From the IMG/VR virus record IMGVR_UViG_3300006141_000016: 57,386 nt of DNA; one strand, given 5' to 3'. Below, in pieces: positions 1 to 57,386 of the stretch. A program made the position numbers and the translations under genes. Numbering within the stretch: position 1 is the first letter of the stretch; each line of letters begins with the position of its first letter. The notes below the pieces were generated by a model. That model was not told the DNA's origin, made no database searches, and worked only from the letters and a program-made list of their open reading frames with translations. Origin of the DNA: a virus.

Positions 1-1833
1 ATACCATGGCTTACACAGCTTGTAAGTGCTATTTCTACAGCCATGACGTACGTGGCGCAGTTTATCGCCGTATTGAGTGGGAAAAGCACGTTCACAAAAG
101 CCAAAAAAGTGCAGGATGATTACAACAAATCTTTGGGCGGCACGGCGAAAGCGGCAGACAAGGCGAGGGGAGCCTTAGCCAAATTTGATGATCTGGATGT
201 GTTGGAAAAGAAAGAAGATACATCCGGCGGGGGAGCTGGAACGGAAGAGACCGGGGCAAACATGTTTGAAGAAGTTCCGGTTGACACTGAAGTATTGAGT
301 TTCTGGCAGCGGGTGCAGGAGGTTATGAAACCGGTTATTGAGTATGCCCGGCAGCTTAAAGATATTTTTTCTCAAGGCTTTTTTGATGGTCTGGGGGATT
401 GGGAATACCGTTGGGAATCCATCAAGTCAAGCATTTCGTCTGTAAAGGAAAGCTTAAAGAATATTTTCACAGACCCGGCAGTATTAGGGGCATCTAATAG
501 CTGGGCACAGTCAGTGGCATATACTCTTGGCTCTATTGCAGGCTCTATATCAAGCATTGGATTAACTATTGCCGAGAATCTGTTCGGAGGAATAGAAATA
601 TTCCTTGATGAAAATAAAGAACAGATTAAAGAAAATCTAATTTCCATGTTTGATGTCATAGAAGACATCAACTATTTGATAGCTTCTTTTGCTGAATCGT
701 TTGCTTACGTTTTTGAAGCATTTGGTGGTGAAAACGGGCAACAACTTACCGCAAATCTTATAGAGATATTTACAAATTCGTTTTTGGAATTAGGTGTAAT
801 AGTCGGAGAACTGGCCGGAGACATTCTAAACATCATCATAAAGCCATTTATAGATAACAAAGAAAAATTTCGCACTGCGTTGGATGGCTTTTTAGGTGTT
901 CTCTCAGAAGTGACAGAAACTATAAAGCAAGGCATAGAAGATACATTTGATAAATTCAATGAAATGTATGATGAGCATCTCAAGCCGTTTTTTAATTCCA
1001 TTGCGGAAGGTCTGTCAGATACTGCCGGAAAGTTTTTTGATTTCTGGAACGAGAACGTGCAGCCAATATTGGAGGAGTGGGCAGAAGGATTTGATGTTTT
1101 GTGGCAGGAACATATTCAGCCAATGTTAGATAAATTTATTGGGTTACTGGGAAAAGTAGGGGATTTCTTGTTAGCTGTTTGGGAAAACATCTTGAAGCCA
1201 CTTATTGACTGGATAATTGAAAATGTTCTTCCAGTTATTCTTCCGATTATAAAAGGAATCGGAGATGCAATCGGAACCTTATTTGGATTAATATCGGATG
1301 TTGTAGGAGGAATTTTTGATATATTTGGCGGACTTATTGATTTCGTAGTAGGTGTGTTCACGGGTGACTGGGAAAAGGCCTGGAATGGTATAGTTGATGT
1401 CTTCAAAGGAATATTTAATCTTATTCCAACTATCATAGAGGGAATACTAAATCTGGCAATAGATTTGATAAACGGGCTTGTAGACGGAATAAATGTTGTT
1501 ACCGGAGTTGTTGGGATACCTGAAATACCAGATATACCAAAAGTAAAACTCCCCCGCCTGGCCACCGGAGCCGTCATCCGCGGCGGAAATCCATTTATGG
1601 CAATCCTGGGCGACCAGCCGGCCGGAAAAACAAATATCGAGGCGCCGCTGGACACCATCAAGCAGGCCGTCCGGGAGGAACTGTCCGGAATTGACTTTGG
1701 AAGTGCCAGAAGCGGGCAGACAAAAGTGGTACTGAATATTAATGGTGTGGATGTGGGAGAAGCGGTGCTGGATGATCTGTTTTCGGTCATGTCCAGGCGT
1801 GGATATGATGTGAGTGTGCTGGGGGTGACGTGA
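1..1833 (+). CDS. Tape measure protein, C-terminal part; same ORF as 55990..57386, wrapping the circular junction (1-131 duplicates 57256-57386)
   Basis: Frame 1 is open from base 1 to TGA 1831-1833. Contains G/I/L-rich hydrophobic blocks (GIGDAIGTLFGLISDVVGGIFDIFGGLIDFVVGVF). Lies directly upstream of the tail genes. Confidence 0.85.
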   Translation: MPWLTQLVSAISTAMTYVAQFIAVLSGKSTFTKAKKVQDDYNKSLGGTAKAADKARGALAKFDDLDVLEKKEDTSGGGAGTEETGANMFEEVPVDTEVLSFWQRVQEVMKPVIEYARQLKDIFSQGFFDGLGDWEYRWESIKSSISSVKESLKNIFTDPAVLGASNSWAQSVAYTLGSIAGSISSIGLTIAENLFGGIEIFLDENKEQIKENLISMFDVIEDINYLIASFAESFAYVFEAFGGENGQQLTANLIEIFTNSFLELGVIVGELAGDILNIIIKPFIDNKEKFRTALDGFLGVLSEVTETIKQGIEDTFDKFNEMYDEHLKPFFNSIAEGLSDTAGKFFDFWNENVQPILEEWAEGFDVLWQEHIQPMLDKFIGLLGKVGDFLLAVWENILKPLIDWIIENVLPVILPIIKGIGDAIGTLFGLISDVVGGIFDIFGGLIDFVVGVFTGDWEKAWNGIVDVFKGIFNLIPTIIEGILNLAIDLINGLVDGINVVTGVVGIPEIPDIPKVKLPRLATGAVIRGGNPFMAILGDQPAGKTNIEAPLDTIKQAVREELSGIDFGSARSGQTKVVLNINGVDVGEAVLDDLFSVMSRRGYDVSVLGVT

Positions 1834-2225
1834 TGAAATTTCAAAAAGGAATAATAGTCGACGGGATATTTTTTGACATCCCCATGGTTTCACTGAAACG
1901 TTCTGCGGATTTCCTGGACAAGTATGCAGAGCGCACAGAAGATGGAGAACTGCAGAGGGAGCTGATCGGGGTGTATTACAATTACACCCTGACAGCCGGT
2001 ACGAGCAGCGATTTTGGCGATACGGATTATGATGCATTTTGGGACAAAATGACGGAGCCGGTGGAGTTCCATGACATATCCATCCCATTGAAAAACGGAT
2101 ACTACACATTCCGCGGTTACATATCCAGTGTATCAGACGAATACAAGAAAATCCTGGACAATGAAGCAGAGTTTACCGGCTTTACCTGTAAATTAACCGC
2201 TAAATCCCCAGCGAGGAGACCATGA
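1830..2225 (+). CDS. Small tail protein in the distal-tail (Dit) position
   Basis: ATGA overlap with the TMP stop; 131 aa. Synteny is TMP, this gene, then a large tail protein. No motif recognised. Confidence 0.5.
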   Translation: MMKFQKGIIVDGIFFDIPMVSLKRSADFLDKYAERTEDGELQRELIGVYYNYTLTAGTSSDFGDTDYDAFWDKMTEPVEFHDISIPLKNGYYTFRGYISSVSDEYKKILDNEAEFTGFTCKLTAKSPARRP

Positions 2226-3943
2226 GAACAGAATTTTTTGTTGATTACAACCTATATGACTTGACAGCATTGGACAATGCCCGAGAATCTTCAGCCAGCA
2301 ATGCCATGTTTGCAGATATCAGTCGGATAAAAGAAAACCTTCCAGCACCGGATTACGGTACCCTTGAACACAATTTCTTTGTGCTTGACGAGAGTCGGGA
2401 GGAGTTCCCGGACGTTCCGAAGGACCTTGTGTATTTTTCTTCCGGTCAGTCCGTGGCGGACGGAACCTTTCCTGCGGAGCAGTCGATCTCTATCCGCTTC
2501 ACGGAAAATCATACAAGTGTAGGGCTGACATTGACCTTTTTGGACACATATCCCATGGAGCTGGAAATATCCTGGTATGATCTTGGCGGGAACATGAAAT
2601 CGAAAAGAAAGTTTTTTCCTGATGCTCTTGTATATTTCTGTGAGCATCAGGTAGAAGATTACGGACAGATCAAGATCATATTTTTGAAAGCTCTTCCATG
2701 GCACAATGTAAAGCTGCAGTATATTAAATATGGTACAAGCATAACCTGGAACAGTGATACAATCAAAATAGGGAAATTAATTAATGAAGTGGATCCCATC
2801 AGCGACCGGATATCAACAGATACCCTTACATTTGAATTTATTGATAAACATGATGAATTCAACCTGGGGAATCAAAGCGGAATGCACAAGACATTTCAAC
2901 GGCGGCAAAACATGCTTGCCTATGAAAGAGTTGACAATGAGGTTATACCACTTGGAACTTTTTTTCTGGATAGTACTTCTATTACAAAGAATATCTGCAA
3001 AATGACGGCAATTGACTATAAAGGGATGCTGGCAAACACAGATTTTATAGACGGGAGAATGTATAACGGGGAAAAAGCAGGCGGAATCATAGCAGAAATT
3101 ATGGCGTCTGCTGGAATTACTGATTATGAAGTGGATGAAGTAACGGCAGACACGCCGTTATATGGCACGCTTAAAATCCAGACCTGCCAGAAAGCTCTCC
3201 GGGAAGTGCTGTTTGCGTGCGGAAGTATCATCAACACGTCACGACAGAAAGGAATATCCATTTACAGCAGTAAAAAAACAGTCAAGTCTGGTATTGGGAG
3301 AAGCAGAAAATTTGAGACGGCAATAGAGATGGAACGATATGTGTCGGATATAAATGTAAAATACCAGACATGGACGCTGGAAGAAAAGAGAAGTGAAATC
3401 ACAAAGGGGAGCTATCCGCCGGGGAGTCATATGATACAATTTGCAAGTCCGGCGGCCGAGTTGATGTCAAGCGCCGGGAAGATAATAAAGCAGATGCCAT
3501 ACTATGTGATATTGGAAATCCCGGCCCAGCAGCGGTCTGAAGTAGTTATTACTGGCCGAAAATACGTTGGAGAAGAACTGACAGTACTGTCCAGTATTGA
3601 GAAGATAAAAAGCGGGGAACTACGGAATTCAAAAACATTTTCTGGTGCGTTGCTTGATCTGGTGGCGGCGCAAAATGTGGCAAATAAGATTCTGGAATAC
3701 TATCAGTTGCAGCAGATTATAAAGACAAAGTACATTGCCTCAGAAGAAAAAGCTGGGGACATGGTGGAAATCGAAAACCCTTCCAGAAAGCATGGAAATT
3801 TCGCTGCATCCATTGAATCTGTGACAACGGACCTTGCAGGCGGATTTATAAGCACTGCAAAATGCAGGGGATATTATAAAATGCTTACAGATTACTATAT
3901 GGCGGGTGAAATCTATGCTGGAGAAGAGACCGGGATAATATAG
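2222..3943 (+). CDS. Tail-associated / baseplate hub protein (Tal position)
   Basis: 573-aa ORF with GAGGAG RBS, coupled to the upstream gene. Position after TMP/Dit. C-terminal GEIYAGE motif is shared with 5618..6163. Confidence 0.6.
   Translation: MRTEFFVDYNLYDLTALDNARESSASNAMFADISRIKENLPAPDYGTLEHNFFVLDESREEFPDVPKDLVYFSSGQSVADGTFPAEQSISIRFTENHTSVGLTLTFLDTYPMELEISWYDLGGNMKSKRKFFPDALVYFCEHQVEDYGQIKIIFLKALPWHNVKLQYIKYGTSITWNSDTIKIGKLINEVDPISDRISTDTLTFEFIDKHDEFNLGNQSGMHKTFQRRQNMLAYERVDNEVIPLGTFFLDSTSITKNICKMTAIDYKGMLANTDFIDGRMYNGEKAGGIIAEIMASAGITDYEVDEVTADTPLYGTLKIQTCQKALREVLFACGSIINTSRQKGISIYSSKKTVKSGIGRSRKFETAIEMERYVSDINVKYQTWTLEEKRSEITKGSYPPGSHMIQFASPAAELMSSAGKIIKQMPYYVILEIPAQQRSEVVITGRKYVGEELTVLSSIEKIKSGELRNSKTFSGALLDLVAAQNVANKILEYYQLQQIIKTKYIASEEKAGDMVEIENPSRKHGNFAASIESVTTDLAGGFISTAKCRGYYKMLTDYYMAGEIYAGEETGII
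2730..2763 (+). promoter_or_regulatory. Intragenic copy of the conserved promoter motif (ATGGTACAA-N19-TACAAT)
   Basis: Exact match to the bipartite motif, with the same 19-nt gap as the seven intergenic copies. Lies inside CDS 2222..3943. Confidence 0.4.
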
Positions 3944-3957
3944 ATAGGAGAAATCGT

Positions 3958-5613
3958 ATGCAGTACCCTAAACAGACAGACAACTACGATGTTGATATTT
4001 TCAATTCCAATTTCAGGGATCTGGCCAGCCAGATACTGTCTCTGGATACGGCAAAGCTTGACAGGACAGACGCCCAGGGACTTTTCAGGGACGTGTTCTT
4101 CAACCGGAGCAATGGCGCCATCGTTTTTACGCTTTATGACGGGTCAACCAAGACAATCGACACGCTGCTAGAAAAGCTTGCGGTGAATTTTGACTTCGAC
4201 CGGGAGACACAGAGGCTTATTGTTACTCTGGACGACGGCACCGAGAAATATGTGGATCTGTCCGCCTTTGTTTCCCAGTATGAGTTCACGGACTCCGACA
4301 CTGCCGTCTGGGTTCTGGGCGACAGCGGGGAGGTATCTGTAAAGATCAGGGAGGGGAGCATTGAAGAGAAGCACCTTCGTCCGGACTATCTGGCCGATAT
4401 TAGGGCGGAAGCGGAAAAAGCCATGGCATCCAGCCGGGAGGCGGCAGAGAGCCAGCGTAGCGCAGAGGAATCGGAGGCAGGGGCCGTCGCAGGGGCCGCG
4501 GCTTCCGCAGAAAGCGCAGGGAATGCAGAGGCCGCGTCATGGGCAGCCCTCACGGCAAAAGAGGCAGCGCTAGAGGCCGCCGAGGCCGCACGGGATTCTG
4601 CGAACCACTCACAGAGCTATGCGGTGGGAACGGGAGGCGCCCGCCCGGATGAGTCCACAGACAGCGCAAAGCACTATTATGAGCAGGTCCGGCTGATCGC
4701 GGAGCGGATAGAAGGCAGCTCCGTTACCGCGGTCAACGGGAAAACGGGAAACGTAGTGCTTGACAGTGAAGACATCGGCGCGCTGCCTGATACTACTAAA
4801 TACGCAGGCTCCGAGACTGTGGGGGGGCCGGCAAATAGTTTGAAAAATTTTTTCAACTCACTGAATATAGATGCAGGACTTGACCCAGGAGTGGTAAACA
4901 TCATATCTTATGTAAGTAACACGGGTAATATATATGGCGCAATGGATGGAGCAGAATTTGTTCAATCGTACAATTCCGATTACGCGTATCAGATGTATGG
5001 GGACTATCGATCAGGGCAGCTTGCCACAAGGGGGAAGAGCGGCGGCACATGGGGCCCGTGGCGGAAACAGCTGGACTCCGAAAACTATACTGGGCTGACC
5101 CCGAAGCTTGCCCCGCAAGTTCATTACGGCACTATGGCGAGGCGGCAGGGATACTACAAGGTTAATATAAACTCTGCCGTCGGATGGATGCTCTCCTGCA
5201 TGGTGATGTTGTATCAGGACTATAATGCGTATGTAATTCTGGTAAACGGATATCAATATGATAATAATTTCTGGTATTTACCCAAGGTGGATCTGGTTTC
5301 CGCAACAGAGGGCATAAACAGCATTCCAGTCAAGTTTGGGTATGACGGTATCGGAAAGCTGTGGTTTGCTGTTCCGTCAGGTAGTTATACAGGTATAACA
5401 GTATGCAACATCAACAACGGGTATATACAAGTGGAGGGCTGGGCGGACAAGATATCCATCAAATACGAGGAATCCCTCAGCGGAACAGTGCAGGCTGAGA
5501 AAACCGCGTATGCGCCGACGAAATCCCCCGAGGTGCGAAGTATCAGAAAGGTGGCTTCACTGCCCCCCGACGCGGCAAGTCATCCGGACACGTTATATGT
5601 TATTGTGGGGTGA
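3958..5613 (+). CDS. Tail fibre / receptor-binding protein
   Basis: 551 aa with GGAG RBS. An Ala/Glu-rich coiled segment (AEAEKAMASSREAAESQRSAEESEAG...) is followed by a beta-rich C-terminal domain. Confidence 0.7.
   Translation: MQYPKQTDNYDVDIFNSNFRDLASQILSLDTAKLDRTDAQGLFRDVFFNRSNGAIVFTLYDGSTKTIDTLLEKLAVNFDFDRETQRLIVTLDDGTEKYVDLSAFVSQYEFTDSDTAVWVLGDSGEVSVKIREGSIEEKHLRPDYLADIRAEAEKAMASSREAAESQRSAEESEAGAVAGAAASAESAGNAEAASWAALTAKEAALEAAEAARDSANHSQSYAVGTGGARPDESTDSAKHYYEQVRLIAERIEGSSVTAVNGKTGNVVLDSEDIGALPDTTKYAGSETVGGPANSLKNFFNSLNIDAGLDPGVVNIISYVSNTGNIYGAMDGAEFVQSYNSDYAYQMYGDYRSGQLATRGKSGGTWGPWRKQLDSENYTGLTPKLAPQVHYGTMARRQGYYKVNINSAVGWMLSCMVMLYQDYNAYVILVNGYQYDNNFWYLPKVDLVSATEGINSIPVKFGYDGIGKLWFAVPSGSYTGITVCNINNGYIQVEGWADKISIKYEESLSGTVQAEKTAYAPTKSPEVRSIRKVASLPPDAASHPDTLYVIVG
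5561..5607 (+). repeat. 47-bp perfect direct repeat, copy 1 (3' end of the fibre gene)
   Basis: tgccccccgacgcggcaagtcatccggacacgttatatgttattgtg is identical to 6407..6453. Confidence 0.95.
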
Positions 5614-5617
5614 GCGC

Positions 5618-6163
5618 ATGAACCATGATTTCTTCAGACATTATTCCCACGAAAGACTCCGGCGGTATACCCATGGACAGATGTCCCTGACCTACTGGTT
5701 CGTTTTTGTGTATGACCGGACCAAGAAGGATGTACTCCGGGTAGTGGAGCTAAATGAAAAATACCTGAATCGCACAATCACAGAAGAGGAGAAAGAGGAA
5801 TGGATCTCTGGCATCAAGGGGGCCCTCAACGTCCTTGACCTGAATAGGATAGAGTGGAACACGCGCCTGATAGGGGAGTTTGAGCTGCTGCGTCTCTCAG
5901 TAAGGACCAGAAGATGGAATCAGGGCGACCTCCCCAGATCAAGTGATTTTGTGCGGATACTTGATAATGTACAGAAAATAAGAAATGCATGGGCCGTGAC
6001 GTCCTCCACCCCACAGACGCCAGAGCAGCCCCTTACCTCATACCAAAAATGGAACGACATAGAGCGAATCATGCATGACATTGCATTTACATATGGGAGA
6101 TCAATAGGAGATCTCAGCTATTGCGGCGAGATATACGCCGGGGAAGGGATAGGTACAATCTAA
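5618..6163 (+). CDS. Tail-fibre-module protein, function unknown
   Basis: ATG 5618 lies just after the fibre stop; the 5510 start in the ORF track overlaps the fibre. 181 aa. The C-terminus YCGEIYAGEGIGTI resembles the end of 2222..3943. Confidence 0.55.
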   Translation: MNHDFFRHYSHERLRRYTHGQMSLTYWFVFVYDRTKKDVLRVVELNEKYLNRTITEEEKEEWISGIKGALNVLDLNRIEWNTRLIGEFELLRLSVRTRRWNQGDLPRSSDFVRILDNVQKIRNAWAVTSSTPQTPEQPLTSYQKWNDIERIMHDIAFTYGRSIGDLSYCGEIYAGEGIGTI

Positions 6164-6459
6164 TGGCATTTATTAAGAAGGAATGGAAGGATCGGCTGGC
6201 GGAGTTTGCCGGGAGGCGCAGGCTGACCAATATCGACACCGGCGAGGAAATGACCGTAGATGTAGAGCGGGACGAGGGCCTCGTGTCCCAGACAGGGGAC
6301 AGCTTTTCCGGGAAAAACATGAATGACCTGGAGGGCAGGATAGAGGCTGCGTTTGCCGAATGTACCAGATCTGCTGTTGTCAAAAACATCAACAGTGTCC
6401 AGACCTTGCCCCCCGACGCGGCAAGTCATCCGGACACGTTATATGTTATTGTGCAATAG
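6163..6459 (+). CDS. Short tail-fibre-like protein (98 aa)
   Basis: TAATG-coupled start. The N-terminus (KKEWKDRLAEF..RRRL..NMNDLEGRI) resembles Firmicutes phage fibre N-termini. The last 15 aa are identical to fibre 3958..5613. Confidence 0.55.
   Translation: MAFIKKEWKDRLAEFAGRRRLTNIDTGEEMTVDVERDEGLVSQTGDSFSGKNMNDLEGRIEAAFAECTRSAVVKNINSVQTLPPDAASHPDTLYVIVQ
6407..6453 (+). repeat. 47-bp perfect direct repeat, copy 2
   Basis: Identical to 5561..5607. Encodes the same LPPDAASHPDTLYVIV C-terminus. Confidence 0.95.
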
Positions 6460-6472
6460 GAGGAGTATGGTT

Positions 6473-7399
6473 ATGCCGATTTATTTTGGGGCAAGTAAAG
6501 CTAAATTTTCTGTGGGAAACAAAAAAGTTATAAAGATGTATCAAGGCGCACAGCTTGTTTATTCCTCAGGGAACGTTTGTAATTATTATGTAAACGGATC
6601 TTTGGTTCACACTCAGGAATACGACGAAGGTCAAAGCGTCTTAAGCCCTTCCTATACTGTCCCGTCTGTTAGCGGGAGAGTTTTTAAAGGCTGGAGCACT
6701 ACTAACGGCGGCCAGCCTGCCGGCTCCTTGACAATGGGAGATTCGCCAATTTCTTTGTATGCCAGGTTTAACTATATTGTAACCTATAACTTCAACGGCC
6801 GGAATTATACTCAAGAGTATGACGAAGGCCAAAGTGTATTATCCCCTTCCGTTGTCTATCCTGCTATCACGGGGGCAACCTTTCTTGGTTGGGTTACTAG
6901 CAGAACCGCCACTACTCCACTAACCAACTTGACGATGGGCTCCGACCCGATTACTTTGTACGCGTTGTTTAAATGGGCTGATACTGACCGCGTTAACCAG
7001 ATTGGTTTGCGTATTAGTTTTGGACAACCTTACAATATCAATTCAAACGAGATCAACGCGACCACGAACCACTCTGGAACGTATACTTATCCGATGGATA
7101 CAAGCAAATACGATCGTCATTATATTAAGGGATATGCTATGGAGCTCCTATGCAACAATAATACAGTTGGGCAAGTATGGTCTACCTCTTACATCGATGG
7201 CGTAGTTGTAAAGCAATACAAAAGTCCTTATGGTGGTGGCGACATTCAAACCATTGTGGATAAGGGTGTAATTGAGTGGACGGTTGCGGGACCTCCGACG
7301 TTTACAGTCGCGGATGGTTCTAGCTTTCATGGCGGGGGTACTAGAAACGGTTTTTATGTAGAAAGTATTAGATTTCTTGGTAAAACGACAACTATTTAA
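6473..7399 (+). CDS. Putative adhesin / receptor-binding protein with two Listeria-Bacteroides (InlB B-repeat-like) repeats
   Basis: AGGAGG RBS. Two tandem ~66-aa repeats (..TQEYDEGQSVLSPS...G..F.GW....LTMG..PI.LYA.F). An alternative ATG lies at 6467. Confidence 0.65.
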   Translation: MPIYFGASKAKFSVGNKKVIKMYQGAQLVYSSGNVCNYYVNGSLVHTQEYDEGQSVLSPSYTVPSVSGRVFKGWSTTNGGQPAGSLTMGDSPISLYARFNYIVTYNFNGRNYTQEYDEGQSVLSPSVVYPAITGATFLGWVTSRTATTPLTNLTMGSDPITLYALFKWADTDRVNQIGLRISFGQPYNINSNEINATTNHSGTYTYPMDTSKYDRHYIKGYAMELLCNNNTVGQVWSTSYIDGVVVKQYKSPYGGGDIQTIVDKGVIEWTVAGPPTFTVADGSSFHGGGTRNGFYVESIRFLGKTTTI

Positions 7400-7437
7400 T
7401 TGTAGACATTTTATAAAAAGAAAGGAGGAAATTCAAA

Positions 7438-7530
7438 ATGGGCTATTATTTTAATCCATGCTTACCGCAAGGTTGCAAGTCAAGAGAAGCCATGCGCATA
7501 AGAGCCTCCCCCAGACGGGGGACAACATAA
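7438..7530 (+). CDS. 30-aa micro-ORF (MGYYFNPCLPQGCKSREAMRIRASPRRGTT)
   Basis: Strong RBS AAAGGAGGAA 8 nt upstream of the ATG. No other support. Confidence 0.25.
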   Translation: MGYYFNPCLPQGCKSREAMRIRASPRRGTT

Positions 7531-7543
7531 AACAAAAACCATG

Positions 7544-7575
7544 AGCCGGGACACCTTGTGAGGGTGGTTCCGGCT
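7544..7575 (+). terminator. Hairpin after the tail/fibre block
   Basis: AGCCGG-ACACC...GGTG-TCCGGCT stem followed by the A/T-rich ATTATTAT. The U-tract is weak. Confidence 0.4.
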
Positions 7576-7581
7576 ATTATT

Positions 7582-7615
7582 ATGGTACAACAGCCTTTGC
7601 ATTTGGATGTAAAAT
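7582..7615 (+). promoter_or_regulatory. Conserved promoter motif copy (ATGGTACAA-N19-TAAAAT) upstream of the lysis cassette
   Basis: Bipartite motif with exact spacing. Intergenic, 29 nt upstream of the xhlA-like start. Confidence 0.6.
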
Positions 7616-7643
7616 TTAAATAAAAATCGAGGTGATAATTATT

Positions 7644-7961
7644 ATGGAAGTGGCTTATGTATCGAGGCAGGAGCACAATGAGTTTGCCCGCCGAATCGAC
7701 GAGGAAAACGCGCGCCAGAACCGCAGGCTACAGCTTTTGGAGGATAATGTCCGGCAAATCAACGCCCTCACTGTATCGGTAGAAAAAATGGCAGTCAACA
7801 TGGGCAATATGCTGGAGGAGCAGAAGAAGCAGGGAAAGCGCCTGGAGGCATTGGAAAAAGAACCCACGGAATCGTACAAACATATCAAAATGGCAATTAT
7901 CACATCGGTAATCAGCACAATCGTAGGTGCCTTAATTGGTGCAGTGGTGGTTCTTTTATAA
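7644..7961 (+). CDS. XhlA-like lysis-associated membrane protein
   Basis: GAGGTGA RBS. Coiled-coil followed by a single C-terminal TM segment (MAIITSVISTIVGALIGAVVVLL), as in PBSX XhlA. Sits before the holin and amidase. Confidence 0.7.
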   Translation: MEVAYVSRQEHNEFARRIDEENARQNRRLQLLEDNVRQINALTVSVEKMAVNMGNMLEEQKKQGKRLEALEKEPTESYKHIKMAIITSVISTIVGALIGAVVVLL

Positions 7962-7975
7962 GAAAGGAGAATAAA

Positions 7976-8191
7976 ATGAAAAACAGGAATTGGATGGAAT
8001 GGATGAAGAAGGCAGGAATCAGGGCAGTGAAAACAATGGCCCAGACAGCAGTGGCGATGCTCCCCGCAGCTGCTACCATTACGGCGGTAGATTGGAAGAC
8101 CGTGGCAGGGACAGCGGCACTTGCAGGCGTAGCCTCTTTGCTTACATCTCTTAAGGGACTGCCGGAGTTAGAAGACGGGGCGCAGGTGTAA
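7976..8191 (+). CDS. Holin (phi LC3 / Phage_holin_1-like)
   Basis: 71 aa. The pattern IRAVKTMAQTAVAML....VDWKTV...ALAGVASLLTSLKGLPE matches the LC3-family signature as recalled. Position between the XhlA-like gene and the amidase. Confidence 0.8.
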   Translation: MKNRNWMEWMKKAGIRAVKTMAQTAVAMLPAAATITAVDWKTVAGTAALAGVASLLTSLKGLPELEDGAQV

Positions 8192-8227
8192 CTACAATAT
8201 TGAAATTGGACAAGGAGGAACGTGAGT

Positions 8228-9199
8228 ATGAGTAGAATTATTGCAATTGACGCAGGGCACGGGATGGGGACATTCGGCAAGCGTTGCTTGAAAAGCATCG
8301 ATCCGGCCCAGACCAGGGAGTGGTACCTGAACGACCGGATCGCCGATCTGGTGGAAGCGGACCTGAAAAAGCATTATGACTGCACCGTCATGCGGGTGGA
8401 CGATACCACCGGGGCAAAGGATATCAGCCTTTCCGCCAGGGTAAAAGCGGCCAACAATGTAAAGGTGGATTTTTACCTGAGCATCCACCACAATGCCGGG
8501 ATTAACGGCGGCGCCGGCGGCGGGACGGTGGTATTTTACTATAATGATGCGGAGATGCGGGCCAAGGCGCAGCGCCTCTATAATGCGGTCATAGCCCGGA
8601 CCGGCCTGGTGGGCAACCGGAGCAGCAAGGTAGCGGTCGGCGATCTGTACGTGATCAGGTACACTACCATGCCGGCGCTTCTGCTGGAAAATGGCTTTAT
8701 GGATTCCACCCACGACACGCCGATCCTCTTGACGGCAGCCCATGCCCAAAAGACGGCGCAGGGGATTGTGGATTTCCTGGTCAAGGAGCTGGGACTCAGC
8801 AAAAATGAATCGGTGCAGGATACTCCCGCATCTGATAAGCCGCAGGAGAATGGTCCTTACATCACTGTGAACAAGGGAGACACGCTCTCCAGAATCGGAA
8901 AGAGAATAGGAGTGGCGTGGAAGGACATTGCCGACCTGAACGGCCTGGTAAGCCCGTACACGCTTCATGTGGGGCAGAAGCTCTATATTCCGTCCAAGGC
9001 ATCCATGCAGTATTATCCGGCATATACGGGAAAAAAGACCACTCTGGCGGCAGCATTGACCAGTATTGGGGTAAGCAGCAGCTATTCCTTCCGGGTGAAG
9101 ATTGCAAAGGCCAACGGGATCACGGGCTATCTTGGCACCGCGGCCCAGAATACCCGGATGTATAATCTGCTGGTGGCCGGACTGCTGAAGAGAGTATAG
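8228..9199 (+). CDS. Endolysin: N-acetylmuramoyl-L-alanine amidase (Amidase_3) with a LysM domain
   Basis: IAIDAGHG, SIHHNA and LLENGFMDS motifs, plus LysM (YITVNKGDTLSRIGKRIGV...LHVGQKLYIP). AAGGAGGAA RBS; an alternative GTG lies at 8222. Confidence 0.9.
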   Translation: MSRIIAIDAGHGMGTFGKRCLKSIDPAQTREWYLNDRIADLVEADLKKHYDCTVMRVDDTTGAKDISLSARVKAANNVKVDFYLSIHHNAGINGGAGGGTVVFYYNDAEMRAKAQRLYNAVIARTGLVGNRSSKVAVGDLYVIRYTTMPALLLENGFMDSTHDTPILLTAAHAQKTAQGIVDFLVKELGLSKNESVQDTPASDKPQENGPYITVNKGDTLSRIGKRIGVAWKDIADLNGLVSPYTLHVGQKLYIPSKASMQYYPAYTGKKTTLAAALTSIGVSSSYSFRVKIAKANGITGYLGTAAQNTRMYNLLVAGLLKRV

Positions 9200-9224
9200 C
9201 TGCGACGTCGCAACGGCAGAAAAG

Positions 9225-9247
9225 GGCGGTAGGGTTACCCTGCCGCC
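9225..9247. terminator. GC-rich hairpin, bidirectional terminator candidate
   Basis: GGCGGTAGGG-tta-CCCTGCCGCC. The T-run is on the minus side (TTTTCTGCC). Near-identical hairpin at 43770..43793. Confidence 0.5.
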
Positions 9248-9306
9248 TGCTCTGAAAACAGTCATAATGTTTAAAATAATTCGATGTTGTTTTTGGTAAT
9301 TTTAAG

Positions 9307-9330
9307 CGGTTAGCAACACGTTAGCAACAA
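9307..9330 (+). repeat. attP-region repeat CGGTTAGCAACACGTTAGCAACAA (copy 1)
   Basis: 24-mer, itself a tandem GTTAGCAACA(C). It recurs at 9505..9528 with one mismatch, flanking an AT-rich non-coding stretch next to int. Confidence 0.8.
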
Positions 9331-9504
9331 ATTTTACTGAGAAATGCAATAATATCACGGTTTGACTCCATATTTTATTAACACATCCCTTAAAATTGAG
9401 CAAAACGGCGGATATGACAAAACCGCAGAAAATGCCCTGTATATATAGGGTTCCGCTCATTTTTAAGGCAATTTTCATCCGTAAAAAATCGGTGAAAATC
9501 AGAA

Positions 9505-9528
9505 CGGTTAGCAACACGTTAGCGACAA
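9505..9528 (+). repeat. attP-region repeat (copy 2)
   Basis: CGGTTAGCAACACGTTAGCGACAA, ending immediately before the int stop codon (int occupies 9529..10653). Confidence 0.8.
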
Positions 9529-10653
9529 TCATTTACCTATCTTATTGATTTCAGCCCTGAGTTCATCAAGAGTTCTGTGCCCATATTTTAAATCTGTCAC
9601 ATCATTCCCCAGTGCATGCCCCATAAGCATTTTCTTAGACAGTGCGTTTACATTATATTTATCACACAACCAGGAAAAGGTGTGCCTGCAGTCATGTGGG
9701 GTATGGTCCGTTATCCCAATATCCTTCAGCGCAGCGGAAAAAAAGGATCGGAATTGAACAGCCGGCGATGTAAAAAGGGGATTGTCTCTGTGGATGAAGG
9801 GGACTATTCCTTTATTGAATGGAACGATTCTGTTCTTGCCGGCAGCTGTCTTTACGCCTCCCTGGAAGTACTGCTGTTCCATATTGATTTCAAGCTTCTG
9901 GTATGCGGAGATCCGGAAGCCGCTGTAGATCATGATAAGCACGGCCTGCAGAATGTCATTTCCTTCTGCATGCGTCCAGATCAGGGAAAGCTCCTGCTCT
10001 GTAAAGGGTTCTCCTTTTTCATCATCATCGGGTGTATTGATCCTGACATGGTCAGAATACTTTCTGTCACATATGTCATGGGCATATGCGTAGTCATACA
10101 TTTGACGGAAAAGGTTTACAATGTGTTCTTTTGTGGCATGCTTTTTGGAACAGTTGTCAACTACCATTTGTAAATCTTCTGTTTTTATGTTATGGAAGGG
10201 CATATCGTGAAGCGCGGCCGCCTGATTGTACGCGGCTTTTGTAGCTCCAATAGAAGATTTAGAGTAAATGCGTGTCTTATCTCTTTCGTATTTATAAGAA
10301 AAAAATTCTTTATATACTTCAGAGAAGGATTTTGTCTGAGCGGCGTCCCGCGTCTGGCGGTTATAGGAGGCAATGATCCTGGATACCACATCCTGTCCTT
10401 TATCAGACTGGCTGATTGCTGGAGCAGAGAAGTGACCTGGATCAAATGAGCCGGCCCTGTATTCCATCAGGGCATAAAAGCCTGTGTACCAGTCCGAAAC
10501 ATAGCACAGTGCTTTCGGGGTTTTAGGGGAACCGTTTGGAGAAAATTCCGTGGTGGGAGGATATACGGCATATGGGTTTGTCCGGTTGCCGGACAGTTTT
10601 TTGATGCTTCCGAATCCGTTTGGCAGTTTTGGGTGTTTTGGTCTTCTTGACAT
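9529..10653 (-). CDS. int: Tyrosine integrase (site-specific recombinase)
   Basis: C-terminal catalytic motifs HDCRHTF, LMGHA and YGHRT. 374 aa. AAGGAGGA RBS. Confidence 0.9.
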   Translation of the reverse strand: MSRRPKHPKLPNGFGSIKKLSGNRTNPYAVYPPTTEFSPNGSPKTPKALCYVSDWYTGFYALMEYRAGSFDPGHFSAPAISQSDKGQDVVSRIIASYNRQTRDAAQTKSFSEVYKEFFSYKYERDKTRIYSKSSIGATKAAYNQAAALHDMPFHNIKTEDLQMVVDNCSKKHATKEHIVNLFRQMYDYAYAHDICDRKYSDHVRINTPDDDEKGEPFTEQELSLIWTHAEGNDILQAVLIMIYSGFRISAYQKLEINMEQQYFQGGVKTAAGKNRIVPFNKGIVPFIHRDNPLFTSPAVQFRSFFSAALKDIGITDHTPHDCRHTFSWLCDKYNVNALSKKMLMGHALGNDVTDLKYGHRTLDELRAEINKIGK

Positions 10654-10731
10654 TGTATCATCCTCCTTGTGAAATGTGCACAGCGATCAGCTGATATCCT
10701 ACGCTTAAAATTTGGCTGATCTGCATAAATG

Positions 10732-10752
10732 GGTACAAAAAAGGTACAAAAA
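10732..10752 (+). repeat. Tandem GGTACAAAAA x2 (11-bp register), 80-100 bp upstream of int
   Basis: GGTACAAAAA at 10732 and 10743. Shares the GGTACAA core of the conserved promoter motif. Confidence 0.7.
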
Positions 10753-10898
10753 TAACAGTCGGCGAAAATTTCGCTTGCAGGCTGCTCTCGGAGATGATAC
10801 AATCATTGTAGGTTTGTGAGACCTGATTGTATCCCTCCGGGGTATATCTAAAGCCGTTCGGTGTTGGCGCACCGGGCGGTTTTACTTTGGTATAAAAC

Positions 10899-10933
10899 GC
10901 TCCGTTTTTTCCAACTTGTGCCTGGGACGGAGC
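10899..10933 (-). terminator. Hairpin downstream of the TM2-domain gene
   Basis: GCTCCGT...ACGGAGC 7-bp stem (large loop) followed on the minus strand by GTTTTAT. Confidence 0.35.
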
Positions 10934-10951
10934 TTTTGCTACAAAGCGGTT

Positions 10952-11413
<462 letters not shown>

Positions 11414-11456
11414 TTATCCCCCTTTTCTTTAGATTTTATCAAATCGCCGTAGCGGT

Positions 11457-11672
11457 TTAATCATTATGTGCTTCATATTCTATTTTTTGCACATCCTCTT
11501 TACAGAAATCATTTTCTGTTATATGCCTTAAAGCATGATAATAATACTTCAACTGACTGTCCCTTGACAATCTGGCATTTAAAAAGATTGTGTATGAATC
11601 ATCAGCATTCTTGACCAGATGCTCCGGAACCATGGTGTCCATGTCTATAATCTGTACATTTATTTCTTCCAA
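11457..11672 (-). CDS. Small protein downstream of the repressor, function unknown
   Basis: 71-aa ORF co-oriented with the CI-like gene. YYHALRHI is only vaguely ImmA-like, with no HExxH. Confidence 0.5.
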   Translation of the reverse strand: MEEINVQIIDMDTMVPEHLVKNADDSYTIFLNARLSRDSQLKYYYHALRHITENDFCKEDVQKIEYEAHND

Positions 11673-11723
11673 TCAAATCACCCCTTGTATATAATACAAT
11701 ATTTTGAGTCCGATAAAACGGAC

Positions 11724-12098
11724 TTAAAAATTACTTTCCTTTTCCTGATCATACAGATTCTTCATAAAGTCCATATGTGCCTTAAACCGATCCGGTGGCA
11801 TTGTGCGCTTCATATGGAAGAGGGAGCGCATGTCTTCATCCTCAAACATTTCCTGGGCAAGTTTGGCGGTTTCTTCATTGGTGTAATATATTGGAGAATC
11901 TTCTTTTTCTTCGCCTGTCGTTAGGTATTCAACGGAAACACCTAGAAAATCAGCTATTTTTTGAATTTTATCAACACTCGGTGTTATAGTCTTAAACTTT
12001 CCTATATAACTTCTGGCAAAACCGAGTTCTTGTTCCAATTTATTTATTGAATACCCTTTGTTTTTTGCAGCCTCTTTTACGTTCTCATATAGTCCCAT
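11724..12098 (-). CDS. CI-like repressor (XRE-family HTH)
   Basis: HTH segment YSINKLEQELGFARSYIGKF. GGAGG RBS 8 nt before ATG 12098. Divergent from the Cro-like gene. Confidence 0.85.
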   Translation of the reverse strand: MGLYENVKEAAKNKGYSINKLEQELGFARSYIGKFKTITPSVDKIQKIADFLGVSVEYLTTGEEKEDSPIYYTNEETAKLAQEMFEDEDMRSLFHMKRTMPPDRFKAHMDFMKNLYDQEKESNF

Positions 12099-12131
12099 AG
12101 TAAATTCCTCCAAATTTTGCGTAATTTACTA

Positions 12132-12159
12132 TTGACATACGTAAAATCTTGTGTATAAT
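12132..12159 (+). promoter_or_regulatory. Sigma-A-type promoter toward the Cro-like gene (TTGACA-16-TATAAT)
   Basis: Perfect -35 and -10 hexamers are visible. Confidence 0.65.
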
Positions 12160-12233
12160 AGAATTATAGATACGCAAGATTTTGCGAATGTTCAAAATAA
12201 ATAGCAGATATTCTTTTTGTTGGTCGCACTTCA

Positions 12234-12262
12234 AATATAGAATATTTTGCGCAATTTGTCAA
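12234..12262 (-). promoter_or_regulatory. Sigma-A-type promoter toward the CI-like gene (TTGACA-17-TATATT)
   Basis: Read on the minus strand. It lies to the right of the + promoter, so the two would be convergent (face-to-face). Confidence 0.5.
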
Positions 12263-12306
12263 TATAAAAATCGCTAAATTTTGCGTTTTTTAAAGGAGGT
12301 GAGAAA

Positions 12307-12489
12307 TTGCTTTACGATAATGTGAAAGCCATATGCAAAGAAAAGAAGATAACCGTGTCGCGTCTGGAGACAGAACTTGGTTTTCCCAGGAGCAGTATCC
12401 GCAAGTGGAATACGAACGAACCGAGCGTGGGTAAGGTGAAAAAGGTGGCTGATTTCTTCGGCAAGCCAATCGAGTATTTTCTGGAGTAG
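12307..12489 (+). CDS. Cro-like XRE-family HTH regulator
   Basis: TTG start after AAAGGAGGTGA. 60 aa. HTH segment ITVSRLETELGFPRSSIRKW. Confidence 0.8.
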   Translation: MLYDNVKAICKEKKITVSRLETELGFPRSSIRKWNTNEPSVGKVKKVADFFGKPIEYFLE

Positions 12490-12506
12490 GAAGGGGAGGT
12501 GAGGAA

Positions 12507-12668
12507 GTGGAAGAAGAAACGAAAAATATATTTGCTGAAGAGAGAGAACTTCTCCACAAGCAGTTGGAGCTACTTGCGGAGAAGTCCAAAGAGAGTTGTT
12601 CATATGAATCTCTTTCAATGCTTACAGAGCAGATGGTAAATATTTACTCCACATTGAATCCTTATTAG
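12507..12668 (+). CDS. Small helical protein (53 aa)
   Basis: GTG start after GGGGAGGTGAGGAA. The ORF is below the track cutoff. Confidence 0.4.
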   Translation: MEEETKNIFAEERELLHKQLELLAEKSKESCSYESLSMLTEQMVNIYSTLNPY

Positions 12669-12889
12669 GGTTCACGCTTTGTGACTTCGATTGCCATCAA
12701 ATTATCTCCCAAGACAGTGTAATTTCCACTATCGCTATGAAGATACATTGTCTGCAATGGGATATTGGCAGTAAGAATTTCATCACCGGAAATATCCTTA
12801 AGCCCTTCGGATGTTTGAATGGTGATTTTGGTGATATCGCTTGCGCTATACGCACTGTCGTTTAAGTAAATAAAGCGGAAATCAAACAT
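12665..12889 (-). CDS. Small minus-strand protein (74 aa) antisense to the early transcript
   Basis: AAAGGAGAA RBS 8 nt before ATG 12889 (MFDFRFIYLNDSAYS...). The longer 116-aa ORF in the track has no RBS. Confidence 0.5.
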   Translation of the reverse strand: MFDFRFIYLNDSAYSASDITKITIQTSEGLKDISGDEILTANIPLQTMYLHSDSGNYTVLGDNLMAIEVTKREP

Positions 12890-12961
12890 TGTAGTATTCT
12901 CCTTTCTTCCGTATTCCAGATGGCGGTCTGGTACATACAGTATAGGAGATAAGCAGACAAA

Positions 12962-13036
12962 AAGCAATAAAAACGCCCCGGCGGTGCAGCGAACACCCCG
13001 GAGCATGGCAACCAACTAAGTAAGTAGCTGATTGTG
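12962..13036 (-). ncRNA. Candidate ~70-nt antisense small RNA or attenuator
   Basis: Bounded by the promoter at 13043..13071 and the intrinsic terminator CCGGGGTG..CACCGCCGGGG + CGTTTTTATTGCTTTTTG. Confidence 0.35.
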
Positions 13037-13042
13037 GAACTA

Positions 13043-13071
13043 ATTCTACCATAAAATTCCACATGATGCAA
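13043..13071 (-). promoter_or_regulatory. Minus-strand promoter TTGCAT-17-TAGAAT
   Basis: Hexamers and 17-nt spacing read on the reverse complement. No + or - CDS overlaps it. Confidence 0.5.
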
Positions 13072-13102
13072 GAACAAATGTTCTGAAATGGAGGAAAATT
13101 TT

Positions 13103-13261
13103 ATGGATGAAATCAGATTACGGTCAAAGAGGGACCGGGAGCCTATGACAGATGAGCGGCTGAAGCTTGTCCTGACCTACGTCATGTACCTGATTGGCGA
13201 GGTTCTGGGATTTGGGCTGGCATTTGTCTTTATCCTCTGCATGGCCGGGGTATTGAAATAA
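13103..13261 (+). CDS. Small membrane protein (52 aa)
   Basis: GGAGGAAAA RBS. TM segment LVLTYVMYLIGEVLGFGLAFVFILCMAGV. Confidence 0.5.
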   Translation: MDEIRLRSKRDREPMTDERLKLVLTYVMYLIGEVLGFGLAFVFILCMAGVLK

Positions 13262-13275
13262 GGGGGTGGCCTGTC

Positions 13276-13461
13276 ATGACAGAGTACATATACACAGTGA
13301 TCAGAGAGTATCCCGACGGGAGCCGGGCGAAGCGTAAGAGGGAACACCACCGATGCAAGCCTGATTTAAAGATCGGCGGACTTTACACCCATCTTGGCGG
13401 ACTTCCGGGGATGCAGCGGGTTCTGGCAGTGGACACTGAAGAATGGCCAGATTGGGAATGA
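13276..13461 (+). CDS. Hypothetical early protein
   Basis: 61-aa ORF with a GGGGGTGG RBS-like stretch. Confidence 0.5.
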   Translation: MTEYIYTVIREYPDGSRAKRKREHHRCKPDLKIGGLYTHLGGLPGMQRVLAVDTEEWPDWE

Positions 13462-13493
13462 TAAGGACTCTGTGCAGGAGGGAGGTGATACAG

Positions 13494-13715
13494 GTGAGTG
13501 AAAGGGTAACTGTGGACGAAGCCGCAAAAATCCTTGGAATGTCTAAACAGGGGCTCCGGGAACATATGAAGAGAAACCTGTTTGCTACTCCGATCGGAGA
13601 AGTGACTAAAGTTAGCAAGGGGCGGTATCAGTACCATATATATCGAAGCATGCTGGACAAGCATATCGGAAAAACAGGAGGTTTGGGAGGGGCGGTGGCA
13701 GCAGACAATTCCTGA
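13494..13715 (+). CDS. Small HTH DNA-binding protein (excisionase-like candidate)
   Basis: GTG start after GGAGGGAGGTGA. VTVDEAAKILGMSKQGLREHMKR resembles Xis/MerR-type HTH. Confidence 0.5.
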   Translation: MSERVTVDEAAKILGMSKQGLREHMKRNLFATPIGEVTKVSKGRYQYHIYRSMLDKHIGKTGGLGGAVAADNS

Positions 13716-13848
13716 TTCTATAACCAATCAAATTATCCGTGTCCTGCGCGTGGTGTACAGACACCACAACCCCCTTTCACAAGGTGCGCAGCTTTTGCCA
13801 GGCTGTGCACCCCGCGGAGGGCACGGAGGGAAAGAAAGGAGGAGACAG

Positions 13849-14034
13849 ATGGGAATCAGTAATTACCGCGTAAAGATCCAGTGCGATGACGGGAGAGTGA
13901 CTTATCGGGAATGTAACACCATGGAACAGGCCTGGGAGTATTACGATGAAGTGGATGGGGAAGCAGAGATTCAGCAGTACAATGCGGCGCTGGGCACCTA
14001 TGAGATTGTGGTGTATCCCGCATTCGAATACTAA
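13849..14034 (+). CDS. Hypothetical early protein (61 aa)
   Basis: AAAGGAGGAG RBS before ATG 13849. Confidence 0.55.
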   Translation: MGISNYRVKIQCDDGRVTYRECNTMEQAWEYYDEVDGEAEIQQYNAALGTYEIVVYPAFEY

Positions 14035-14049
14035 GGAAGGAGGAAATCA

Positions 14050-14238
14050 GTGACACACAGGATTTTTAACGCCGGCAACGTGCTGGGCGGGACTGCCTTC
14101 CTTGCCATGATAGGCGTCGTAGGGGCCGCAAGCTGGGCCATAGAAAATGACGGTTCCTACTGGAGTACTATCGCATTTATGGTACTGCTGATCGCATGTG
14201 CATACCTGTCTATACGGGAAGAAGGCAAAAGAAAATAG
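14050..14238 (+). CDS. Small two-TM membrane protein
   Basis: GTG start after AAGGAGGAAA. Two hydrophobic segments. Confidence 0.55.
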   Translation: MTHRIFNAGNVLGGTAFLAMIGVVGAASWAIENDGSYWSTIAFMVLLIACAYLSIREEGKRK

Positions 14239-14326
14239 GCTCCGCCTGCCAACCAAAGCACGGAGCCTACCAAATACTTAAAAATATCTATGCATCCATT
14301 ATAAGGGATGCGGAAAGGAAGGTCAA

Positions 14327-14503
14327 GTGGATTTCGTGTTTTGCAGTTGTGAGGAGTGCGCATACAACCGGGACAGGATGTGCAGAAGGGAATCTATCTC
14401 TATATCCTGGACAACCTCCAATGAGTTCCGTTGCGGAGAACGAATAAGCTATCCGGTATGTGCGGATTATCAGGAGGTTGGAGAAGCAGATGGCACAGAT
14501 TGA
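14327..14503 (+). CDS. Small Cys-rich protein (DUF1540-like pattern)
   Basis: GTG start. FCSCEECAYNRDRMCRRESISI resembles the C..C.YN....C.A..I motif. 58 aa, below the track cutoff. Confidence 0.45.
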   Translation: MDFVFCSCEECAYNRDRMCRRESISISWTTSNEFRCGERISYPVCADYQEVGEADGTD

Positions 14504-14642
14504 GGTAGAGAACATCGTGGTCACTGATTGGTGGTGGGGCGAGCAGGAATACCGGGTGCCCAGCCGGGCCCGGATGAAGAGGGAAAGACAGGCCTATGAA
14601 GAGGCGGAAAGAGAGGACGGGGAAATTGAAGACAGGAGATAA
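14490..14642 (+). CDS. Hypothetical (50 aa)
   Basis: AGGAGG RBS before ATG 14490. Confidence 0.45.
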   Translation: MAQIEVENIVVTDWWWGEQEYRVPSRARMKRERQAYEEAEREDGEIEDRR

Positions 14643-14886
14643 GGTGACATGGGACAGCCAGTCCGGCGGGACATGGACGGAAAAGACCGGTACGGTCATC
14701 AGGGAAGTCCCATCTGGAGAGTCGGCAAAACAGTATGTGCCAGATGGGATAAGGAAATCCCATGTCAAATTTGACAATGTAAGCAAGAATGATAGGGTGC
14801 TTGTGGCCGTTCCGGCCGGCAAGGATGGGAAGATTACCCATTATTACTGCCCGAGGAAAAGCATGCTGGCTGTAAAGGAGGATTAG
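14596..14886 (+). CDS. Hypothetical; GDKVTWDSQSGGTWTEKTGTV resembles the Hva1/TUDOR (DUF2945) pattern
   Basis: The ORF is in the track. The start is uncertain: ATG 14596, or GTG 14644 after AGGAG. Confidence 0.5.
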   Translation: MKRRKERTGKLKTGDKVTWDSQSGGTWTEKTGTVIREVPSGESAKQYVPDGIRKSHVKFDNVSKNDRVLVAVPAGKDGKITHYYCPRKSMLAVKED

Positions 14887-14892
14887 GAGAGC

Positions 14893-15384
14893 ATGAGTAC
14901 ATTGTATGAAATCACAGGAGATTATCTCCGTTTACTGGAAATGTTGGAGGAAGAGGAAAACATTGACCTGCAGGCATTTCAGGACACCTTAGAGGGAATT
15001 GATGGGGAGTTTGAGATTAAGGCTGATGGTTATGCCAGGGTATTGAAGGAGCTTGCGGCCGAAGCGGGGAAATATGACGCTGAAATCCAGCGCATGACCG
15101 CAAGGAGGGATTCTCTTAACAACCGGAGTAAGATGCTCAAACAGCACTTGTATGAGAGCATGAAAGCTACTGGCAAGCTGAAATTCAAGACGGATTTGTT
15201 CAGTTTTGGCATCCAGAAGAATGGCGGTTTACAGCCGATGGAGATTTTACCGGACGTTACAGTCCCGGACGAATACTGCCGGAAGGAGCCTGACAACATG
15301 AAAATCCGTGAAGCGCTCAAAAACGGTGCAGAACTGCCTTTTGCGGTGTTGAAAGAGCGAGGAGATCATTTGGTTATCAGATAA
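14893..15384 (+). CDS. Siphovirus Gp157-family protein
   Basis: N-terminus MSTLYEITGDYLRLLEML...DTLEGI....K, coiled middle and conserved position before the recombination ATPases. Confidence 0.7.
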   Translation: MSTLYEITGDYLRLLEMLEEEENIDLQAFQDTLEGIDGEFEIKADGYARVLKELAAEAGKYDAEIQRMTARRDSLNNRSKMLKQHLYESMKATGKLKFKTDLFSFGIQKNGGLQPMEILPDVTVPDEYCRKEPDNMKIREALKNGAELPFAVLKERGDHLVIR

Positions 15385-15408
15385 AAAATCATAGGAGAAT
15401 AGGGAAGA

Positions 15409-16839
15409 ATGAAAGTATCAAAAATCATTATCAAGAATCTTTTTGGAATTACAGAACAGGAATTGGACAGCCGCAGCGTGGAACTGATCGGCGAGAACGG
15501 AACCGGGAAAACGTCCGTGATTGATGCCATCAAGTATGCGCTGACCAACAAATCGGACCGGGATTACATCGTGCGAAACGGCGAGACAGAGGGCGAAATC
15601 ATTATTGAAACGGATACTGGCCTGAGCATTAACCGGAAATCCCGGACAACGCAGACGGATTTTAAGTCTGTCAAGCAGAATGGGAATATCGTTCCGTCTC
15701 CGGAAGCGTTCCTGCGTGACATTATTACTCCCCTGCAACTGCAGCCTATGGAGTTCATGCGCATGGGTAAGAAAGAGCAGAATGCGACAATACTTAACAT
15801 GATTGATTTTCCGTGGAATATGGAGACAATCCGGGAATGGTTCGGGGAAATTCCGGCAGATGTGAATTATGAGCAGAACATTCTGGCCGTTTTGAATGAC
15901 ATCCAGGCAGAGAACGGTACATACTTCCGTAGCCGGCAGGACGTGAACCGGGACATAAAGTCGAAGAAATCCGTTGTAAATGACATCAAGGCAGCATTGC
16001 CGCAGGACTATGACGGCAGCAAGTGGGAAAGTGTCAATGTTGGGGAGCTGTACACCCAGATTGAGAAAATTCGTAAGTCTAATGAGCAAATTGAAAAGGC
16101 AAAGCGGCTGAAAGACGGGTTTGAGAACAAACTCCGGGCGATTGAAGCTGATAGAGATATTGCCTTGTCTGCCTTGAATAGTGAAATGGCGGCAAAAGAG
16201 CGGAACATTGACACGCAGCTTGCCACACTGAAAGAGCAGATTAATTCCCTTGAAAAAGAGAAATCCGGCTTATCTTCTGTTAGAGCGGATCGGGAAAAGG
16301 TCATTCAGAGCGAATATCGGGAGAACGTGGCAAAGCATGAATCTACTGTAGCCGCTTATTCGGAATATGCAGACAAGGAACCGCAGCCGGTGGATGCGCT
16401 GCTGAAAAAGGCAGAGGAAACCGAGAAGATGAAATCCCATATTAACGAGTGGCACCGGATGCTGTCTTTACAGAAAGATATTGAAGAACTGACAAAGAAG
16501 TCCACTTCCTACACGGAGAAGATTGAGAAAGCCCGGAATCTGCCCGGTGAGATTTTGGAGAAAGCCACGATTCCGATTGATGGGTTGTCCGTCAAGGATG
16601 GTATTCCGCTTATCAACGGACTTCCGGTAAGCAATCTGTCAGAGGGTGAGAAGCTTGACCTTTGCATTGATGTGGCAATCCAGAATCCGGCAGGATTGCA
16701 GATTATCCTTATTGATGGAGTGGAGAAGCTGTCTACGGAAATGCGTGAGCGGCTGTACAGTAAGTGCAAGGAAAAGGGATTGCAGTTCATTTCCACACGT
16801 ACCACGGATAGCAAGGAATTAACTGTGATTGAACTGTAA
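15409..16839 (+). CDS. SMC/RecF/SbcC-like AAA ATPase
   Basis: Walker A GENGTGKTS, a long coiled-coil middle, and C-terminal LSEGEK...ILIDGVEKLS (signature motif and Walker B). Confidence 0.8.
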   Translation: MKVSKIIIKNLFGITEQELDSRSVELIGENGTGKTSVIDAIKYALTNKSDRDYIVRNGETEGEIIIETDTGLSINRKSRTTQTDFKSVKQNGNIVPSPEAFLRDIITPLQLQPMEFMRMGKKEQNATILNMIDFPWNMETIREWFGEIPADVNYEQNILAVLNDIQAENGTYFRSRQDVNRDIKSKKSVVNDIKAALPQDYDGSKWESVNVGELYTQIEKIRKSNEQIEKAKRLKDGFENKLRAIEADRDIALSALNSEMAAKERNIDTQLATLKEQINSLEKEKSGLSSVRADREKVIQSEYRENVAKHESTVAAYSEYADKEPQPVDALLKKAEETEKMKSHINEWHRMLSLQKDIEELTKKSTSYTEKIEKARNLPGEILEKATIPIDGLSVKDGIPLINGLPVSNLSEGEKLDLCIDVAIQNPAGLQIILIDGVEKLSTEMRERLYSKCKEKGLQFISTRTTDSKELTVIEL

Positions 16840-16894
16840 CTATGGGAAAGGCGGGGCAGTTTAAAGGCTGTCCTGCTGAATTAGGAGAGTGGAT

Positions 16895-17062
16895 ATGGAA
16901 ACTTTACCATTAAACTGTGAGTGCGGTTGCATGGAAACAGAGGAAAGAAATGTCTATAAAGAGGATATTTGCGGAATATTTACTCCTGTTGAATGGGATT
17001 TGCATTGTAAAAAATGCGGTAAGTATTTAGGACATTTCGCATATGGACATTGGGAATATTAG
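16895..17062 (+). CDS. Small zinc-ribbon-like protein (55 aa)
   Basis: GGAGAG RBS. Cys pairs CECGC and CKKCG. Confidence 0.45.
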   Translation: METLPLNCECGCMETEERNVYKEDICGIFTPVEWDLHCKKCGKYLGHFAYGHWEY

Positions 17063-17084
17063 GAGATTGGAGGATTAGGGAAAT

Positions 17085-17723
17085 ATGGCAAAAGTAATTG
17101 CAATAATGGGAGAGTCCGGTTCTGGGAAAACCACTTCCATGCAGAACCTTGACCCAAAAACAACATTTTATATCGACGCAGACAGAAAAGGTTTGTCATG
17201 GAGAGGTTGGAGGGAACAGTACAGCGAGAAAAAAGGAAATTATTTGAAAAGTGATGATGTGAACATTGTCCGGCAGTACATCCGAAAAATCGCTGAAATG
17301 AAAAACTGGAAAGTGGTGGTTGTTGATACCATTAACGGCTTAATGGTTGCTGATGAAATGCGCCGGAGCAAGGAAAAGGGATATGACAAGTGGGTTGACC
17401 TTGCAACCTGCGTTTGGGACTTGGTAGTTGACTGTTATGATTACCGGGATGACTTGACAGTTATTTTTACGGCGCATACACAGACAGAAACAGATGATTC
17501 CGGGTATCGGTTTACCAGAATCCAGACATCCGGCAAAAAGTTAAATAAGATTGTTCTGGAAAGCAAGTTCACAACAGTTCTTCTGTCAAAGTGCGTAGAT
17601 GGGAAATATCTTTTTGAAACGCGAGCGAACAACAGCACTGCAAAGACACCAAAAGGAGCATTTGAGGATTTTGAAATAGAGAATGATATCACAACAGTGA
17701 TTAAGGCATTGGAGGAATTTTAA
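17085..17723 (+). CDS. AAA_24 / Sak4-like RecA-fold ATPase
   Basis: Walker A GESGSGKTT, VVVDTINGL. Size and synteny with the DUF669 gene. Confidence 0.75.
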   Translation: MAKVIAIMGESGSGKTTSMQNLDPKTTFYIDADRKGLSWRGWREQYSEKKGNYLKSDDVNIVRQYIRKIAEMKNWKVVVVDTINGLMVADEMRRSKEKGYDKWVDLATCVWDLVVDCYDYRDDLTVIFTAHTQTETDDSGYRFTRIQTSGKKLNKIVLESKFTTVLLSKCVDGKYLFETRANNSTAKTPKGAFEDFEIENDITTVIKALEEF

Positions 17724-18329
17724 ATGAAAAAATTAAATGGATACGAAAAAGCACAGGCATACAGCGATACAGAGCGGCTCCCGGTTGGCGGGTATGTGCT
17801 GAAAATTCTTGATGCAGTGGAGCAGGACAACTCTGACAAGGGATGGAATAATCAGCTTATTATATCGTTTGACATCGCAGAGGGTGAGCATAAAGATTTC
17901 TTTGCAGCTAATTACAAGGCACAGACAGGCGAAGATAAAAAGTGGAAAGGTACATACCGTCTGCGCGTTCCAAAAGACGATGGAAGCGAACAGGACAACT
18001 GGACAATGCGCCGGTTCAAAACAGTGATGAATGCCTTTGAAGATTCCAACAAAGGTTATCGCTTTGACTGGGACGAAAAGAAACTCAAAGGCTTGTTGAT
18101 TGGAGCATTATTCAATAACAAGGAATACGAATTTAACGGCAGGCATGGATTTTTTACAAACTGCCATTCTCTTGTGACAGTAGAGAAAATCCGTTCAGGC
18201 AAATTTGAGATTCCGGCAGATACGCTTTTAAAAAATAATGGACAACAGAGCGGCGGGTATGGAAAGCCGGATGCAGACGGATTTATGAATATTCCTGACG
18301 GGATAGATGAAGAGCTGCCTTTTAATTAG
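17724..18329 (+). CDS. DUF669-like ssDNA-binding protein candidate
   Basis: Synteny after AAA_24. Acidic SSB-like tail ...DGIDEELPFN. Confidence 0.6.
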   Translation: MKKLNGYEKAQAYSDTERLPVGGYVLKILDAVEQDNSDKGWNNQLIISFDIAEGEHKDFFAANYKAQTGEDKKWKGTYRLRVPKDDGSEQDNWTMRRFKTVMNAFEDSNKGYRFDWDEKKLKGLLIGALFNNKEYEFNGRHGFFTNCHSLVTVEKIRSGKFEIPADTLLKNNGQQSGGYGKPDADGFMNIPDGIDEELPFN

Positions 18330-18337
18330 GAGCCGTT

Positions 18338-18853
18338 ATGACACCATTTGAGTTAAAAAAATCTCTGGAATCTATGACATTGCTTGTAGATTCCAGAGAA
18401 CAACCAACGGAAAACCTTAAAAGACGCATAGAGCAGACAGGCTTACCACATGAGCGACGCAAGCTGGATTTCGGGGATTATTCCTGCCAGTGTGTGTTGC
18501 CAGATGGAAGTACCCTTGATTTCTCCAACAGGGCAGTGATTGAGCGGAAAATGAATCTTGATGAACTATGTCTGTGCTTTGGGAAAGAGCGTGGGCGGTT
18601 TGAAAGGGAGTTTGAAAGGGCTAAAGCCGCAGGGTGCCGGATTTACCTGTTAGTGGAAAATGGTACATGGGAACACGCTTATTGTGGTAAGTATAGAAGC
18701 ATGTATAATCCCAAGGCTTTGATTGCCAGCATTGACGCATACAGGGCAAGGTATGGTATGCAACTGGATTTCTGTAAAGCTGAAACGACTGGAAAACTTA
18801 TAAGGGATATTCTGTATCGAGAACTGAAAGAAGTGTTGGAAAATGAATACTGA
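18338..18853 (+). CDS. ERCC4/XPF-Mus81-type nuclease
   Basis: VDSREQ, GDY and IERK motifs in the canonical order. Confidence 0.75.
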   Translation: MTPFELKKSLESMTLLVDSREQPTENLKRRIEQTGLPHERRKLDFGDYSCQCVLPDGSTLDFSNRAVIERKMNLDELCLCFGKERGRFEREFERAKAAGCRIYLLVENGTWEHAYCGKYRSMYNPKALIASIDAYRARYGMQLDFCKAETTGKLIRDILYRELKEVLENEY

Positions 18854-18928
18854 CTCTGCCAAAAGGAAGAAACAGGGCAAAAAATCATAGAGATTCTTGG
18901 CGGAACAATGAAGGAGGATTAAGAGGAA

Positions 18929-19102
18929 ATGAAATTAGGTGAACTTTACAGCAAGCCGTTACAGGAAGTATTGCAGGAATTAGAGCTTGTGGACATGAAA
19001 GTACATACAGATGATTCTGGGGAAGTAAAGGCGGTAGAACTGAAATACGAAGAAAATAACATAGAAAAGAACATAGAAAAGAAGAAAGAACCAATGTGGT
19101 GA
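18929..19102 (+). CDS. Hypothetical (57 aa)
   Basis: AAGGAGGA RBS. Stop overlaps the next start (TGATG). Confidence 0.45.
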   Translation: MKLGELYSKPLQEVLQELELVDMKVHTDDSGEVKAVELKYEENNIEKNIEKKKEPMW

Positions 19103-19590
19103 TGACTAAGGAAGAAATAAAAGACCTCTATTCCATGAAAGATATTCTTGAACGGTATGGACTGCCGCAGCCGAACAGGGCAGGGTTTATATGCTGCCCG
19201 TTTCACAAGGAAAAGACGGCGAGCATGAAGATATACAAGGATTCCTATAACTGCTTTGCCTGCGGTGCAAATGGTGATGTGTTTTCCTTTGTCCAGTCTA
19301 TGGAAAATGTGGACTTCAAAACAGCATTTAAGATGCTTGGCGGCACCTATGCTGATAAGTCAGATTACCAACATAAGCTTTTCCAGTATAGGTGCCAGAA
19401 ACGAAAAGAAACAAAGAGAATCCGGGAAGAAAAAAGGAAAGCGCTCCATGCGGAAGTCCTGGAAGAAATCAATCTAATGAAAGCTATAAAACTGCTTTCT
19501 CCGGTGTTTTCTGATGATTGGTGCTATGCCGTGAATAAACTTGAATATGATTTTTATCTGCTTGAACATTTAATGGCAAGAAGGAGGTGA
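19102..19590 (+). CDS. CHC2 zinc-finger (DnaG primase-type) protein
   Basis: CPFHKEKTASMKIY....CFACGANGDVFSF matches the zf-CHC2 pattern. Confidence 0.8.
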   Translation: MTKEEIKDLYSMKDILERYGLPQPNRAGFICCPFHKEKTASMKIYKDSYNCFACGANGDVFSFVQSMENVDFKTAFKMLGGTYADKSDYQHKLFQYRCQKRKETKRIREEKRKALHAEVLEEINLMKAIKLLSPVFSDDWCYAVNKLEYDFYLLEHLMARRR

Positions 19591-19597
19591 GAAGAGA

Positions 19598-21463
19598 TTG
19601 GATATTACGGCTTTAGACACAAAGGAAAAGCTTCTGTCAAAGGCTGTCCTGGATGAAGTATTTGAGATTCAAGACGAAATAGACCGGGCAATCATGCTTC
19701 TCTCCCTGCAGGAAAAAGCGAAAATGCTAGGGGTAAAAGGGCAGTTTGACGACCTGGTAAGGGCATACAAAAAGGTGGATTTATCATTTAAAAAAGCGAG
19801 CCAAAGAGCGCCGGGATCAGGAATGGATAATTACACAGATTTTGACGGGCCATATGCGCCTATGTACTGCGGATCCTGGCTTGCAAATGAAAATGGTGTA
19901 TATTCGCAGAACATGTCCCAGGTGGAACAGATTGCCTGTTACCATCCAATCCTGCCAATAGAACGGCTTAAGAACCTTGAGACTGGCGAAGAACAGATTA
20001 AGCTTGCTTTTAAGCGAAATGGGCGCTGGGAAGAAATAATTGTGCCGAAGGTGATGATAACTTCTGCCAGTAAAATAGTGGCTTTGTCAGGCCGCGGAGT
20101 GGCTGTAACGAGCGAAAATGCGAAGCTGCTGGTCAGGTACTTATCAGACGTTGAAAACCGTAATACAGGGCAGATAGCAGTGCAGTATTCCAGTTCAAAG
20201 CTTGGGTGGATTAAGAAAGAATTTCTTCCTTACGATACGGAAATCACTTTTGATGGAGATTCACGATTTCGGCAGTTGTTTGAGAGCATCGGGGAGCATG
20301 GGAGTCAGGAAAAGTGGTATGAGCATGTTAAGGGGCTGCGGCAATCCTGTAGAATGGAAATAAAGCTGATGTTGGCGGCATCCTTTGCAAGCGTGCTAAT
20401 CCATCAAATAGGAGTGCTACCATTTTTTGTTGACCTGTGGGGAGAAACAGAAGGTGGAAAGACTGTAACCTTGATGTTAGCGGCATCTGTTTGGGCGAAT
20501 CCGGCAGAGAGCGCATACATCGGGGATTTTAAAACAACGGATGTGGCCTTGGAAGCGAAGGCGAACATGCTGAACCATCTGCCTATGATTCTGGATGATA
20601 CCAGCAAGAAGAACCGGCGAATTGAAGAGAACTTTGAGGGTGTAGTGTATGACTTATGCTCGGGCAAGGGCAAGACACGCTCTAACCGGGATATTGGAAT
20701 CAACACGGAAAGCCACTGGAACAACTGCATACTGACGAATGGAGAACGCCCTCTGACATCTTATGTCAGCCAGGGCGGCGCAATCAACCGTATATTGGAA
20801 ATTGAATGTGGAGAAAAGGTGTATTCAGACCCACAACTCACCGCTGATACACTGAAACAGAATTATGGTTTTGCTGGGAAAGACTTCGTGGAAGTCATTA
20901 AGTCCATGGGGGCAGATGAAGTCCGGGAGATTCAAAAAGATTTCCAACAGAAGCTTTTTGACGATGAGAAAATGCAGAAGCAGAGCATATCACTTTCCAT
21001 CATCCTGACAGCGGATAAAATCGCCACAGACACGCTTTTTAAAGATGGGCAGTATATTTGTATTGACGAGGCGAAAAAGGTCTTAATTGACCGGAATGAG
21101 CTGTCTGACAATGAGCGGTGCTATCGTTACATACTGGATAAGGTTGCCATGAACTGTACGCGGTTTGACGATGATACTGCCTGCGAGAAGTGGGGAACGC
21201 TTAAAGACGGGTATGCCGTGTTTTATCCTCAGGCTTTGGAAGAATTGTGCAAGACTGGCGGTTTTTCAAAGAAATCGTTTTTGTCATGGGCAAATAAGAA
21301 AAGCCTATTGTCTCATTCAAGCGGTGCAAACACGAAACCTACAAGAATAAACGGCACTGTATGTAAGTGCGTTTGGCTAAAAATCGAAGAAGTTTCGGAG
21401 ATTGAAACTGATGAAAATGGATGGATAAAAGTTGATGAGCAAATGAAATTGCCGTTTGATTAA
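19598..21463 (+). CDS. Replicative helicase / primase-associated P-loop protein (DUF927 / SF3-like)
   Basis: TTG start after AGGAGGTGA. Walker A GETEGGKT, Walker B ILDDT. 621 aa, after the CHC2 finger. Confidence 0.7.
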   Translation: MDITALDTKEKLLSKAVLDEVFEIQDEIDRAIMLLSLQEKAKMLGVKGQFDDLVRAYKKVDLSFKKASQRAPGSGMDNYTDFDGPYAPMYCGSWLANENGVYSQNMSQVEQIACYHPILPIERLKNLETGEEQIKLAFKRNGRWEEIIVPKVMITSASKIVALSGRGVAVTSENAKLLVRYLSDVENRNTGQIAVQYSSSKLGWIKKEFLPYDTEITFDGDSRFRQLFESIGEHGSQEKWYEHVKGLRQSCRMEIKLMLAASFASVLIHQIGVLPFFVDLWGETEGGKTVTLMLAASVWANPAESAYIGDFKTTDVALEAKANMLNHLPMILDDTSKKNRRIEENFEGVVYDLCSGKGKTRSNRDIGINTESHWNNCILTNGERPLTSYVSQGGAINRILEIECGEKVYSDPQLTADTLKQNYGFAGKDFVEVIKSMGADEVREIQKDFQQKLFDDEKMQKQSISLSIILTADKIATDTLFKDGQYICIDEAKKVLIDRNELSDNERCYRYILDKVAMNCTRFDDDTACEKWGTLKDGYAVFYPQALEELCKTGGFSKKSFLSWANKKSLLSHSSGANTKPTRINGTVCKCVWLKIEEVSEIETDENGWIKVDEQMKLPFD

Positions 21464-21465
21464 TC

Positions 21466-21673
21466 GTAACCACTTGTATTTTGTAACCACTTGTACCCAC
21501 CTACTGAGGGTTCATCTTATAGGAGACTATAAATGTGTGTATATTATACAATCCCTAATTTTTGTAATGGCATTGTACAAAAGTGGTTTCACTGGTTACA
21601 TCCGCATAAAATCAATATTTTTGATAGTTACTCAAAAAAGTTACACAAAGTTACAAGAGTAAAAATAGGTTAC
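21466..21673. repeat. Iteron cluster, putative replication origin
   Basis: GTAACCACTTGTA at 21466 and 21483; an inverted, imperfect copy (one extra T) at 21576..21588; five (A/G)GTTAC units at 21595-21673, two of them as AAAGTTACA 10 bp apart. Confidence 0.5.
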
Positions 21674-21687
21674 GATGGAGGAAAGAT

Positions 21688-21990
21688 ATGCGGGAAAAAG
21701 AAGTTTTTAAGGAAATAGACGGATATTTTGGGCGGTATTCTGTTAGCAACTATGGCATGGTTATTAATAACAAGACAAGGCGTGAAATAGCGGCGCGTTA
21801 CAATTCTAATCATCCGCCCGTTGTGATTTTAAGCTTGAATGGGGTTAGGACAACGCACTTTGTATACATGTTAGTTGCAAAAGCTTTTGTTGACAATCTG
21901 AACAGCTATGAGTATGTGCGTTTTATTGACGGAGACAGCAGACACCACATGGCAGATAACCTTGAATGGGTAGAGTCATCAGAAGATTAG
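21688..21990 (+). CDS. NUMOD4/HNH_3-like small protein (truncated homing-endonuclease-like)
   Basis: GRYSVSNYGMVIN (NUMOD4-like) and DNLEW. 100 aa. Confidence 0.55.
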   Translation: MREKEVFKEIDGYFGRYSVSNYGMVINNKTRREIAARYNSNHPPVVILSLNGVRTTHFVYMLVAKAFVDNLNSYEYVRFIDGDSRHHMADNLEWVESSED

Positions 21991-21999
21991 GAGATTATC

Positions 22000-22452
22000 A
22001 TGCAGGGAAAAATAGAAGATATAAAGAACATCCAGAACATACTCTGGGCTACATTCAAAGTTTTTTATGAAAGAGACCACAATGTTGAGCAATATTGCAA
22101 CAAAGTGAATGATTTGGTCAGCGAGTATGACAGTGAACTGCAATGGTTCTGTAAAAATATTGTAATTTCATGGAAATCAATGATTGATAGCTTTGCAGAA
22201 GATTTCAGGTATGGAAGAGATACGGCAGAAAAGTTTTATTGCGTCAAACATATCCAGAACACGCTGTGGAGGATATACAAAGAGTTTCTGGCAGACCACA
22301 AAGTAAAGGCTTATACAGATAAAGCTGCAGCGCTGGTGCATGAGTATGACGGCAAAAAAGACATGATGCTATTCGCGCAGACGCTCATCCTGTCATGGAC
22401 ACCGATTATAAATGGGCTTGCAGAAGAGTTCAGGAACGGGACAGGTGGCTGA
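22000..22452 (+). CDS. Hypothetical with an internal ~70-aa duplication
   Basis: IKNIQNILWATFKVF...SWKSMIDSFAEDFRYG versus VKHIQNTLWRIYKEF...SWTPIINGLAEEFRNG. Confidence 0.6.
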   Translation: MQGKIEDIKNIQNILWATFKVFYERDHNVEQYCNKVNDLVSEYDSELQWFCKNIVISWKSMIDSFAEDFRYGRDTAEKFYCVKHIQNTLWRIYKEFLADHKVKAYTDKAAALVHEYDGKKDMMLFAQTLILSWTPIINGLAEEFRNGTGG

Positions 22453-22453
22453 C

Positions 22454-22696
22454 ATGAAAAGAGAGAAAGCCCCATGGGGGACATACTCAATGGTATTCTG
22501 GAAATTTTATGAATCAGAAGCCCGGAAGCAGAGGGAAGAATTTGAAGATACAGACCAGGCAACGCGGGCCCAGAGATCCATGCTCTGTCTTATGGGCAGG
22601 AAGGGGATCCATGATGTGAAAGTTAAGCGGCGGAGGAATGTGCTGTATCTGGAAAGGGTGGAGAAGAATGTTAGAAGAAATCGTTCTGGAGATTGA
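22454..22696 (+). CDS. Hypothetical basic protein (80 aa)
   Basis: ATG 22454 directly after the upstream stop. Confidence 0.45.
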   Translation: MKREKAPWGTYSMVFWKFYESEARKQREEFEDTDQATRAQRSMLCLMGRKGIHDVKVKRRRNVLYLERVEKNVRRNRSGD

Positions 22697-23108
22697 AGAA
22701 ATGGAATATCCCAGTGGGGAGATATTCCAGGGCCTGATAGCAGAAGGGATCCATGACAGGGGAGCGGCTGCCGCCCATGGGTTTGGTGAGGCGCAGGAGA
22801 GGATTATGGCGATTATCCGCAGTCACAGCAATGACGGGTGGACATACTGCGGAGACGGAAAGAACCTGCCGGAGGAGCCTGGTGATGGATTGAGGGATAT
22901 GGATGAATTGGAAGAATACATAGTCATGATTGAAGACGCGGAAGTGCCTACGGTTCTTGAATATGCTGGAGGCGGTGAATGGCACAGGGACGGAGTATTC
23001 TACAGCGTCATTGCATGGCAGCCCCTTCCGTCTCCATACCGCCCACAGAAGGCTGTGGGAGATGACTATAAGAACCGGATCATGGACAGGTTCTTGCGGA
23101 CGGAATAA
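22668..23108 (+). CDS. DUF551-like protein (paralog 1)
   Basis: GGTGGAGAAGA RBS. DGW..C....LPEE ... VIAWQPLPSPYRP. Confidence 0.6.
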   Translation: MLEEIVLEIEEMEYPSGEIFQGLIAEGIHDRGAAAAHGFGEAQERIMAIIRSHSNDGWTYCGDGKNLPEEPGDGLRDMDELEEYIVMIEDAEVPTVLEYAGGGEWHRDGVFYSVIAWQPLPSPYRPQKAVGDDYKNRIMDRFLRTE

Positions 23109-23171
23109 AGATTTCAGAAAGGAGCCGGAACCTTCCCGGGAAAAAGGCGCGCCGGGTTCCTTGATGGAAAA

Positions 23172-24293
23172 ATGAGTGAGCAATACAGAAGCAGGGTATA
23201 TACAGACAGGCCGGATTATGCGGATCTTGATCCTCCGGAAAAATTTCAGGCGATCATGGGCATTATAATGACGCATTTGAGGCAGCATCCCAAAACGATC
23301 TGTTCTTATTCCGGAGGGGCAGACAGTGATATCATGATTGACTTAATTGAGACCACACGAAAGATTGCGCCGTCTCTTCCGCCGGTAAAGTATGCTTTTT
23401 TTAACACAGGCCTGGAGATGAAAGCCACGAAAGACCATGTCAAAGAGACGGAGGAGAAATATGGCATAACGATTGAGCCATACCGTCCAAAGATTGGAAT
23501 CGTCCAGGCATCCAGGACTTACGGCATCCCCTTTGTATCAAAAATAATGTCTGCAGGGCTTGAAGGCTGGCAGAAAAAGAAGATACCTCTGTCAATAGCA
23601 GATGAATACGCGCAGGCTGAGGATAAGGCGGCAAAAAGGAGGGAGCTGAGCGAGAGATTTCCAAAGAGTGAGAGTATAATCAATTTCCTCTGCTGCTGCA
23701 ATTCCGCAGGGGAGCCGAGGCCGAACATCCAGCTGGTGATCAACTCGTCAAAATATATGCGTGATTTTATCGGAGAGTATCCGCCGGACTTCCAGATCAG
23801 CGCGCAGTGCTGTGACTACTGCAAGAAACAGGTGGCGCACAGTGCACAGAAGGGCTATGAAATGATTGTCACGGGAGAGCGGAGGGAGGAAGGCGGTATG
23901 AGGTCCGTCCCACGCAAGGACAATACGGCGCTGTGCTTTACTGAGACGACCGGAGGGCAGTATAGATTCAGGCCCCTTTACTATGTCACCGACAAGGATA
24001 AGGCCTGGTACAAGGAGCAGTTTGAAATAAGATATTCCGATGCTTACGAGGTCTACGGCCTTACCAGGACGGGCTGCTGTGGGTGCCCGATCTCATACAA
24101 GGCAGTTGAGGATCTGGAGCTGATCCGGCCATACGAACCGAATGTTGTGAAGGCAGCATGGAACATCTTTGGGAAGAGCTATGAGTACCGCAAGAAATAT
24201 AATGCCTATAAGGATGCCAGGATGGCAGAAGAGAAGAAAAAGAAATCAAATGTAGATGGGCAGATGGAGATGTTTGATTTTATGCAGGGATAA
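23172..24293 (+). CDS. PAPS-reductase-family PP-loop protein (DndC-like fold candidate)
   Basis: PP-loop SYSGGADSD. C-terminal Cys clusters CCDYCKK and TGCCGCPISY. Confidence 0.7.
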   Translation: MSEQYRSRVYTDRPDYADLDPPEKFQAIMGIIMTHLRQHPKTICSYSGGADSDIMIDLIETTRKIAPSLPPVKYAFFNTGLEMKATKDHVKETEEKYGITIEPYRPKIGIVQASRTYGIPFVSKIMSAGLEGWQKKKIPLSIADEYAQAEDKAAKRRELSERFPKSESIINFLCCCNSAGEPRPNIQLVINSSKYMRDFIGEYPPDFQISAQCCDYCKKQVAHSAQKGYEMIVTGERREEGGMRSVPRKDNTALCFTETTGGQYRFRPLYYVTDKDKAWYKEQFEIRYSDAYEVYGLTRTGCCGCPISYKAVEDLELIRPYEPNVVKAAWNIFGKSYEYRKKYNAYKDARMAEEKKKKSNVDGQMEMFDFMQG

Positions 24294-24351
24294 ACGAGAG
24301 AAAGGAGCCGCCTCCGGCCGGGGCAACGCTATAGCAGAGAGGAAAAGGAAA

Positions 24352-24687
24352 ATGAGAGTATATATATCGGGTGCAATCAGTGGGACGGATGATTATATGG
24401 AGCGGTTTCAGAGGGCGGAGGACAAACTGAACGCTGAAGGAATCAAGACCATTAACCCAGCAAAGGTCAATGAGAACCTGCCATTTACATATGAGGAGTA
24501 CATGAAAATTGACCTTTTGATGATTGATATGTGTGACGGAATCTATATGATGCGTGGATGGCAGAAATCTCCTGGAGCGAACCGTGAGTTAGGATATGCG
24601 TTGGCGAAGGAAAAGACGCTCCTGTTTGAGGAGAATGGAGAATGGAGAATGGAGAATGAACAATGTACTCAAATATCCAGGCAGTAA
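24352..24687 (+). CDS. DUF4406 / nucleoside 2-deoxyribosyltransferase-like protein
   Basis: MRVYISGAISG...INPA...CDGIYMMRGWQKSPGANRELGYA pattern. GGAAAAGGAAA RBS. Confidence 0.6.
   Translation: MRVYISGAISGTDDYMERFQRAEDKLNAEGIKTINPAKVNENLPFTYEEYMKIDLLMIDMCDGIYMMRGWQKSPGANRELGYALAKEKTLLFEENGEWRMENEQCTQISRQ
24630..24657 (+). repeat. Perfect heptanucleotide tandem repeat (GGAGAAT)x4
   Basis: Four exact units spanning the DUF4406 3' end and the Dam start. Each unit carries GGAG and an ATG. Confidence 0.95.
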
Positions 24688-25474
24688 ATGGAACATAGCC
24701 AGGCAATTGGTGGAACTTATCCCGCCACATCACAGTTATGTGGAGCCGTATTTCGGCAGCGGGGCGGTGCTGTTCAGCAAGGCACCGTCCGCAATCGAGA
24801 CGGTGAATGACCTGGACGGCAATGTGGTGAATCTCTTCCGCTGCATTCAGCAGGACTCAGAGCGCCTGGCCAGACTGGTGATGACGACGCCTTACTCTCG
24901 GGAGGAATATGATAAGCAGTATTCCCCAGGAAATTCATATGCCAGCCGGTACCAGCGGGCGGCAGGATTCTTGGTTCGGTGTTGGCAGGGCCATGGGTTC
25001 CGGACGAACGGGTATAAAGTCGGGTGGAAGAACGATGTACAAGGCCGGGAAAGATCATATGCTCTCTGGAACTGGTACCGTCTGCCGGACTGGATTATAG
25101 AGATTGCGGAGCGCCTGCGGAAAGTGCAGATTGAAAACAGGCCGGCGCTTGAAGTGATAACGAGATTTAACTATCCGAACGTGTTTATGTACCTGGATCC
25201 GCCCTATCTGCTGGATGTCAGGAGCGGAAAGCAGTATAAGCACGAGATGACCAATGACGATCATGAGGAGCTGCTGAAAACTGTCCTGCAGAGCAGGGCC
25301 AAAATCATGATTTCCGGGTACGAGTCGGAGATGTATAACAGCTATCTGCAGGGATGGCGGAAGGAATTTTTTACCAGCTGCGCAGAACATCATGGGACAC
25401 GCCAGGAAGTAGTCTGGATGAACTACGAATACCTTGCGCAGATGACGCTGGGGGATATGGAGGTGGCGGAGTGA
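24656..25474 (+). CDS. dam: DNA adenine methyltransferase (D12-class Dam)
   Basis: VLKYPGSKW, YFGSGAV and DPPY motifs. An alternative in-frame ATG lies at 24635, inside the repeat. Confidence 0.85.
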   Translation: MNNVLKYPGSKWNIARQLVELIPPHHSYVEPYFGSGAVLFSKAPSAIETVNDLDGNVVNLFRCIQQDSERLARLVMTTPYSREEYDKQYSPGNSYASRYQRAAGFLVRCWQGHGFRTNGYKVGWKNDVQGRERSYALWNWYRLPDWIIEIAERLRKVQIENRPALEVITRFNYPNVFMYLDPPYLLDVRSGKQYKHEMTNDDHEELLKTVLQSRAKIMISGYESEMYNSYLQGWRKEFFTSCAEHHGTRQEVVWMNYEYLAQMTLGDMEVAE

Positions 25475-25689
25475 GACAGTATTGCAGATATTGCGCTTAT
25501 TTTTGCACTGGAAATGGGCTATGGTGCGATAAACAGGGGCGAGAGATAAAAGAGGCTACAGCAAAATCCCCAAACAGGTGTCATGATTTTGCCTTCTGTG
25601 TAATGGATGCATTCGCAGAAAATGATAAAGGGTACCGTCCCAGAGTGCCTAGGAAAAAGCAGTGTGATGGGCAGTTAAGTTTATTTTGA
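25471..25689 (+). CDS. Small Cys-rich protein between the two methyltransferases
   Basis: GTGA-coupled start after GGAGGTGG. CRYCAYFC....WC...C..FAFC. Confidence 0.5.
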   Translation: MRQYCRYCAYFCTGNGLWCDKQGREIKEATAKSPNRCHDFAFCVMDAFAENDKGYRPRVPRKKQCDGQLSLF

Positions 25690-25702
25690 GGGAGGTGGGA
25701 TT

Positions 25703-27211
25703 GTGATAAATGGAGAACTAATAGTGGACAATTTTGCCGGAGGCGGTGGAGCCAGCACTGGCATAGAGATGGCAACCGGAATCAGCGTGGATATCGCCAT
25801 CAACCATGACCCGGAAGCCATCCGGATGCATAAGACGAACCATCCCAGCACAAAGCATTACTGTGAGAGCGTATGGGACGTTGACCCGGTAAAAGCTTGC
25901 GGCGGTCATCCGGTGGCACTGGCGTGGTTCAGCCCAGACTGCAAGCATTTCAGCAAGGCCAAGGGCGGGAAGCCGAAGGATAAAAATATCCGGGGGCTTG
26001 CATGGGTGGCGCTGCGGTGGGCAGGAAAAGCCAGGCCCAGGGTGATTATGCTGGAAAATGTGGAGGAGTTCAAGACCTGGGGACCGTTGAACCGGAACCA
26101 CAGGCCCATAAAAGCAAAGCAGGGCGTGACGTTCCGGAAGTTTGTAAGCCAGCTGCAGGAGCTGGGGTACCAGGTAGAACACCGGGAGCTGGTGGCGGCA
26201 GACTTTGGGGCGCCAACCATGCGGAAAAGGTTTTTCCTAGTGGCAAGATGTGACGGGAAGCCAATTATATGGCCGGAACCGACACATGCCCCTGCGGACA
26301 GCATATTCGTGGCGGCAGGTATCCGGGAGCCATACATAGGGGCGTATAGACAGATTGATTTCTCCCTTCCGTGCCCGAGCATATTTGATACAGCAGAAGA
26401 AATAAAGGAAAAGTACGGCATCAAGGCAGTGCGTCCGCTGGCAGAAAATACAATGAAGCGGATTGCCAGAGGAATAAAGAAATTTGTTCTGGATAATCCG
26501 GATCCCTTTATTGTTGGAAATGAAATCCCTTATTTATCAGTAAGCCGGGAGAATCATTTTGGGAGTGATATGAGAGATCCAGTCCATACGATAACTTCCA
26601 ATAATCAGCATATGCTTATGACACCAGCGTTGATACAATATCATTCCGAGACCACCCAGAGTGAGGTCAGAGGACAGGGGATTGAAGGACCGATTATGAC
26701 AGTAGATGCGTCAAACAGGTATGGTCTGGTGACATCATTCTTAAGCAAATTTTATAAAAGCGGTACAGGACAGGATTTGCGAGAGCCGCTACATACAATT
26801 ACATGTTCTCCGGGGCATTTCGGTGAAGTAAGGGCGCTGTTAATCAAGTATTACGGTCAAGGCACGGGACAGGACATCAGAAAGCCGCTTGATACCGTGA
26901 CAACACAGGATCGGTTTGGACTTGTCACGATACGGGGAGTAGACTATCAGATCGTGGATATCGGACTGAGGATGCTGGAGCCAAAGGAGTTATATGGATG
27001 TCAGGGCTTTCCGGATAATTACATAATTGACAGGGATTACACCTGGAAGACTTATCCGCGAAGCGAGCAGGTAAAGAGGTGCGGCAATGCAGTGTGCCCG
27101 CCCATACCGGCAGCACTGGTCAGGGCAAACCTGTCGGAACTGTGTGTAGCGGAGCGGAAGCCAAACCCAGTGATATCAACGGAGCAGACATGGCAGCTGA
27201 GGTTTGCATAA
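25703..27211 (+). CDS. dcm: DNA cytosine-5 methyltransferase
   Basis: Motifs DNFAGGGGAS, SPDCKHFS, LENVEEF, RKRFF, QGFP and GNAVCPP. Confidence 0.9.
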   Translation: MINGELIVDNFAGGGGASTGIEMATGISVDIAINHDPEAIRMHKTNHPSTKHYCESVWDVDPVKACGGHPVALAWFSPDCKHFSKAKGGKPKDKNIRGLAWVALRWAGKARPRVIMLENVEEFKTWGPLNRNHRPIKAKQGVTFRKFVSQLQELGYQVEHRELVAADFGAPTMRKRFFLVARCDGKPIIWPEPTHAPADSIFVAAGIREPYIGAYRQIDFSLPCPSIFDTAEEIKEKYGIKAVRPLAENTMKRIARGIKKFVLDNPDPFIVGNEIPYLSVSRENHFGSDMRDPVHTITSNNQHMLMTPALIQYHSETTQSEVRGQGIEGPIMTVDASNRYGLVTSFLSKFYKSGTGQDLREPLHTITCSPGHFGEVRALLIKYYGQGTGQDIRKPLDTVTTQDRFGLVTIRGVDYQIVDIGLRMLEPKELYGCQGFPDNYIIDRDYTWKTYPRSEQVKRCGNAVCPPIPAALVRANLSELCVAERKPNPVISTEQTWQLRFA

Positions 27212-27255
27212 AGGCAGGCTCCCGGAGGTATCCGGAAGCCGTATCAGCCCAGAAA

Positions 27256-27600
27256 TCAGGAATCCCCGGTACCTTCCAGAAGTACGAGGAAGTCAACCAG
27301 GAAGGAAAGGCGTTTCTCCGGCAAGGTATCCAAAAGATGCAGGAACCTGTCAAGCGTGTATTTACCGTATATCACTCTTTGCTGGGGCAGTCCAGTACTC
27401 TGTCTCCCAATGAGGTAATCAATGGAGACTCCGTAAAATTCTGCAAGAAATGCCAGCGTATCACAGCCAGGTTCATGGATATCATTTTCATAGTTGGATA
27501 TGGTGCTGTTGGATAGATGCAGGCGAGATGCCAACTCCTTTTGAGTAATGCCCCGCTGGGAACGGAGCCGCTTAAGATTTTGTGATAGTTTCTCTGTCAT
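27256..27600 (-). CDS. XRE-family HTH regulator (minus strand, convergent with dcm)
   Basis: LKRLRSQRGITQKELASRLHLSNSTISNYEN. AAGGAGGA RBS. Confidence 0.8.
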   Translation of the reverse strand: MTEKLSQNLKRLRSQRGITQKELASRLHLSNSTISNYENDIHEPGCDTLAFLAEFYGVSIDYLIGRQSTGLPQQRVIYGKYTLDRFLHLLDTLPEKRLSFLVDFLVLLEGTGDS

Positions 27601-27670
27601 AATGTCCTCCTTTGTGAGATTTAGTTAGTTTACGATAATACAGTACCGCAGTATGCGGAGAAAGGAAAAT

Positions 27671-28057
27671 ATGGAGAGATTGACAAAAGCTGAATTGGTA
27701 AATGGATTTCCGGTATGCTATCCGAATAATTGTTCTGGATTGCCGGAATTTGTGACAAAGGGGAATCCATACAGGAATATAGTGGAAAGGCTAAAAGCGT
27801 ATGAAGACCTTGAGGAACAAGGGAAACTGCTGAAACTGCCTTGCGCGGTAGGTGATACGGTTTATGCCTTGGATAGATTTTGTTCGGGTTCTTCCTTAGA
27901 TTGTCCGAGTAGACCATGCGAATCTTGCGAAGATTATCAACTTGAAATTTACGAGGGAGAATTCAAGCTAAATGATATAAATGATTTCGGCAAAACCGTT
28001 TTCCTCACCAGAGAAGAAGCCGAGGAAGCGCTGAAAAGGATGGAGGATGAGAAATGA
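27671..28057 (+). CDS. Hypothetical
   Basis: AAAGGAAAA RBS. 128 aa. LKLPCAVGDTVY motif of unknown family. Confidence 0.6.
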   Translation: MERLTKAELVNGFPVCYPNNCSGLPEFVTKGNPYRNIVERLKAYEDLEEQGKLLKLPCAVGDTVYALDRFCSGSSLDCPSRPCESCEDYQLEIYEGEFKLNDINDFGKTVFLTREEAEEALKRMEDEK

Positions 28058-28476
28058 GAAAACTTAAACCCTTACTCCGGAAGCATTGGAATTGTATTCT
28101 ATGGTTTGTTGTAGGAATACTTGTCATGGTATATGGAGAAGTATCAACATTGCAGTATTTTTTATGTTGGTCAGTGCTGATAACATATCTTTGGAGAAAA
28201 CCAGTTAAAGAAGGGGACATTGTGATAGAGAAGAATGAAGAAAGTTTGAGGACGGGAAATGAGACTGAGTGCGAGAAGCCAAAAGCGATCCTGGTGATGG
28301 AGATGCCGAAGAACTGTGACGACTGCTATTTGTGCGTGGAGTATGGAGGGTGCTACAAATGCGCTGCTACAGGTGATGTGATGGCAAGGCCCCATGAGAT
28401 AAGGCCGGCCTGGTGTCCGATCCGGGAGCTGCCAGAACGGCCAGGCGTTGGATTGGGAGTAAAACCTAATTTCTGA
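28054..28476 (+). CDS. Membrane-anchored Cys-rich protein
   Basis: N-terminal TM segments. C-terminal CDDCYLC...CYKC...RPAWCPIRELPE. Confidence 0.6.
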   Translation: MRKLKPLLRKHWNCILWFVVGILVMVYGEVSTLQYFLCWSVLITYLWRKPVKEGDIVIEKNEESLRTGNETECEKPKAILVMEMPKNCDDCYLCVEYGGCYKCAATGDVMARPHEIRPAWCPIRELPERPGVGLGVKPNF

Positions 28477-28482
28477 TAGGAG

Positions 28483-28947
28483 GTGATGATATTGCGCAGA
28501 AAATGCCATAACTGCCTGTGCCGGACATGTTTAACGGTATGCGGAAAGTGTGTGGAATGCAAAGAAAAAATTACATACTGCGAGAATTACAATGGGTTTG
28601 AGCAGATAAGCATTTTCTGTGCACCGCAGGAGCCGCGGCACCATAGAACACCACGGCACTCGATAGAGTATTACGGACTGACAGATGAGCGGGTTGCGGA
28701 ATTAGAAAAGCTGATACAGTCCGGCAGATATGCCTCTCTCGCTTCGCAGGCGGCTCATACAGCTAATGAAATGATAGCAGAGTATATCTTGCTTAGCATT
28801 ACTCAAAACAAGTCCTATGACGCTCTCAGGGTGAAATGGGAGCTAAAAGAAATGGAGCAGATACCGTACTGCCGGACGGATTTTTATGGGATTAGGAGAT
28901 ATTTCATGGCGATTTTTGACAAGGAAATGAGGAGGATAGGGAAATGA
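28483..28947 (+). CDS. Candidate late-gene transcriptional activator (RinA/ArpU-like position)
   Basis: Cys-rich N-terminus. C-terminal segment ILLSITQNKSYDAL...CRTDFYGIRRYFMAIFDKE resembles RinA/ArpU-type ends. Lies just upstream of the late promoter and terS. Confidence 0.4.
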   Translation: MMILRRKCHNCLCRTCLTVCGKCVECKEKITYCENYNGFEQISIFCAPQEPRHHRTPRHSIEYYGLTDERVAELEKLIQSGRYASLASQAAHTANEMIAEYILLSITQNKSYDALRVKWELKEMEQIPYCRTDFYGIRRYFMAIFDKEMRRIGK

Positions 28948-29111
28948 TTAGATGTAACAGTCCGTTTGCGTGCTATAACAGATGTGTAATTGATATGGAT
29001 GCACAACAGTCGCAAGGTGGAACTATCTGCTGTGATATGGCGGAAGAGATGGATTTTGACAGGAGCCGCATACTGCAACGATGTGAACATGCGGAGAACG
29101 TGGAAGAATAA
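28944..29111 (+). CDS. Small Cys-rich protein (55 aa)
   Basis: ATGA coupling with a GGAGGA RBS. Confidence 0.45.
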   Translation: MIRCNSPFACYNRCVIDMDAQQSQGGTICCDMAEEMDFDRSRILQRCEHAENVEE

Positions 29112-29112
29112 T

Positions 29113-29146
29113 TTGGTACAACTTCCCCTCAAATCTCCTATACAAT
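29113..29146 (+). promoter_or_regulatory. Conserved promoter motif copy (TTGGTACAA-N19-TACAAT) ahead of the terminase block
   Basis: Bipartite motif with exact spacing; intergenic. Confidence 0.6.
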
Positions 29147-29221
29147 ATTATTAGGGGATTTAGGGGGTGTGGAGTGAAATATGAAGTATTGGAGAATTGA
29201 AAATACATAATTGACAAGGGA

Positions 29222-29386
29222 ATGAGCCTTAGAGGATTTGCGGCCCAATGCGATATTCCGTCCTCTGTTATGTGCCGGTTCCTGAATAGAAAGACGGATA
29301 TTCAGAAAAGGAACATTGATAAGATTCTGAAAGTGACTGGATTGACCTATGAGGAATGTTTTGAGGTAATAGAACCATTTGGATAG
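29222..29386 (+). CDS. Short HTH-like protein, possibly the remnant of a longer XRE gene
   Basis: MSLRGFAAQCDIPSSVMCRFLNRK. In the same frame upstream, TTG 29189 gives MEN-TGA-KYIIDKG. Confidence 0.4.
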   Translation: MSLRGFAAQCDIPSSVMCRFLNRKTDIQKRNIDKILKVTGLTYEECFEVIEPFG

Positions 29387-29397
29387 AGGAGAGAAAT

Positions 29398-29574
29398 ATG
29401 GGAATCAGAGTAGATTGTGATTTTGTTGAGGATACGGAGCGTGGGGAATATTGCGAACTGAACCATTGTGCTTGCGATTCAGAAAATTGCGAAATATTGA
29501 AATATGGTATTTGCATGGAGGATATTGAGCAGGGGCAACTGGCGCAATGGGAAATTATGAATCAACATTTATGA
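29398..29574 (+). CDS. Small Cys-rich protein (58 aa)
   Basis: GGAGAGAAAT RBS. Confidence 0.45.
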   Translation: MGIRVDCDFVEDTERGEYCELNHCACDSENCEILKYGICMEDIEQGQLAQWEIMNQHL

Positions 29575-29589
29575 TTGAGGTGAGAGAAA

Positions 29590-30102
29590 GTGGCTGCCAG
29601 GCTGACAGATAAACAGAAAAAAGAAATAATTGCTGATTATGTGGAGTCTGGCAGCTATAGAGCAACGGCAAAGAAGTTTGGAGTGTCAGATAACACTGTA
29701 AAAAAGATTTGCAATGAAAATGCGCAAATTGCGCAGATGTGCGAAGAGAAAAAAGAACAGAACACTGCTGACATTTTGGATTATATGGAATCCAGAAAAG
29801 AGAAAGCGAAAGATGTTTTAGATGCTTACATAGAAGCCTTGAAAAAGCCAGAAAAAATACAGGCTGCGAAGCTGTCAGAGATTGCTACTGCAATGGGGAT
29901 TGTGATAGATAAATTTATCAACAATCCAATGAAACATCAGTTAGATAAGCAGAAGCTTGAAATCGAACTCCTGAAGCTGGAAAGCCAGGTCAAGGACAGC
30001 CAGCCGGAGGAAGAAGCAGAGGACAACTTCATGGACGCTCTGAACGGAACGGCGGCGGAAGTGTGGGAAGAAAGTGAGGTAGAGGAAGATGACAGAGAAT
30101 GA
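29590..30102 (+). CDS. terS: Terminase small subunit
   Basis: GTG start after GAGGTGAG. N-terminal HTH (SYRATAKKFGVSDNTVKKI), an acidic tail, and a position before terL. Confidence 0.75.
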   Translation: MAARLTDKQKKEIIADYVESGSYRATAKKFGVSDNTVKKICNENAQIAQMCEEKKEQNTADILDYMESRKEKAKDVLDAYIEALKKPEKIQAAKLSEIATAMGIVIDKFINNPMKHQLDKQKLEIELLKLESQVKDSQPEEEAEDNFMDALNGTAAEVWEESEVEEDDRE

Positions 30103-30412
30103 AGCGATTTCAAGAATGAGATATAGAGTAGACACCGCAACGCATATTATCGGAAAAGGCGTTGACGGAAAAGCTTATGAAGATATGGAAATGGCAATTA
30201 AAGCCCTTGAAGAAATCCAACAGTACCGAGCAATCGGCGCAGTCGAGGAATGCCGGGAGGCAAGGGAAAAGCAAATCCAAAAGAAACCTATCCATGGCGG
30301 GCTATATGCTTGCCCCAACTGCCACACAATTATGTTGCAAGGCGCTTTTGAAGCAAGGGGGAGATGTTGCAAGGAATGTGGGCAGGCATTGGATTGGAGT
30401 GAAACGGTTTGA
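30089..30412 (+). CDS. Zinc-ribbon protein inserted between terS and terL
   Basis: CPNC....CCKEC; 107 aa. Confidence 0.55.
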   Translation: MTENEAISRMRYRVDTATHIIGKGVDGKAYEDMEMAIKALEEIQQYRAIGAVEECREAREKQIQKKPIHGGLYACPNCHTIMLQGAFEARGRCCKECGQALDWSETV

Positions 30413-31731
30413 ACGAAATTAACACCCGGATAGAAAATATCCGCAAAGGCATAGCAAAACGCGCCGCCGCAATGAAAGCAAAGGTGCAGAAGCAGGGCTT
30501 CCAGTTCAAGCCATTCTCCACCAAGCAGAAGAAAGTCCTAACCTGGTGGTGTCCTGCAAGCCCGGTCAAGGATATGGACGGAATCATAGCAGACGGGGCA
30601 ATCAGGAGCGGGAAAACGCTGTCTATGTCCCTGTCATATGTCCTTTGGGCTATGAACAGCTTCAACCAACAGAATTTTGGAATGGCCGGTAAGACAATCG
30701 GATCCTTTCGCCGGAATGTACTGTTTTGGCTGAAACTGATGCTTGCGAGCAGAAAGTATACAGTAATAGACAAGAGAAGCGACAATCTGCTGATTGTAAG
30801 CAAGGGAAACACAGTTAATTACTTTTACATATTCGGCGGAAAGGATGAACGCTCCCAGGACTTGATCCAGGGTATCACGCTTGCCGGAATGTTCTTTGAT
30901 GAAGTAGCACTGATGCCGGAATCCTTTGTCAACCAGGCAACCGGTCGCTGTTCGGTGGACGGTTCTAAGTACTGGTTTAACTGTAACCCGGACAGCCCCC
31001 GGCACTGGTTCAAGGTCAACTGGATTGATAAGGCAGAGGAAAAGCGGCTTGTATATCTGCATTTCACCATGGACGATAATCTTTCCCTATCAGAGCGCAT
31101 AAAGGCACGATACCGGGGAATGTATGTGGGAGTGTTCTTCAAGCGGTATATCCAAGGACTGTGGTGTGTGGCAGAGGGGCTTGTCTACTCTATGTTTGAC
31201 GAGGACAAGCACGTCAAAGACAAGCACATGACCGGGGCGAAAGAATGGGTAGTGTCTGTGGACTATGGAACGGTGAACCCATTTGCAGCAGGCTTATGGG
31301 CATTTGATGGTCGGCACGCTCAAAAGGAATATGAATACTACTACGACAGCAAAGAAACCGGAATCCGGAGAGATGATGAAACACATTACCAGGAAATATG
31401 CAAGCTGATAGGAGATAGAAAGGTATCATTTATCATTGTTGACCCGTCCGCAGCGTCTTTCATTGAAACAATCAAAAAGCATGGGAAGTACATTGCAAAG
31501 GGTGCGGAAAATGATGTGCTGGACGGAATCAGGGTGCAGACAACGTTCCTGAACAGAGGAATTATCAGCTATTACAAGGACTGCGAAGCAACCATAAATG
31601 AGTACGGGCTGTATTCGTGGGATATGGAAAGCCCGGAGGACGCTGTTATAAAAGAGTTCGACCACTGTTTAGATAGCGACCGTTATTTATGTTATACATT
31701 CCTGCGGCGGCGGTTGAGGTGGAAATATTAA
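30409..31731 (+). CDS. terL: Terminase large subunit (PBSX-type)
   Basis: Walker A GAIRSGKT, Walker B MFFDEVA, C-terminal nuclease-like region. 440 aa. Confidence 0.9.
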   Translation: MNEINTRIENIRKGIAKRAAAMKAKVQKQGFQFKPFSTKQKKVLTWWCPASPVKDMDGIIADGAIRSGKTLSMSLSYVLWAMNSFNQQNFGMAGKTIGSFRRNVLFWLKLMLASRKYTVIDKRSDNLLIVSKGNTVNYFYIFGGKDERSQDLIQGITLAGMFFDEVALMPESFVNQATGRCSVDGSKYWFNCNPDSPRHWFKVNWIDKAEEKRLVYLHFTMDDNLSLSERIKARYRGMYVGVFFKRYIQGLWCVAEGLVYSMFDEDKHVKDKHMTGAKEWVVSVDYGTVNPFAAGLWAFDGRHAQKEYEYYYDSKETGIRRDDETHYQEICKLIGDRKVSFIIVDPSAASFIETIKKHGKYIAKGAENDVLDGIRVQTTFLNRGIISYYKDCEATINEYGLYSWDMESPEDAVIKEFDHCLDSDRYLCYTFLRRRLRWKY

Positions 31732-31760
31732 AATGGATATGTGGTAGAAAGGGAAAGGAT

Positions 31761-31946
31761 ATGCTTTTTAGACGCAAAAATCAGTATCTATTCAAGTTTA
31801 AAGATATACGTGAAAAAGAAAGATATGCTACAGTAACGGCAAAAAGTGAAGCAGACGCGGTTTGGAAGTTCATAAACAATCGTGCATTTCTTATGGTAAA
31901 TCTTGATTGCGAATATGAGGTAATTGGAGGAATAAAAGCGATTTGA
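31761..31946 (+). CDS. Hypothetical (61 aa)
   Basis: GGGAAAGGA RBS. Confidence 0.45.
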   Translation: MLFRRKNQYLFKFKDIREKERYATVTAKSEADAVWKFINNRAFLMVNLDCEYEVIGGIKAI

Positions 31947-31981
31947 AGCATCTGCCAATGTGGTAAGGAGAGGATAGGAAA

Positions 31982-32182
31982 ATGAATCTCATACAGTACA
32001 TATCGTTCAGCATAGACAAGGCTATTGAAATGCTTATGGATAGCAAGACAAGCAAAATGGACGTTGCATTATTCCTGATGGATTTTAAAAAGATTCTGAA
32101 TAAACCGGAAAAGGAAATCGTGGACGGAGGTTTTAAAGAGGTTGAAATAAGAGGGATTGAGGAAAGGGGATTGACAGAATGA
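31982..32182 (+). CDS. Hypothetical (66 aa)
   Basis: AAGGAGAGGA RBS. Confidence 0.5.
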   Translation: MNLIQYISFSIDKAIEMLMDSKTSKMDVALFLMDFKKILNKPEKEIVDGGFKEVEIRGIEERGLTE

Positions 32183-32541
32183 GCATTAGCGAACAGGTAA
32201 GGGAATTAAGGGAAGTCGCAGAAATGTATGAGGGATTGGACGGTGGTAAAATTCTGTCAGAAGCCGCCGACACCACAGAATCCTTATCCGCAAAGCTGCA
32301 AGCGGCGAATATGGAGCGGTCAGCGGGGGATTGCAACGGGTGGATTCCGTGCAAGGAGAGATTGCCGGAAATAGGAAAGCTTGTAATATTATCTTTGAAA
32401 AACCTTGATATTTGTATTGGATATAGGGAAAATGATAGTATTTCAAGAATGACAGCTTATCTTACTGAAAAAGGATGCAGAATTGAATTCGGATATGTAT
32501 TAGCATGGCAACCTCTCCCAGAGCCATACCATGAGCCTTAA
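32179..32541 (+). CDS. DUF551-like protein (paralog 2)
   Basis: NGWIPCKERLPEIGK...VLAWQPLPEPYHEP. Confidence 0.65.
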   Translation: MSISEQVRELREVAEMYEGLDGGKILSEAADTTESLSAKLQAANMERSAGDCNGWIPCKERLPEIGKLVILSLKNLDICIGYRENDSISRMTAYLTEKGCRIEFGYVLAWQPLPEPYHEP

Positions 32542-32611
32542 CCAATCCATCACCCACGGCAAAGAATACCGCAAGCCATACCGGGGAGCGAAAGGGATAG
32601 AAAGGATATAA

Positions 32612-32773
32612 ATGAGTGCTTATAAAATTTTTGCAATAATTTTTCTTTCGATTGTTTTGTTGAATTATTTACTCCAAATGACAAAGTGTAATGAAAGAAT
32701 AAAAAGAATAATGAATGGGATAGCTTTGATAGCCATATATGCAGTTGCCTTTTGTTTAAGTGGATTGAATTGA
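32612..32773 (+). CDS. Small two-TM membrane protein in a visibly AT-rich patch
   Basis: AAAGGATATAA before the ATG; hydrophobic 53 aa. Confidence 0.4.
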   Translation: MSAYKIFAIIFLSIVLLNYLLQMTKCNERIKRIMNGIALIAIYAVAFCLSGLN

Positions 32774-32835
32774 ACGCTAAAAGGCAACTGCGGCAGGTGC
32801 AGGAGTTGGGAGAATATGAGAGGGGCGGTGATTGA

Positions 32836-33069
32836 ATGATTTCAGCAAATGAAGCAAGGGAAAAGACAGAAGCGGTAAGAAATAACGGCGTTGAGCGTGA
32901 ACTGGAAAGAATCGAACATGAGATTGAGGAAGCTATCAGAAATGGAGATAACAATATAGCTTTAGACGGTACGATAAGTCACCCAACAGCTAACTATATG
33001 CGGCAACTGGGATATGAGGTACACACTGGCAGTCAGTACAACGAATCGTATTTTACAATCAAGTGGTAA
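32836..33069 (+). CDS. Hypothetical (77 aa)
   Basis: ORF with a GGGGCGGTGA RBS-like stretch. Confidence 0.5.
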   Translation: MISANEAREKTEAVRNNGVERELERIEHEIEEAIRNGDNNIALDGTISHPTANYMRQLGYEVHTGSQYNESYFTIKW

Positions 33070-33081
33070 GGTGAGTATAAC

Positions 33082-34560
33082 ATGGGCTTAATTTCGTGGA
33101 TAAAGGAGAAATTCAAAATGCTGTTTAAAACGGACGCTGAAAAGGCTTTTGGTGTGGAAACGTACCTGTCGCCGGAAATGGACGCTGCTATTAAGCTATG
33201 GCAGCAGTTGGAGAGTGGTAAGCCTCCGTGGGTAGATGGGGATACCAAAACAATCCGGTTTTCAAACACTGTGGCCAGGGAGCTGTCTAAGCTAGTCACA
33301 CAGAATATTGACATTAAGGTGCAGGCCAAGTATGGGATTGGGGAAACGGCGGCCAAAATCCAGAAAGCCATTGACAATTATTTCCTGAAGAACGCTCAGG
33401 AGATTATTGGCAATCAAATCATGCTGGGTGGTGTGATGGCGAAGTGGAACGGTAAGGGAATGGACTACATACCGCCGGATCGGTTCCTGGTGACGGAGTT
33501 TGACAGCAACGGGGATATACATGGGGCAATCTTCTTCTCCTACTACCAGAAAGAAAAAAAGTTCTACACAAGGGCAGAATGGCACAGGTTCGAGGATGGC
33601 ACACAGAAGAACGAAGCCGGTGAAATGGTATCGGTCCACATTTACCAGGTGTCCAACAAAGCCTTTGTGTCGGACCAACAGGACCAGATCGGCCGGGAGA
33701 CCACACTTAAAAATACTAAGTGGGCGGATATTGTGCCGGAGTTTACAGCGGAGAACCTTGAAAAGCCTTTATTCGTATACATAAAGAATCCATACAGCAA
33801 CACCATAGACTCTGACAGTCCACTGGGAGTATCCTGCTTTTCAGAGTGCATAGAGGAGCTTCGGTGGCTGGATATTGCAATGAGTACTATGGGTATAGAA
33901 ACAGAGGATTCGGCACCTAAAATGATTGTCGGGCAGTCTGCAATACAGTATGCGAAAAATAATGGGATTAAACTTCCGAGAATGGTGCTTAATACTGGAC
34001 TGGACGATATGACAGACAAACCATTTGAGCAGTGGCAGCCACAGTTGCAGGTGGCGAGCCGGACGGAGGGCATTAATTTCTATCTGAATATTATTTCTGC
34101 AAAAGTAGGGCTGGATACCGGGACTTTCGTGTTTAACGGTCAAAAGGTGGTGGTTGCCACAGCTACCCAGATAGAAGCCACAGAGCGAAAGACCATCAAT
34201 ACCATGATGATGTATCGTCAAGTCCTGGACAGGCCGGAATCGAACGGAGATGGGCGCGTTGGGGTGATACATGATATTGCGTATATCATTAACGCCATGG
34301 AAGCTATTAACGGCGATATAGCCCCATCCGAATTTGGAAACTATAAGCTGTATGCTGACTTCGGCGATCCATTCAGCAATAAAGAAGAGGACAAATTCTT
34401 TGAGCTGCAGCTTGCTAACCAGGGATATATGGCAAAGTGGCGCTTTAACGTCCGCCACCTGGGAGTTACGGAGGAAGAAGCAAAGCAGATGGTGCAGGAG
34501 GCTGTTGAGGAAAGAAACGCGAATCAACCGGAGGAAAGCAGACTGTTTGGGGAGGAATAG
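33082..34560 (+). CDS. Portal protein (SPP1 gp6-like)
   Basis: 492 aa with AAGGTGAG RBS. Position after terL and before the MuF-like head-morphogenesis gene. Confidence 0.8.
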   Translation: MGLISWIKEKFKMLFKTDAEKAFGVETYLSPEMDAAIKLWQQLESGKPPWVDGDTKTIRFSNTVARELSKLVTQNIDIKVQAKYGIGETAAKIQKAIDNYFLKNAQEIIGNQIMLGGVMAKWNGKGMDYIPPDRFLVTEFDSNGDIHGAIFFSYYQKEKKFYTRAEWHRFEDGTQKNEAGEMVSVHIYQVSNKAFVSDQQDQIGRETTLKNTKWADIVPEFTAENLEKPLFVYIKNPYSNTIDSDSPLGVSCFSECIEELRWLDIAMSTMGIETEDSAPKMIVGQSAIQYAKNNGIKLPRMVLNTGLDDMTDKPFEQWQPQLQVASRTEGINFYLNIISAKVGLDTGTFVFNGQKVVVATATQIEATERKTINTMMMYRQVLDRPESNGDGRVGVIHDIAYIINAMEAINGDIAPSEFGNYKLYADFGDPFSNKEEDKFFELQLANQGYMAKWRFNVRHLGVTEEEAKQMVQEAVEERNANQPEESRLFGEE

Positions 34561-34564
34561 GGAA

Positions 34565-34792
34565 ATGACATTACAAGAATTGGCTGACATATTGACAGAA
34601 GCATGGGGCGGCATTTCTGAAAAGATGGAAAAGCTGGCAGAAGCATTACGAAAGGCATTTGATGAAGCCAATAAGAAAATCGAGGAACACAAGAGGCTTT
34701 TGCGAAGACCGCCAAAATGGTACAGCAAAGCGAATGCTCCCGCTATACTTGTGAGTAGAAGCAAGCTGTATCATTGCCGGGATAATTGTTAG
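34565..34792 (+). CDS. Hypothetical (75 aa)
   Basis: ATG 34565, 5 nt after the portal stop. Confidence 0.45.
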   Translation: MTLQELADILTEAWGGISEKMEKLAEALRKAFDEANKKIEEHKRLLRRPPKWYSKANAPAILVSRSKLYHCRDNC

Positions 34793-34805
34793 AAAGCGTG
34801 ATTTT

Positions 34806-35243
34806 ATGAGAATCAACAAAACAAATGGGAATGTTGACATAAAACTGGATACAAAGCGCATTGACCGCAATATGAAAGAAGCGCAGAAGCTGTTGAACCT
34901 GGCTGTCCGGACTGACTGTGAGCCGTTGGTTCCGTTACTGAATGGGCAGCTTCGCCGGAGCGCCAATTTCCCGGAGGGAGTATATGGGGGAGTGCTGGAA
35001 TACAATACGCCATATGCGCATGCGATTTACGAGGGATTCGTATTTACTCCAAACATACCGATTAAGGACAGCGAGGGAAATATTACTGGTTGGTTTTCGC
35101 CGCCAGGACAAAAGAAACAGAAGACCAACAGAAAAATGCATTTCCACGAACCTGGCACAACAGACCACTTTTTTGAAGAAGCGAAGCGTTTACATGGCGT
35201 TGAATGGATACGGCTTGTAAAAGAAACTGCCGGAAAAGATTAA
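34806..35243 (+). CDS. Minor capsid protein candidate
   Basis: 145 aa. NTPYAHAIYEGF motif as in minor-capsid / head-completion families. Position in the head module. Confidence 0.5.
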   Translation: MRINKTNGNVDIKLDTKRIDRNMKEAQKLLNLAVRTDCEPLVPLLNGQLRRSANFPEGVYGGVLEYNTPYAHAIYEGFVFTPNIPIKDSEGNITGWFSPPGQKKQKTNRKMHFHEPGTTDHFFEEAKRLHGVEWIRLVKETAGKD

Positions 35244-35244
35244 C

Positions 35245-35278
35245 TTGGTACAAATCCCTATGCAATCTATTTTATAAT
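35245..35278 (+). promoter_or_regulatory. Conserved promoter motif copy (TTGGTACAA-N19-TATAAT)
   Basis: Starts 2 nt after the upstream stop codon. Exact spacing. Confidence 0.65.
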
Positions 35279-35283
35279 TATAC

Positions 35284-35357
35284 TGTGAGGATAGCTTGAC
35301 GGAGCGAAAGCGGCAATCCCTAGTCGTTTCCTCACAATTCCAAAATAGGGAGATTGC
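35284..35357 (+). ncRNA. Conserved structured 5' leader, copy 1
   Basis: Shares blocks TGTGAGGATAGC, GGCAATCCCTAG, TTTCCTCACA and AAATAGGGA with 41616..41686. Has an 8-bp closing stem plus loop-to-downstream complementarity. Confidence 0.55.
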
Positions 35358-35374
35358 AGAAAGGGAGTGCGATT

Positions 35375-36061
35375 ATGAGCAAAAGAATAGACATGACCGG
35401 TCGGAAATATGGGAGATTAACAATCATAGAGCTTGACCGGATAGAGAATAACCACACATTTTGGAAGTGTCGTTGCGAATGCGGAAATATCGCTATAATT
35501 GACGGGGCAAAACTGCGTAACGGTCATACAAAAAGTTGTGGTTGTTTTAAGTTGGAAAATGTACGTAGACAGAGAAAGCATAATGAGTATGAAATTTTTG
35601 ACAGCTATGTAAAAGTCAAATTAAGCGATACAGAGTATATGCTTTGCGATATTGAAGATTGGGAGAAATTAAAGAAACATCACTGGTATGTTAATGCTGT
35701 TGGGTATGCCGCGGGCGGAACAAGTAAAAATGGAGTATTCCTTTTCCACAAGAAAGTGACAAATACCACAAGCGAAATCATTGACCATATCAACATGAAT
35801 AAATTGGACAACAGAAAATGCAATCTGCGGATAGCGGACAAGAAAATCAATTCCATAAACAGAGGATTGCAATCAAATAATAAAACTGGATATAAGGGCG
35901 TTTACCATGATAGGCGGTATGGCACATGGAATGCAAGAGTTACTGTTGCCGGAAGAACCATTCATTTAGGCACGTTTCCAACAAAGGAAGAAGCGATTGC
36001 GGCGAGACAAGCAGGAGAAGAAAAATATTATCTTCCACAGCTTGAATCCGTGAATAAATAG
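35375..36061 (+). CDS. HNH homing endonuclease with a C-terminal AP2 DNA-binding domain
   Basis: IIDHINMNKLDNRKCNLR (HNH_3-like) and GYKGVYHDRRYGTWNARVTVAGRTIHLGTFPTKEEA (AP2). Confidence 0.8.
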   Translation: MSKRIDMTGRKYGRLTIIELDRIENNHTFWKCRCECGNIAIIDGAKLRNGHTKSCGCFKLENVRRQRKHNEYEIFDSYVKVKLSDTEYMLCDIEDWEKLKKHHWYVNAVGYAAGGTSKNGVFLFHKKVTNTTSEIIDHINMNKLDNRKCNLRIADKKINSINRGLQSNNKTGYKGVYHDRRYGTWNARVTVAGRTIHLGTFPTKEEAIAARQAGEEKYYLPQLESVNK

Positions 36062-36097
36062 TTTGGCAAATGGAAGAGGCCGGGAAAGGATAGGAGT

Positions 36098-36250
36098 ATG
36101 AGCGATGAAGTAAGGATGTTTGCAATCATGTGTGCAAAGAACAGCATAATGCTTATGTGCTTTACATTATTAGCAATTGTGTTTAGTCATTGGTGGATTG
36201 TATTTTTTGCCGCTTTATTCTGGACATGTCCAGCAAAAGAGGGAAAATGA
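36098..36250 (+). CDS. Small TM protein (50 aa)
   Basis: GGAAAGGA RBS, hydrophobic core. Ends 1 nt before the MuF start. Confidence 0.35.
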   Translation: MSDEVRMFAIMCAKNSIMLMCFTLLAIVFSHWWIVFFAALFWTCPAKEGK

Positions 36251-36251
36251 T

Positions 36252-38207
36252 ATGCTTAGGCCGGAATACTTTGATGGAAAAGAACAGCGCATGATGGAGC
36301 TGTATCAGCAGTTATCCGAGTTTATCCTGAAGGAAATTGCCCGGTTCCTGATTGCTGCCGGGAAGATAACTCCAACAGCTGACCGGCTGCTTCAGCGGCT
36401 CCGGCTGATGGGAGAGACGCAGGCGGAGATTGAGAAGAAGCTGCAAGTCCTGACAAAGCTTTCCAGGAAAGAGCTCCGTGCAATCCTTCAGGATGCTGTC
36501 CTGACATCGTGGGAGATCGATGCGGCTCCTTTTCGGGAGATAGGCATAAATCTATCAGACCCACTCAAAAACCCCGCTGTAATCCGAATTATGGACGCAC
36601 AGTACAAGCGGAGCCAGGGGGAACTGCAGAACCTGACCAGGACTACCATGGACCAGAGCAATGTTGACCTGATGAATATGCTGAGCGAGGCGGACATGCG
36701 GGTGGCTGCCGGAGTACAGAGTTATTCCGCTGCCATAAGCGATATTCTTGACCGGTATGCCCACCGCGGGATATATGTGGACTATCCGAAGACGAACACC
36801 CGCAGGACACTGGAAGCGGCGGTGATGTGCTGTATCCGGACAAGCATGGCGCAGATGGCTGGCCAGGTGACCATGGAATTTATCAAAGAGGCTGGGACGA
36901 ACCTTATCATCACATCGGCGCACACAGGGGCCAGATTCACGGACAAAGACGAACCGGCTAATCACATGTCCTGGCAGGGGAGAGTATTCTACATAACGGA
37001 TGCGGACCTGGCAGAGTTCACGGAGGTAAGGTATAAGATTGAAAGCAGCGGCGAAAGGGCCGGCGGCTCTCCGAACACCAGGAAATATCCTGATTTTCGG
37101 GAAACAACCGGCTATGGTACAGGAGAGGGCCTGGACGGATATAATTGCCGCCATTCCTTCGGGCCTTATGATGAACGCATAGGCAACCCATGGCGGGACA
37201 AGGACGGGAATCTGATAGATGGCGCCGGAAACCTGATAGACAGCGAAGAATCAAAGCAGAAGTATAAGGACTCCCAGCGGCTCCGGGCGATCGAACGCAA
37301 TATCCGGGCAATAAAGCGGCAGCTGGCGGCAAAAGAGCAGTTGATGCAGGGGTCATCCAGGGAAGAACTGGAACGCCTGCAGCCGGAGTATGACAAACTG
37401 GCCTATGAACTTACTAGGGAAAATAAAAAGTATAATGACTTTGCCAAAGAGCATAACCTTACGCCGCAATATGGGCGGACGAAACTGGCTGATTTTGGCA
37501 GGGAGCAGGCAAAGCGGAGTAATGCCGGGGCGAAAAGATATGCAAATAGCCATATGGAATTGCAGGGGGATAATAAAACAGCCGATATTGAAGAAAACAA
37601 TGTCTCAAAACCGGTTGCCCAGGAAGGAAAAGGCAGTTATAATAATATCAGGAGCAGGGAAGAGCTGCAAAGGGCAGCGGAGGATATAAAGTCCCAGATT
37701 GGAAACTTTGCAGTGAATCCATCAAAGTGGAGCGGGAAAATTATTATTGATAATTCACTTGCAGATAAGGGCATACTGGGTGAAAAAAGATGGAGCTGTG
37801 ATATTGTATTAAGTGATACGGTAGATGATGGAACTATATGGCATGAAATGCTCCATTCGTGTTCTATAAGTCATTTTGACTCAAATACATATGTACAAAA
37901 TCAATATATTGAAGAAGCTTCTGTTGAATTTTTAAAACGACAAATTTGTTTAGAGAAAAAAATAGCTTCGGTGGCAGTTTATCAGGATAAAGTAACCACA
38001 TTGCAAATTTTGAATAATAAATTTAAGTATGGAACTGACATGGAATTTGCAAAAGAATTATTTAGTATTCCTCTTCCATTGCGATATCAGTGGCTTGAAG
38101 ATAAGATTGATGAAAGCCTTCATACAATGAGAGTATCTTTTGAGGATTATAATGAGACGATGCGGTTTATTGAAGAATTAAAAGGAGGAGGGGATGGGAG
38201 AAATTAA
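36252..38207 (+). CDS. MuF / SPP1 gp7-like head-morphogenesis protein fused to a C-terminal HExxH domain (MuF polymorphic-toxin architecture)
   Basis: GYNCRHSFGPY MuF motif, a long coiled linker, then WHEMLHSCS in a visibly AT-rich 3' part. Confidence 0.75.
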   Translation: MLRPEYFDGKEQRMMELYQQLSEFILKEIARFLIAAGKITPTADRLLQRLRLMGETQAEIEKKLQVLTKLSRKELRAILQDAVLTSWEIDAAPFREIGINLSDPLKNPAVIRIMDAQYKRSQGELQNLTRTTMDQSNVDLMNMLSEADMRVAAGVQSYSAAISDILDRYAHRGIYVDYPKTNTRRTLEAAVMCCIRTSMAQMAGQVTMEFIKEAGTNLIITSAHTGARFTDKDEPANHMSWQGRVFYITDADLAEFTEVRYKIESSGERAGGSPNTRKYPDFRETTGYGTGEGLDGYNCRHSFGPYDERIGNPWRDKDGNLIDGAGNLIDSEESKQKYKDSQRLRAIERNIRAIKRQLAAKEQLMQGSSREELERLQPEYDKLAYELTRENKKYNDFAKEHNLTPQYGRTKLADFGREQAKRSNAGAKRYANSHMELQGDNKTADIEENNVSKPVAQEGKGSYNNIRSREELQRAAEDIKSQIGNFAVNPSKWSGKIIIDNSLADKGILGEKRWSCDIVLSDTVDDGTIWHEMLHSCSISHFDSNTYVQNQYIEEASVEFLKRQICLEKKIASVAVYQDKVTTLQILNNKFKYGTDMEFAKELFSIPLPLRYQWLEDKIDESLHTMRVSFEDYNETMRFIEELKGGGDGRN

Positions 38208-38484
38208 TAATGTAAGCGAAATTAATGAAAACACTGATATTCATGAGTTTGCTATGTTCTGTAAAAAGTTGCGAAAAAAATGGGAGAACCCAGAGACAGA
38301 AGCGGAAAAACTGATATATAGGATGACGCATGGTAAAATGACGAATAAGGAGTATCTGGAATTAGAAGAAGAAGTAATTAAGTTCATTGCGTCTGATGCT
38401 TCGGAAGAAGATAAGAGAGCAGTTGGAGGGTATGCAGAATCTTTAAGTATGATTTGCAATGGCATAAGAGAGGGATTGCTTTAA
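38194..38484 (+). CDS. Candidate cognate immunity protein
   Basis: AAAGGAGGAGGGG RBS. Overlaps the MuF-toxin 3' end. 96 aa, acidic, AT-rich. Confidence 0.5.
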   Translation: MGEINNVSEINENTDIHEFAMFCKKLRKKWENPETEAEKLIYRMTHGKMTNKEYLELEEEVIKFIASDASEEDKRAVGGYAESLSMICNGIREGLL

Positions 38485-38591
38485 CAGGGGAAAGAATGTG
38501 TTTATAAGAGATATGGAAATTCTGTATCGGTGAAATGCGAAACAGAAGGATGTATATCTGAATCAATAAGAGGTTTATAAAATCCGCAATC

Positions 38592-38621
38592 AGCCGCCAG
38601 CTAAATACTGGCGGCTTTTTT
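38592..38621 (+). terminator. Intrinsic terminator
   Basis: AGCCGCCAG-ctaaata-CTGGCGGCT followed by TTTTTT. Confidence 0.85.
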
Positions 38622-38628
38622 GATTAAG

Positions 38629-38662
38629 TTGGTACAACCTCCGTCCAAATCTGTTGTAAAAT
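38629..38662 (+). promoter_or_regulatory. Conserved promoter motif copy (TTGGTACAA-N19-TAAAAT)
   Basis: Immediately after the terminator. Exact spacing. Confidence 0.65.
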
Positions 38663-38679
38663 TGAGTGAGGAGGTAGTG

Positions 38680-38901
38680 ATGATGAATGAAAAATATTCG
38701 GTTGGTGATAAAGTAGTCACTGCGGATAATTGGGATAATGGTTTTGGTAAAATTATTCCTAAAGGAAGTGTTGTTAAAATTACAAGAGCCTTTAAATTTG
38801 ACGGGATAAATATGTATGATTGTGAATACAATGGAGGCAGCGCTATATACGATGAAGAATGGCTCGGAGAAATATATGATCAACCAAAAATCGGCGGTTA
38901 G
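38680..38901 (+). CDS. 73-aa protein; N-terminal part of an interrupted DUF551-type gene
   Basis: GAGGAGG RBS. Ends at TAG 38899, exactly where paralogs have the Trp of G-W-IPC. Confidence 0.55.
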   Translation: MMNEKYSVGDKVVTADNWDNGFGKIIPKGSVVKITRAFKFDGINMYDCEYNGGSAIYDEEWLGEIYDQPKIGG

Positions 38902-39114
38902 ATTCCATGCAGTGAGCGGTTGCCGGAGGACGACGTTGATGTTCTCGTATGGTATGAGTATTTCAGATATGAAGAATACAATAGATTGTTTCAGACAATA
39001 GGAATTTTATTCACATATAACGGCAAATGGTCTGGATTTGTTAATGATCAAAGTGGTTCGAGTCAATTAATGATTATTGCATGGTAACCATTACCAGGGG
39101 CGTATCATGGATAA
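38902..39114 (+). pseudogene. DUF551 domain remnant (paralog 3) cut off by in-frame TAG and TAA
   Basis: In frame with 38680..38901: IPCSERLPEDD...IIAW-TAA-PLPGAYHG. The TAA (39085-39087) replaces the Gln of AWQPLP. Confidence 0.7.
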
Positions 39115-39138
39115 GTGATTGAAAAACCTATCTCAAGT

Positions 39139-39147
39139 TGGTATAAT
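39139..39147 (+). promoter_or_regulatory. Extended -10 promoter element TGGTATAAT
   Basis: TGnTATAAT, 31 nt upstream of ATG 39178. Confidence 0.45.
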
Positions 39148-39177
39148 ATGGGAAAATACATACCGGAGGGGAAAACC

Positions 39178-39501
39178 ATGGGAAACGAAGAAAAGAAAGA
39201 TGAAGTATTGAACATTGCAAACGAATTGCTTCAAGAAATGAAGATTCAGGCGGAAAGATCGCATAAAGCGCTGATAACTGTTGCATGGCTTTGGTTTGCG
39301 TCTGTAATAGCTATTGTGGCCGGATTCCTGATTTACCTGTACCAGTATGATTTTACGGCAACAGTGGAGCAGACCGGGGTATACACTCTTATGGACAGTC
39401 AGGGAAATGTCATATCGTCAGATCTGACGCCTGAGGACATAATCAAGATAGAGGAGATTTTGGAAAGTGGCAAAGACCAAGGTGACCAAGAGCAGAAGTA
39501 A
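39178..39501 (+). CDS. Single-pass membrane protein (107 aa)
   Basis: GGAGGGG RBS. TM segment LITVAWLWFASVIAIVAGFLIYLY. Confidence 0.6.
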   Translation: MGNEEKKDEVLNIANELLQEMKIQAERSHKALITVAWLWFASVIAIVAGFLIYLYQYDFTATVEQTGVYTLMDSQGNVISSDLTPEDIIKIEEILESGKDQGDQEQK

Positions 39502-39547
39502 GAAGAGCGGCAAGAAGAGAGGAACGGCGAAAAGGAAGAAGTAAGGA

Positions 39548-39757
39548 ATGGCACGAAACATTATCCCGGATTTCAGCAGAGAGAAAAGAGAATATTTCAG
39601 GAGAGAATGCAATTTCACTCCAAGAGAAGAACAACTTTTTGATTTGAGGAACCAGGAATATTCTTTGGAGGAATGCGCCGAACTTATGCACTGCAGTGAA
39701 TCCACCATAGGACGAATCAGTAAAAAGATGCTTCGGAAGATAATGGAGCAAATTTGA
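39548..39757 (+). CDS. Small sigma-70 region-4-like / LuxR-type HTH regulator
   Basis: FTPREEQLFDLRNQEYSLEECAELMHCSESTIGRISKKMLRKI. Confidence 0.6.
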   Translation: MARNIIPDFSREKREYFRRECNFTPREEQLFDLRNQEYSLEECAELMHCSESTIGRISKKMLRKIMEQI

Positions 39758-39787
39758 CGGTTTTATGAGAGACTTTTGAAAAGATTT

Positions 39788-39820
39788 AGAGGCTTATCTG
39801 ACATGGTAAGTCTCTTTTTT
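39788..39820 (+). terminator. Intrinsic terminator
   Basis: AGAGGCTTA...TAAGTCTCT 9-bp stem followed by TTTTTT. Confidence 0.75.
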
Positions 39821-39853
39821 GTATGCGAAAATATAGGCGTAGGAGGCATACAA

Positions 39854-40021
39854 ATGCTTTTTAATCTTTGGAACTATACCCCGTCTTACCAAAGCGCGAG
39901 TGACGGGATGATGATAGAGGATGCAATTAAGTCAATGGAGGAGAAAGATGTATCCGAACAATTCCATGCTGAATCAGCAGATGGCGCAGCTCGATCAGGA
40001 GTATGCGCAGAGAAAAGCTAA
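39854..40021 (+). CDS. Possible 55-aa ORF overlapping the next gene
   Basis: Strong AGGAGG RBS 7 nt upstream, but it overlaps 39948..40439 by 74 nt out of frame. Confidence 0.25.
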   Translation: MLFNLWNYTPSYQSASDGMMIEDAIKSMEEKDVSEQFHAESADGAARSGVCAEKS

Positions 40022-40439
40022 TATCATGCAGAGTTTCTACGACCAACAGCAGGGAGGTAGCTGGGGACGGCAGAGCGCACAGGGAACACAGCAATCGCAG
40101 ACATCTAGCCAAAATGTAAACTGGATATATGTTTCCGGCGTTGATGGGGCAAAGAATCAGATTGTGCAGCCGGGACAAACTGCCTGGATGATGGATAATA
40201 ATGAGCCTTATTTTTATGTAAAATCCGTGGATAATGTGGGAAGCTCCACTTTCCGTATATTTCAGTTTGCGGAGGTGCAGGAAATTCAGCCAGAACAGGC
40301 AGTACAACCACAAATAGACCTGTCTCAGTACGTCCAGCGTGACGAATTTGACGCTTTAAAGGCGCAGCTTGAACAACTTACCAATACACAGAAAAAACAG
40401 CCTACAAAGGCAAATAAGGGGGTAGAGGACAATGGCTAA
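39948..40439 (+). CDS. Q/N-rich protein of unknown function
   Basis: GGAGGAGAAAG RBS. Q-rich N-terminus, then a conserved-looking core NWIYVSGVDGAKNQIVQPGQTAWMMDNNEPYFYVKSVDNVG. Confidence 0.65.
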   Translation: MYPNNSMLNQQMAQLDQEYAQRKANIMQSFYDQQQGGSWGRQSAQGTQQSQTSSQNVNWIYVSGVDGAKNQIVQPGQTAWMMDNNEPYFYVKSVDNVGSSTFRIFQFAEVQEIQPEQAVQPQIDLSQYVQRDEFDALKAQLEQLTNTQKKQPTKANKGVEDNG

Positions 40440-40725
40440 TCCTTTAATGGGAATGATGGGCGGATCCCAAGGGGGCAATCCGGCAATGGCGCATATGGGG
40501 AATATGGAAATGATTAAACAGGCAGCGCAGTCTGCCAAAAAGATGATGGGTATGCTGAATGGGGTTAAGAACCCGCAGCAGGCTCTCATGATGGCGGCAC
40601 AACAGAACCCTGGACTTAATTCTGTAATGCAGATGGTGGGCGGACGGGATCCTCGACAAGTTTTTTATGAGGAATGTAAGAAAAACGGAGTAAATCCAGA
40701 GGATATTTTAAAAGAATTACGCTAA
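40432..40725 (+). CDS. Met/Gln-rich small protein of unknown function
   Basis: 97 aa. MGMMGGSQGGNPAMAHMGNMEM...NPQQALMMAAQQNPGLNSVMQMVGG. Confidence 0.6.
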   Translation: MANPLMGMMGGSQGGNPAMAHMGNMEMIKQAAQSAKKMMGMLNGVKNPQQALMMAAQQNPGLNSVMQMVGGRDPRQVFYEECKKNGVNPEDILKELR

Positions 40726-40816
40726 CACCACCAAAGACGGTGTTAAGAATAAACTGACGCACAAATCGAAAGTGCGCCACTAACCCCTAAAAGCTATGGG
40801 GTAGAAAGGAGAAGCT

Positions 40817-41467
40817 ATGGATAGCTCTAATGATTTTGCAGTAGGTTATGCAGTCGGTGACAATGCCGCAAACCGTAACTGCGGTTATGGCAATGGCATG
40901 TTTGGCGCAGACGGAGGATTCTTCTGGATCTTCGCATTGCTGTTACTGCCCATGATGACCAACGGCGGTCTGTGGGGGACCAACGGCAGGGGACAGGCTG
41001 TGACAGAAGCAGGGCTGTGCAATGCCATGAATTTCAACAACCTGGAGAACGCTGTGGGTCGTTTGAGCGACCAGCAGGCGGCAATCGCACGCCAGACAGA
41101 CAATGCGATTTGCAATCTGGGTTATGAAACCCTGCGGAACTTTAACAGCCTGGAACAGCAGTTGGCGGCTTGTTGCTGCGGTATCGAAAAGGCAATCCTT
41201 GAGAACCGCTATCTGGCAGCACAGAACACCAGCGAGATTATCCAGGCACAGGAGAGAGGGACACAGAAAGTTCTTGACTGGCTGTGCAACCAGGAAAACC
41301 GCAATTTGCGTGACGAGAATATGAGGAATTATATTCAGTCTCAGTTCTGTGGCGTTCCGAGATTCCAGCCTGGTACGGTATACGGTGCAGTTCCGGCAAA
41401 TCCGTTTTTCGGAAACTGGAATAACTGCGGCGGATGCGGTGGCTGTTGCGGAAACGGCAACATCTAA
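40817..41467 (+). CDS. Cys-rich protein with a YjcZ-like G/Y/F hydrophobic N-terminus and CGGCGGCCGNGNI tail
   Basis: AAAGGAGAAG RBS. NCGYGNGMFGADGGFFWIFALLLLPMM is reminiscent of tiny YjcZ-type sporulation proteins. Contains a CCC motif and terminal Cys clusters. Confidence 0.6.
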   Translation: MDSSNDFAVGYAVGDNAANRNCGYGNGMFGADGGFFWIFALLLLPMMTNGGLWGTNGRGQAVTEAGLCNAMNFNNLENAVGRLSDQQAAIARQTDNAICNLGYETLRNFNSLEQQLAACCCGIEKAILENRYLAAQNTSEIIQAQERGTQKVLDWLCNQENRNLRDENMRNYIQSQFCGVPRFQPGTVYGAVPANPFFGNWNNCGGCGGCCGNGNI

Positions 41468-41496
41468 TCATTGGTCACACTGACCGGGGAGAAAGG

Positions 41497-41530
41497 CGGG
41501 GTGGCTGAAAAATCGGTTGCCCCGTTTTTA
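41497..41530 (+). terminator. Intrinsic terminator
   Basis: CGGGGTGGC...GTTGCCCCG stem (with G-U pairs) followed by TTTTTATT. Confidence 0.7.
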
Positions 41531-41576
41531 TTGTACATTGAAAACCGAATACTGGCAGTAGTTTGTGGGCTTTAGA

Positions 41577-41610
41577 ATGGTACAACTGATTTATTCCCTC
41601 ATGGTAAAAT
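41577..41610 (+). promoter_or_regulatory. Conserved promoter motif copy (ATGGTACAA-N19-TAAAAT)
   Basis: Exact spacing. Followed 6 nt later by leader copy 2. Confidence 0.65.
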
Positions 41611-41615
41611 ATCAT

Positions 41616-41686
41616 TGTGAGGATAGCCAACCGGTGGCGACAAGTGGCAATCCCTAGCCATTTCCTCACATTGTAAATAGGGAATT
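41616..41686 (+). ncRNA. Conserved structured 5' leader, copy 2
   Basis: Same four conserved blocks and the same geometry relative to the -10 as 35284..35357. The variable inner hairpin is GCCA...TGGC. Confidence 0.55.
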
Positions 41687-41705
41687 ACAAGGAGGGAATG
41701 TAATT

Positions 41706-42617
41706 ATGGGAATGACAAATAATATGTTGTCGCTTGTGCGGTATGTGGCAGAAAATGACCTATCAAAAGCCAAACAGTATGCGCTTAGCTGTTGTGTGGA
41801 AGATACCACACAGAAAAACAAGTATTATGTATCAAGGTATAAGCAGTTGCTCACTACTGGCGGCTTAAATATGATTGAATTGCCGCCTAACGTGTCAAAA
41901 TTTGCCACAATGGAAGATGTATCTATGACATACATAGAAAATAGGTATTATCTGACGGAGGACGAAAAGAAACTGTTTGAACTGATACGAGATATGAACG
42001 ATGTTGCCTTACAGCTTATGGAAAAACAGATACCATATCTGAATGCTACTTTGTTATACGGAGAAAGCGGAGTTGGAAAGACAGCATTTTCAAAATATGT
42101 CGCATACAAACTTGAAATGCCTTATCTGTATGTGAACTTTTCCAAAATGTTAGACAGCTTACTTGGAGGAACCGCAAAGAATTTGACTGCATTGTTTAAT
42201 TATATCAATCAGCAAAAATGCGTAATAATGCTTGATGAAATTGACTGTATGGCAGGAAATAGAAAGTATTCTGATGGTGGAGCGTCGGCAGAAGTATCAA
42301 GAAGTACAACATGCCTATTACAGCTTTTAGACGCAGTTACAAACGACCATGTAATACTAGCGGCAACAAATCTGATTGATGATGTTGACCCGGCTGTAAA
42401 AAGAAGATTTACAGAAAAACATGAAATGCACCGTCTGACCACTGATGAAAATTATGCTTTCATCTGTCAATACATGAATAGCACTGGTTTTAAATATAGC
42501 CTTCTATCTGCAATGGAATATGCGAGGCAGGAACATTCACAAGCGGAAATTATGACACATATGACAAGGTGCATTGCACAAACGCTTATAAACAAAAAGT
42601 CCATAGTTGAATTTTAA
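41706..42617 (+). CDS. Classical AAA+ ATPase (FtsH/Cdc48-clade AAA domain)
   Basis: Walker A GESGVGKT, Walker B IMLDEID, sensor LAATN, RRF. Confidence 0.85.
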   Translation: MGMTNNMLSLVRYVAENDLSKAKQYALSCCVEDTTQKNKYYVSRYKQLLTTGGLNMIELPPNVSKFATMEDVSMTYIENRYYLTEDEKKLFELIRDMNDVALQLMEKQIPYLNATLLYGESGVGKTAFSKYVAYKLEMPYLYVNFSKMLDSLLGGTAKNLTALFNYINQQKCVIMLDEIDCMAGNRKYSDGGASAEVSRSTTCLLQLLDAVTNDHVILAATNLIDDVDPAVKRRFTEKHEMHRLTTDENYAFICQYMNSTGFKYSLLSAMEYARQEHSQAEIMTHMTRCIAQTLINKKSIVEF

Positions 42618-42685
42618 TAAAACCCAGAAACTACTGTCAGTAAATCGGCAGTAGTTTTTATTTTGCAGAAATGGAGGAAAATATT

Positions 42686-43090
42686 ATGAGTTGTAAAGCG
42701 GCAATATACACAGCCAACACAGGCGCACAAGCATTGCAGATTGGGAGCGTTCTTTCTCTTGGCTCCATTATCCGGCGTTTCGGGTGTGGCGTAAATCTGA
42801 ACGGAAACGGCGTTGTGATTGACAGAGAAGGGTATTATGACGTGGACGCGTCTATCACAGCCACGGCAGCGGCAGCTGGCACTGTAACGGTAACATTGCT
42901 CCGTGATGGTGTAGCAGTTCCGGGGGCGGTAGCGTCTGCAACGGCGGCAGCAGCAGGAACGGTTGCACTCCCTATCACTGCACTTGTCCGGCAGTCTTGC
43001 GGTTGCTCTGGCGGCTCTACTCTTACACTCGTTCTGGGTGGCACAGCGGCGACTATCAATAATGTGGCGCTGAAAGTCATTAAGTTGTAA
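42686..43090 (+). CDS. TNF/C1q-like jelly-roll protein (BclA C-terminal / BxpB-like pattern)
   Basis: GGAGGAAAA RBS. REGYYDVDASITATA..GTVTVTLLRDGVAVPGA......LTLVLGG...INNVALKVIKL resembles exosporium BclA-CTD/ExsFA proteins. Confidence 0.5.
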   Translation: MSCKAAIYTANTGAQALQIGSVLSLGSIIRRFGCGVNLNGNGVVIDREGYYDVDASITATAAAAGTVTVTLLRDGVAVPGAVASATAAAAGTVALPITALVRQSCGCSGGSTLTLVLGGTAATINNVALKVIKL

Positions 43091-43329
43091 TGGACGGCAG
43101 GCAATTTGACGCTCTGGACGCTTTGGGCGTGGCTTCGTTCCTTTTGGGGTTGGAAAATCTTTATGAGAATAGGAGCCAGTCCGCTCAGAATGACGTAGGA
43201 GCCGCAAACGACAAGCAAGCGTCTTATCTTCTGTCCGAGATAGGAAAACGCCTTGACGGGCAGGATAGGACGCTTGAAGCGATATTGAATAAGTTGGAGC
43301 AACTGGAAAGGAGATTGGACAATGCATAA
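43090..43329 (+). CDS. Small coiled-coil protein
   Basis: TAATG-coupled. 79 aa. Confidence 0.55.
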   Translation: MDGRQFDALDALGVASFLLGLENLYENRSQSAQNDVGAANDKQASYLLSEIGKRLDGQDRTLEAILNKLEQLERRLDNA

Positions 43330-43762
43330 GCTGATGGAACGGATTGAAAAAGAACTCCATGAGATTGCGGAAAAGGGATTTTCTCCCACGAATATAGACA
43401 ATGCCATGAAGTTCGTGGACATGTACAAAGACCTAAAATATGTAGAGTACATGGGATTCACAGAGGGCGCTTATCATGAAGTGAAAGAAGAGATGATGCC
43501 GGGCAAGACAAGGACCATGGAGCGCCGAGAAGGCTCCCGGTTTGACCGGAACATCAATGAACTGTATGATAAATATCTCTGGTGCAAGAAAGAGTATGCC
43601 AGGGACGGTTCTGAGGTTCACCGACAGAAAGTGACGGAGGCCCTTGAACGGCTGATGTCGGAAATCTGCGATTTGCTGTTTGACATCAACCGTGATGCTG
43701 ACTTTAAGGCAGAGAGGGACGTTGTGCTGAAATATAAAAAGAGCATGGAGCAGATTTCATAA
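43322..43762 (+). CDS. Helical protein of unknown function (146 aa)
   Basis: Overlap-coupled ORF. Last gene before the terminator. Confidence 0.6.
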   Translation: MHKLMERIEKELHEIAEKGFSPTNIDNAMKFVDMYKDLKYVEYMGFTEGAYHEVKEEMMPGKTRTMERREGSRFDRNINELYDKYLWCKKEYARDGSEVHRQKVTEALERLMSEICDLLFDINRDADFKAERDVVLKYKKSMEQIS

Positions 43763-43769
43763 GAAAAAG

Positions 43770-43793
43770 GGCGGTAGGTGTTATCCTGCCGCC
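43770..43793. terminator. Bidirectional terminator hairpin
   Basis: GGCGGTAGG...CCTGCCGCC, with TTTTTCTT on the minus side and TGTTCTTT on the plus side. Sequence-related to 9225..9247. Confidence 0.7.
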
Positions 43794-43996
43794 TGTTCTT
43801 TACACAAGAAAAATCTAAATCGTTCAATGTCGTATTCTACGGTAACACAGTTGTTGTCAGCAGTATACAGAGCGTATTCTGTGCCGTATGACGCCTTACG
43901 GGAGCGTATTTCAGAACCGTCCGAAAGCCTATACAAACCTTTGAATCTATGGCTATAAATAAAAGATTTCATTCTGTCAAAATCCGAGTTCGTCAT
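43781..43996 (-). CDS. Small protein (71 aa), minus-strand operon
   Basis: GAGGAGGAT RBS before ATG 43996. Confidence 0.55.
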   Translation of the reverse strand: MTNSDFDRMKSFIYSHRFKGLYRLSDGSEIRSRKASYGTEYALYTADNNCVTVEYDIERFRFFLCKEQAAG

Positions 43997-44036
43997 ATCC
44001 TCCTCACTTTCTCCCTGTATTTCTAACAAGGCTACA

Positions 44037-44213
44037 TCAATATTCAGGAATCATACTGGAAAGTTCTTCCATCTGCTCTTTAGTAATCAATTCTGCAGTT
44101 CTGGCGAACATGACCTGACCGTGCCGGAATGCATAATCAACCTTTCCGCATACCCAACTTTCAAGCAGGATTTGATTTTTCAGGTGCTCATACCATTTAT
44201 TCTTTTCATTCAT
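44037..44213 (-). CDS. Small protein (58 aa), minus-strand operon
   Basis: GGGAGGAAG RBS. MNEKNKWYEHLKNQ... Confidence 0.5.
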   Translation of the reverse strand: MNEKNKWYEHLKNQILLESWVCGKVDYAFRHGQVMFARTAELITKEQMEELSSMIPEY

Positions 44214-44261
44214 ATGATTACTCGCTTCCTCCCTGCATTACCCGGCAGGGACGGGGTAAAA

Positions 44262-44486
44262 TCAATCAATAGCTACTTCGATGTAATGTTTCCAGGTTCC
44301 ATCTGATTGCTTGCCAAAAGACCCAAACCTTTTTAAGGTGCGTTCTCCAAAAATACTTTTTATGAGCTCAGATCCACTCATATTATGACTGGAAATGAAT
44401 TGCCCATTGGACGCTGTTTCCCTAACCTCAAAAATATCAGGCGAGTCCCAACCAGACCAAATTTTTAAAACATCTTTTGCCTTCAT
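44262..44486 (-). CDS. Small protein (74 aa), minus-strand operon
   Basis: ORF in the track. AAGAAAGAAGGGATGAT upstream. Confidence 0.55.
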   Translation of the reverse strand: MKAKDVLKIWSGWDSPDIFEVRETASNGQFISSHNMSGSELIKSIFGERTLKRFGSFGKQSDGTWKHYIEVAID

Positions 44487-44518
44487 ATCATCCCTTCTTT
44501 CTTACAGCATAACCTAGG

Positions 44519-44755
44519 TCATTTTTCTATCAATTCAAGATTATAAAGCATATTCTCTAAAGATACATATGCGACCATCATGTCACATTTAATATCTGCA
44601 AAATCTTCATCCGAGATTTCCGAAACGATGTCTTCATGCTTCGATAATTGTTTTTCATACCATTCATCAATTTCGGCTTCCAACTTTGCGGATTTTTCTA
44701 CTAAGGCGTTGTGCCTTTCAATCTTTTTAGAGATATAGTTTGGTATTTTCGGCAT
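44519..44755 (-). CDS. Small acidic protein (78 aa), minus-strand operon
   Basis: GGAGGAAGA RBS. Confidence 0.6.
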   Translation of the reverse strand: MPKIPNYISKKIERHNALVEKSAKLEAEIDEWYEKQLSKHEDIVSEISDEDFADIKCDMMVAYVSLENMLYNLELIEK

Positions 44756-44802
44756 TCTTCCTCCATTTCCCCCGGCGCAACCCCGCCGGGTGGGTGGTGT
44801 GG

Positions 44803-44961
44803 TTATTTTTTAACCATGTGTTTACTTACTTCGTAAATAATAGATAAAATTTCAAAATTTATGCTTTCGAGTTTTTCTTTTGTAAAAATGAAATCATTTG
44901 TTCTGGTTTGGTGTTTTAGTATTTCTTCAATCATATCTTTTTTCGTGAGTTCTTTTGTCAT
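44803..44961 (-). CDS. Small protein (52 aa), first gene of the minus-strand operon
   Basis: GGAGGATATGGAAA RBS before ATG 44961. Confidence 0.5.
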   Translation of the reverse strand: MTKELTKKDMIEEILKHQTRTNDFIFTKEKLESINFEILSIIYEVSKHMVKK

Positions 44962-44993
44962 TTTCCATATCCTCCGTTCCTTTGATAAGACTA

Positions 44994-45022
44994 ATTATAC
45001 ACACTATAATGTGTAATTTCAA
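44994..45022 (-). promoter_or_regulatory. Strong sigma-A-type promoter TTGAAA-17-TATAAT for the small-gene operon
   Basis: Read on the minus strand. Overlapped by an operator-like inverted repeat. Confidence 0.6.
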
Positions 45023-45084
45023 TCAGCATAATAAACAAAGATTTACACATTTTATTGTGCAATAGTTACATTTTAAAGTGTGTA
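44998..45084. promoter_or_regulatory. Three operator-like inverted repeats TACACA-N6-TGTGTA
   Basis: Perfect at 44998..45015, one mismatch at 45044..45061, degenerate at 45067..45084. Confidence 0.55.
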
Positions 45085-45118
45085 ATAATGTGGTATGCTT
45101 TAATGGGAGGTGGTATAG

Positions 45119-45337
45119 GTGATAATTTACAAGGATATTCTGCAAAAACTCAAAGACGCAGGATACAACACGAACCGCATAAGGAAAGAGGGATTGCTGT
45201 CAGAAGGTACTTTGCAGAGATTGAGAGAGGGCAGGCCAATCACAACAGAAACGATAGATATTATATGTAACCTGACAGGGTGCAAGGTCGAGGAAATAAT
45301 AGAGCATAAAATCTCCCACGACAATGGGCGGCAGTGA
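45119..45337 (+). CDS. XRE/Cro-type HTH regulator divergent from the small-gene operon
   Basis: GTG start after GGGAGGTGG. LLSEGTLQRLREGRPITTETIDIICNLTGCKVEEII. Confidence 0.7.
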   Translation: MIIYKDILQKLKDAGYNTNRIRKEGLLSEGTLQRLREGRPITTETIDIICNLTGCKVEEIIEHKISHDNGRQ

Positions 45338-45358
45338 TGCCGCTCTTTTGCGTATAAC

Positions 45359-45392
45359 TTGGTACAAATAAATTCTGGAAGCATGTTATCAT
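45359..45392 (+). promoter_or_regulatory. Conserved promoter motif copy (TTGGTACAA-N19-TATCAT)
   Basis: Exact spacing. Points into the ORF-poor region. Confidence 0.55.
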
Positions 45393-45581
45393 GTATCTAT
45401 CAAACAAAAGGAGGATGCCGACATGAAGACTCGGAATCACAAAGCAAACTTTTAACTAACAATCTGCGGCCAGGACAAAAGCGCCAAACGTGGCGTTCTT
45501 CGGAACAATTCGCGGCTGTAAGAACACGTTAAACTATGTAAGCCCGCACTGCACAGTCCTTGCAGACAGAAAATGGACAAA

Positions 45582-45672
45582 GGCAAGATAGCCCTGACTC
45601 CGAACGTGGAGCAATCAGGTATGTTGGGTTCAGCATTTGAACAAAACGCAGGTTCAATTCCTGCTCTTGCCA
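45582..45672 (+). ncRNA. 91-nt tRNA-like element with a non-canonical core
   Basis: Perfect 7-bp acceptor stem GGCAAGA/TCTTGCC and a canonical T-arm GCAGG-TTCAATT-CCTGC. I could not fold standard D or anticodon arms. Confidence 0.4.
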
Positions 45673-45790
45673 TGCGTGGCGTTGACTTTTTCTTGTTTTG
45701 AAACCACACGTACAAAAAGGGTAGTAAAACAAGTATGGTTCTGATAGGGGATTTTCCCCTGTCGGAAATCGCAAAATGGAGGACATTGGA

Positions 45791-45973
45791 ATGGAAGATA
45801 GGGAGTTTCTGCTTTTTGCTCTTTTACTAAACTGTTTAACAGTACCATCTTGCCCGCCAAACGGACATGGATACTATTATAAAAATGGTGTAGAAAAGTG
45901 CAATGGACAAGCATTTTTTACAGAGGGAATCGGTCTGCATGATGGAACCGGTAGGAAAGTTGAGTTAAGATGA
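45791..45973 (+). CDS. Possible small secreted Cys-containing peptide (60 aa)
   Basis: GGAGGA 8 nt upstream of ATG 45791. Hydrophobic N-terminus FLLFALLLNCLTV. Confidence 0.3.
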   Translation: MEDREFLLFALLLNCLTVPSCPPNGHGYYYKNGVEKCNGQAFFTEGIGLHDGTGRKVELR

Positions 45974-46148
45974 TTTTCTGCCAAACTTTGGCACAATATG
46001 GCCAGTAAAAAGCATTAAGAAATGGGCGCGACATAAGGTAAGACCGAAAAAAGTAGGCACTGAATATAATCAAAGACAGGGACAAATGCGAAGCGTTTCC
46101 TGCGGTACTAATGCTTTTTATTATATAGAAATCGGGAGGGATAGGGAA

Positions 46149-46382
46149 ATGGAAGAATTAAAGAAATGTCCGTTTTGTGGTGGCAAAGCGATATTTAACA
46201 CAGTCAGTAATTCATCGTCACATCACGGAGTTGGATTTGACTTTGAAATCGAATGTGAGGACTGCGGTGTAAAATTGCCAAATAGGTATAAAGTTGAGTT
46301 TTCCTTGACGGATAGCGGTGGCATAAATCCGTTATATGACGACAGAAAGAGGGCTGTTGAAGAATGGAACAATCGACCATGA
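46149..46382 (+). CDS. Lar-family restriction-alleviation-like protein
   Basis: LKKCPFCGGKA...CEDCG...AVEEWNNRP matches the Lar pattern (CPFCG ... WNxR). GGGAGGGATAGGGAA RBS. Confidence 0.65.
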   Translation: MEELKKCPFCGGKAIFNTVSNSSSHHGVGFDFEIECEDCGVKLPNRYKVEFSLTDSGGINPLYDDRKRAVEEWNNRP

Positions 46383-46549
46383 CAGAAAAATGAGTACTCT
46401 GCCCCATCTGCGGAGGAAAAACCCGCACGAAAATCAGACCGGACACGGAGGCGAAAAACCTGCCTATATTCTGCAAGATATGCAAAAATGAATTTCTTGC
46501 AAATATTAAGGATTTGAAAACGGAGGTATCGCATGACAAAAGAAGATAG
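46379..46549 (+). pseudogene. Cys-rich KTR-domain gene interrupted by an in-frame TGA at codon 5
   Basis: MTEK-TGA-VLCPICGGKTRTKIRPDTEAKNLPIFCKICKNEFLANI. The family consensus as recalled has Trp at the stop position. Confidence 0.6.
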
Positions 46550-46706
46550 AGATAACATTTATAGACGGGTAAATGAAGCGGTTATAGAGCCAAGCGAGCC
46601 TATGAATTTAGTTGAAATTAAAGCCTATGTAAAGGGCTGCGAATATGCTTACAACGCATTTTTTGACGCGATTGATAAAGCATACGGAGAAACGAAAACA
46701 GATTAG
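46533..46706 (+). CDS. Hypothetical (57 aa)
   Basis: GGAGGTATCGC RBS before ATG 46533. Confidence 0.5.
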   Translation: MTKEDRDNIYRRVNEAVIEPSEPMNLVEIKAYVKGCEYAYNAFFDAIDKAYGETKTD

Positions 46707-46707
46707 A

Positions 46708-46770
46708 GCCAGACGCATTGACGCAGTGCCAGTAGATGCGTGAGAGCGTGTTTGCTGGCATTTTTATTTT
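46708..46770 (+). terminator. Compound hairpin followed by a T-run
   Basis: GCCAG/CTGGC outer stem and ACGCAT/ATGCGT inner stem, followed by ATTTTTATTTT. Confidence 0.45.
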
Positions 46771-46813
46771 GCTAACATCTTATTTTTGATAAATCCTACC
46801 CTCCTAAGAGGGT

Positions 46814-46864
46814 GCATCCGTCAGTAATGGCGCTGTAAAGGCGGTTCGATTCCGCACGGGTGCA
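46814..46864 (+). ncRNA. tRNA-like minihelix (acceptor stem and T-arm only)
   Basis: GCATCCG/CGGGTGC acceptor stem (one G-U pair) and GGCGG-TTCGATT-CCGC T-arm. Only 19 nt lie between them, so D and anticodon arms are absent. Confidence 0.4.
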
Positions 46865-46934
46865 TTTCTGCATAAACAGTGCAGAACATTTCCCTTTCCA
46901 AGCGCCTGCCCATTGCGGGCGGGCGCACCCTCCT

Positions 46935-47007
46935 CGGATTTTAGCGCAGTTGGCAGAGCACCTGTCTTATATACAGGCGGTCGGTGGTTCGATTCCACCA
47001 ATTCCGA
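46935..47007 (+). tRNA. trnI(UAU): tRNA-Ile, anticodon UAU
   Basis: Manual cloverleaf: 7-bp acceptor stem (one mismatch), D-arm GCGC/GAGC with a GG loop, anticodon stem CCTGT/ACAGG with loop CTTATAT, T-arm GGTGG-TTCGATT-CCACC. Confidence 0.7.
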
Positions 47008-47152
47008 TTACCCCGGCAAAGGTTTATTTGCCTACTCCCTTGCGTGGGCGGCACGCTATAAAAACGCTATGGAGGAAAACTTGGCAAAGTATAAATGCTT
47101 ACTCTCATATGCGGACAGCGCATTATAAAAAATGTTATGGAGGACATGAAGC

Positions 47153-47761
47153 ATGAAAAACATTGAACAGATTTTGAAAGAAGCAGGAGTTGAGGTTACG
47201 GACGAGCAGAAAGCGGCGATTGTTTCCGAGGTTGGCAAGAACTACAGAACATCTACTGACTACGATCGGCAGGCTAAGAAGCTGGAAGCGGCGGAATCTG
47301 ACAGGGACGCTTACAAAGGGCAGCTGGACACGGCGAATGAGACCCTGGAGAAGTTCAAGGACATTGACCCAGAGAAACAGGCAGAGGAAATTCAGAAGTA
47401 CAAGCAGGCGGCAAAAGAAGCGCAGGAAACCGCAGACAAACGGATTCTGGAGCGTGACCAGCGGGACTACCTCAAAGGTGAGTTTGACAAGCTGAAAATC
47501 GAATCAGGACGTGTCAGGGATTCGCTTATGCGTGAAATCATGGGCGAAGACGGTTTGAAGTGGAAGGACGGCGAATTTATGGGGCTGTCGGACTATCTGG
47601 AAAAGGAGAATGAAAAAGACCACTTCTATCAGACCGAAGCTGAAAAGGCAGAAGCCGAAGCCAAAGAGAAAGCCGCCGGAAGTGCGCCGAAATTTACAGA
47701 CAAGTCCGAGCCGAAGCAGACCCAGGTAAAAGATACCAGTCCGGCTCCTGTGATTTTCTAA
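47153..47761 (+). CDS. Scaffolding protein (Phage_GP20-like)
   Basis: Coiled, charged 202 aa. N-terminus MKNIEQILKEAGVEVTDEQKAAI typical of GP20 scaffolds. Precedes the capsid gene. Confidence 0.75.
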   Translation: MKNIEQILKEAGVEVTDEQKAAIVSEVGKNYRTSTDYDRQAKKLEAAESDRDAYKGQLDTANETLEKFKDIDPEKQAEEIQKYKQAAKEAQETADKRILERDQRDYLKGEFDKLKIESGRVRDSLMREIMGEDGLKWKDGEFMGLSDYLEKENEKDHFYQTEAEKAEAEAKEKAAGSAPKFTDKSEPKQTQVKDTSPAPVIF

Positions 47762-47789
47762 ATCAAAAAGAAAAGAAAGGACAAACAAA

Positions 47790-48752
47790 ATGGCTATTGA
47801 TTCATTAAACCTTGTAAAACTTTCCGACTTGGCAGGAACCGAAGACGGAAAACTGAAACTTGCAGAGGAATATAAGGGCATTATTGAGAATGTCGGCAGG
47901 CGGACGATTTCAAGCCTTTTCAAAAATCAGAGATTATCCGGCGACCCGCAGGCAGGAACGCTTGTGGCGAAAAGATTTGCTTCTGCGAAATCAGAGGAAT
48001 ACGGCACGGCAAGGGCGGCAAGAAAAGGAAAGCCCGGCAGGGGATTTGAGGTCGCTGTTGATATCGACATTGACAAGGAAATCATGGAGGAATACGAGGA
48101 AAAGGATATCCGCCTTGGTGGAATCCCCGGCTTACTGTCTGAAAGGCGCACAGCTATCACCCGTGCCATGGTTCGGGAGTTGGATGAAAACTTTTTCCTT
48201 GTGGCCATTGGTAAGCGAAAAGAGAGTGACGGTACTGTCGGAACGGTGACCGGCGGCACAGAGGTCACGGCATCTGGAGATACCATCAAAGACCGGGTGA
48301 CAGCTGTCGTGATGAAACTGCACACCGCAAAGAATGAGTTCGTGGACGGTATTGAAAAAGAAGACATTCATGTTGTCCTGTCCCCGGAAGCCTATGAGGA
48401 AATGCGAGATTATATCGACACCAAAGGAAACGCCAATGTTCAGACGGACGTTGCGGAGTTCGGACGGTATCACGGCGCATGGATTTACTCCAATGTCCAC
48501 CAGCCGGAGGGTATTGAGATTATCGCTATGTGTACCGGGGCGATTGCGGAGCCGGTTATGGCGGACGAATACCAGGCAAAGCAGATTGAGCTTTCCAATG
48601 CGTATGCAATCGGAATGTTCTTCCACTACGGTTGCAAGGTTGTTATGCCTGACCTGATTTTCTACAGCAAGAAACCCGGTGCGGCCAGTACAAGCGAGGC
48701 CGGAGAGGAATCTGGCGGCACGACAAGGGCAAAGAGTACGAAGCTGTCATAA
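47790..48752 (+). CDS. Major capsid protein
   Basis: 320 aa immediately after the scaffold gene. Assigned by position and size. Confidence 0.8.
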   Translation: MAIDSLNLVKLSDLAGTEDGKLKLAEEYKGIIENVGRRTISSLFKNQRLSGDPQAGTLVAKRFASAKSEEYGTARAARKGKPGRGFEVAVDIDIDKEIMEEYEEKDIRLGGIPGLLSERRTAITRAMVRELDENFFLVAIGKRKESDGTVGTVTGGTEVTASGDTIKDRVTAVVMKLHTAKNEFVDGIEKEDIHVVLSPEAYEEMRDYIDTKGNANVQTDVAEFGRYHGAWIYSNVHQPEGIEIIAMCTGAIAEPVMADEYQAKQIELSNAYAIGMFFHYGCKVVMPDLIFYSKKPGAASTSEAGEESGGTTRAKSTKLS

Positions 48753-48819
48753 TGAGCAAGCCGGCATGGGATATGTAAAGTATTTCATGCCGGAAATCAG
48801 ATAGGAGGAAAATAAGACT

Positions 48820-49077
48820 ATGAATTTTGGAGAAGCGTTAGAAGCAATCAAAAACGGAAAGAAGGCAAAGCGCAAGGGCTGGAACGGAAAAGAACAGTAT
48901 GTTGTTTTGGCATACATGAAAACATGCGCCACTAAAGCCGGAGAGGTAGTTATTGACCCGGAGCATGAAAACATTGGAAGCAAATTCCTGATGTTTGTCG
49001 GCACAAGCGGCTACCAGTGCGGCTGGCTTGCTTCCCAGGCTGATATGTTGGCAGAAGATTGGGAAATCGTGGAGTAG
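48820..49077 (+). CDS. DUF2829-like protein (Tad2-type anti-Thoeris sponge candidate)
   Basis: MNFGEALEAIKNGKKAKRKGWNGKEQYVVL...GWLASQADMLAEDWEIVE matches the DUF2829 pattern as recalled. Confidence 0.6.
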   Translation: MNFGEALEAIKNGKKAKRKGWNGKEQYVVLAYMKTCATKAGEVVIDPEHENIGSKFLMFVGTSGYQCGWLASQADMLAEDWEIVE

Positions 49078-49080
49078 CCC

Positions 49081-49635
49081 ATGGGATATGTAACCTACGA
49101 CTACTACAAAAGCATATACGGCGAGGATTCCATGCCGGAAACCACCTTTAACCGGCTGTCATGGGAAGCCTGCCGCCGGATAGATACTATCACGCTGAAT
49201 AAACTGAAATTCGCTTTCCCCACCAATGAGTACGATGTTGAAGCAGTGAAGCGGTGCGTCTGCAAGCTGATTGAGATTGCCGGGCAGATTGAAGCCGCAA
49301 ACAAGCGGGTGTCAGAGGGGCAGGGATATACCATGGATGAATCCGGCGCGCTTCGCGGGAAAGTGGTATCTTCTGTTTCCTCCGGCAGTGAGTCCATATC
49401 GTATACGGCAAAGGCAGAATCCGGCAGTACGCTGATTGACGCTGTTCTGTCTGACAAGGCGGCGCAGGAGCGGCTATATCGTGACACTGTGAGGGAATAT
49501 CTATCACTTGTACCGGATTCCAACGGTGTAAATCTTCTGTATGCCGGAATCCCCTACCCACGCTGCAATGCCCCGATAAGCAAACCGCCGGAGAATAAGC
49601 CAGTGGAGAAGCCGGAGGAAAGTGAGAAATTATGA
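49081..49635 (+). CDS. Head-tail connector / adaptor protein
   Basis: Position after the capsid gene. 184 aa. Confidence 0.55.
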   Translation: MGYVTYDYYKSIYGEDSMPETTFNRLSWEACRRIDTITLNKLKFAFPTNEYDVEAVKRCVCKLIEIAGQIEAANKRVSEGQGYTMDESGALRGKVVSSVSSGSESISYTAKAESGSTLIDAVLSDKAAQERLYRDTVREYLSLVPDSNGVNLLYAGIPYPRCNAPISKPPENKPVEKPEESEKL

Positions 49636-49982
49636 AAGAACAAAAAGTAAATATTTTGGGAACTGAATGGAAAATCATCACTTGCAAAGAACAGGAAAGC
49701 GAACTTCTGAATGAAAAATATCGTGATGGTTGTACTGACAATTCCACAAGAACAATTTATATCTGTGAGAAAAAGCCTGACTGTGAATTGCAGGATTACG
49801 AGATGTGGAAACGTCTTTCCCTGCGGCATGAGATTTTTCATGCGTTCCTTTTTGAAAGTGGTTTGGACGCAAGTTCTGGTATTACAAACAGACCTTGGGC
49901 AGAGAATGAAGAAATGGTTGACTGGTTCGCCATTCAGTCCCCGAAGATTTGCAAAGTCTTTGCGGAACTGGATATTTTGTAG
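49632..49982 (+). CDS. Small HExxH protein in the neck module
   Basis: ATGA-coupled. RHEIFHAFLFESG contains HExxH. Confidence 0.5.
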   Translation: MKEQKVNILGTEWKIITCKEQESELLNEKYRDGCTDNSTRTIYICEKKPDCELQDYEMWKRLSLRHEIFHAFLFESGLDASSGITNRPWAENEEMVDWFAIQSPKICKVFAELDIL

Positions 49983-49995
49983 GAGGGTGGTTTTG

Positions 49996-50142
49996 GTGGA
50001 AATTCAAAAAGCGATTGATAACCTTATTTCGATGAAAACCGAAATTGAATTTGAATCTGACGATACAAAGCAGATGAAAAGAATCAAGATTGACACAATC
50101 AATGAAGCAATTAAGGCTTTAAAGAAGCAAATGGAAGATTAG
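49996..50142 (+). CDS. Small coiled protein (48 aa)
   Basis: GTG start after AGGAGGGTGG. Confidence 0.4.
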   Translation: MEIQKAIDNLISMKTEIEFESDDTKQMKRIKIDTINEAIKALKKQMED

Positions 50143-50153
50143 GTGTTTGCCAT

Positions 50154-50624
50154 ATGGGAATAGGCTATGTTGACAGCGTGGTTGTCTATAACCGCTACGT
50201 AAATGGACTGATGGAAGCAGAAACATATTTCGGCACACGGTTTGACAAAGTGCGGGTGGAACTGACAGAGGGCGCAAATATCGCAAAAAGCGGATTGGAA
50301 AATGCCAATGTGTGCGTTATCAAAGTAAATACTGCAAGCATAAAAAAGTCTGGAAAATCGTACAAAGCGCCCAAAGTGTGGGTAAAACTGACAACAGAAG
50401 AAATGGTTGAAAACTTCACACTGAATAAGGGCGAAGATTTCTTTGTGATTGTTAATAAGGATGATTTGGGTATTGATGTGGATTTGCCGGAAGGCATGGT
50501 TGACAGTGACGTTTATCCAGGCGGATTCTTTGAGTATGTGAAAAACAAGTACGGGTATGCGTACAGCGTTGATACGGTGGACGTGTATACCTTAATACCA
50601 CGATTTGAAATAGGAGGAAAATAA
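50154..50624 (+). CDS. Neck / head-closure protein candidate
   Basis: 156-aa ORF in the neck region. No motif recognised. Confidence 0.5.
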   Translation: MGIGYVDSVVVYNRYVNGLMEAETYFGTRFDKVRVELTEGANIAKSGLENANVCVIKVNTASIKKSGKSYKAPKVWVKLTTEEMVENFTLNKGEDFFVIVNKDDLGIDVDLPEGMVDSDVYPGGFFEYVKNKYGYAYSVDTVDVYTLIPRFEIGGK

Positions 50625-50628
50625 AAGC

Positions 50629-50913
50629 ATGAAGTATAGAAAGAAACCCGTTGTAATTGAGGCGTTTCAGTATGACGGGGATTTGATTGGTTCTAACGGT
50701 CAGTATTATGTGCCGGAATGGGCGAAAAAAGCATATGAGGACGGCACAATATATTATGGAGAACTCGCTGGACAGCCGGGCGAGTTATTCATTAAGACAT
50801 TGGAGGGCGTTCATCATGCAAGTGTAGGGGATTATATTATCCAGGGTGTAAATGGTGAGTTTTACCCTTGCAAGCCGGACATCTTTGAAAAGACCTATGA
50901 GGCGGCAGAGTAA
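50629..50913 (+). CDS. Hypothetical (94 aa)
   Basis: AGGAGGAAAA RBS. KKPVVIEAFQ...VGDYIIQGVNGEFYPCKPDIFEKTYE. Confidence 0.55.
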   Translation: MKYRKKPVVIEAFQYDGDLIGSNGQYYVPEWAKKAYEDGTIYYGELAGQPGELFIKTLEGVHHASVGDYIIQGVNGEFYPCKPDIFEKTYEAAE

Positions 50914-50960
50914 TCCGTTTATACGCTGATATCGAGGTTTGAGATTGGAGGGAAATAAAG

Positions 50961-51518
50961 TTGAAATTATTTTTTGATTGCGAATTTACTGGTTTAAGAA
51001 AAGACACAACACTTATCAGTATCGGCATTGTAGCAGAGAACGGACAGCGGTTTTATGCGGAGTTTACTGATTTTGACTGGGAGTCGGTTCATAAAGACAA
51101 ATGGATTTTGGAAAATGTGGTAAACAAATTGCACTACAGAAAGCATTACTCAGAAAAGACATATATGCCGGATTATCACATTGGAACAAAACAATCAATT
51201 TCAGTTATGCTTCAAAACTGGCTTAAACAGTTTGGCGAAGTGCAGTTTGTTTCCGATGTTTGCCATTATGACTTTGTTCTGCTGATTGATTTGTTTGGTG
51301 GTGCATTTGATTTGCCTGGGAATGTGTCGGCGGCTTGCTACGACATCAATCAGGATATTGCAAGGCATTATGGAATTTCCGAGAAAGAAGCCTTTGACAA
51401 GAGCAGAGAAGACATTGTTTCTGAACTGTGCGGACAGCAGATTGATGGAGAGAAACACAATTCTCTTTATGACGCAGAAGTTATCAAGGCTATCTATTCG
51501 AAAATCTGTGGTGATTAG
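50961..51518 (+). CDS. DEDD-type 3'-5' exonuclease (Rv2179c/Orn-like fold candidate)
   Basis: TTG start after GGAGGGAAA. LFFDCEFTGL (Exo I), HYDFVLL (Exo II-like), HNSLYDAEV (Exo III). Confidence 0.65.
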   Translation: MKLFFDCEFTGLRKDTTLISIGIVAENGQRFYAEFTDFDWESVHKDKWILENVVNKLHYRKHYSEKTYMPDYHIGTKQSISVMLQNWLKQFGEVQFVSDVCHYDFVLLIDLFGGAFDLPGNVSAACYDINQDIARHYGISEKEAFDKSREDIVSELCGQQIDGEKHNSLYDAEVIKAIYSKICGD

Positions 51519-51521
51519 CCT

Positions 51522-51986
51522 ATGCCCGAACAAACAAAAATTGAACCATTAAGCGCAACGGAATATGACATTATCGAAAAAGCCTTGTGGGAGTTGGTGA
51601 AGCAGTATCCAAGTGAGCCGGGCGACCCGGATGTGACAGCGCAGTATGACGAATTAGACGCTGGTGTATCGCTTGCTGTTTTAGTAGATGGAGGAAGGTA
51701 TACAAAAAAATATGTATCCGGAAGCTTTAATGCAGAAGTTTATTTTCGTCTGGCATATAAAAGCAACCCTAAGACATCCCCGCAGCGTATCAATTCGCAA
51801 GCATTTGTTGGAAAAGTTATGAAGTGGTTAGAAAGCACAGATAACTTACCACTTTTGACGGATAACAGAACAATAACAAGAATAACTGCAACTAACGCCG
51901 TGCCTTATAAAGATGAGACAGGGCAAGATAAAAGCATTATTTATGCAGCGGCGGCAGTAATGGAATATTTTAAGAAAGGAGAATAA
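51522..51986 (+). CDS. Tail completion / terminator protein candidate
   Basis: 154 aa immediately before the major tail gene. Confidence 0.5.
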   Translation: MPEQTKIEPLSATEYDIIEKALWELVKQYPSEPGDPDVTAQYDELDAGVSLAVLVDGGRYTKKYVSGSFNAEVYFRLAYKSNPKTSPQRINSQAFVGKVMKWLESTDNLPLLTDNRTITRITATNAVPYKDETGQDKSIIYAAAAVMEYFKKGE

Positions 51987-51990
51987 ACAA

Positions 51991-52536
51991 ATGGCAAATG
52001 ACAGAACAAACATGGTGTCCCTGCTTGACTTTGGAAAGTGGATGGGGGGCACCACGTCAGACATTTTGGAGCTGGGAGACGGATTTACGGAGCTTACAGA
52101 GGACTGGGCTCCAGAAACAGAAGAAAAACAATATGTAAACATGAAGGCGAAGGCAAGTACTCTGAACGGGTATGCGTTTTCCATGTCGCCGGAGCGCGAC
52201 CATCTTTCCGATGAGGCACAGGAGTATATAGATGAGGCGTTCCGCAAGTTTCCCACCGGCAAGAATGCAGAGACGGAGTACTACAGATTCTACAAAACGG
52301 ACAAGGTATCGGATGGCAAGTACAAGGCCATCAAGGTGCCGGTCATCGCGGCTCCATCATCCACCGGCGGATCCGGAGGAGAAACACTTACCTCATCCAT
52401 ACAGCTTAATGGTAACGGAAACGTGGTAGAGGGGATGATCACGATCACTGATGGAACATATACCTTTGTAGAGGGCGCAGCATCTGAATCACCTGAACAG
52501 GGTGCCAGGACAAGCAGCAAAAGCCTGAGTGATTGA
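51991..52536 (+). CDS. Major tail (tube) protein
   Basis: AAAGGAGAA RBS. 181 aa. Position before the chaperones and TMP. Confidence 0.65.
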   Translation: MANDRTNMVSLLDFGKWMGGTTSDILELGDGFTELTEDWAPETEEKQYVNMKAKASTLNGYAFSMSPERDHLSDEAQEYIDEAFRKFPTGKNAETEYYRFYKTDKVSDGKYKAIKVPVIAAPSSTGGSGGETLTSSIQLNGNGNVVEGMITITDGTYTFVEGAASESPEQGARTSSKSLSD

Positions 52537-52607
52537 GGCATTAAGGCAACTAATATAATGGGGTGCGTTCCTTCCGGGCACACCCTGTTTCTGAAAGGAT
52601 ATGAAGA

Positions 52608-53057
52608 ATGGATAAATTAAGGGTAGACAGTGGTATAAAGAATATCGAAGTAAACGATGCCGGAGAGTATATCAGCATTCCGATCAGTGACACAGCATTT
52701 TATGAGCGCTTCGGCGCGGTGATGAAGAACTTTGAGCAGAAGCAGGGAGAGATCGAACAGAGGGCGTCGGTGCTGTCCGATAAGCACAAGGGCAAGCCGA
52801 ACGATGATGTGGATGCCATTGTGGACAGCATACAGCTCTATTCTGAGCTTTGCCGGTACACATGTGCAGAGCTGGACAAGCTGTTTGGCGATGGATGCTG
52901 CAGGAAGGTGTTTGTAGGCATCGAGACTCCCGGTGTGGAACTTATAGGGGATTTCTTCGACCAGATCACGCCTCTGCTTAACCAGTACGCAAAAGAGCGC
53001 AGCCAGAAGATCAGCCTGATATACAGCCGGAACCGCAAGGGCGCAAGGAGTAAGTGA
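52608..53057 (+). CDS. Tail assembly chaperone
   Basis: 149 aa, acidic. Position between the tube gene and the Gp15-like gene. Confidence 0.55.
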   Translation: MDKLRVDSGIKNIEVNDAGEYISIPISDTAFYERFGAVMKNFEQKQGEIEQRASVLSDKHKGKPNDDVDAIVDSIQLYSELCRYTCAELDKLFGDGCCRKVFVGIETPGVELIGDFFDQITPLLNQYAKERSQKISLIYSRNRKGARSK

Positions 53058-53698
53058 TGTTCAATGTTTTGCTGGATAAGCTGCCAATAGAATACAGGGG
53101 ATTCCCGATCGATTCGGATTTTCAGACGGGCATACAGATCATGCAGGCGTTTGATAACGAAGGACTGTCACAGCAGGAGCAGATAGGGGTTGCCCTGTCT
53201 CTCCTGTTTCTGCAGGAGGATAAGGATGGAACTCCTTTGCCGATTCCTGATGAACAGACGGCGGTTGAGGGGCTTATGTGGTTTCTCACAGACTGGAACC
53301 ACGATCACAACAGCAAGATTGACAAGACGCGCGTGACGGATTACGACATAGACCAGTGGCGCATCTATTCCGCATTCCGGCAGCACTACGGGATAAACCT
53401 GAATGCGGAAAAGCTGCACTTCTGGGAGTTTATGGGGCTGCTCACCACGCTGCCAGAATGCGCCTATACGCGCGTTATAGACATTCGGGCGAAGAAAATC
53501 ACATCAAGGATGGGGAAGGACGAAAGAAAGGCGTATACGGAGCTCAAAAAGGTGTATGCGCTTGACCAGGCAAAGGAAGTGGAATACACAGACAGTCAGA
53601 AACAGGCCATTGATGATTTTGACCATATGATGGAAGAGCAGAAGAAAATCAAGGAAGCAAAGAAACTGGCTCAGAAAGCATTTGAGGATATGATATGA
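53057..53698 (+). CDS. Phage Gp15-family protein (second tail chaperone)
   Basis: TGATG-coupled. MFNVLLDKLPIEYRGFPIDSDFQTGIQI resembles the Phage_Gp15 N-terminus. Confidence 0.6.
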   Translation: MFNVLLDKLPIEYRGFPIDSDFQTGIQIMQAFDNEGLSQQEQIGVALSLLFLQEDKDGTPLPIPDEQTAVEGLMWFLTDWNHDHNSKIDKTRVTDYDIDQWRIYSAFRQHYGINLNAEKLHFWEFMGLLTTLPECAYTRVIDIRAKKITSRMGKDERKAYTELKKVYALDQAKEVEYTDSQKQAIDDFDHMMEEQKKIKEAKKLAQKAFEDMI

Positions 53699-53823
53699 CG
53701 GACAAAGAAATCGGAAAGACAGCCCGGGAGATCGCAGAGCGCGGCAACACGGCAGAGGTCAAGCGGAATAAGGATGGGATTGTCATTCTGGAAGTTGAGA
53801 AGAAAATTGTGAAATCAAATTAG
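53695..53823 (+). CDS. Small protein (42 aa)
   Basis: ATGA-coupled. RGNTAEVKRNKDGIVILEVEKKIV. Confidence 0.4.
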   Translation: MTDKEIGKTAREIAERGNTAEVKRNKDGIVILEVEKKIVKSN

Positions 53824-53836
53824 GAGCGTAGCATAT

Positions 53837-54463
53837 ATGGGCGGTAGAGGTGGAACGAGTGGTTTATCTTCTCAAAGCACAATTCAATCTTTTTTAAAGG
53901 CCGGAATCCGGTTTGATGATATGGATAATCTCAACAAAACTGCTGTTGAGCAATCCCTTTCCGGATTTAGAGATGTTTTGCACGATATGGGAATTCCGTT
54001 ATCAGCAATCAATATGATTAGCGGAACTGATGAAAAAGGCGAAATAATGGGAGTTAATGGTTTTAATGATTTGGTATTTTCAAAAAGAGTGTATTCAAGT
54101 TTGGATAAAGCAAAAGAAAATTCAGAAAGCAGAAACGGTTATTTTGTCACAAATGGGCTTTATGGAACCGGCGCACACGAAGCAGGTCATTTGATTATTA
54201 ATGAAATTATTAACAAAACCATGAAAGGCAGCTCTGTTTTAGAAAAAGCAAAAGCAAGAAAATCATATAAGATAGAAAAACAAATTATTAGAGAAGCAAA
54301 GAAAACATATGGAAGTTCGCCCCAAATATCTGGTTATGGGCAAACAAAACCGTCTGAGACAATTGCAGAAGCTGTAGCTGATGTATACACAAACAAATCA
54401 AAGGCCAATCCATACAGCCGTGTAATTGTTGATATTATGAAAAAGAAACTCAAAGGAAAATAA
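53837..54463 (+). CDS. MGGRG-leader protein with an HExxH motif
   Basis: N-terminus MGGRGGTSG. GAHEAGHLI. ISGYGQTKPSETIAEAVADVY resembles MuF-family C-terminal ends. Confidence 0.6.
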   Translation: MGGRGGTSGLSSQSTIQSFLKAGIRFDDMDNLNKTAVEQSLSGFRDVLHDMGIPLSAINMISGTDEKGEIMGVNGFNDLVFSKRVYSSLDKAKENSESRNGYFVTNGLYGTGAHEAGHLIINEIINKTMKGSSVLEKAKARKSYKIEKQIIREAKKTYGSSPQISGYGQTKPSETIAEAVADVYTNKSKANPYSRVIVDIMKKKLKGK

Positions 54464-54464
54464 A

Positions 54465-55085
54465 ATGTATCGCCAATCCAAAAACTATGAAAACTTACAA
54501 AAGCGCATATTTGATGGCGTGGGGCAATACGACATACCACAGATAGAGCCGACACAGTACAAAGAATGCGACTGGATAGGCTTTAACTACGCCAGAAGTG
54601 AAAAGAACAGAGCTGGCAAGGGAGTGCATTTCTTTCTGGACGATTATCAATTTTCAGTTTGCTGGCAGAATCCCGACAAGTACCTTGGTATGTTCCGGCA
54701 GTTCACGCACGTTATGTCCCCGGATTTCTCTACATACACCGACTTCCCGAAAGCCATCCAGATATACAATCACTACCGCAAGCACTGGGTGGGCGCATAC
54801 CTTCAAGAAAACGGCGTGAATGTGATTCCGACAATCTCATGGAGTACGCCGGATAGCTTTGAATGGTGTTTTGATGGCGAGCCAATAGGCGGAGTGGTTG
54901 CAGTATCTTCCGTTGGCGCGACAAATAGCCGGGAAAAGAAAGCACTGTTCCTTGCCGGATATAATGCCATGATAGAGCGGTTGTGTCCGGAAACGGTTCT
55001 CTTTTATGGGAAAGTGCCGGAGGAATGTCGGGGAAATATAATGCAGATACCGCCGTTCCATAAGCGGTTCGAAAAGGAAGTGTGA
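54465..55085 (+). CDS. DUF4417-like protein
   Basis: HFFLDDYQF..W..PDKY, PDFSTY and VIPTISW blocks match the DUF4417 pattern as recalled. Confidence 0.6.
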   Translation: MYRQSKNYENLQKRIFDGVGQYDIPQIEPTQYKECDWIGFNYARSEKNRAGKGVHFFLDDYQFSVCWQNPDKYLGMFRQFTHVMSPDFSTYTDFPKAIQIYNHYRKHWVGAYLQENGVNVIPTISWSTPDSFEWCFDGEPIGGVVAVSSVGATNSREKKALFLAGYNAMIERLCPETVLFYGKVPEECRGNIMQIPPFHKRFEKEV

Positions 55086-55088
55086 GTA

Positions 55089-55649
55089 ATGGGAGGTAGA
55101 GGGGCGGCATTTGAAAGCAAAGGATATTCAAGTGCCATAAAAACGGCAGAGAGTAAGATATACAAAGATAAAGTGGAAACGGCAGTTCTACTTGATAACA
55201 AGGGAAATACTATCTTTACTGAGAGCAGTGGGGCGACTAACTATGTGCAGTTTACGCCGGATCAGCTTGCAAAAATGAAAGGGTCAAATCTGACGCATAA
55301 CCATCCTTCTAATAGCACTTTCAGCGGAACAGATATTTCTCTTTTAACTTCTCGTGAATTGAAGTCAATTAGGGCGACCGGGGAAAAACGTACATATCAG
55401 CTTACGAAAATAAGCGGTAATTTTCCACGAAATGAGTTTGCAAAAGACTTTACAGAGGCGTATAATAGAAACAAGCAAACAACCGATAAAGAATATAACC
55501 AAATAAGAAAATATCAGCATACAGACCCAGTACGGTATTATAGGGAATGTAAAAGGCTTACAGCAAAGTTAAATAGCATGAATAGTGAATGGCTTAAAAG
55601 CAATTCTAAAAAGTATGGATATCGGTATGGAGTAATCGAAAGGAGATAA
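55089..55649 (+). CDS. MGGRG-leader protein with a JAB/RadC-like motif
   Basis: N-terminus MGGRGAAFE. LTHNHPSNSTFSGTDI resembles the JAMM HxH..S..D motif (one residue shorter). Confidence 0.55.
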   Translation: MGGRGAAFESKGYSSAIKTAESKIYKDKVETAVLLDNKGNTIFTESSGATNYVQFTPDQLAKMKGSNLTHNHPSNSTFSGTDISLLTSRELKSIRATGEKRTYQLTKISGNFPRNEFAKDFTEAYNRNKQTTDKEYNQIRKYQHTDPVRYYRECKRLTAKLNSMNSEWLKSNSKKYGYRYGVIERR

Positions 55650-55654
55650 TTACT

Positions 55655-55822
55655 ATGCCAAAAACAAAAAATGGTGGCTTTATATTGGACGACAGTTCTT
55701 GTGATCCTTACGGCGTGGCGAAAATGCGCGAGAAGATGAACGGGGCAAAGAAGAGCAAGACGAATAATGCAGCAAAGAAAAGAGGAACTGGAAAAAGAAA
55801 TGATTTTATGAAAGGGCAGTAG
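55655..55822 (+). CDS. Small basic protein (55 aa)
   Basis: AAGGAGATAA RBS. Confidence 0.45.
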   Translation: MPKTKNGGFILDDSSCDPYGVAKMREKMNGAKKSKTNNAAKKRGTGKRNDFMKGQ

Positions 55823-55838
55823 GAATACTGCTCTTTTA
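55814..55838 (+). terminator. Intrinsic terminator
   Basis: GGGCAGTA-ggaa-TACTGCTC followed by TTTT. Confidence 0.6.
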
Positions 55839-55840
55839 AT

Positions 55841-55874
55841 TTGGTACAAATTCATTCTCAAATAATGATACAAT
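55841..55874 (+). promoter_or_regulatory. Conserved promoter motif copy (TTGGTACAA-N19-TACAAT) ahead of the TMP
   Basis: Exact spacing. Begins 3 nt after the terminator. Confidence 0.65.
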
Positions 55875-55895
55875 AATCATAACTAAATCAAAGCA

Positions 55896-55975
55896 CCCTA
55901 TGAATTGGCATAGGGGAAGGACTAAACGGTGTCATGGATGCGTGTAATGCGCGTCTGTGGCACTTTTTTATTTTT
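55896..55975 (+). terminator. TMP leader: hairpin plus a long intrinsic terminator (attenuator candidate)
   Basis: CCCTATG/CATAGGG hairpin (55896..55915), then a 15-bp stem at 55929..55963 (five G-U pairs) followed by TTTTTTATTTTT, ending 14 nt before the TMP start. Confidence 0.6.
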
Positions 55976-55989
55976 AAGGTGGTGAGATC

Positions 55990-57386
55990 GTGGCAGAGTA
56001 TGATGGAAGTATAAGGATAGGAACGGGAATAGATATACAAGGTTTTGACGATGATGGGAAGAAACTGGAAGCAAAAGCCAGAAGGCTTGCAGAAAACATT
56101 TCCGGAAATTCCGATGTAGAAATAAAGGTAGATTCTACCACTGCAAAAAAAGAATTAAAAGAAGCTTTTGATGACATTGAAAAAGAAGAAAAGAGGATTG
56201 AGGAACTTGCTAAGAGGGCAGTTGAGAGGGCAAGAGGGAGTCAGACGGCGACTTACGTGCCAGAAGAGCCTAGGTATGGTGCGCCTATTTCAACACCCGG
56301 ATATAATCAAGACGCAATTAAAGCTATCGAGGAACAAACTGAAAAAGTAGATAAAATAGATGAACACTGGAACCAGCTCAGAATAGATGTCGAAGAGTAC
56401 GCAAGATCCTTGAAGGAGCTTCAGGGCCAGGGGAAATTTTTTGGCGATGAAGATTATGACCAGCTTTATCTTTATTGGAAAAATGCCACAGATGCCGTAA
56501 AAGCCTATCAGGCAGAGCTGAACAAACAGACAGACTCCGGCCAGACGAAGATCGCCGAACAGGAAGCGAAAGCGACAGAGAAAAGAGAAGCGGCCCAGCG
56601 CCGGGCAGAGGAGCAGGCAGAAAGGGCCTTGCAAAGAGAAAACGAGCGTATCCAGAGGCAGGCCGAAAACGAGGCAAAGCTTGCTGCAAAAGAGGCGGAA
56701 CGCCAGACGAAAATTCAGGCTGAAGCGGAAGAAGAACAGCGTCTTGACCAGATAAGGGTGAATGCCACAGTATCCAATCAGGAGATCGTTGATCTGCTGG
56801 AACGCCGCAGACAGCTAATATCAGAAATCAAAGATATGGAAGCGGCAGGTGTCGGACTGGGCTACCAGCAGTATGAGGACGCAAACCGGGAGCTGGAAGA
56901 GGTAAACGGTAAGATTAAAGAGTACCGGAAGAACCTTGGAAGTGTACCTGAGAAGTTTAATAAAATGCGGAAATCTGCAAACAAAGCTTTTACTGCAGTA
57001 GCGCAGGGAACAAAGAAAAGCAGCGCACTGTTGTCTAATTTCACAAGCAGATTAAAAGGCATCGCCCTTTCTCTCTTGATTTTTAACTGGATATCCAAGG
57101 GTTTTAACGCCATGATATCCGGCATGAAAAAAGGCTTTGAGAACTTTGCCGGATACTCTGATTCCTATGCACAGAATATCCAGAATATGAAGAATGCCAT
57201 GTCGACGCTGGGGAATCAGTTTGCCGCGGCATTTGCCCCTATCGTCCAGATGGTTATACCATGGCTTACACAGCTTGTAAGTGCTATTTCTACAGCCATG
57301 ACGTACGTGGCGCAGTTTATCGCCGTATTGAGTGGGAAAAGCACGTTCACAAAAGCCAAAAAAGTGCAGGATGATTACAACAAATC
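55990..57386 (+). CDS. Tape measure protein, N-terminal part (continues at base 1)
   Basis: GTG start after AAGGTGGTGA. Open to the window end in the same frame as base 1. Coiled-coil Glu/Lys/Gln-rich region. Total about 1032 aa once the overlap is removed. Confidence 0.85.
   Translation, partial: MAEYDGSIRIGTGIDIQGFDDDGKKLEAKARRLAENISGNSDVEIKVDSTTAKKELKEAFDDIEKEEKRIEELAKRAVERARGSQTATYVPEEPRYGAPISTPGYNQDAIKAIEEQTEKVDKIDEHWNQLRIDVEEYARSLKELQGQGKFFGDEDYDQLYLYWKNATDAVKAYQAELNKQTDSGQTKIAEQEAKATEKREAAQRRAEEQAERALQRENERIQRQAENEAKLAAKEAERQTKIQAEAEEEQRLDQIRVNATVSNQEIVDLLERRRQLISEIKDMEAAGVGLGYQQYEDANRELEEVNGKIKEYRKNLGSVPEKFNKMRKSANKAFTAVAQGTKKSSALLSNFTSRLKGIALSLLIFNWISKGFNAMISGMKKGFENFAGYSDSYAQNIQNMKNAMSTLGNQFAAAFAPIVQMVIPWLTQLVSAISTAMTYVAQFIAVLSGKSTFTKAKKVQDDYNK
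57256..57386 (+). repeat. 131-bp terminal overlap identical to 1..131
   Basis: Base-for-base identity read directly from the sequence. Confidence 0.98.

Follow-up and report, generated by a model that had tools for sequence, protein, structure and literature searches.

Probable late promoters with a shared upstream box in a temperate, most likely Lachnospiraceae, phage and a candidate for the protein that reads it

What might start late transcription in a phage that places one and the same sequence box, always at a single distance from a -10 hexamer, in front of block after block of its late genes? The window, by which we mean the whole 57-kb stretch of DNA that was analysed (G+C 45%), most likely represents, in circularly permuted form, the complete genome of a siphovirus-like temperate phage of Lachnospiraceae. 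Its tape-measure (TMP) gene has a GTG start near 55990 and its remainder at 43..1833, so the assembly is circular and its cut point falls inside the TMP gene. A minus-strand integrase and a repressor-type gene occupy 8.2-12.1 kb, replication, recombination and methylase genes lie at 14.9-27.2 kb, and from 29.6 kb onward come the terminase, portal, head, tail and lysis genes. The order across the early-to-late junction is gene 28483..28947, a 55-aa ORF, the first of the promoters discussed here (29113), terS (29590) and terL (30409), and this terS-proximal arrangement of the 28483..28947 locus is kept in most relatives.

Two promoters that the initial annotation had described as canonical, at 12132 and 44994, are indeed of that type: the first is TTGACA-16-TATAAT, and the consensus scan finds another TTGACA/TATAAT-class promoter near 44982-45022. 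The early region has canonical TTGACA/TATAAT promoters only. The two canonical promoters, at 12132 and near 45000, indicate that the host housekeeping type is standard in this phage, and the eight sites described below differ from it. Neither a sigma factor nor any other known transcription regulator was found by a Pfam scan of 20 larger early and late ORFs, a set that does not extend to the small ORFs at 12.3-14.9 kb.

The two-part motif and its eight sites

The box WTGGTACAA occurs eight times in the window, always on the plus strand, at 2730, 7582, 29113, 35245, 38629, 41577, 45359 and 55841. Dinucleotide shuffles give 0.87 copies on average, and not one of 100 shuffles reaches eight. The looser two-part form TGGTA-N22-TANNAT matches at 10 places, where 0.34 would be expected; the eight sites are among them, and in all eight the distance from box to hexamer is exactly 19 nt. 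A scoring matrix was made from sites of other phages only, with the spacer set to zero, and run along both strands of the window; the eight sites score 22.7-33.9 bits and the best remaining position 10.8, a gap which indicates that the window holds exactly eight sites. A ninth TGGTACAA, at 24006, lies within a coding region and has no -10 hexamer. Recount, shuffles and matrix thus agree with the earlier description of eight plus-strand copies at constant spacing. All eight are on the coding strand in the late part of the genome, a stretch that starts at 29.1 kb, crosses the junction and extends to 7.6 kb; seven are intergenic, the exception being 2730.

The hexamers of the eight sites are TACAAT and TAAAAT (three each), TATAAT and TATCAT (one each). 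Over 67 unique sites T1, A2, A5 and T6 are conserved at 100% and A4 at 86%, with position 3 free, the pattern of conservation seen in a housekeeping -10. The box, 8-13 nt long, is asymmetric and centred near -36; in the alignment it reaches further upstream (TAAnTTGGTACAA), and a weak AATCT element lies at about -21 to -17, some five bases 5' of the hexamer. Measured from the -10, TTGGTA lies at 22 nt and GGTACA at 20 nt, so the upstream element is, as first proposed, about 5 nt too distant for a sigma-A -35, which would lie at 17 nt. In the regions covered by the consensus scan, none of the eight sites was called as having a TTGACA-like hexamer 16-18 nt 5' of its -10. Two other promoter types were considered and rejected, a sigma-54 promoter on the grounds of an unfit GG-to-GC spacing, and a promoter for a single-subunit phage RNA polymerase because there is no such polymerase ORF and the spacer is variable.

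Promoter 1 (29113..29146, TTGGTACAA-N19-TACAAT) stands at the early-to-late junction, 2 nt past the stop of ORF 28944..29111, and heads small ORFs, terS, terL and portal. Promoter 2 (35245..35278, TTGGTACAA-N19-TATAAT), 1 nt past the stop of 34806..35243, heads an int-alpA RNA, an HNH endonuclease and a MuF-like minor head protein. Promoter 3 (38629..38662, TTGGTACAA-N19-TAAAAT) comes 13 nt after the stem of an intrinsic-terminator-like hairpin on the plus strand (38592..38616), and its orthologs lie about 8-9.8 kb 3' of the 28483..28947 homolog in six related loci (L005, L007, L008, L013, L014 and L161). Promoter 4 (41577..41610, ATGGTACAA-N19-TAAAAT) stands at the head of another int-alpA RNA and of the gene for the AAA+ ATPase, 41706..42617. 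Promoter 5 (45359..45392, TTGGTACAA-N19-TATCAT), 14 nt past another such plus-strand terminator stem (45326..45345), heads a small ORF, a tRNA-like element, tRNA-Ile and head and tail genes as far as 55822; its orthologs are L133:1431 and L129:2949. Promoter 6 (55841..55874, TTGGTACAA-N19-TACAAT) begins 8 nt past a hairpin followed by TTTT (55814-55833, read from the sequence), heads a structured leader and then the TMP gene (GTG at 55990), and has a positional ortholog at L104:9972. Promoter 8 (7582..7615, ATGGTACAA-N19-TAAAAT), 6 nt past a hairpin without a T-run (7544-7575, likewise read from the sequence), heads an XhlA/hemolysin-like gene (7632..7961) and a small ORF (7976..8191), which together form a putative lysis cassette. 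Three copies had been placed within 10 nt of a terminator; terminator-like hairpins end 8-14 nt ahead of 38629, 45359 and 55841.

The intragenic site, promoter 7 (2730..2763, ATGGTACAA-N19-TACAAT), lies inside the tail gene 2222..3943, a real gene that matches phrog_13879 along its full length. Its ortholog is L104:13898. Between the window and L171, 1 of 41 nucleotides differs at 2723-2763, against 401 of 1707 over the whole gene (binomial P=2e-4), and the site is under constraint beyond the background of its gene. The motif is absent from the ortholog in L173, which is 62% identical.

Conservation, leader RNAs and the hairpin at the first promoter

How far does the motif extend beyond this genome? 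In all, 131 related loci (1.78 Mb) contain 157 matches on the late-gene strand and one on the opposite strand. In the 51 loci that encode a homolog of 28483..28947 (792 kb), with at most one mismatch allowed in the box, 69 matches lie on the strand of the homolog and one on the other; 67 are downstream of the homolog and two upstream, in 415 kb that include early phage DNA and host flanks. The 80 loci picked by terL similarity only (991 kb) have 88 late-strand matches and none opposite. The first copy, in most related loci an ortholog of promoter 1, comes 150-1540 nt after the homolog, and more copies follow 4-10 kb downstream. The loci encoding homologs are Lachnospiraceae genomes, many from mouse gut, together with viral contigs; in one of them, L001, from Lachnospiraceae bacterium JLR.KK009 (CP143549.1), the prophage has the motif and a protein with 82% identity to that of the window. 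The motif is kept at both orthologous and non-orthologous positions across many related Lachnospiraceae phages. Relatives from human gut retain GGTACAA-N19-TACAAT with quite different spacers; in a large group of the terL-selected loci, apparently from another sample series, the form is GGGTACAA-N19-TACAAT, again with very different spacers. Since the spacers differ while box and hexamer stay, the invariant core is GGTACAA and the hexamer at a fixed distance. The motif is clearly enriched in homologous phages, and its restriction to the late region and to one strand and its conservation in many Lachnospiraceae relatives support the initial proposal of a phage-specific promoter class. A blind motif scan of viral contigs with 14 specified bases returned 119 loci, mostly single chance matches, which served as a background set, and a literature search for the box sequence gave, among the papers listed, primer-type matches only.

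Promoters 2 and 4 are each followed by an int-alpA RNA (RF02996) on the plus strand, one at 35284..35350 (45.9 bits against a gathering score of 35.8) serving the HNH gene as its 5' leader, the other at 41616..41682 (41.4 bits, same gathering score) doing so for the AAA+ ATPase gene. Both start exactly 6 nt past the -10 hexamer, and their 5' ends are where transcription would start from these promoters. The pairing of promoter 2 orthologs with an int-alpA RNA recurs in three relatives (L009, L010 and L012). Promoter 6 is followed by a structured leader (55892..55964, plus strand; z-score -3.6), then by the TMP ribosome-binding site and GTG. The leader contains a gut-2-like RNA at 55892-55939 (RF02990, 38 bits, just under the gathering score of 39.8) and, overlapping it, a 17-pair hairpin at 55928-55964 followed by a U-run. 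The TMP gene does lie 3' of the site at 55841, as annotated, with the amendment that a structured leader with a terminator-like hairpin stands between the two. The sites precede ribosome-binding sites or leaders, and several come directly after terminators. On these features of sequence and layout, the eight sites are very probably late promoters.

The first promoter has a further property. An inverted repeat on the plus strand (29122..29167, read from the sequence) brackets its -10: one arm is in the spacer (29122-29139, CTTCCCCTCAAATCTCCT), the other in the leader (29153-29167, AGGGGATTTAGGGGG), and the hexamer falls in the loop. The same layout recurs at promoter 1 of other phages with unrelated sequences, in at least five versions. 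In L212 the arms are ACAAAATCCTCACACA and TGTGTGAGGATTTTGT, and the right arm holds the Shine-Dalgarno ribosome-binding site; in L209 (AAAAAAGATTTTACA and TGTGGAATCTTTTTT) further T residues follow as a terminator-like U-run, and in L249 (GCTAATTATTAACC and GGGTTGTGATTAGC) there is likewise a terminator-like T-run. The 3' arm of the window's own hairpin has neither a clear Shine-Dalgarno sequence nor a clear U-run. L207 and L189 carry two mutually compensated versions of the hairpin, and when spacer-leader pairing is compared with that of shuffled spacers, 10 of 35 spacer clusters have z < -2. Close orthologs keep the arms, except that L001, L015, L017 and L018 keep the left arm and have lost the right. 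RNAalifold on 22 promoter-1 orthologs found compensatory changes at none of 13 predicted pairs, so the support for the hairpin comes entirely from the unrelated sequence versions. Because the spacer is complementary to the leader and the -10 lies in the loop, early transcripts that read through can fold, whereas those that initiate at the promoter are without the 5' arm. It is plausible that the folded read-through transcripts would then be terminated or left untranslated.

The candidate reader and its rivals

What reads the box? The initial annotation considered a phage-encoded factor likely, which remains the best inference. Of the two candidates it named, the product of 28483..28947 is the better, both by co-occurrence of its family with the motif and by the position of the gene directly 5' of the first site. 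This plus-strand ORF of 154 aa closes the early operon as its last gene of any size; since its homologs have a length of about 151 aa, the true start is probably at 28486-28492. A search of a large protein collection gave 596 homologs, none with a name or a Pfam domain, and an exhaustive search gave only 183 clusters at 50% identity. The core of the family is the C-terminal part of about 100 aa, and the Cys-rich N-terminus is missing from many members. In the AlphaFold model residues 55-151 form five helices with pLDDT 87-96, the Cys-rich N-terminus is poorly modelled, and the loop predicted between the last two helices is long, not that of a canonical helix-turn-helix. The most conserved segment is TDFYGxRR, in which F131 is invariant and Y132 and R136 are conserved in at least 90%; this conservation parallels the invariance of the box.

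The gene product had also been called RinA/ArpU-like, a label that the searches do not support. Neither the window protein nor any of 102 diverse family members matches a Pfam or NCBIfam model, RinA (TIGR01636), ArpU (TIGR01637), Sigma70_r4 and DUF1492 included. Comparison by hhalign of the family with a shallow, 14-sequence alignment of Listeria ArpU proteins, built from phage A118 gp66, gives probabilities of 0.1-0.6%. On this negative profile-profile comparison homology to ArpU was rejected, short of a very remote one that so shallow an alignment could miss. PDB profile searches with the family gave nothing meaningful, Foldseek had no match in the PDB (best E=3.5), and in BFVD it found uncharacterised family members only. 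The family and ArpU share the tripeptide IPY.

In terL-selected loci with at least 3 kb of upstream sequence, family gene and motif occur together in 35, the family alone in 11, the motif alone in two and neither in nine (Fisher p=6e-4), counts that overstate independence because the loci are phylogenetically related. Both motif-only loci are contigs cut just upstream of the motif. The terL relatives L253-L256 have neither family gene nor motif, and the annotation 5' of terS in L253 contains no known regulator. Three loci found in the blind scan, by the DNA motif alone, encode distant family members of 80-105 aa, 350-1250 nt upstream on the same strand. A divergent subfamily (TKADFYAYQRKA) has a different box at the equivalent place, ATGTGTCACCAC-N19/20-TAAAAT. 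This variant box (GTCACCAC-N19/20-TAAAAT) is present as a single copy in each of the loci L189 and L206-L208, and this hints at co-variation of protein and box, from two independent phages with one site each. There are also family-bearing loci in which the motif is absent. In L190-L202 the C-terminal segment of the family protein (ARKDFQGYRRKV) is nearly identical to that of motif-bearing phages and the motif is missing from 15 kb; L016, L024 and L168 have the gene and lack the motif as well. In L025 and L167 a TGGTACAA-N19-GATAAT lies upstream of the family gene. No alternative motif emerged from L190-L202, L024, L025 and L168.

Weighing these sequence comparisons, we put the chance that the 151-aa family protein is the reader at somewhat better than even. 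In the mechanism that we propose, host RNA polymerase with its housekeeping sigma would read the TAnAAT -10, there being no usable -35. A phage-encoded factor would read the box, (TAAn)TTGGTACAA, near -36 and rigidly 19 nt from the -10, and would recruit or re-target the polymerase. That factor would be the product of 28483..28947, encoded by the last gene of the early operon, directly 5' of the first late promoter. Since a core of about 100 aa is too small for a complete sigma factor, and the hexamer belongs to the housekeeping class, the protein would serve as an activator or take the place of -35 recognition, and we favour such a role beside the host sigma over a new sigma factor. Several late blocks end in terminators, so transcription of each block would begin anew from a promoter copy of its own. 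Taken as a whole, late promoters read by this protein together with host polymerase are the best explanation of the locus and a reasonably likely one.

The rival that survives best keeps the late promoters and gives the box to a host factor, an alternative sigma or an activator that becomes active after induction, with some other role for the 151-aa protein. The GGTACAA core is unchanged across family proteins that are only about 33-45% identical, and a box that stays invariant across divergent proteins is compatible with a conserved reader in the host as well. The existence of family-bearing phages without the motif points the same way, as does the lack of a recognisable DNA-binding domain in the 151-aa protein. 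Against it stand the housekeeping type of the -10, the near absence of the motif from the 415 kb 5' of the family gene (two matches, against 67 downstream) and its absence, along with that of the family gene, from L253-L256. To our knowledge the box matches no regulator site of Firmicutes, which also speaks against a host reader. We regard this alternative as unlikely, while giving it more weight than any that follows.

Could the 151-aa protein instead be a minimal, divergent sigma-like factor that replaces sigma-A and reads both elements itself? A spacing held rigidly at 19 nt is what one would typically expect if a single polypeptide did the recognising, and the segment SYDxL...IPxGRTDFYGYRRxF loosely resembles sigma region 4.2. 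Core members of 80-105 aa are too small for regions 2 and 4 together, however, no family member matches a sigma model, and the -10 is the standard sigma-A hexamer, all of which makes this reading improbable.

The second protein named in the initial annotation is a sigma region-4-like product of 69 aa (39548..39757, plus strand), which might recognise the box as late regulators of the LtrA (Sigma70_r4) family do. It has sub-threshold matches to Sigma70_r4 and, at the model's C-terminal positions, to an ECF sigma model, and it matches phrog sigma-factor families; it has homologs in several relatives. Region 4 domains recognise -35-type elements, which would suit such a role. The distribution runs against an association: among terL relatives with the region covered, two have both protein and motif, 18 the protein only, 37 the motif only and four neither, so that the protein is disfavoured as the reader by 18 motif-free loci with a homolog and 37 motif-bearing loci in which none was detected. 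Nor is the gene adjacent to terS. It sits in a separate cassette in the late region, downstream of promoter 3, which includes a membrane protein and has its own near-consensus sigma-A promoter (39119-39147) and terminator (39788-39815). We consider this reading slightly less probable still than a minimal sigma factor.

Least probable of all is that the motif is no promoter and marks a module boundary, a recombination sequence or a binding site for a packaging or replication protein: sites do lie at module junctions, and the same promoter-leader cassette precedes different genes in different phages, but a sigma-A -10 at fixed spacing, co-orientation with genes (157 against 1), sites directly after terminators, structured leader RNAs that begin 6 nt past the hexamer and a site conserved within a gene all argue against it.

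A broader reading can be proposed, to which we give rather less than an even chance. This helical family of about 100 aa, unrecognised before and without Pfam, NCBIfam or PDB relatives, could represent late-transcription factors of a new class, which would replace -35 recognition and guide host RNA polymerase to GGTACAA-N19-TAnAAT promoters in a wide clade of Lachnospiraceae phages of mouse and human gut. The hairpin at promoter 1 would sort read-through from initiated transcripts, and int-alpA and gut-2 RNAs would gain a start site and a timing.

Comparison with known late regulators

Gene regulation is barely known in phages of the Lachnospiraceae, although these hosts count among the most abundant bacteria of the gut. 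With a compact, highly specific late-promoter signature, late regions, transcription units and prophage activity could be annotated directly from metagenomes, and the promoters give a transcriptional context to int-alpA and gut-2, RNA motifs of unknown function. A regulator candidate without known relatives is a defined target for biochemistry, and a strictly phage-controlled promoter with its activator could serve as a genetic tool in Clostridia-like gut bacteria. The layout at promoter 1 also suggests a reusable design, a promoter within a hairpin that isolates late from early transcription.

The architecture is reminiscent of the middle promoters of T4, in which a MotA box of about 9 bp replaces the -35 beside a sigma-70 -10, in many copies, and sigma is appropriated by MotA and AsiA. 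Both types are bipartite, with a standard -10 and a phage-specific box, and both occur in many copies per genome. The MotA box is centred at -30, 11-13 bp from the -10, and T4 needs two proteins, whereas the box described here is centred at about -36, 19 bp from the -10; no homolog of MotA or AsiA was noted among the scanned proteins. A second parallel with T4 concerns the hairpin. The genes e, soc and I-TevI have a late promoter inside an inverted repeat, and their early read-through transcripts can form a hairpin that is missing from late ones. Promoter 1 likewise lies within an inverted repeat, and a similar function may be supposed from its layout.

Phage late promoters that depend on an activator and lack a -35 are also close in design. 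Those of P2 and P4, which are served by Ogr/Delta, are similar in design to those of Mu. The late promoters of Mu (Plys, PI, PP and Pmom) carry a -10, no -35 and a shared site for the activator C, a small phage protein that is made earlier and turns on scattered late promoters (PMC2582627, PMC4461284). As in Mu and P2, multiple late promoters of the phage described here have a -10, lack a -35 and share one upstream site, which overlaps or abuts the -35 position. Unlike it, Mu and P2 have Gram-negative hosts. The sites also differ: Mu C has a dyad, at about -30 to -55, and P2 Ogr has TGT-N12-ACA near -55, in contrast to the asymmetric box of 8-13 nt near -36. Pfam and NCBIfam gave no indication of sequence similarity to Mor/C or Ogr for the candidate or its family.

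In gene layout the resemblance is to the Ltr superfamily of late activators in Gram-positive phages, which comprises RinA, ArpU, LtrA/Sigma70_r4, LtrB/DUF1492 and LtrC (PMC3753634, PMC3152322). Like the Ltr genes, 28483..28947 lies at the end of the early and replication region, directly 5' of the terS late promoter; the proteins are of similar size (100-150 aa), and the phages are temperate siphoviruses of Firmicute hosts. Ltr proteins bind three 7-nt direct repeats 5' of one terS promoter, which serves a single late operon (PMC3753634), unlike the single box per promoter, at a fixed 19 nt, of the eight promoters in the window. The candidate also differs in matching no family model and in its hhalign probability of less than 1% against ArpU. 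The closest known kind is a late promoter that depends on an activator, has a -10 and lacks a -35, and recurs several times in a genome, as exemplified by Mu with C, P2/P4 with Ogr/Delta and the T4 middle promoters with MotA/AsiA. What sets the promoters of this phage apart is the sequence of the box, the rigid 19-nt spacer that places it near -36, the number of such promoters in a temperate phage of a Gram-positive host, and a candidate regulator that has no detectable relatives.

RNA elements at the predicted late promoters

Two of the predicted late promoters are followed, 6 nt past the -10 hexamer, by the start of an int-alpA RNA (orphan motif RF02996). The first copy (35284-35350, 45.9 bits) forms the 5' leader of the HNH endonuclease gene and the second (41616-41682, 41.4 bits) that of the AAA+ ATPase gene, and late promoter and int-alpA RNA are paired likewise in the related loci L009, L010 and L012. 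A structured leader (55880-55995) also separates the late promoter at 55841 from the GTG at 55990 where the tape-measure gene starts. One of its elements is a gut-2-like RNA (RF02990), scoring 38 bits where the gathering score is 39.8; the other is a 17-pair hairpin followed by a U-run. The tape-measure start is likewise directly preceded by a hairpin and T-run in L104 and L025. One possibility for this leader is an attenuator, another a small RNA.

The tape-measure frame itself (55990-57386 and 1-1833) shifts close to the window junction, one segment ending at about 57408, some 22 nt beyond the junction, and another starting at 57375. Either two separate genes or a programmed frameshift could account for the change of frame, as could an artefact of assembly or circularisation.

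At the first late promoter an inverted repeat (29122-29167) flanks the -10. Such repeats also bracket the -10 at L212:3938, L209:6022, L249:5875, L207:4359 and L189:1806, and at least five versions are unrelated in sequence. Some carry a Shine-Dalgarno sequence within the 3' arm, or a U-run at its end. Elsewhere, a tRNA-like element scoring 34 bits (45582-45672) has large insertions in its D and anticodon arms, and ARAGORN called no tRNA there; a normal tRNA-Ile (TAT) is found at 46934-47008.

Small genes and cassettes in and around the late region

The intragenic late promoter at 2730 is followed, 21 nt past its -10, by the start of a 73-codon ORF (2784-3005) that lies within the tail gene 2222..3943 in a different frame and has AGGGAAA, resembling a ribosome-binding site. 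In L171, a relative with 23% nucleotide divergence, the ORF is still open with an identical stop, and in L173, which does not have the intragenic promoter, it is closed. The ORF may be an overlapping gene.

The early operon ends in a run of small Cys-rich ORFs of 134, 140, 154 and 55 aa (27653-29111). Many relatives have homologs of the 134-aa ORF beyond the first late promoter, on its downstream side, and these small genes therefore shuffle over the early/late boundary. Within the late region, a self-contained cassette (39119-39815) comprises a near-consensus promoter (TTGAAA-17-TATAAT with TG), a membrane-protein ORF, the 69-aa sigma region-4-like ORF and a terminator, and has the look of a moron. 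On the minus strand, at 44262-44961, is a second foreign cassette, with divergent housekeeping promoters near 45000.

Surroundings of the family gene in relatives

The family gene referred to here encodes a homolog of the product of 28483..28947, the candidate reader of the promoter box. In L025 (9750 and 6713), and likewise in L167, the promoter motif has GATAAT as its -10; it stands immediately 5' of the family gene itself, and a tape-measure-like gene comes next. This layout suggests autoregulation, or an element organised otherwise and possibly defective. Three to four ACACGATAA-containing repeats, spaced about 60-100 nt apart, lie 3' of the family gene in L021 (4400-4620) and L024 (10888-11072). 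The same sequence is present 5' of terL in L189 (2290), perhaps inside its terS, and the repeats may be a packaging site. Finally, in L020, three copies of TGTCAC adjoin a sigma-region-4-like ORF, in the likeness of the classical target of Ltr, the superfamily of Gram-positive phage late activators.

Follow-up and report, generated by a model that had tools for sequence, protein, structure and literature searches.

Paired int-alpA leader RNAs in a temperate siphophage: a portable cassette that may gate translation of exchangeable accessory genes

What does a phage gain by placing the same structured leader RNA directly behind two promoters of one type and ahead of two unrelated genes? The question is raised by a viral DNA of 57,386 nucleotides (IMG/VR record IMGVR_UViG_3300006141_000016; the whole stretch is called the window here), which belongs to a temperate siphophage with TerL, portal, MuF and tape-measure genes. 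The four identical blocks on which the original prediction of a repeated leader was built are all present at the positions given for them. Exact 12-mers of the repeat occur at these two sites and at no others within the window, and an unfiltered window scan with our own covariance model (R1) returns only copy 1 (45.2 bits) and copy 2 (33.0 bits), the runner-up scoring 8.9 bits. The claim that each copy begins 6 nt past a -10 hexamer (TATAAT in copy 1, TAAAAT in copy 2) also holds. The parts concerned are as follows.

35246..35278, + strand: putative promoter of copy 1, TGGTACAA, 18-19 nt, TATAAT (-10 at 35273-35278), from a pattern search
41578..41610, + strand: putative promoter of copy 2, TGGTACAA, 18-19 nt, TAAAAT (-10 at 41605-41610), from a pattern search
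35284-35377, + strand: copy 1 leader, int-alpA RNA, from the repeats and Rfam RF02996
41616-41708, + strand: copy 2 leader, int-alpA RNA, from the repeats and Rfam RF02996
35284..35336, + strand: copy 1 core, three-way junction, from Rfam RF02996, our model R1 and the minimum-free-energy fold
35284-35291 with 35329-35336: copy 1 helix P1, followed by junction UA at 35292-35293
35294-35297 with 35302-35305: copy 1 helix P2, loop GACG, followed by junction GAAA at 35306-35309
35310-35314 with 35323-35327: copy 1 helix P3, loop AAUCCCUA at 35315-35322, followed by junction U at 35328
41616..41670, + strand: copy 2 core, three-way junction, from Rfam RF02996, our model R1 and the fold
41616-41623 with 41663-41670: copy 2 helix P1, followed by junction UA
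41626-41629 with 41635-41638: copy 2 helix P2, loop ACCGG, followed by junction GACAA at 41639-41643
41644-41648 with 41657-41661: copy 2 helix P3, loop AAUCCCUA at 41649-41656, followed by junction U at 41662

The upstream element TGGTACAA is identical ahead of both hexamers, at a distance of 18-19 nt, and the combination TGGTACAA-N(16-20)-WAWAAT has 4 matches in the window against 0 expected from shuffles; the same promoter element precedes the homologous leaders of two other contigs, L003 and L014. Together with their -10 hexamers these elements would work as a phage-specific promoter, with the RNA predicted to start about 6 nt downstream.

The 8-bp closing stem first proposed is confirmed and corresponds to P1 of an Rfam family. 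Other details of the fold required correction. The inner hairpin of copy 1, originally drawn as GCTT/AAGC, is GCUU/GAGC with a GACG loop and represents the family's P2, and a third helix, P3 (GCGGC/GUCGU in copy 1, GUGGC/GCCAU in copy 2), had been overlooked; given that the loop proposed to pair downstream is the P3 loop, the core is a three-way junction. Sequence between the identical blocks had been called unrelated; it is made up of homologous helices in which the differences are compensatory. The minimum-free-energy fold of copy 1 contains the same three helices (z = -2.5), and the core of copy 2, folded alone, likewise yields the three-way junction (z = -3.3). Inspection by eye spoke against a hammerhead or HDV-like core, because UA and not CUGANGA stands at the stem I/II junction and no Rfam match was found; a guanidine-II-type ACGR loop was rejected too, the P2 loop being GACG closed by C-G and not ACGR closed by G-C.

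The element had been taken for an unrecognised motif, a view overturned by Rfam, which places both copies in RF02996, int-alpA: copy 1 scores 45.9 bits and copy 2 41.4 bits, each over model positions 1-71 of 71, where the gathering threshold is 35.8 bits. Copy 2 escaped the whole-window gathering scan and was recovered by a local scan. Since the element is already in Rfam it is no new RNA class; judged from their sequences, both leaders belong to a catalogued family of structured RNAs, one that has no assigned function. All three helices of the P1/P2/P3 junction, with covarying stems, are found in both copies, as are the family's junction nucleotides (UAGC..., GCGAAAAG, CU) and P2 hairpin. Copy 1 carries UAGC, the GACG loop and GCGAAAG at the conserved positions, and copy 2 carries UAGC and GCGACAAG, its P2 loop (ACCGG) departing from GACG in a way that the Rfam score tolerates. 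The pairing of AAUCCCUA with a downstream UAGGGA, also part of the original prediction, is confirmed in both copies, and UAGGGA occupies the conserved tail positions of the Rfam model (AgGG). The window copies thus share with int-alpA at large the three-way junction, the junction nucleotides UA and GAAA(A), the P2 hairpin and the pairing of P3 loop with tail. They differ from typical members in their 4-nt GAAA (copy 1) or GACAA (copy 2) junction, in the 1-nt P3/P1 junction and in the 5-nt P2 loop that replaces GACG in copy 2. They differ also in location. The name describes a context that lies outside the model, E. coli members standing after an integrase and before an ORF of ~300 aa that is followed by an AlpA-type HTH gene, whereas the window copies start at a phage promoter in the phage head-gene region. 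Neither has an integrase directly upstream: copy 1 is preceded most closely by a minor-capsid gene (34806-35243) and copy 2 by an unannotated ORF (40817-41467), and the integrase of the window lies 25 kb from the leaders on the opposite strand. Weinberg et al. 2017 reportedly found the family, an orphan motif, in a comparative-genomics survey. Int-alpA is not named in the accessible portion of that survey's text (PMC5737381), and a literature search for its function returned nothing, the name being met only as a table entry.

Relatives are plentiful, ~220 having been collected from viral contigs and from bacterial genomes of several phyla. In the model alignment of 100 viral homologues (74 distinct), 96% of the cells that make up P1, P2 and P3 are paired (69% in shuffled alignments), and 13 of the 16 pairs show double compensatory changes. 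The covariation score of 0.664 compares with 0.168 in shuffled alignments and at most 0.14 with the partners slid, and was reached by 0 of 500 shuffles. The sequence pattern used to gather these homologues holds P2, the GAAA junction and the first bases of P3 constant, so that conservation of those parts is not measurable from this set and variants such as copy 2 are under-sampled; in the family, junction and P2 sequences are near-invariant. The original prediction had been staked on homologues with compensatory changes, and because these were found in quantity it withstood the check that it had proposed for itself. Hits fall in gut-type Firmicutes (Lachnospiraceae, Oscillospiraceae, Christensenella), and int-alpA members occur also in cultured Ralstonia phages. 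Against cultured phages, a megablast of window positions 33000-45000 gave no match and a blastn of the copy 1 leader gave chance-level matches only. A first viral pattern scan (GGATAGC...GCAATCCCTA) returned 23 loci, of which 4 were real (L001, L003, L009, L014) and the others, lacking P1 and P3, were discarded as chance matches; a second, stricter viral pattern gave the same 4 again. A Pseudomonas 'phage' match, Phipami28, was excluded from the set because ABC-transporter and dehydrogenase genes occupy one of its flanks. The two-copy layout was found, besides the window phage, only in a sister phage, and a family trait of two copies was rejected, the other viral loci searched having one copy each (100/100).

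The conserved unit does not stop where the original prediction ended it. It continues through a hairpin, P4, that bears the Shine-Dalgarno (SD) sequence in its loop and abuts the ATG, with two segments complementary to the P3 loop, one ahead of P4 (site A) and one within its loop (site B).

35346..35351, + strand: copy 1 site A (UAGGGA), pseudoknot partner of the P3 loop, at the conserved AgGG of the Rfam model 3' end
35352..35374, + strand: copy 1 P4, GAUUGCA / UGCGAUU, loop GAAAGGGAG, from the minimum-free-energy fold
35362-35366, + strand: copy 1 site B (AGGGA), complementary to the P3 loop, in the SD-bearing P4 loop
41678..41686, + strand: copy 2 site A (UAGGGA, then AUU), pseudoknot partner of the P3 loop
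41683..41705, + strand: copy 2 P4, AAUUACA / UGUAAUU, loop AGGAGGGAA
41693-41697, + strand: copy 2 site B (AGGGA), in the SD-bearing P4 loop

Compensatory variants of the copy 1 P4 stem are seen in copy 2 (G-C to A-U, U-G to U-A), L003 and L014, and across the family the P4 stem averages 5.1 bp against 3.65 bp in shuffled sequence. Its end lies 0-6 nt ahead of the start codon; site A begins 4-16 nt past P1, mostly 6-9, and is separated from P4 by 0-3 nt in the rows inspected. The 3' strand of P1 stands 28-43 nt from the start codon in ~95% of members, and an ORF of at least 60 codons starts 25-45 nt after it at 140 of 173 loci, compared with 25% at random positions. Orientation relative to the downstream ORF is always the same, and among the loci examined none had the element in opposite orientation or in an untranscribed region. 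The SD hairpin P4, the fixed spacing to AUG and the complementarity of the P3 loop to the SD all lie beyond the Rfam model. The original proposal of a conserved leader RNA with a pseudoknot, starting at a promoter and co-transcribed with the gene behind it, is supported.

In this anatomy the P3 loop has two possible partners. In copy 1 the predicted duplex of the P3 loop with site A is worth -8.4 kcal/mol and that with site B -7.8 kcal/mol; in copy 2 the values are -8.9 and -8.4 kcal/mol. Among 141 distinct members with 91 distinct loops, 84% have a Watson-Crick match of at least 5 nt to the P3 loop in the site A window, where 500 loop permutations give a mean of 13% and a maximum of 22%, shared descent being uncorrected. 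A match of at least 5 nt falls within the last 16 nt ahead of the start codon in 59% of the 141 members (permuted loops: mean 16%, maximum 26%, again uncorrected for shared descent); a control stretch taken within the ORF gives 4%. Loop and site A form a predicted duplex that averages -7.6 kcal/mol (null -3.7), loop and site B one that averages -7.0 kcal/mol (null -5.2). The predicted pseudoknot between P3 loop and site A is thus supported across the family. Given that 133 of the 141 loops are anti-SD-like, the site B signal could partly reflect a shared SD-like composition. Class-specific tracking of the SD region argues otherwise: loops of the UCCCA class occur with GGGA (20/20), those with CCUUCA with GAAGG (10/14) and those with CCUUA with AAGG (17/18). 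A triple compensatory change separates copy 1 from L003, in which the loop passes from CCC to UCC, site A from GGG to GGA and the P4 loop from GGG to GGA, and another is found within the enteric cluster (L086 versus L160). Two tail classes, about a quarter of members, keep the pseudoknot and have no loop-to-SD complementarity (loop ACUCAA with P4 UGCC-GGAG-GGCA; loop CCUAC with P4 GCCU-GAGG-AGGC), and a switch based on both pairings would therefore not be universal in this form.

The genes behind the two leaders are unrelated.

35375..36061, + strand: copy 1 cargo, a free-standing HNH-AP2 homing endonuclease (Pfam HNH_3 and AP2; phrog_374)
41706..42617, + strand: copy 2 cargo, an AAA+ ATPase resembling IetA of the Iet defence system (Pfam, PADLOC)

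The endonuclease matches Pfam HNH_3 and AP2, both under curated cut-offs, and phrog_374 at 6e-39; it sits between the minor-capsid gene upstream and a MuF-like minor head gene (36177-38207). The ATPase matches Pfam AAA at 3e-25 and PADLOC IetA at 1.2e-45, and is followed by small ORFs as far as a terminator at 43769-43794. In the sister contig, L003, the copy 1 slot holds a methyltransferase-like ORF (by eye) and a Cys-rich ORF: nucleotide homology between window and sister stops at 35373, 2 nt ahead of the ATG, and different genes lie beyond. In L014 the copy 2 leader stands ahead of an unrelated gene. Conversely, the copy 2 ATPase was followed to 61 viral loci, of which only the sister contig has the leader, with ~60 homologues lacking it, so that the leader is not tied to the AAA+ gene. 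Across the family the cargo is mutually unrelated and comprises homing nucleases, methylases, the IetA-like ATPase and numerous ORFs of unknown kind. Of 54 downstream proteins in the viral set, ~15 are HNH, Endonuclease VII or GIY-like nucleases, the copy 1 cargo included. Cargo consisting mainly of known defence genes was considered and rejected, PADLOC matches being few. The controlled genes share neither a function that would hint at an effector nor a metabolic theme. Cargo is swapped at the ATG, and promoter, leader and translation start together appear to make up a portable cassette for exchangeable accessory genes.

Because in most members the P3 loop is complementary to site A and to site B with near-equal predicted stability, gating of translation initiation is proposed: the best reading, and one given somewhat better than an even chance, is that of a portable cis-acting int-alpA leader that controls access to the ribosome-binding site. 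Each copy would be the 5' leader of an mRNA for an exchangeable accessory gene, built from the P1/P2/P3 junction, the pseudoknot of P3 loop and site A, the P4 hairpin showing the SD in its loop, and the start codon. With the junction folded and the P3 loop on site A, the SD would be free and translation on; with the P3 loop on the SD sequence, initiation would be blocked and translation off. The near-invariant junction and P2 hairpin may be the place where a ligand, a protein or a tertiary contact sets the balance. That the two pairings alternate, which way the switch works and that an effector exists are inferences. The anatomy in any case favours the second suggestion of the original prediction, a riboswitch or translational operator.

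Translational riboswitches built on a three-way junction or a pseudoknot include the add adenine ON switch, preQ1-II and SAM-II, and the pseudoknot of preQ1-II or SAM-II involves the SD. Like these, int-alpA has a conserved junction core with covarying stems, an aptamer-sized domain directly upstream of the start codon, and an anti-SD-like segment able to pair with the SD or with a competing segment. It departs from them in that its cargo lacks a common metabolic theme and two tail classes lack SD pairing, and no Rfam riboswitch family matches either copy. An orphan, riboswitch-like sensor is accordingly a tentative extension, conceivable and no stronger than that: the invariant junction would bind a universal cell-state or infection signal, whether a small molecule or a conserved host factor, and the leader would be a ready-made ON switch by which mobile elements from Proteobacteria to Firmicutes (phages, satellites, integrative islands) set the time at which selfish or cargo genes are translated, while serving also as a recombination anchor for cargo exchange. 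A further comparison comes from phage homing endonuclease genes whose translation is held down by RNA structure at the ribosome-binding site, as shown for I-TevI and mobE and implicated for segB (PMC3014915). Such structures share with copy 1 the placement of RNA structure at the translation initiation region of a phage homing endonuclease gene, free-standing or intron-borne. Those hairpins are simple and lineage-specific and their effect depends on the promoter of the transcript, whereas int-alpA is a conserved multi-helix domain that crosses phyla and stands also ahead of non-nuclease genes, its promoter in the window lying outside the structure and not inside it.

The alternative that survives best replaces the switch with a constitutive insulator, a self-folding 5' module that does not change state and presents SD and AUG uniformly, giving a set, probably low, level of translation in any transcript. 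RiboJ, a synthetic insulator, pairs a folded 5' domain with an SD-exposing hairpin, and the int-alpA leader would be its natural counterpart. Unrelated cargo swapped exactly at the ATG is what such a module would accommodate, as is the occurrence of the element both at transcription starts and right after integrase ORFs, and a spread over several phyla is easier without a specific effector. Site A adjoining P4 might further allow P3, the pseudoknot helix and P4 to stack rigidly, and the two tail classes without loop-to-SD complementarity fit a non-switching leader. The insulator leaves unexplained, however, why the SD tracks the P3 loop, why triple compensatory changes arise and why both pairings have near-equal energy; it is a possible reading, on balance an unlikely one.

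The gating reading also fares better than explanations that place the function elsewhere. A processing element, either a self-cleaving ribozyme cutting its own 5' edge or a tRNA-like substrate of a host RNase, would separate the cargo mRNA from the upstream integrase message and leave it with the 5' end that the phage promoter yields. In the Rfam consensus lines P1, UA and GCUC...GAGC resemble an acceptor stem, U8 and A9, and a D-arm; the predicted start of the phage copies coincides with the first P1 bases, island copies have P1 7-9 nt past the integrase stop, and junction and P2 are near-invariant. Yet no Rfam ribozyme or tRNA model matches either copy, ARAGORN makes no call on the leader, and the loop-to-SD complementarity is left unexplained, which makes processing improbable. 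A trans-acting sRNA, or a 3' end of the integrase message acting as terminator or retroregulator in the manner of lambda sib and not as leader of the gene downstream, is slightly less probable again. Rfam classes int-alpA as 'Gene; sRNA', enteric sequences and the consensus carry a U-rich run behind their GC-rich P1, and the element lies directly 3' of integrase genes. Against this, the window copies have neither the U-run after P1 nor an integrase upstream, the element is always co-oriented with an ORF at a fixed distance, and the conserved unit continues through the SD hairpin to the AUG.

The original prediction preferred an analogy with the put RNAs of HK022, cis-acting antiterminators of two adjacent stem-loops that occur in two copies per phage; here the nascent leader would bind its own RNA polymerase and carry it through terminators. 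The likeness is real in several respects: ~70 nt, two copies near promoters in the window phage and its sister, cis action on the same transcript, an RNA that starts at the promoter, a -10-like hexamer (TATAAT) 4-9 nt upstream at 23 of 74 viral loci (and such a hexamer at 14 of 99 genomic loci), and strong terminators farther downstream at 38592 and 43769. The window element nevertheless folds as a pseudoknotted three-way junction and keeps a set distance to the start codon, and neither that fixed spacing nor a conserved SD hairpin is needed by an RNA that modifies polymerase. There is also no terminator to bypass. A terminator scan predicted none between leader and gene or inside either operon; the leader-headed operons are short, and each ends at a terminator after which a fresh promoter follows. 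A terminator-like hairpin with a T-run at ~41497-41529, ahead of the copy 2 promoter, was seen by eye and is absent from that scan. Promoters of this type stand leaderless at two other places in the window, 7583 and 38630, most int-alpA members are single per locus, and many lie 7-9 nt past an integrase stop codon with no recognisable -10 hexamer. Given the start-codon lock, the lack of an intervening terminator, the leaderless promoters of the same type and the promoterless members, put-like antitermination is disfavoured and must be considered highly unlikely. Least credible of all is a signal in the DNA itself, such as an operator or a target of recombination or homing that is preserved in double- or single-stranded form, for although cargo exchange at the element's edge could make the leader a recombination anchor, and covariation alone does not distinguish ssDNA from RNA motifs according to the 2017 survey (PMC5737381), G-U pairs on the sense strand are C-A mismatches on the other, orientation is strictly that of the ORF, spacing is fixed, and SD and AUG lie inside the unit.

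To a family that has carried no function, these observations add an anatomy: a conserved unit that runs through an SD-presenting hairpin to the start codon, a P3 loop that co-varies with two alternative partners, and what appears to be a cassette of promoter, leader and ribosome-binding site ahead of interchangeable accessory genes. If the leader is only an insulator, it would still show how a natural expression cassette can be independent of its context. If instead it does switch, int-alpA would represent a widespread device by which mobile elements exert post-transcriptional control, and a compact, host-independent regulatory part.

Both leader RNAs of the window, not recognised at first as a known motif, belong to the Rfam family int-alpA (RF02996) and match its full 71-position model, copy 1 (35284-35377, +) with 45.9 bits at 35284-35350 in a whole-window Rfam 15 scan (gathering threshold 35.8) and copy 2 (41616-41708, +) with 41.4 bits at 41616-41682 in a local scan. 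The four blocks reported as common to both, TGTGAGGATAGC, GGCAATCCCTAG, TTTCCTCACA and AAATAGGGA, lie where they were claimed when the sequence is read directly, and the exact 12-mers are restricted within the window to the two leader sites. The structure of the Rfam model is a three-way junction of helices P1, P2 and P3:

P1: 8 bp, UGUGAGGA/UCCUCACA, then two unpaired bases, UA
P2: GCUU-GACG-GAGC in copy 1; GCCA-ACCGG-UGGC in copy 2
P2/P3 junction: GAAA or GACAA
P3: GCGGC/GUCGU in copy 1; GUGGC/GCCAU in copy 2; loop AAUCCCUA
3' tail: closes with conserved AgGG

In their minimum-free-energy folds both cores form these three helices (z = -2.5 and -3.3). Measured against the model structure, the original prediction was correct on P1, on the loop-to-tail pairing and on copy 2's inner hairpin, but drew that of copy 1 wrongly and overlooked P3. 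The P1 helices of both window copies are SD/anti-SD-like (GUGAGGA/UCCUCAC), a feature not common to other family members, and for the full-length leader of copy 2 (41616-41708) minimum-free-energy prediction gives another fold, with the P1 3' strand CAUUUCCUC paired to the SD region GAGGGAAUG. In the literature searched, neither a function for int-alpA nor a citation of accession RF02996 was found, the motif being only listed in one paper's table; the main text of the 2017 survey does not discuss int-alpA.

Close copies are rare: a pattern derived from the window gave four true IMG/VR loci only (L001, L003, L009 and L014), its other IMG/VR matches being chance matches. A wider pattern, TAGCNNGACGNNGCGAAAN{0,1}GYGG, built from features common to the window copies, the Rfam consensus and E. 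coli examples, gave 105 viral stretches and at least 120 in GTDB species genomes. By record title, the matches listed include Pseudomonas, Stutzerimonas, enterics, Nitrosomonas, Methylococcaceae, Acidobacteriota, Planctomycetota, Lachnospiraceae, Oscillospiraceae, Christensenella and others. With the Rfam consensus, blastn places the element in 220 of 5426 complete E. coli genomes, chromosomal in every case, and in the two E. coli loci examined it lies 3' of a tyrosine integrase and 5' of an unannotated ORF of ~300 aa, followed by an AlpA-type HTH gene, Icd-like genes and a P4-type primase. Two cultured Ralstonia phages also have a blastn match, and in one of them, YL1, our own covariance model confirms an int-alpA copy inside an over-extended CDS annotation. 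In that phage (PQ295876.1) the RNA lies at 2994-3047, preceded by TATACT, within CDS YL1_54 (2929-3561); the deposited start is probably too far upstream, the likely true start being a GTG at ~3079 (VELTQARARELF..., resembling other downstream proteins of the family).

Covariation supports the core. The covariance model, built from 52 diverse cores, finds just the two copies in the window and exactly one per locus in 100 viral loci. Across 74 distinct sequences, standard pairs fill 96% of cells (69% when shuffled, 36-48% with slid partners) and both-sided changes occur in 13 of 16 pairs; P1 and the inner P2 and P3 pairs are the only free tests, other parts of P2 and P3 being set by the collecting pattern. 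The covariation score in the same set, 0.664 against 0.168 shuffled, was reached by none of 500 shuffles, in an alignment fitted to the model and with shuffles that ignore shared descent.

The conserved unit extends beyond this core. ORFs of at least 60 codons begin 25-45 nt downstream at 140 of 173 loci, where random positions give 25%, and of 190 distinct instances parsed, 141 were kept for a clean P3 and an identifiable start codon, which lies 28-43 nt past the end of P1 in ~95% of them. The predicted pseudoknot is supported in these 141: a Watson-Crick complement of at least 5 nt to the P3 loop is present in the tail window (site A) in 84%, with an onset 4-16, mostly 6-9, nt after P1, compared with 13% after permuting loops among sequences (maximum 22%, 500 permutations) and 4% in a control stretch within the ORF. 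Site A is separated from the start codon by a further hairpin, P4, of freely variable sequence (mean stem 5.1 bp, against 3.65 bp shuffled), whose 4-10-nt loop bears the SD and whose 3' end lies 0-6 nt from the start codon; it reads GAUUGCA-GAAAGGGAG-UGCGAUU in copy 1 and AAUUACA-AGGAGGGAA-UGUAAUU in copy 2, with more compensatory versions in L003 (a sister phage contig) and L014.

The same P3 loop has a second potential partner. In 59% of members the last 16 nt 5' of the start codon hold a complement to it of at least 5 nt (16% after permutation, maximum 26%), and the sequence of this SD region tracks the loop class:

loop UCCCA, SD region GGGA: 20 of 20
loop CCUUCA, SD region GAAGG: 10 of 14
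loop CCUUA, SD region AAGG: 17 of 18
loop CAUCC, SD region GGAU: 4 of 6
loop CAUUC, SD region GAAU: 3 of 4

Predicted duplex energies are close, averaging -7.6 kcal/mol for the loop with site A and -7.0 with the SD region (-8.4 and -7.8 in copy 1; -8.9 and -8.4 in copy 2). All three elements change in compensation between copy 1 and its L003 counterpart: the loop reads AAUCCCUA in the former and AAUUCCUA in the latter, site A UAGGGA and UAGGAG, the P4 loop GAAAGGGAG and GAAAGGAAG. Close relatives in the enteric cluster behave likewise. About a quarter of members, in two tail classes, retain the pseudoknot without loop-to-SD complementarity.

The window is a temperate siphophage genome, arranged as follows:

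window start: tape measure protein
7583-7615 (+): promoter-like element without leader, running straight into SD and ATG; then an XhlA-like gene
9529-10653 (-): integrase
between integrase and TerL: primase/helicase and methyltransferase
30409: TerL
33082: portal
34806: minor capsid gene
35246-35278 (+): first leader-bearing promoter-like element, with copy 1 and the HNH-AP2 gene, between the minor capsid gene and MuF
36177: MuF
38592: terminator
38630-38662 (+): promoter-like element without leader, running straight into SD and ATG; part of an accessory block of ~9 kb
41578-41610 (+): second leader-bearing promoter-like element, with copy 2 and an IetA-like AAA+ gene (accessory block)
43769: terminator, then tRNA-Ile (accessory block)
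after the accessory block: scaffold and adaptor genes

As originally described, each leader begins 6 nt past a -10 hexamer (TATAAT, 35273-35278; TAAAAT, 41605-41610). An identical TGGTACAA stands 18-19 nt upstream of each hexamer. The combination of TGGTACAA, 18-19 nt and TAWAAT, a phage-specific promoter-like element, occurs four times in the window (0 expected from shuffles), and also in L003 (~7595-7630, -) and L014 (~8800-8850). Since the box stands further from the -10 than a sigma-70 -35 would, its reader may be a specificity factor or activator encoded by the phage. A candidate reader is a 69-aa ORF (39548-39757, +; Pfam Sigma70_r4 1e-4, phrog_1190 sigma factor 4e-6), little beyond a sigma-70 region-4-like helix-turn-helix, in the accessory block driven by the 38630 promoter. 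Just 5' of the second leader's promoter, at ~41497-41529 (+), lies a terminator-like hairpin (CGGGG...CCCCG with G-U pairs, then TTTTTATT), absent from the automatic terminator scan of the window probably because of its 10-nt loop.

What follows the leader is exchangeable. By its position among the head genes, copy 1 heads a free-standing homing endonuclease gene wedged there. L003, with 67-86% identity in aligned segments, carries both copies at the same two positions; at the first, nucleotide homology ends at window 35373, 2 nt before the ATG, and the HNH gene is replaced by a 108-aa Cys-rich ORF and a 150-aa ORF with a DPPH motif, methyltransferase-like when read by eye. The minor-capsid-to-MuF slot (window 34806-38207, L003 5416-8083) is a cargo hotspot. 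In L014 the copy 2 leader precedes an unrelated Cys-rich ORF. The IetA-like ATPase of the window (41706-43762 region, +; PADLOC IetA 1.2e-45) has no recognisable IetS protease partner, and ~60 homologues in other viral contigs (70-74% identity) follow differing genes, without the leader. Next to the window's ATPase gene comes a 139-aa ORF whose BclA_C match falls below the Pfam cut-off, then two small ORFs. The tRNA-Ile (anticodon TAT, 46934-47008, +) is called by both Rfam and ARAGORN; a second Rfam tRNA match (45582-45672, +, 34.1 bits), with long insertions in two arms and no ARAGORN call, may be a degenerate or intron-bearing tRNA-like sequence.

Downstream proteins are heterogeneous across the family, and known defence families are rare among them. 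HNH, Endonuclease VII or GIY-like nucleases make up about 15 of 54 in the viral set, alongside methylases, one glycosyltransferase and many proteins without a Pfam match; among the matches listed in the genome set, most of 58 lack a Pfam match, with four DUF6387 and a few HNH proteins. Upstream contexts are of two kinds. In 23 of 74 viral and 14 of 99 genomic loci among the matches listed, a TATAAT-like hexamer precedes P1 by 4-9 nt; in the other kind (for example L090, L098, L164, L222 and L305) a long ORF has its stop codon 7-9 nt (mode 8) ahead of P1, that ORF being an integrase in the two annotated E. coli loci. Loci of the second, island kind often have a conserved (C)GAGUUU just 5' of P1, and stop codon and motif together may reflect coupling, a signal for processing or simply common descent. 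In integrase-linked islands (L085 6082-7035, L086 6082-6963; many Pseudomonas or enteric loci, such as L110, L141, L267 and L281) the ORF behind the RNA is often 200-320 aa; these ORFs have no Pfam or PADLOC match and a recurrent N-terminus, ~xxY(K/R)LxxWLxxE(Q/E)A, and look like an uncharacterised island protein family.

Since the conserved unit reaches the start codon and includes the SD, the step that the int-alpA leader most likely controls is initiation of translation of the downstream gene. Loop, site A and SD region co-vary three ways at near-equal energies, the hallmark of two pairings that alternate: with the P3 loop on site A the SD would be free, and with the loop on the SD initiation would be blocked. 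Junction and P2 keep their sequence from enterics to Firmicutes phages, which suggests a site for a ligand, host factor or tertiary contact that would set the balance; we infer both the alternation and the existence of an effector. For phage homing endonuclease genes, restraint of translation by RNA structure has precedent (PMC3014915).

In the chief rival reading the leader does not switch but serves mobile genes as an insulator and 5' cap; this fits the portability of the leader and the two exceptional tail classes, but leaves the tracking between loop and SD region unaccounted for. A cis-acting antiterminator like HK022 put, the leading idea of the original prediction, is a less economical reading, as the element has no tie to terminators: in the window none is predicted between leader and gene or inside the two short operons, each of which closes at a terminator before a new promoter. 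The sister promoters lack the leader, most family members are single per locus, and in many cases the feature ahead of the RNA is an ORF, not a promoter. The finding is real and well described, and the motif adds a member, from a new host group and setting, to an orphan family already known; its interest lies in the added anatomy and in a testable model of translational switching rather than in a new class of RNA.

Follow-up and report, generated by a model that had tools for sequence, protein, structure and literature searches.

The window analysed here is the whole stretch of 57,386 nucleotides of the IMG/VR virus record IMGVR_UViG_3300006141_000016. It belongs to a temperate phage (integrase at 9529-10653). 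Seven ORFs in the same orientation occupy the interval 39948-43762, in agreement with the first-pass annotation, which had grouped them as a single uncharacterised late module. We refer to six of them as g1, g2, g3, g5, g6, and g7, and to the fourth as the ATPase gene. They lie on the + strand, as do the features of this region described below unless stated otherwise, and the starts at 39948 and 42686 are backed by GGAGG-type ribosome-binding sites. Lar, methyltransferase-like, and PP-loop genes are found in the neighbourhood of the region.

The first three genes encode proteins of unusual composition, and their earlier description as Q-rich, Met-rich, and Cys-rich was borne out. The g1 product (39948..40439; 163 aa, 18% Gln) matches phrog_21718 at 1.3e-15 and comprises a Q-rich low-complexity N terminus, a small conserved alpha/beta domain (about residues 57-110), and a C-terminal helix. 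In an AlphaFold model, pLDDT exceeded 90 for residues 57-110 only. We found no fold match in the PDB, and none of 31 matches in BFVD at E ≤ 0.001 has a characterised function. Proteins resembling g1 are present in phages labelled as siphoviruses, podoviruses, and myoviruses, which is compatible with a capsid protein. The g2 product (40432..40725; 97 aa, 8-nt overlap with g1) is Met/Gln-rich (15% Met), contains NPQ-type repeats, and has no match in Pfam, PHROG, or NCBIfam. The g3 product (40817..41467; 216 aa; phrog_16490 at 2.3e-9) is Gly-rich at its N terminus, where a single hydrophobic segment, FFWIFALLLLPMM, also lies; a helix is predicted at model residues 123-175, and the C-terminal tail, CGGCGGCCG, is rich in Cys. 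It contains 12 Cys, and its invariant residues are L41, L42, L44, P45, C68, and C99 together with the CCC at C119-121. Hydropathy reaches a maximum KD19 of 1.64 in a single borderline segment, from which a membrane anchor may be proposed; the structure model (pLDDT 42) was unusable. We collected 1172 homologues of g3, and none of the 120 listed carries a Pfam domain. The likeness of this protein to YjcZ, noted previously, is one of composition, as neither NCBIfam nor Pfam returned a match. An intrinsic terminator follows g3 at 41492..41533 (-24.2 kcal/mol, z -3.2, then a U-run), where one had been predicted, and is conserved in relatives.

The g5 product (42686..43090; 134 aa) is a stand-alone BclA-C/C1q-TNF-like jelly-roll domain, as had been suspected. 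It matches PF18573 at 3.4e-6 over profile positions 2-126 of 128, with a score of 27.4 bits that lies below the gathering score of 38. The profile of its family matches the solved BclA C-terminal domains 2z5w, 1wck, 3twi, and 2r6q over the full length at about 2e-5, and g5 homologues have precomputed BclA_C matches. There is also a weak match (0.054) to the C terminus of a tail-spike PHROG. The gene is an allelically variable slot, with divergent alleles in loci L005 and L155 and in the isolated Butyrivibrio virus Ceridwen, and with unrelated proteins in its place in L069 and in C. perfringens phage XP41-N3. The start of g6 (43090..43329; 79 aa) overlaps the g5 stop codon, and the gene is translationally coupled to g5; its product is short and helical, is hydrophobic in an N-terminal segment, and has no family match in Pfam, PHROG, or a further search. 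The g7 product (43322..43762; 146 aa, 8-nt overlap with g6) is helical and charged and matches phrog_28802 at 7.5e-22. It varies among lineages: L066-L070 have the gene in the adjacent position, insertions have displaced it in L150 and L152, the versions present in L155 and L009 are longer and Arg/Tyr/Gly-rich, and its counterpart in Ceridwen was assigned by visual resemblance only.

Searches of Pfam, NCBIfam, and solved structures linked none of g1, g2, g3, g6, and g7 to a characterised family, spore-coat and exosporium families included. No standard virion or lysis family in Pfam, PHROG, or NCBIfam was matched by any of the seven genes, as the first-pass annotation had stated. No signal peptide was seen by eye in the proteins of the g1-g7 set, which makes surface display of g5 harder to account for.

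The set has a head that lies outside the interval previously described. A gene for a small HTH regulator of the sigma-70 region-4 type (39548..39757; 69 aa) precedes g1; its matches to Pfam Sigma70_r4 (1.2e-4) and TIGR02937 (2.8e-7) both fall under the respective cut-offs. The terminator scan placed an intrinsic terminator after this gene at 39788..39815 (-14.5 kcal/mol, z -4.2, U-run), and a hairpin with a T-run is found 3' of the regulator in nearly all lineages. At the other end, a terminator hairpin at 43769..43794 (-20.9 kcal/mol, z -4.9, from the same scan; no strand assigned), shared with convergent minus-strand genes, closes the set.

We fetched 84 phage loci through g3, representing 8 divergent g3 lineages, and found the same collinear cassette throughout: the regulator, g1, g2, g3, g5, and then optional g6 and g7. 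Within these loci g1 is present in 82, g5 in 81, g2 in 70 (by iterated HMM, and always between g1 and g3), and a regulator homologue immediately 5' of g1 in 69; in L158 and L159 this position is occupied by an OmpR-type response regulator. The g6 gene occurs in 16 of the 84, and in all but one of these (15 of 16) it starts at 0 to -3 nt relative to the g5 stop. The cassette also occurs in Ceridwen and XP41-N3, and its carriers are phages of Clostridia (Lachnospiraceae, Butyrivibrio, and Clostridium perfringens). Co-occurrence of the seven genes, whose absence outside this genome the first-pass annotation had named as refuting its idea, held for six of them, which recur together in the same order outside this genome, and failed for the ATPase gene, which is absent from 84/84 cassette loci. 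The closest relatives, L066-L068 (portal 91% identical), carry g1, g2, g3, g5, g6, and g7 contiguously at 86-98% identity to those of the window. In these relatives the g3-g5 gap of about 90 nt consists of the terminator and a ribosome-binding site only (in L066, about 20 nt after the hairpin), and the ATPase gene is absent.

The usual site of the cassette is the junction of tail/lysis and early genes. It lies 3' of holin and lysin in L069, L160, and Ceridwen and between tail and holin in L158, and in other lineages a SNF2 helicase or Gam/Erf follows it; in the window's lineage it sits in a gap of the head module, between an SPP1 gp7-like minor head protein and the scaffold. Its orientation is always that of the late genes, and unrelated genes and a serine recombinase were found inserted in some copies. 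We infer that the cassette is an operon under regulation of its own that does not belong to the core genes, although its high conservation could fit a structural role equally well.

The g3 terminator forms the left boundary of an insertion. Just past it lies a self-contained 1.13-kb moron (41534..42665) consisting of a promoter, an RNA leader, the ATPase gene, and a terminator. The promoter, TGGTACAA-N19-TAAAAT (41578..41610), belongs to a phage class that also precedes the lysis and packaging genes. The promoter motif is real: TGGTACAA occurs at 9 sites in the window, all on the + strand, against 1.5 expected, and a TAnnAT -10-like hexamer lies exactly 19 nt downstream in 8 of the 9. The "conserved leader" proved to be an int-alpA RNA (Rfam RF02996). 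Both copies in the window, at 41616..41682 (41.4 bits) and 35284-35350 (45.9 bits), score above the gathering score of 35.8. It folds as a three-way junction with a loop-to-tail pseudoknot, and comparison of 6 copies revealed compensatory changes in 7 of 17 pairs, the loop-tail pairing itself covarying (TCCCTA/TAGGGA, CCCTGA/TCAGGG, GCCTAT/ATAGGC). A strong terminator at 42626..42660 (-16 kcal/mol, z -5.3, U-run) directly follows the ATPase gene, indicating that the promoter and leader serve a one-gene unit and not the longer transcription unit 41706..43762 that had been drawn. In L150 and L152 the g3-g5 slot contains other cargo genes, again preceded by this promoter or leader, and L155 (a MAG) carries the same ATPase unit at 90% identity between g2 and g3, with a similar hairpin after the gene. 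The interval is made up of two nested entities of different origins: a collinear accessory cassette that is widespread among gut-Clostridia phages, and a mobile ATPase gene that was acquired separately.

The moron encodes an orphan IetA-like classical AAA+ ATPase (41706..42617; 303 aa). The earlier AAA+ assignment is supported by a match to PF00004 at 3.3e-25 and by intact catalytic motifs (Walker A and B, sensor-1, and the Arg pair). The protein matches PADLOC IetA at 1.2e-45 over residues 21-301, a span that takes in the N-terminal domain in addition to the AAA core. The IetA profile exceeds the protein in length by about 65 residues. Its best NCBIfam family is IteA, at 130 bits (next 64 bits) against an equivalog cut-off of 510. 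It also matches phrog_3757 at 1.2e-58, and its nearest solved structures are VCP-like/Cdc48/Rix7 (about 1e-23). The IetAS defence system pairs an ATPase with a protease, whereas the ATPase of the window resembles the antitoxin half and lacks an IetS protease partner. Among the first downstream ORFs (start ≤250 nt) of about 60 relatives there was no protease-sized partner, as all were ≤208 aa. Paenibacillus phage Yyerffej, in contrast, has a true pair of an AAA protein and a subtilisin-like protease, and the Paenibacillus-phage pairs adjoin lysis genes. In about 60 other phage contigs the ATPase gene is located among unrelated small genes and DNA methyltransferases, and some of these loci contain Lar-like restriction-alleviation matches. 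Because of the missing IetS partner, an anti-defence role is plausible from sequence, with the caveat that a late-class promoter implies late timing for an anti-defence gene. The gene is found inside or beside cassettes at three positions: between g3 and g5 in the window and L005, between g2 and g3 in L155, and, in 22 of 61 loci of another lineage, 0.3-4 kb upstream of a sigma-r4 regulator gene. This repeated proximity, together with the nearby regulator, may reflect an optional functional link.

These three positions, the unfoldase type of the AAA protein, and the membership of g5 in the BclA C-terminal fold family are what would be expected if the seven genes were one module in which the ATPase assembles or remodels a layer of g3 and g5 for capsid decoration or spore-surface modification, as the first-pass annotation had suggested. 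We consider this quite unlikely. The ATPase gene is missing from every g3-fetched cassette and from the closest relatives, is placed elsewhere in L155, has its own promoter, leader, and terminator, and occupies a slot that is also taken by unrelated cargo. Spore-surface modification is further weakened by the failure of g1-g3 to match any characterised family, spore-coat and exosporium families included, and by the presence of the cassette in a phage of Butyrivibrio fibrisolvens, a species that is not known to sporulate.

Two further readings were weighed. If the cassette were virion-associated, for example with products that decorate the head or build head fibres in which g5 is a trimeric knob, and the ATPase gene an unrelated moron, its position beside the minor head protein and scaffold in the window's lineage, its constant co-orientation with late genes, the weak tail-spike match of g5, and the spread of g1-like proteins over all three tailed morphotypes would follow, and exposed parts of virions typically bear variable, knob-like domains. 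This reading is unlikely, since in most lineages the cassette is near holin/lysin, SNF2 helicase, or Gam/Erf genes and not tied to the head module, and since it has a dedicated regulator (a response regulator in one lineage), units insulated by terminators, an anchor-like hydrophobic segment in g3, and a tolerance of inserted unrelated genes and a serine recombinase. We regard as unlikely the proposal that the region is a small defence island serving prophage-borne defence or superinfection exclusion, with g3 as membrane effector, g5 as variable sensor, and the ATPase as an IetA-like defence component. It would account for the best family of the ATPase being a defence-system component, the true IetAS-like pair beside lysis genes in Paenibacillus phages, the temperate lifestyle, the insulated units with their own regulator, the allelic variation at g5, and the nearby Lar, methyltransferase-like, and PP-loop genes. 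Set against it, PADLOC gave no match for the cassette genes g1-g6 and a marginal N-terminal match for g7 (1e-3), the ATPase gene shares its promoter class with lysis and packaging genes, and the gene order seems to be kept too widely and stably (>1000 g3 homologues) for a typical defence system.

We favour a cassette with an inserted moron, including the workings proposed here for both, and give this reading as a whole a probability of roughly 0.55. The ATPase would act as a hexameric unfoldase-type enzyme and would most plausibly counteract an IetS-type host defence; remodelling of cassette proteins is less probable. Our best guess is that the cassette, under regulation of its own, produces a complex that associates with the membrane and bears a variable C1q-like head. 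In such a complex, g3 would be anchored in the membrane through its hydrophobic segment and would contribute a helical stalk as well as a Cys-rich tail, and the low-complexity proteins g1 and g2 would be its partners or chaperones. A trimeric, allelically variable g5 head would set specificity, with g6 and g7 as stoichiometric partners of g5, as suggested by the overlap of their genes. The complex would reside at the envelope of the infected cell near the time of lysis and would not be a core part of the virion.

The window represents a temperate siphophage whose genome of ~57,255 bp assembled as a circle, with an exact 131-nt terminal repeat (1–131 = 57256–57386). It encodes a tape measure protein (43–1833), a holin-like protein and an Amidase_3-LysM endolysin (7632–9199), an integrase on the minus strand (9529–10653), a primase/helicase, a methyltransferase, the large terminase (30409–31731), a portal (33082–34560), an HNH endonuclease (35354–36061), an SPP1 gp7-like minor head protein (36177–38207), and a scaffold protein (47153–47761). 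On positional grounds alone, the 320-aa ORF at 47790–48752 is read as the capsid gene; beyond it, toward the tape measure, lie a head-tail adaptor and further genes. The tail-fibre region contains an exact 47-nt direct repeat (5561–5607 = 6407–6453, 846 nt apart). Identical copies of window proteins are present in Lachnospiraceae MAGs, including Acetatifactor; a megablast search of 39500–44000 against GenBank phages gave no match.

The 9-kb gap between the minor head and scaffold genes houses a six-gene cassette and an inserted ATPase unit, together with five small minus-strand genes, a Cro/C1-type HTH protein, a Lar-like protein, and tRNA-Ile. The five small genes are convergent and without an assigned family; they form an opposite-strand island (43781–44961) that separates the cassette from the Cro/C1-type HTH (45119–45337), and none of them has a counterpart in the ATPase loci or in the near relatives used for comparison. 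There are two tRNA sites (45582–45672 and 46934–47008), which comprise a tRNA-Ile (anticodon TAT) shortly 5′ of the scaffold gene and a second, weaker tRNA-like match (34 bits) with long insertions and no ARAGORN call.

The first-pass annotation assigned seven co-oriented genes within this gap to a single late module. The seven ORFs are real, and the amino acid composition of their products is as that annotation described. Six of them make up the cassette: g1 (39948–40439), g2 (40432–40725), g3 (40817–41467), g5 (42686–43090), g6 (43090–43329), and g7 (43322–43762); the starts at 39948 and 42686 are backed by ribosome-binding sites and by comparison with relatives. The seventh (41706–42617) encodes a classical AAA ATPase. 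The terminator proposed 3′ of g3 was confirmed (−24.2 kcal/mol, z −3.2), and the “conserved leader” 5′ of the ATPase gene is the Rfam int-alpA RNA. The second proposed transcription unit, which was to run from the promoter and leader to 43762, does not hold, because it overlooks a strong terminator directly 3′ of the ATPase gene (42626–42660, z −5.3). The parts of the annotation were thus largely right, and their grouping was wrong.

The correct grouping is revealed by three near relatives of the window phage (L066–L068; portal 91% and minor head protein 77% identical). In these phages, the six cassette genes are contiguous (88%, 98%, 86%, 95%, 96%, and 88% identical to g1, g2, g3, g5, g6, and g7, respectively), and all that separates g3 from g5 is this same terminator and, ~20 nt on, the ribosome-binding site of g5. 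As g3 and g5 adjoin one another in these relatives, window positions ~41534–42665, which span the promoter, the int-alpA leader, the ATPase gene, and its terminator, represent an insertion. A promoter-leader-ATPase-terminator unit that is 90% identical to that of the window lies between g2 and g3 in a Bacillota MAG (L155). Morons, which were defined for lambdoid and HK97-like phages, are promoter-gene-terminator units inserted between conserved genes. The ATPase unit carries a predicted promoter and its own terminator, is present or absent between syntenic genes, and occupies different junctions among relatives; it is therefore a moron by definition, and one that has moved within the cassette. 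It differs from classic morons in having the structured int-alpA leader and a conserved ~45-nt upstream block. We put the probability of this anatomy, a cassette plus a moron, at about 0.9.

The g3–g5 slot also receives other genes. In L150, it contains a 222-aa gene, and a PP-loop (SGGKDS) gene lies 3′ of g6, each preceded by an int-alpA RNA; in L152 and L153, a 110-aa gene and a DUF5131 gene occupy the same two places behind the same promoter block. The promoter block is found in front of cargo genes other than the ATPase, and two of these (both in L150), as well as the HNH gene of the window, have the RNA leader 5′ of them, which suggests a portable expression module. The conserved ~45-nt block (TTGAAAACCGAATA..GGCAGTAGTTTGTGGGCTTT, 41540–41577) lies 5′ of the promoter motif. 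Within the window it is found only before the ATPase gene; elsewhere it precedes other cargo in L150 and L152 and the ATPase unit itself in L005 and L155. The block could serve as a site for an activator or as a substrate for recombination.

The promoter motif itself is real: TGGTACAA occurs nine times in the window, always on the plus strand, against an expectation of 1.5, and in eight of the nine copies TAnnAT follows exactly 19 nt on (plus-strand sites at 2731, 7583, 29114, 35246, 38630, 41578, 45360, and 55842). The intergenic copies precede the holin gene, the packaging region, the HNH gene, the unit that holds the cassette regulator, the ATPase gene, and the region that holds the Lar-like gene, with a further copy at 55842. 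Promoter sites are often directly 3′ of a terminator hairpin, punctuating the late region. Upstream of g1, we looked for a TGGTACAA promoter and found none. The regulator that heads the cassette is a 69-aa HTH protein of the sigma70 region 4 type (39548–39757), and it is a candidate specificity factor for this phage-specific promoter class.

Both window copies of the int-alpA RNA (RF02996) score above the gathering threshold of 35.8 bits: 41616–41682, before the ATPase gene (41.4 bits), and 35284–35350, before the HNH gene (45.9 bits). The copies in L150 are at 10795–10862 and 12336–12401 (42.1 and 37.2). Among six copies (a small sample), double compensatory changes affect 7 of the 17 base pairs and support the three-way junction, and the loop of the second hairpin forms a pseudoknot, which also covaries, with a purine-rich element further downstream. 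In the HNH copy, the purine-rich element may be the Shine-Dalgarno sequence. The motif is followed here by genes for an HNH endonuclease, an AAA ATPase, a 222-aa protein, and a PP-loop protein, rather than by an integrase or alpA gene. A literature search on “int-alpA” returned nothing evidently related, as judged by titles and abstracts.

With the ATPase unit set apart, the remaining genes form a cassette that is widespread in phages. There are 1172 homologues of g3, and among the 120 listed, none is named or assigned to a Pfam family. We fetched 84 loci via g3 and scanned them with iterated HMMs. They contained g1 (82 loci), g2 (70), g5 (81), the regulator (69), g6 (16), and g7-like genes (9), in the invariable order regulator-g1-g2-g3-g5(-g6(-g7)), and the start of g6 overlapped the stop of g5 in 15 of the 16 loci. 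None of the 84 encoded the ATPase, so in none of these loci do all seven genes of the proposed conserved module co-occur. Dereplication yielded eight g3 lineages, of which all eight contain g1, seven contain g5, six contain g2, and five contain the sigma-r4-type regulator. The cassette is also present in Butyrivibrio virus Ceridwen and Clostridium perfringens phage XP41-N3, where all of its genes are annotated as hypothetical.

The position of the cassette in the genome varies. In the lineage of the window it occupies the head-module gap; in L069, L160, and Ceridwen it is directly 3′ of the holin and endolysin genes; in L158 it is between the tail and holin genes; in several lineages it is 5′ of a SNF2 helicase gene; and in XP41-N3 it is 5′ of Gam and Erf. 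A regulator gene always stands directly 5′ of the cassette; most lineages have the sigma-r4-type HTH protein there, and L158 (9247–9915) and L159 have an OmpR-type response regulator. A terminator usually sets the regulator gene apart from g1. The g5 slot contains divergent alleles or unrelated Cys-rich proteins (L069 and XP41-N3). Other features were noted around the 5′ end. A small ORF with its own AGGAGG site (39855–40021, MLFNLWNYTPSYQSASDGMMIED...) lies between the regulator terminator and g1, overlaps the start of g1, and is kept in L066, and some lineages have a different small gene in this place. In L009, a large serine recombinase (8145–9506) interrupts the cassette between the regulator and g1. 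A conserved ~125-aa protein (WIKYNPNP...DCA[IV]RA...), which is absent from the window and by eye looks like a papain-like peptidase, is encoded 5′ of the cassette in L005 (2560–2937, a few genes away) and in Ceridwen (L154, 6528–6905, immediately before g1).

Among the cassette proteins, only g5 has a recognizable fold. The resemblance to a BclA-type jelly roll that had been proposed for it holds: g5 aligns with positions 2–126 of the 128 in PF18573 (E 3.4e-6), but its 27.4 bits are under the Pfam gathering score of 38. A profile built from 13 members of the g5 family matched solved BclA C-terminal domains (2z5w, 1wck, 3twi, and 2r6q) at 2e-5 to 3e-5 over their full length (positions 6–133 on 7–133), and g5 homologues carry precomputed BclA_C matches (unmarked in L152 and L153). 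The BclA C-terminal domain and BxpB are C1q/TNF-like jelly rolls of the Bacillus and Clostridioides exosporium. The protein g5 differs from BclA-type exosporium glycoproteins in being a stand-alone, phage-encoded 134-aa domain without a collagen-like stalk or N-terminal targeting region, and its neighbors g1–g3 and g6 resemble no characterized family in the libraries searched. A literature search on BclA with prophages and Lachnospiraceae found no match.

For g1, g2, g3, g6, and g7, searches of Pfam, NCBIfam, and PADLOC found no credible family, the only matches being weak ones (e.g., Csm1_N, DUF16, DUF1016_N, and PDC-S02), and scans of divergent members of these families and of the slot proteins assigned none. 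The structural model of g1 is confident only for a 55-residue alpha/beta core, which matched no PDB fold at E<0.1. In BFVD, g1 gave 31 matches at E≤0.001, in contigs labeled as sipho-, podo-, and myovirus, none of characterized function. The predicted structure of g3 (pLDDT 42) was set aside, and profiles of g1 and g3 matched nothing under E 0.2 among solved structures. The suggestion that g3 is YjcZ-like reflects composition only, as g3 had no NCBIfam or Pfam match at E≤1 except an irrelevant one at 0.087.

As a classical AAA protein, the ATPase matches PF00004 with 89.5 bits (gathering score 21.2; 3e-25) and has intact motifs (Walker A, GESGVGKT, at residues 119–126; Walker B, VIMLDE, at 173–178; sensor-1, AATN, at 219–222; and the arginines of the second region of homology, RR, at 233–234), and the nearest solved chains are VCP-like, Cdc48, and Rix7 (~1e-23). 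Residues 21–301 align with positions 35–309 of the 374 in the PADLOC IetA profile (PDLC02196, 1.2e-45), the N-terminal domain included. The top NCBIfam family is “anti-phage ATPase IteA” (130.5 bits, far under the equivalog cut-off of 510; the next family scores 63.6). IetAS was described first as a plasmid toxin-antitoxin pair, in which the AAA+ ATPase IetA is the antitoxin and the subtilisin-like protease IetS is the toxin, and later as an anti-phage system whose mechanism against phage is not known (PMC13069673). The window ATPase resembles IetA in its best profile scores, in its membership of the classical AAA clade, and in the preservation of its catalytic motifs. It differs in being ~65 residues shorter than the IetA profile and in being a phage-borne, single-gene moron with no adjacent IetS gene. 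Directly 3′ of it is the 134-aa g5, no peptidase family was found among the scanned window ORFs, and in ~60 relatives the first ORF 3′ of the ATPase gene (starting within 250 nt) encodes at most 208 aa. A pair is present in Paenibacillus phage Yyerffej (L001, 6980–10392), where an AAA ATPase 26% identical to that of the window is followed by a subtilisin-like 695-aa protein beside the lysis genes. Paenibacillus larvae phages carry this IetAS-like pair under differing annotations, among them “RecA-like protease” and “peptidase domain protein.”

IMG/VR contains 61 relatives of the ATPase, one 92% identical (L005) and the rest ~70%–74%. Only L005 shares the promoter, the leader, and the upstream synteny (regulator, g1, g2, and g3), and it has a different BclA-like allele 3′ of the ATPase gene; the others have methyltransferase genes 5′ and many different small genes 3′. 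With tblastn, g5, g6, and g7 were not detected in these 61 ATPase-seeded loci. Taken at face value, the tblastn search of neighbors would mean that nothing co-occurs; we rejected that reading as sampling bias, since seeding with g3 showed otherwise. In 22 of the 61 loci, all of the 73%-identity lineage, the ATPase gene has a regulator homologue 0.3–4 kb 3′ of it, and in 10 of these 22, cassette genes follow the regulator (g3, mostly with g2 and/or g5). Given the absence of the ATPase from the 84 g3-seeded loci, the cassette can do without it; all the same, the ATPase gene turns up next to cassettes or within them, at three positions. This recurrence may reflect either local shuffling of genes in a common accessory region or an optional functional link.

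What the cassette does must be judged against several possibilities. With its upstream regulator, its changing position, and its variable g5 slot, it resembles an accessory operon under separate regulation more than a core part of the virion. We rejected the idea that it is the canonical lysis pair, since genes for a holin-like protein and an Amidase_3-LysM endolysin lie elsewhere in the window. Modification of the spore surface, which the resemblance of g5 to exosporium proteins brings to mind, ranks low: the cassette is also present in a phage of Butyrivibrio fibrisolvens, which is not known to sporulate. The proposal that an AAA+ ATPase drives assembly of the module receives no evidence from our findings. 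For the ATPase itself, an orphan phage-borne protein of antitoxin type, encoded beside DNA methyltransferase genes in relatives, an anti-defence role would be the simplest reading, and the protein is a candidate for such a factor.

For the cassette, the hydrophobic segment of g3 and the overlaps between genes suggest that several proteins form a complex at the membrane, with a variable head. In a bolder reading, a membrane-anchored, Cys-rich helical stalk would carry an exchangeable, C1q-like trimeric head and would act with low-complexity partners. This assembly, controlled by a regulator of its own and shared by over 1000 phages of gut Clostridia, would form a new kind of interface between phage and host, for example in control of lysis or release, in exclusion, or in host-cell targeting. 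An IetA-type unfoldase would be recruited as an optional remodeler of the assembly. Separately, the promoter and int-alpA block would be a portable module that carries varied cargo genes into terminator-proximal junctions. That the cassette is an unrecognized supramolecular assembly of this kind, with all of these parts, is a speculative and rather improbable proposal, and the functional readings of the cassette and of the ATPase are weak. The explanation as a whole, anatomy and functional readings together, we consider slightly better than even.

Separating the ATPase from the cassette averts the wrong inference that an AAA+ protein assembles a Cys-rich layer, and the orphan, phage-borne relative of the IetAS antitoxin offers a testable anti-defence idea. 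The int-alpA RNA occurs here as a leader in front of inserted genes that are interchangeable, a context that could help to decode its role. The cassette recurs in phage contigs that come from human faecal samples, other gut-type samples, and Lachnospiraceae MAGs; it is a well-defined unit with a conserved gene order and is wholly uncharacterized. A widespread cassette of this kind and the context for the int-alpA RNA are both worth following up, and because five of its families lie outside Pfam, the cassette provides a concrete target for trimming the “dark matter” of gut phages.
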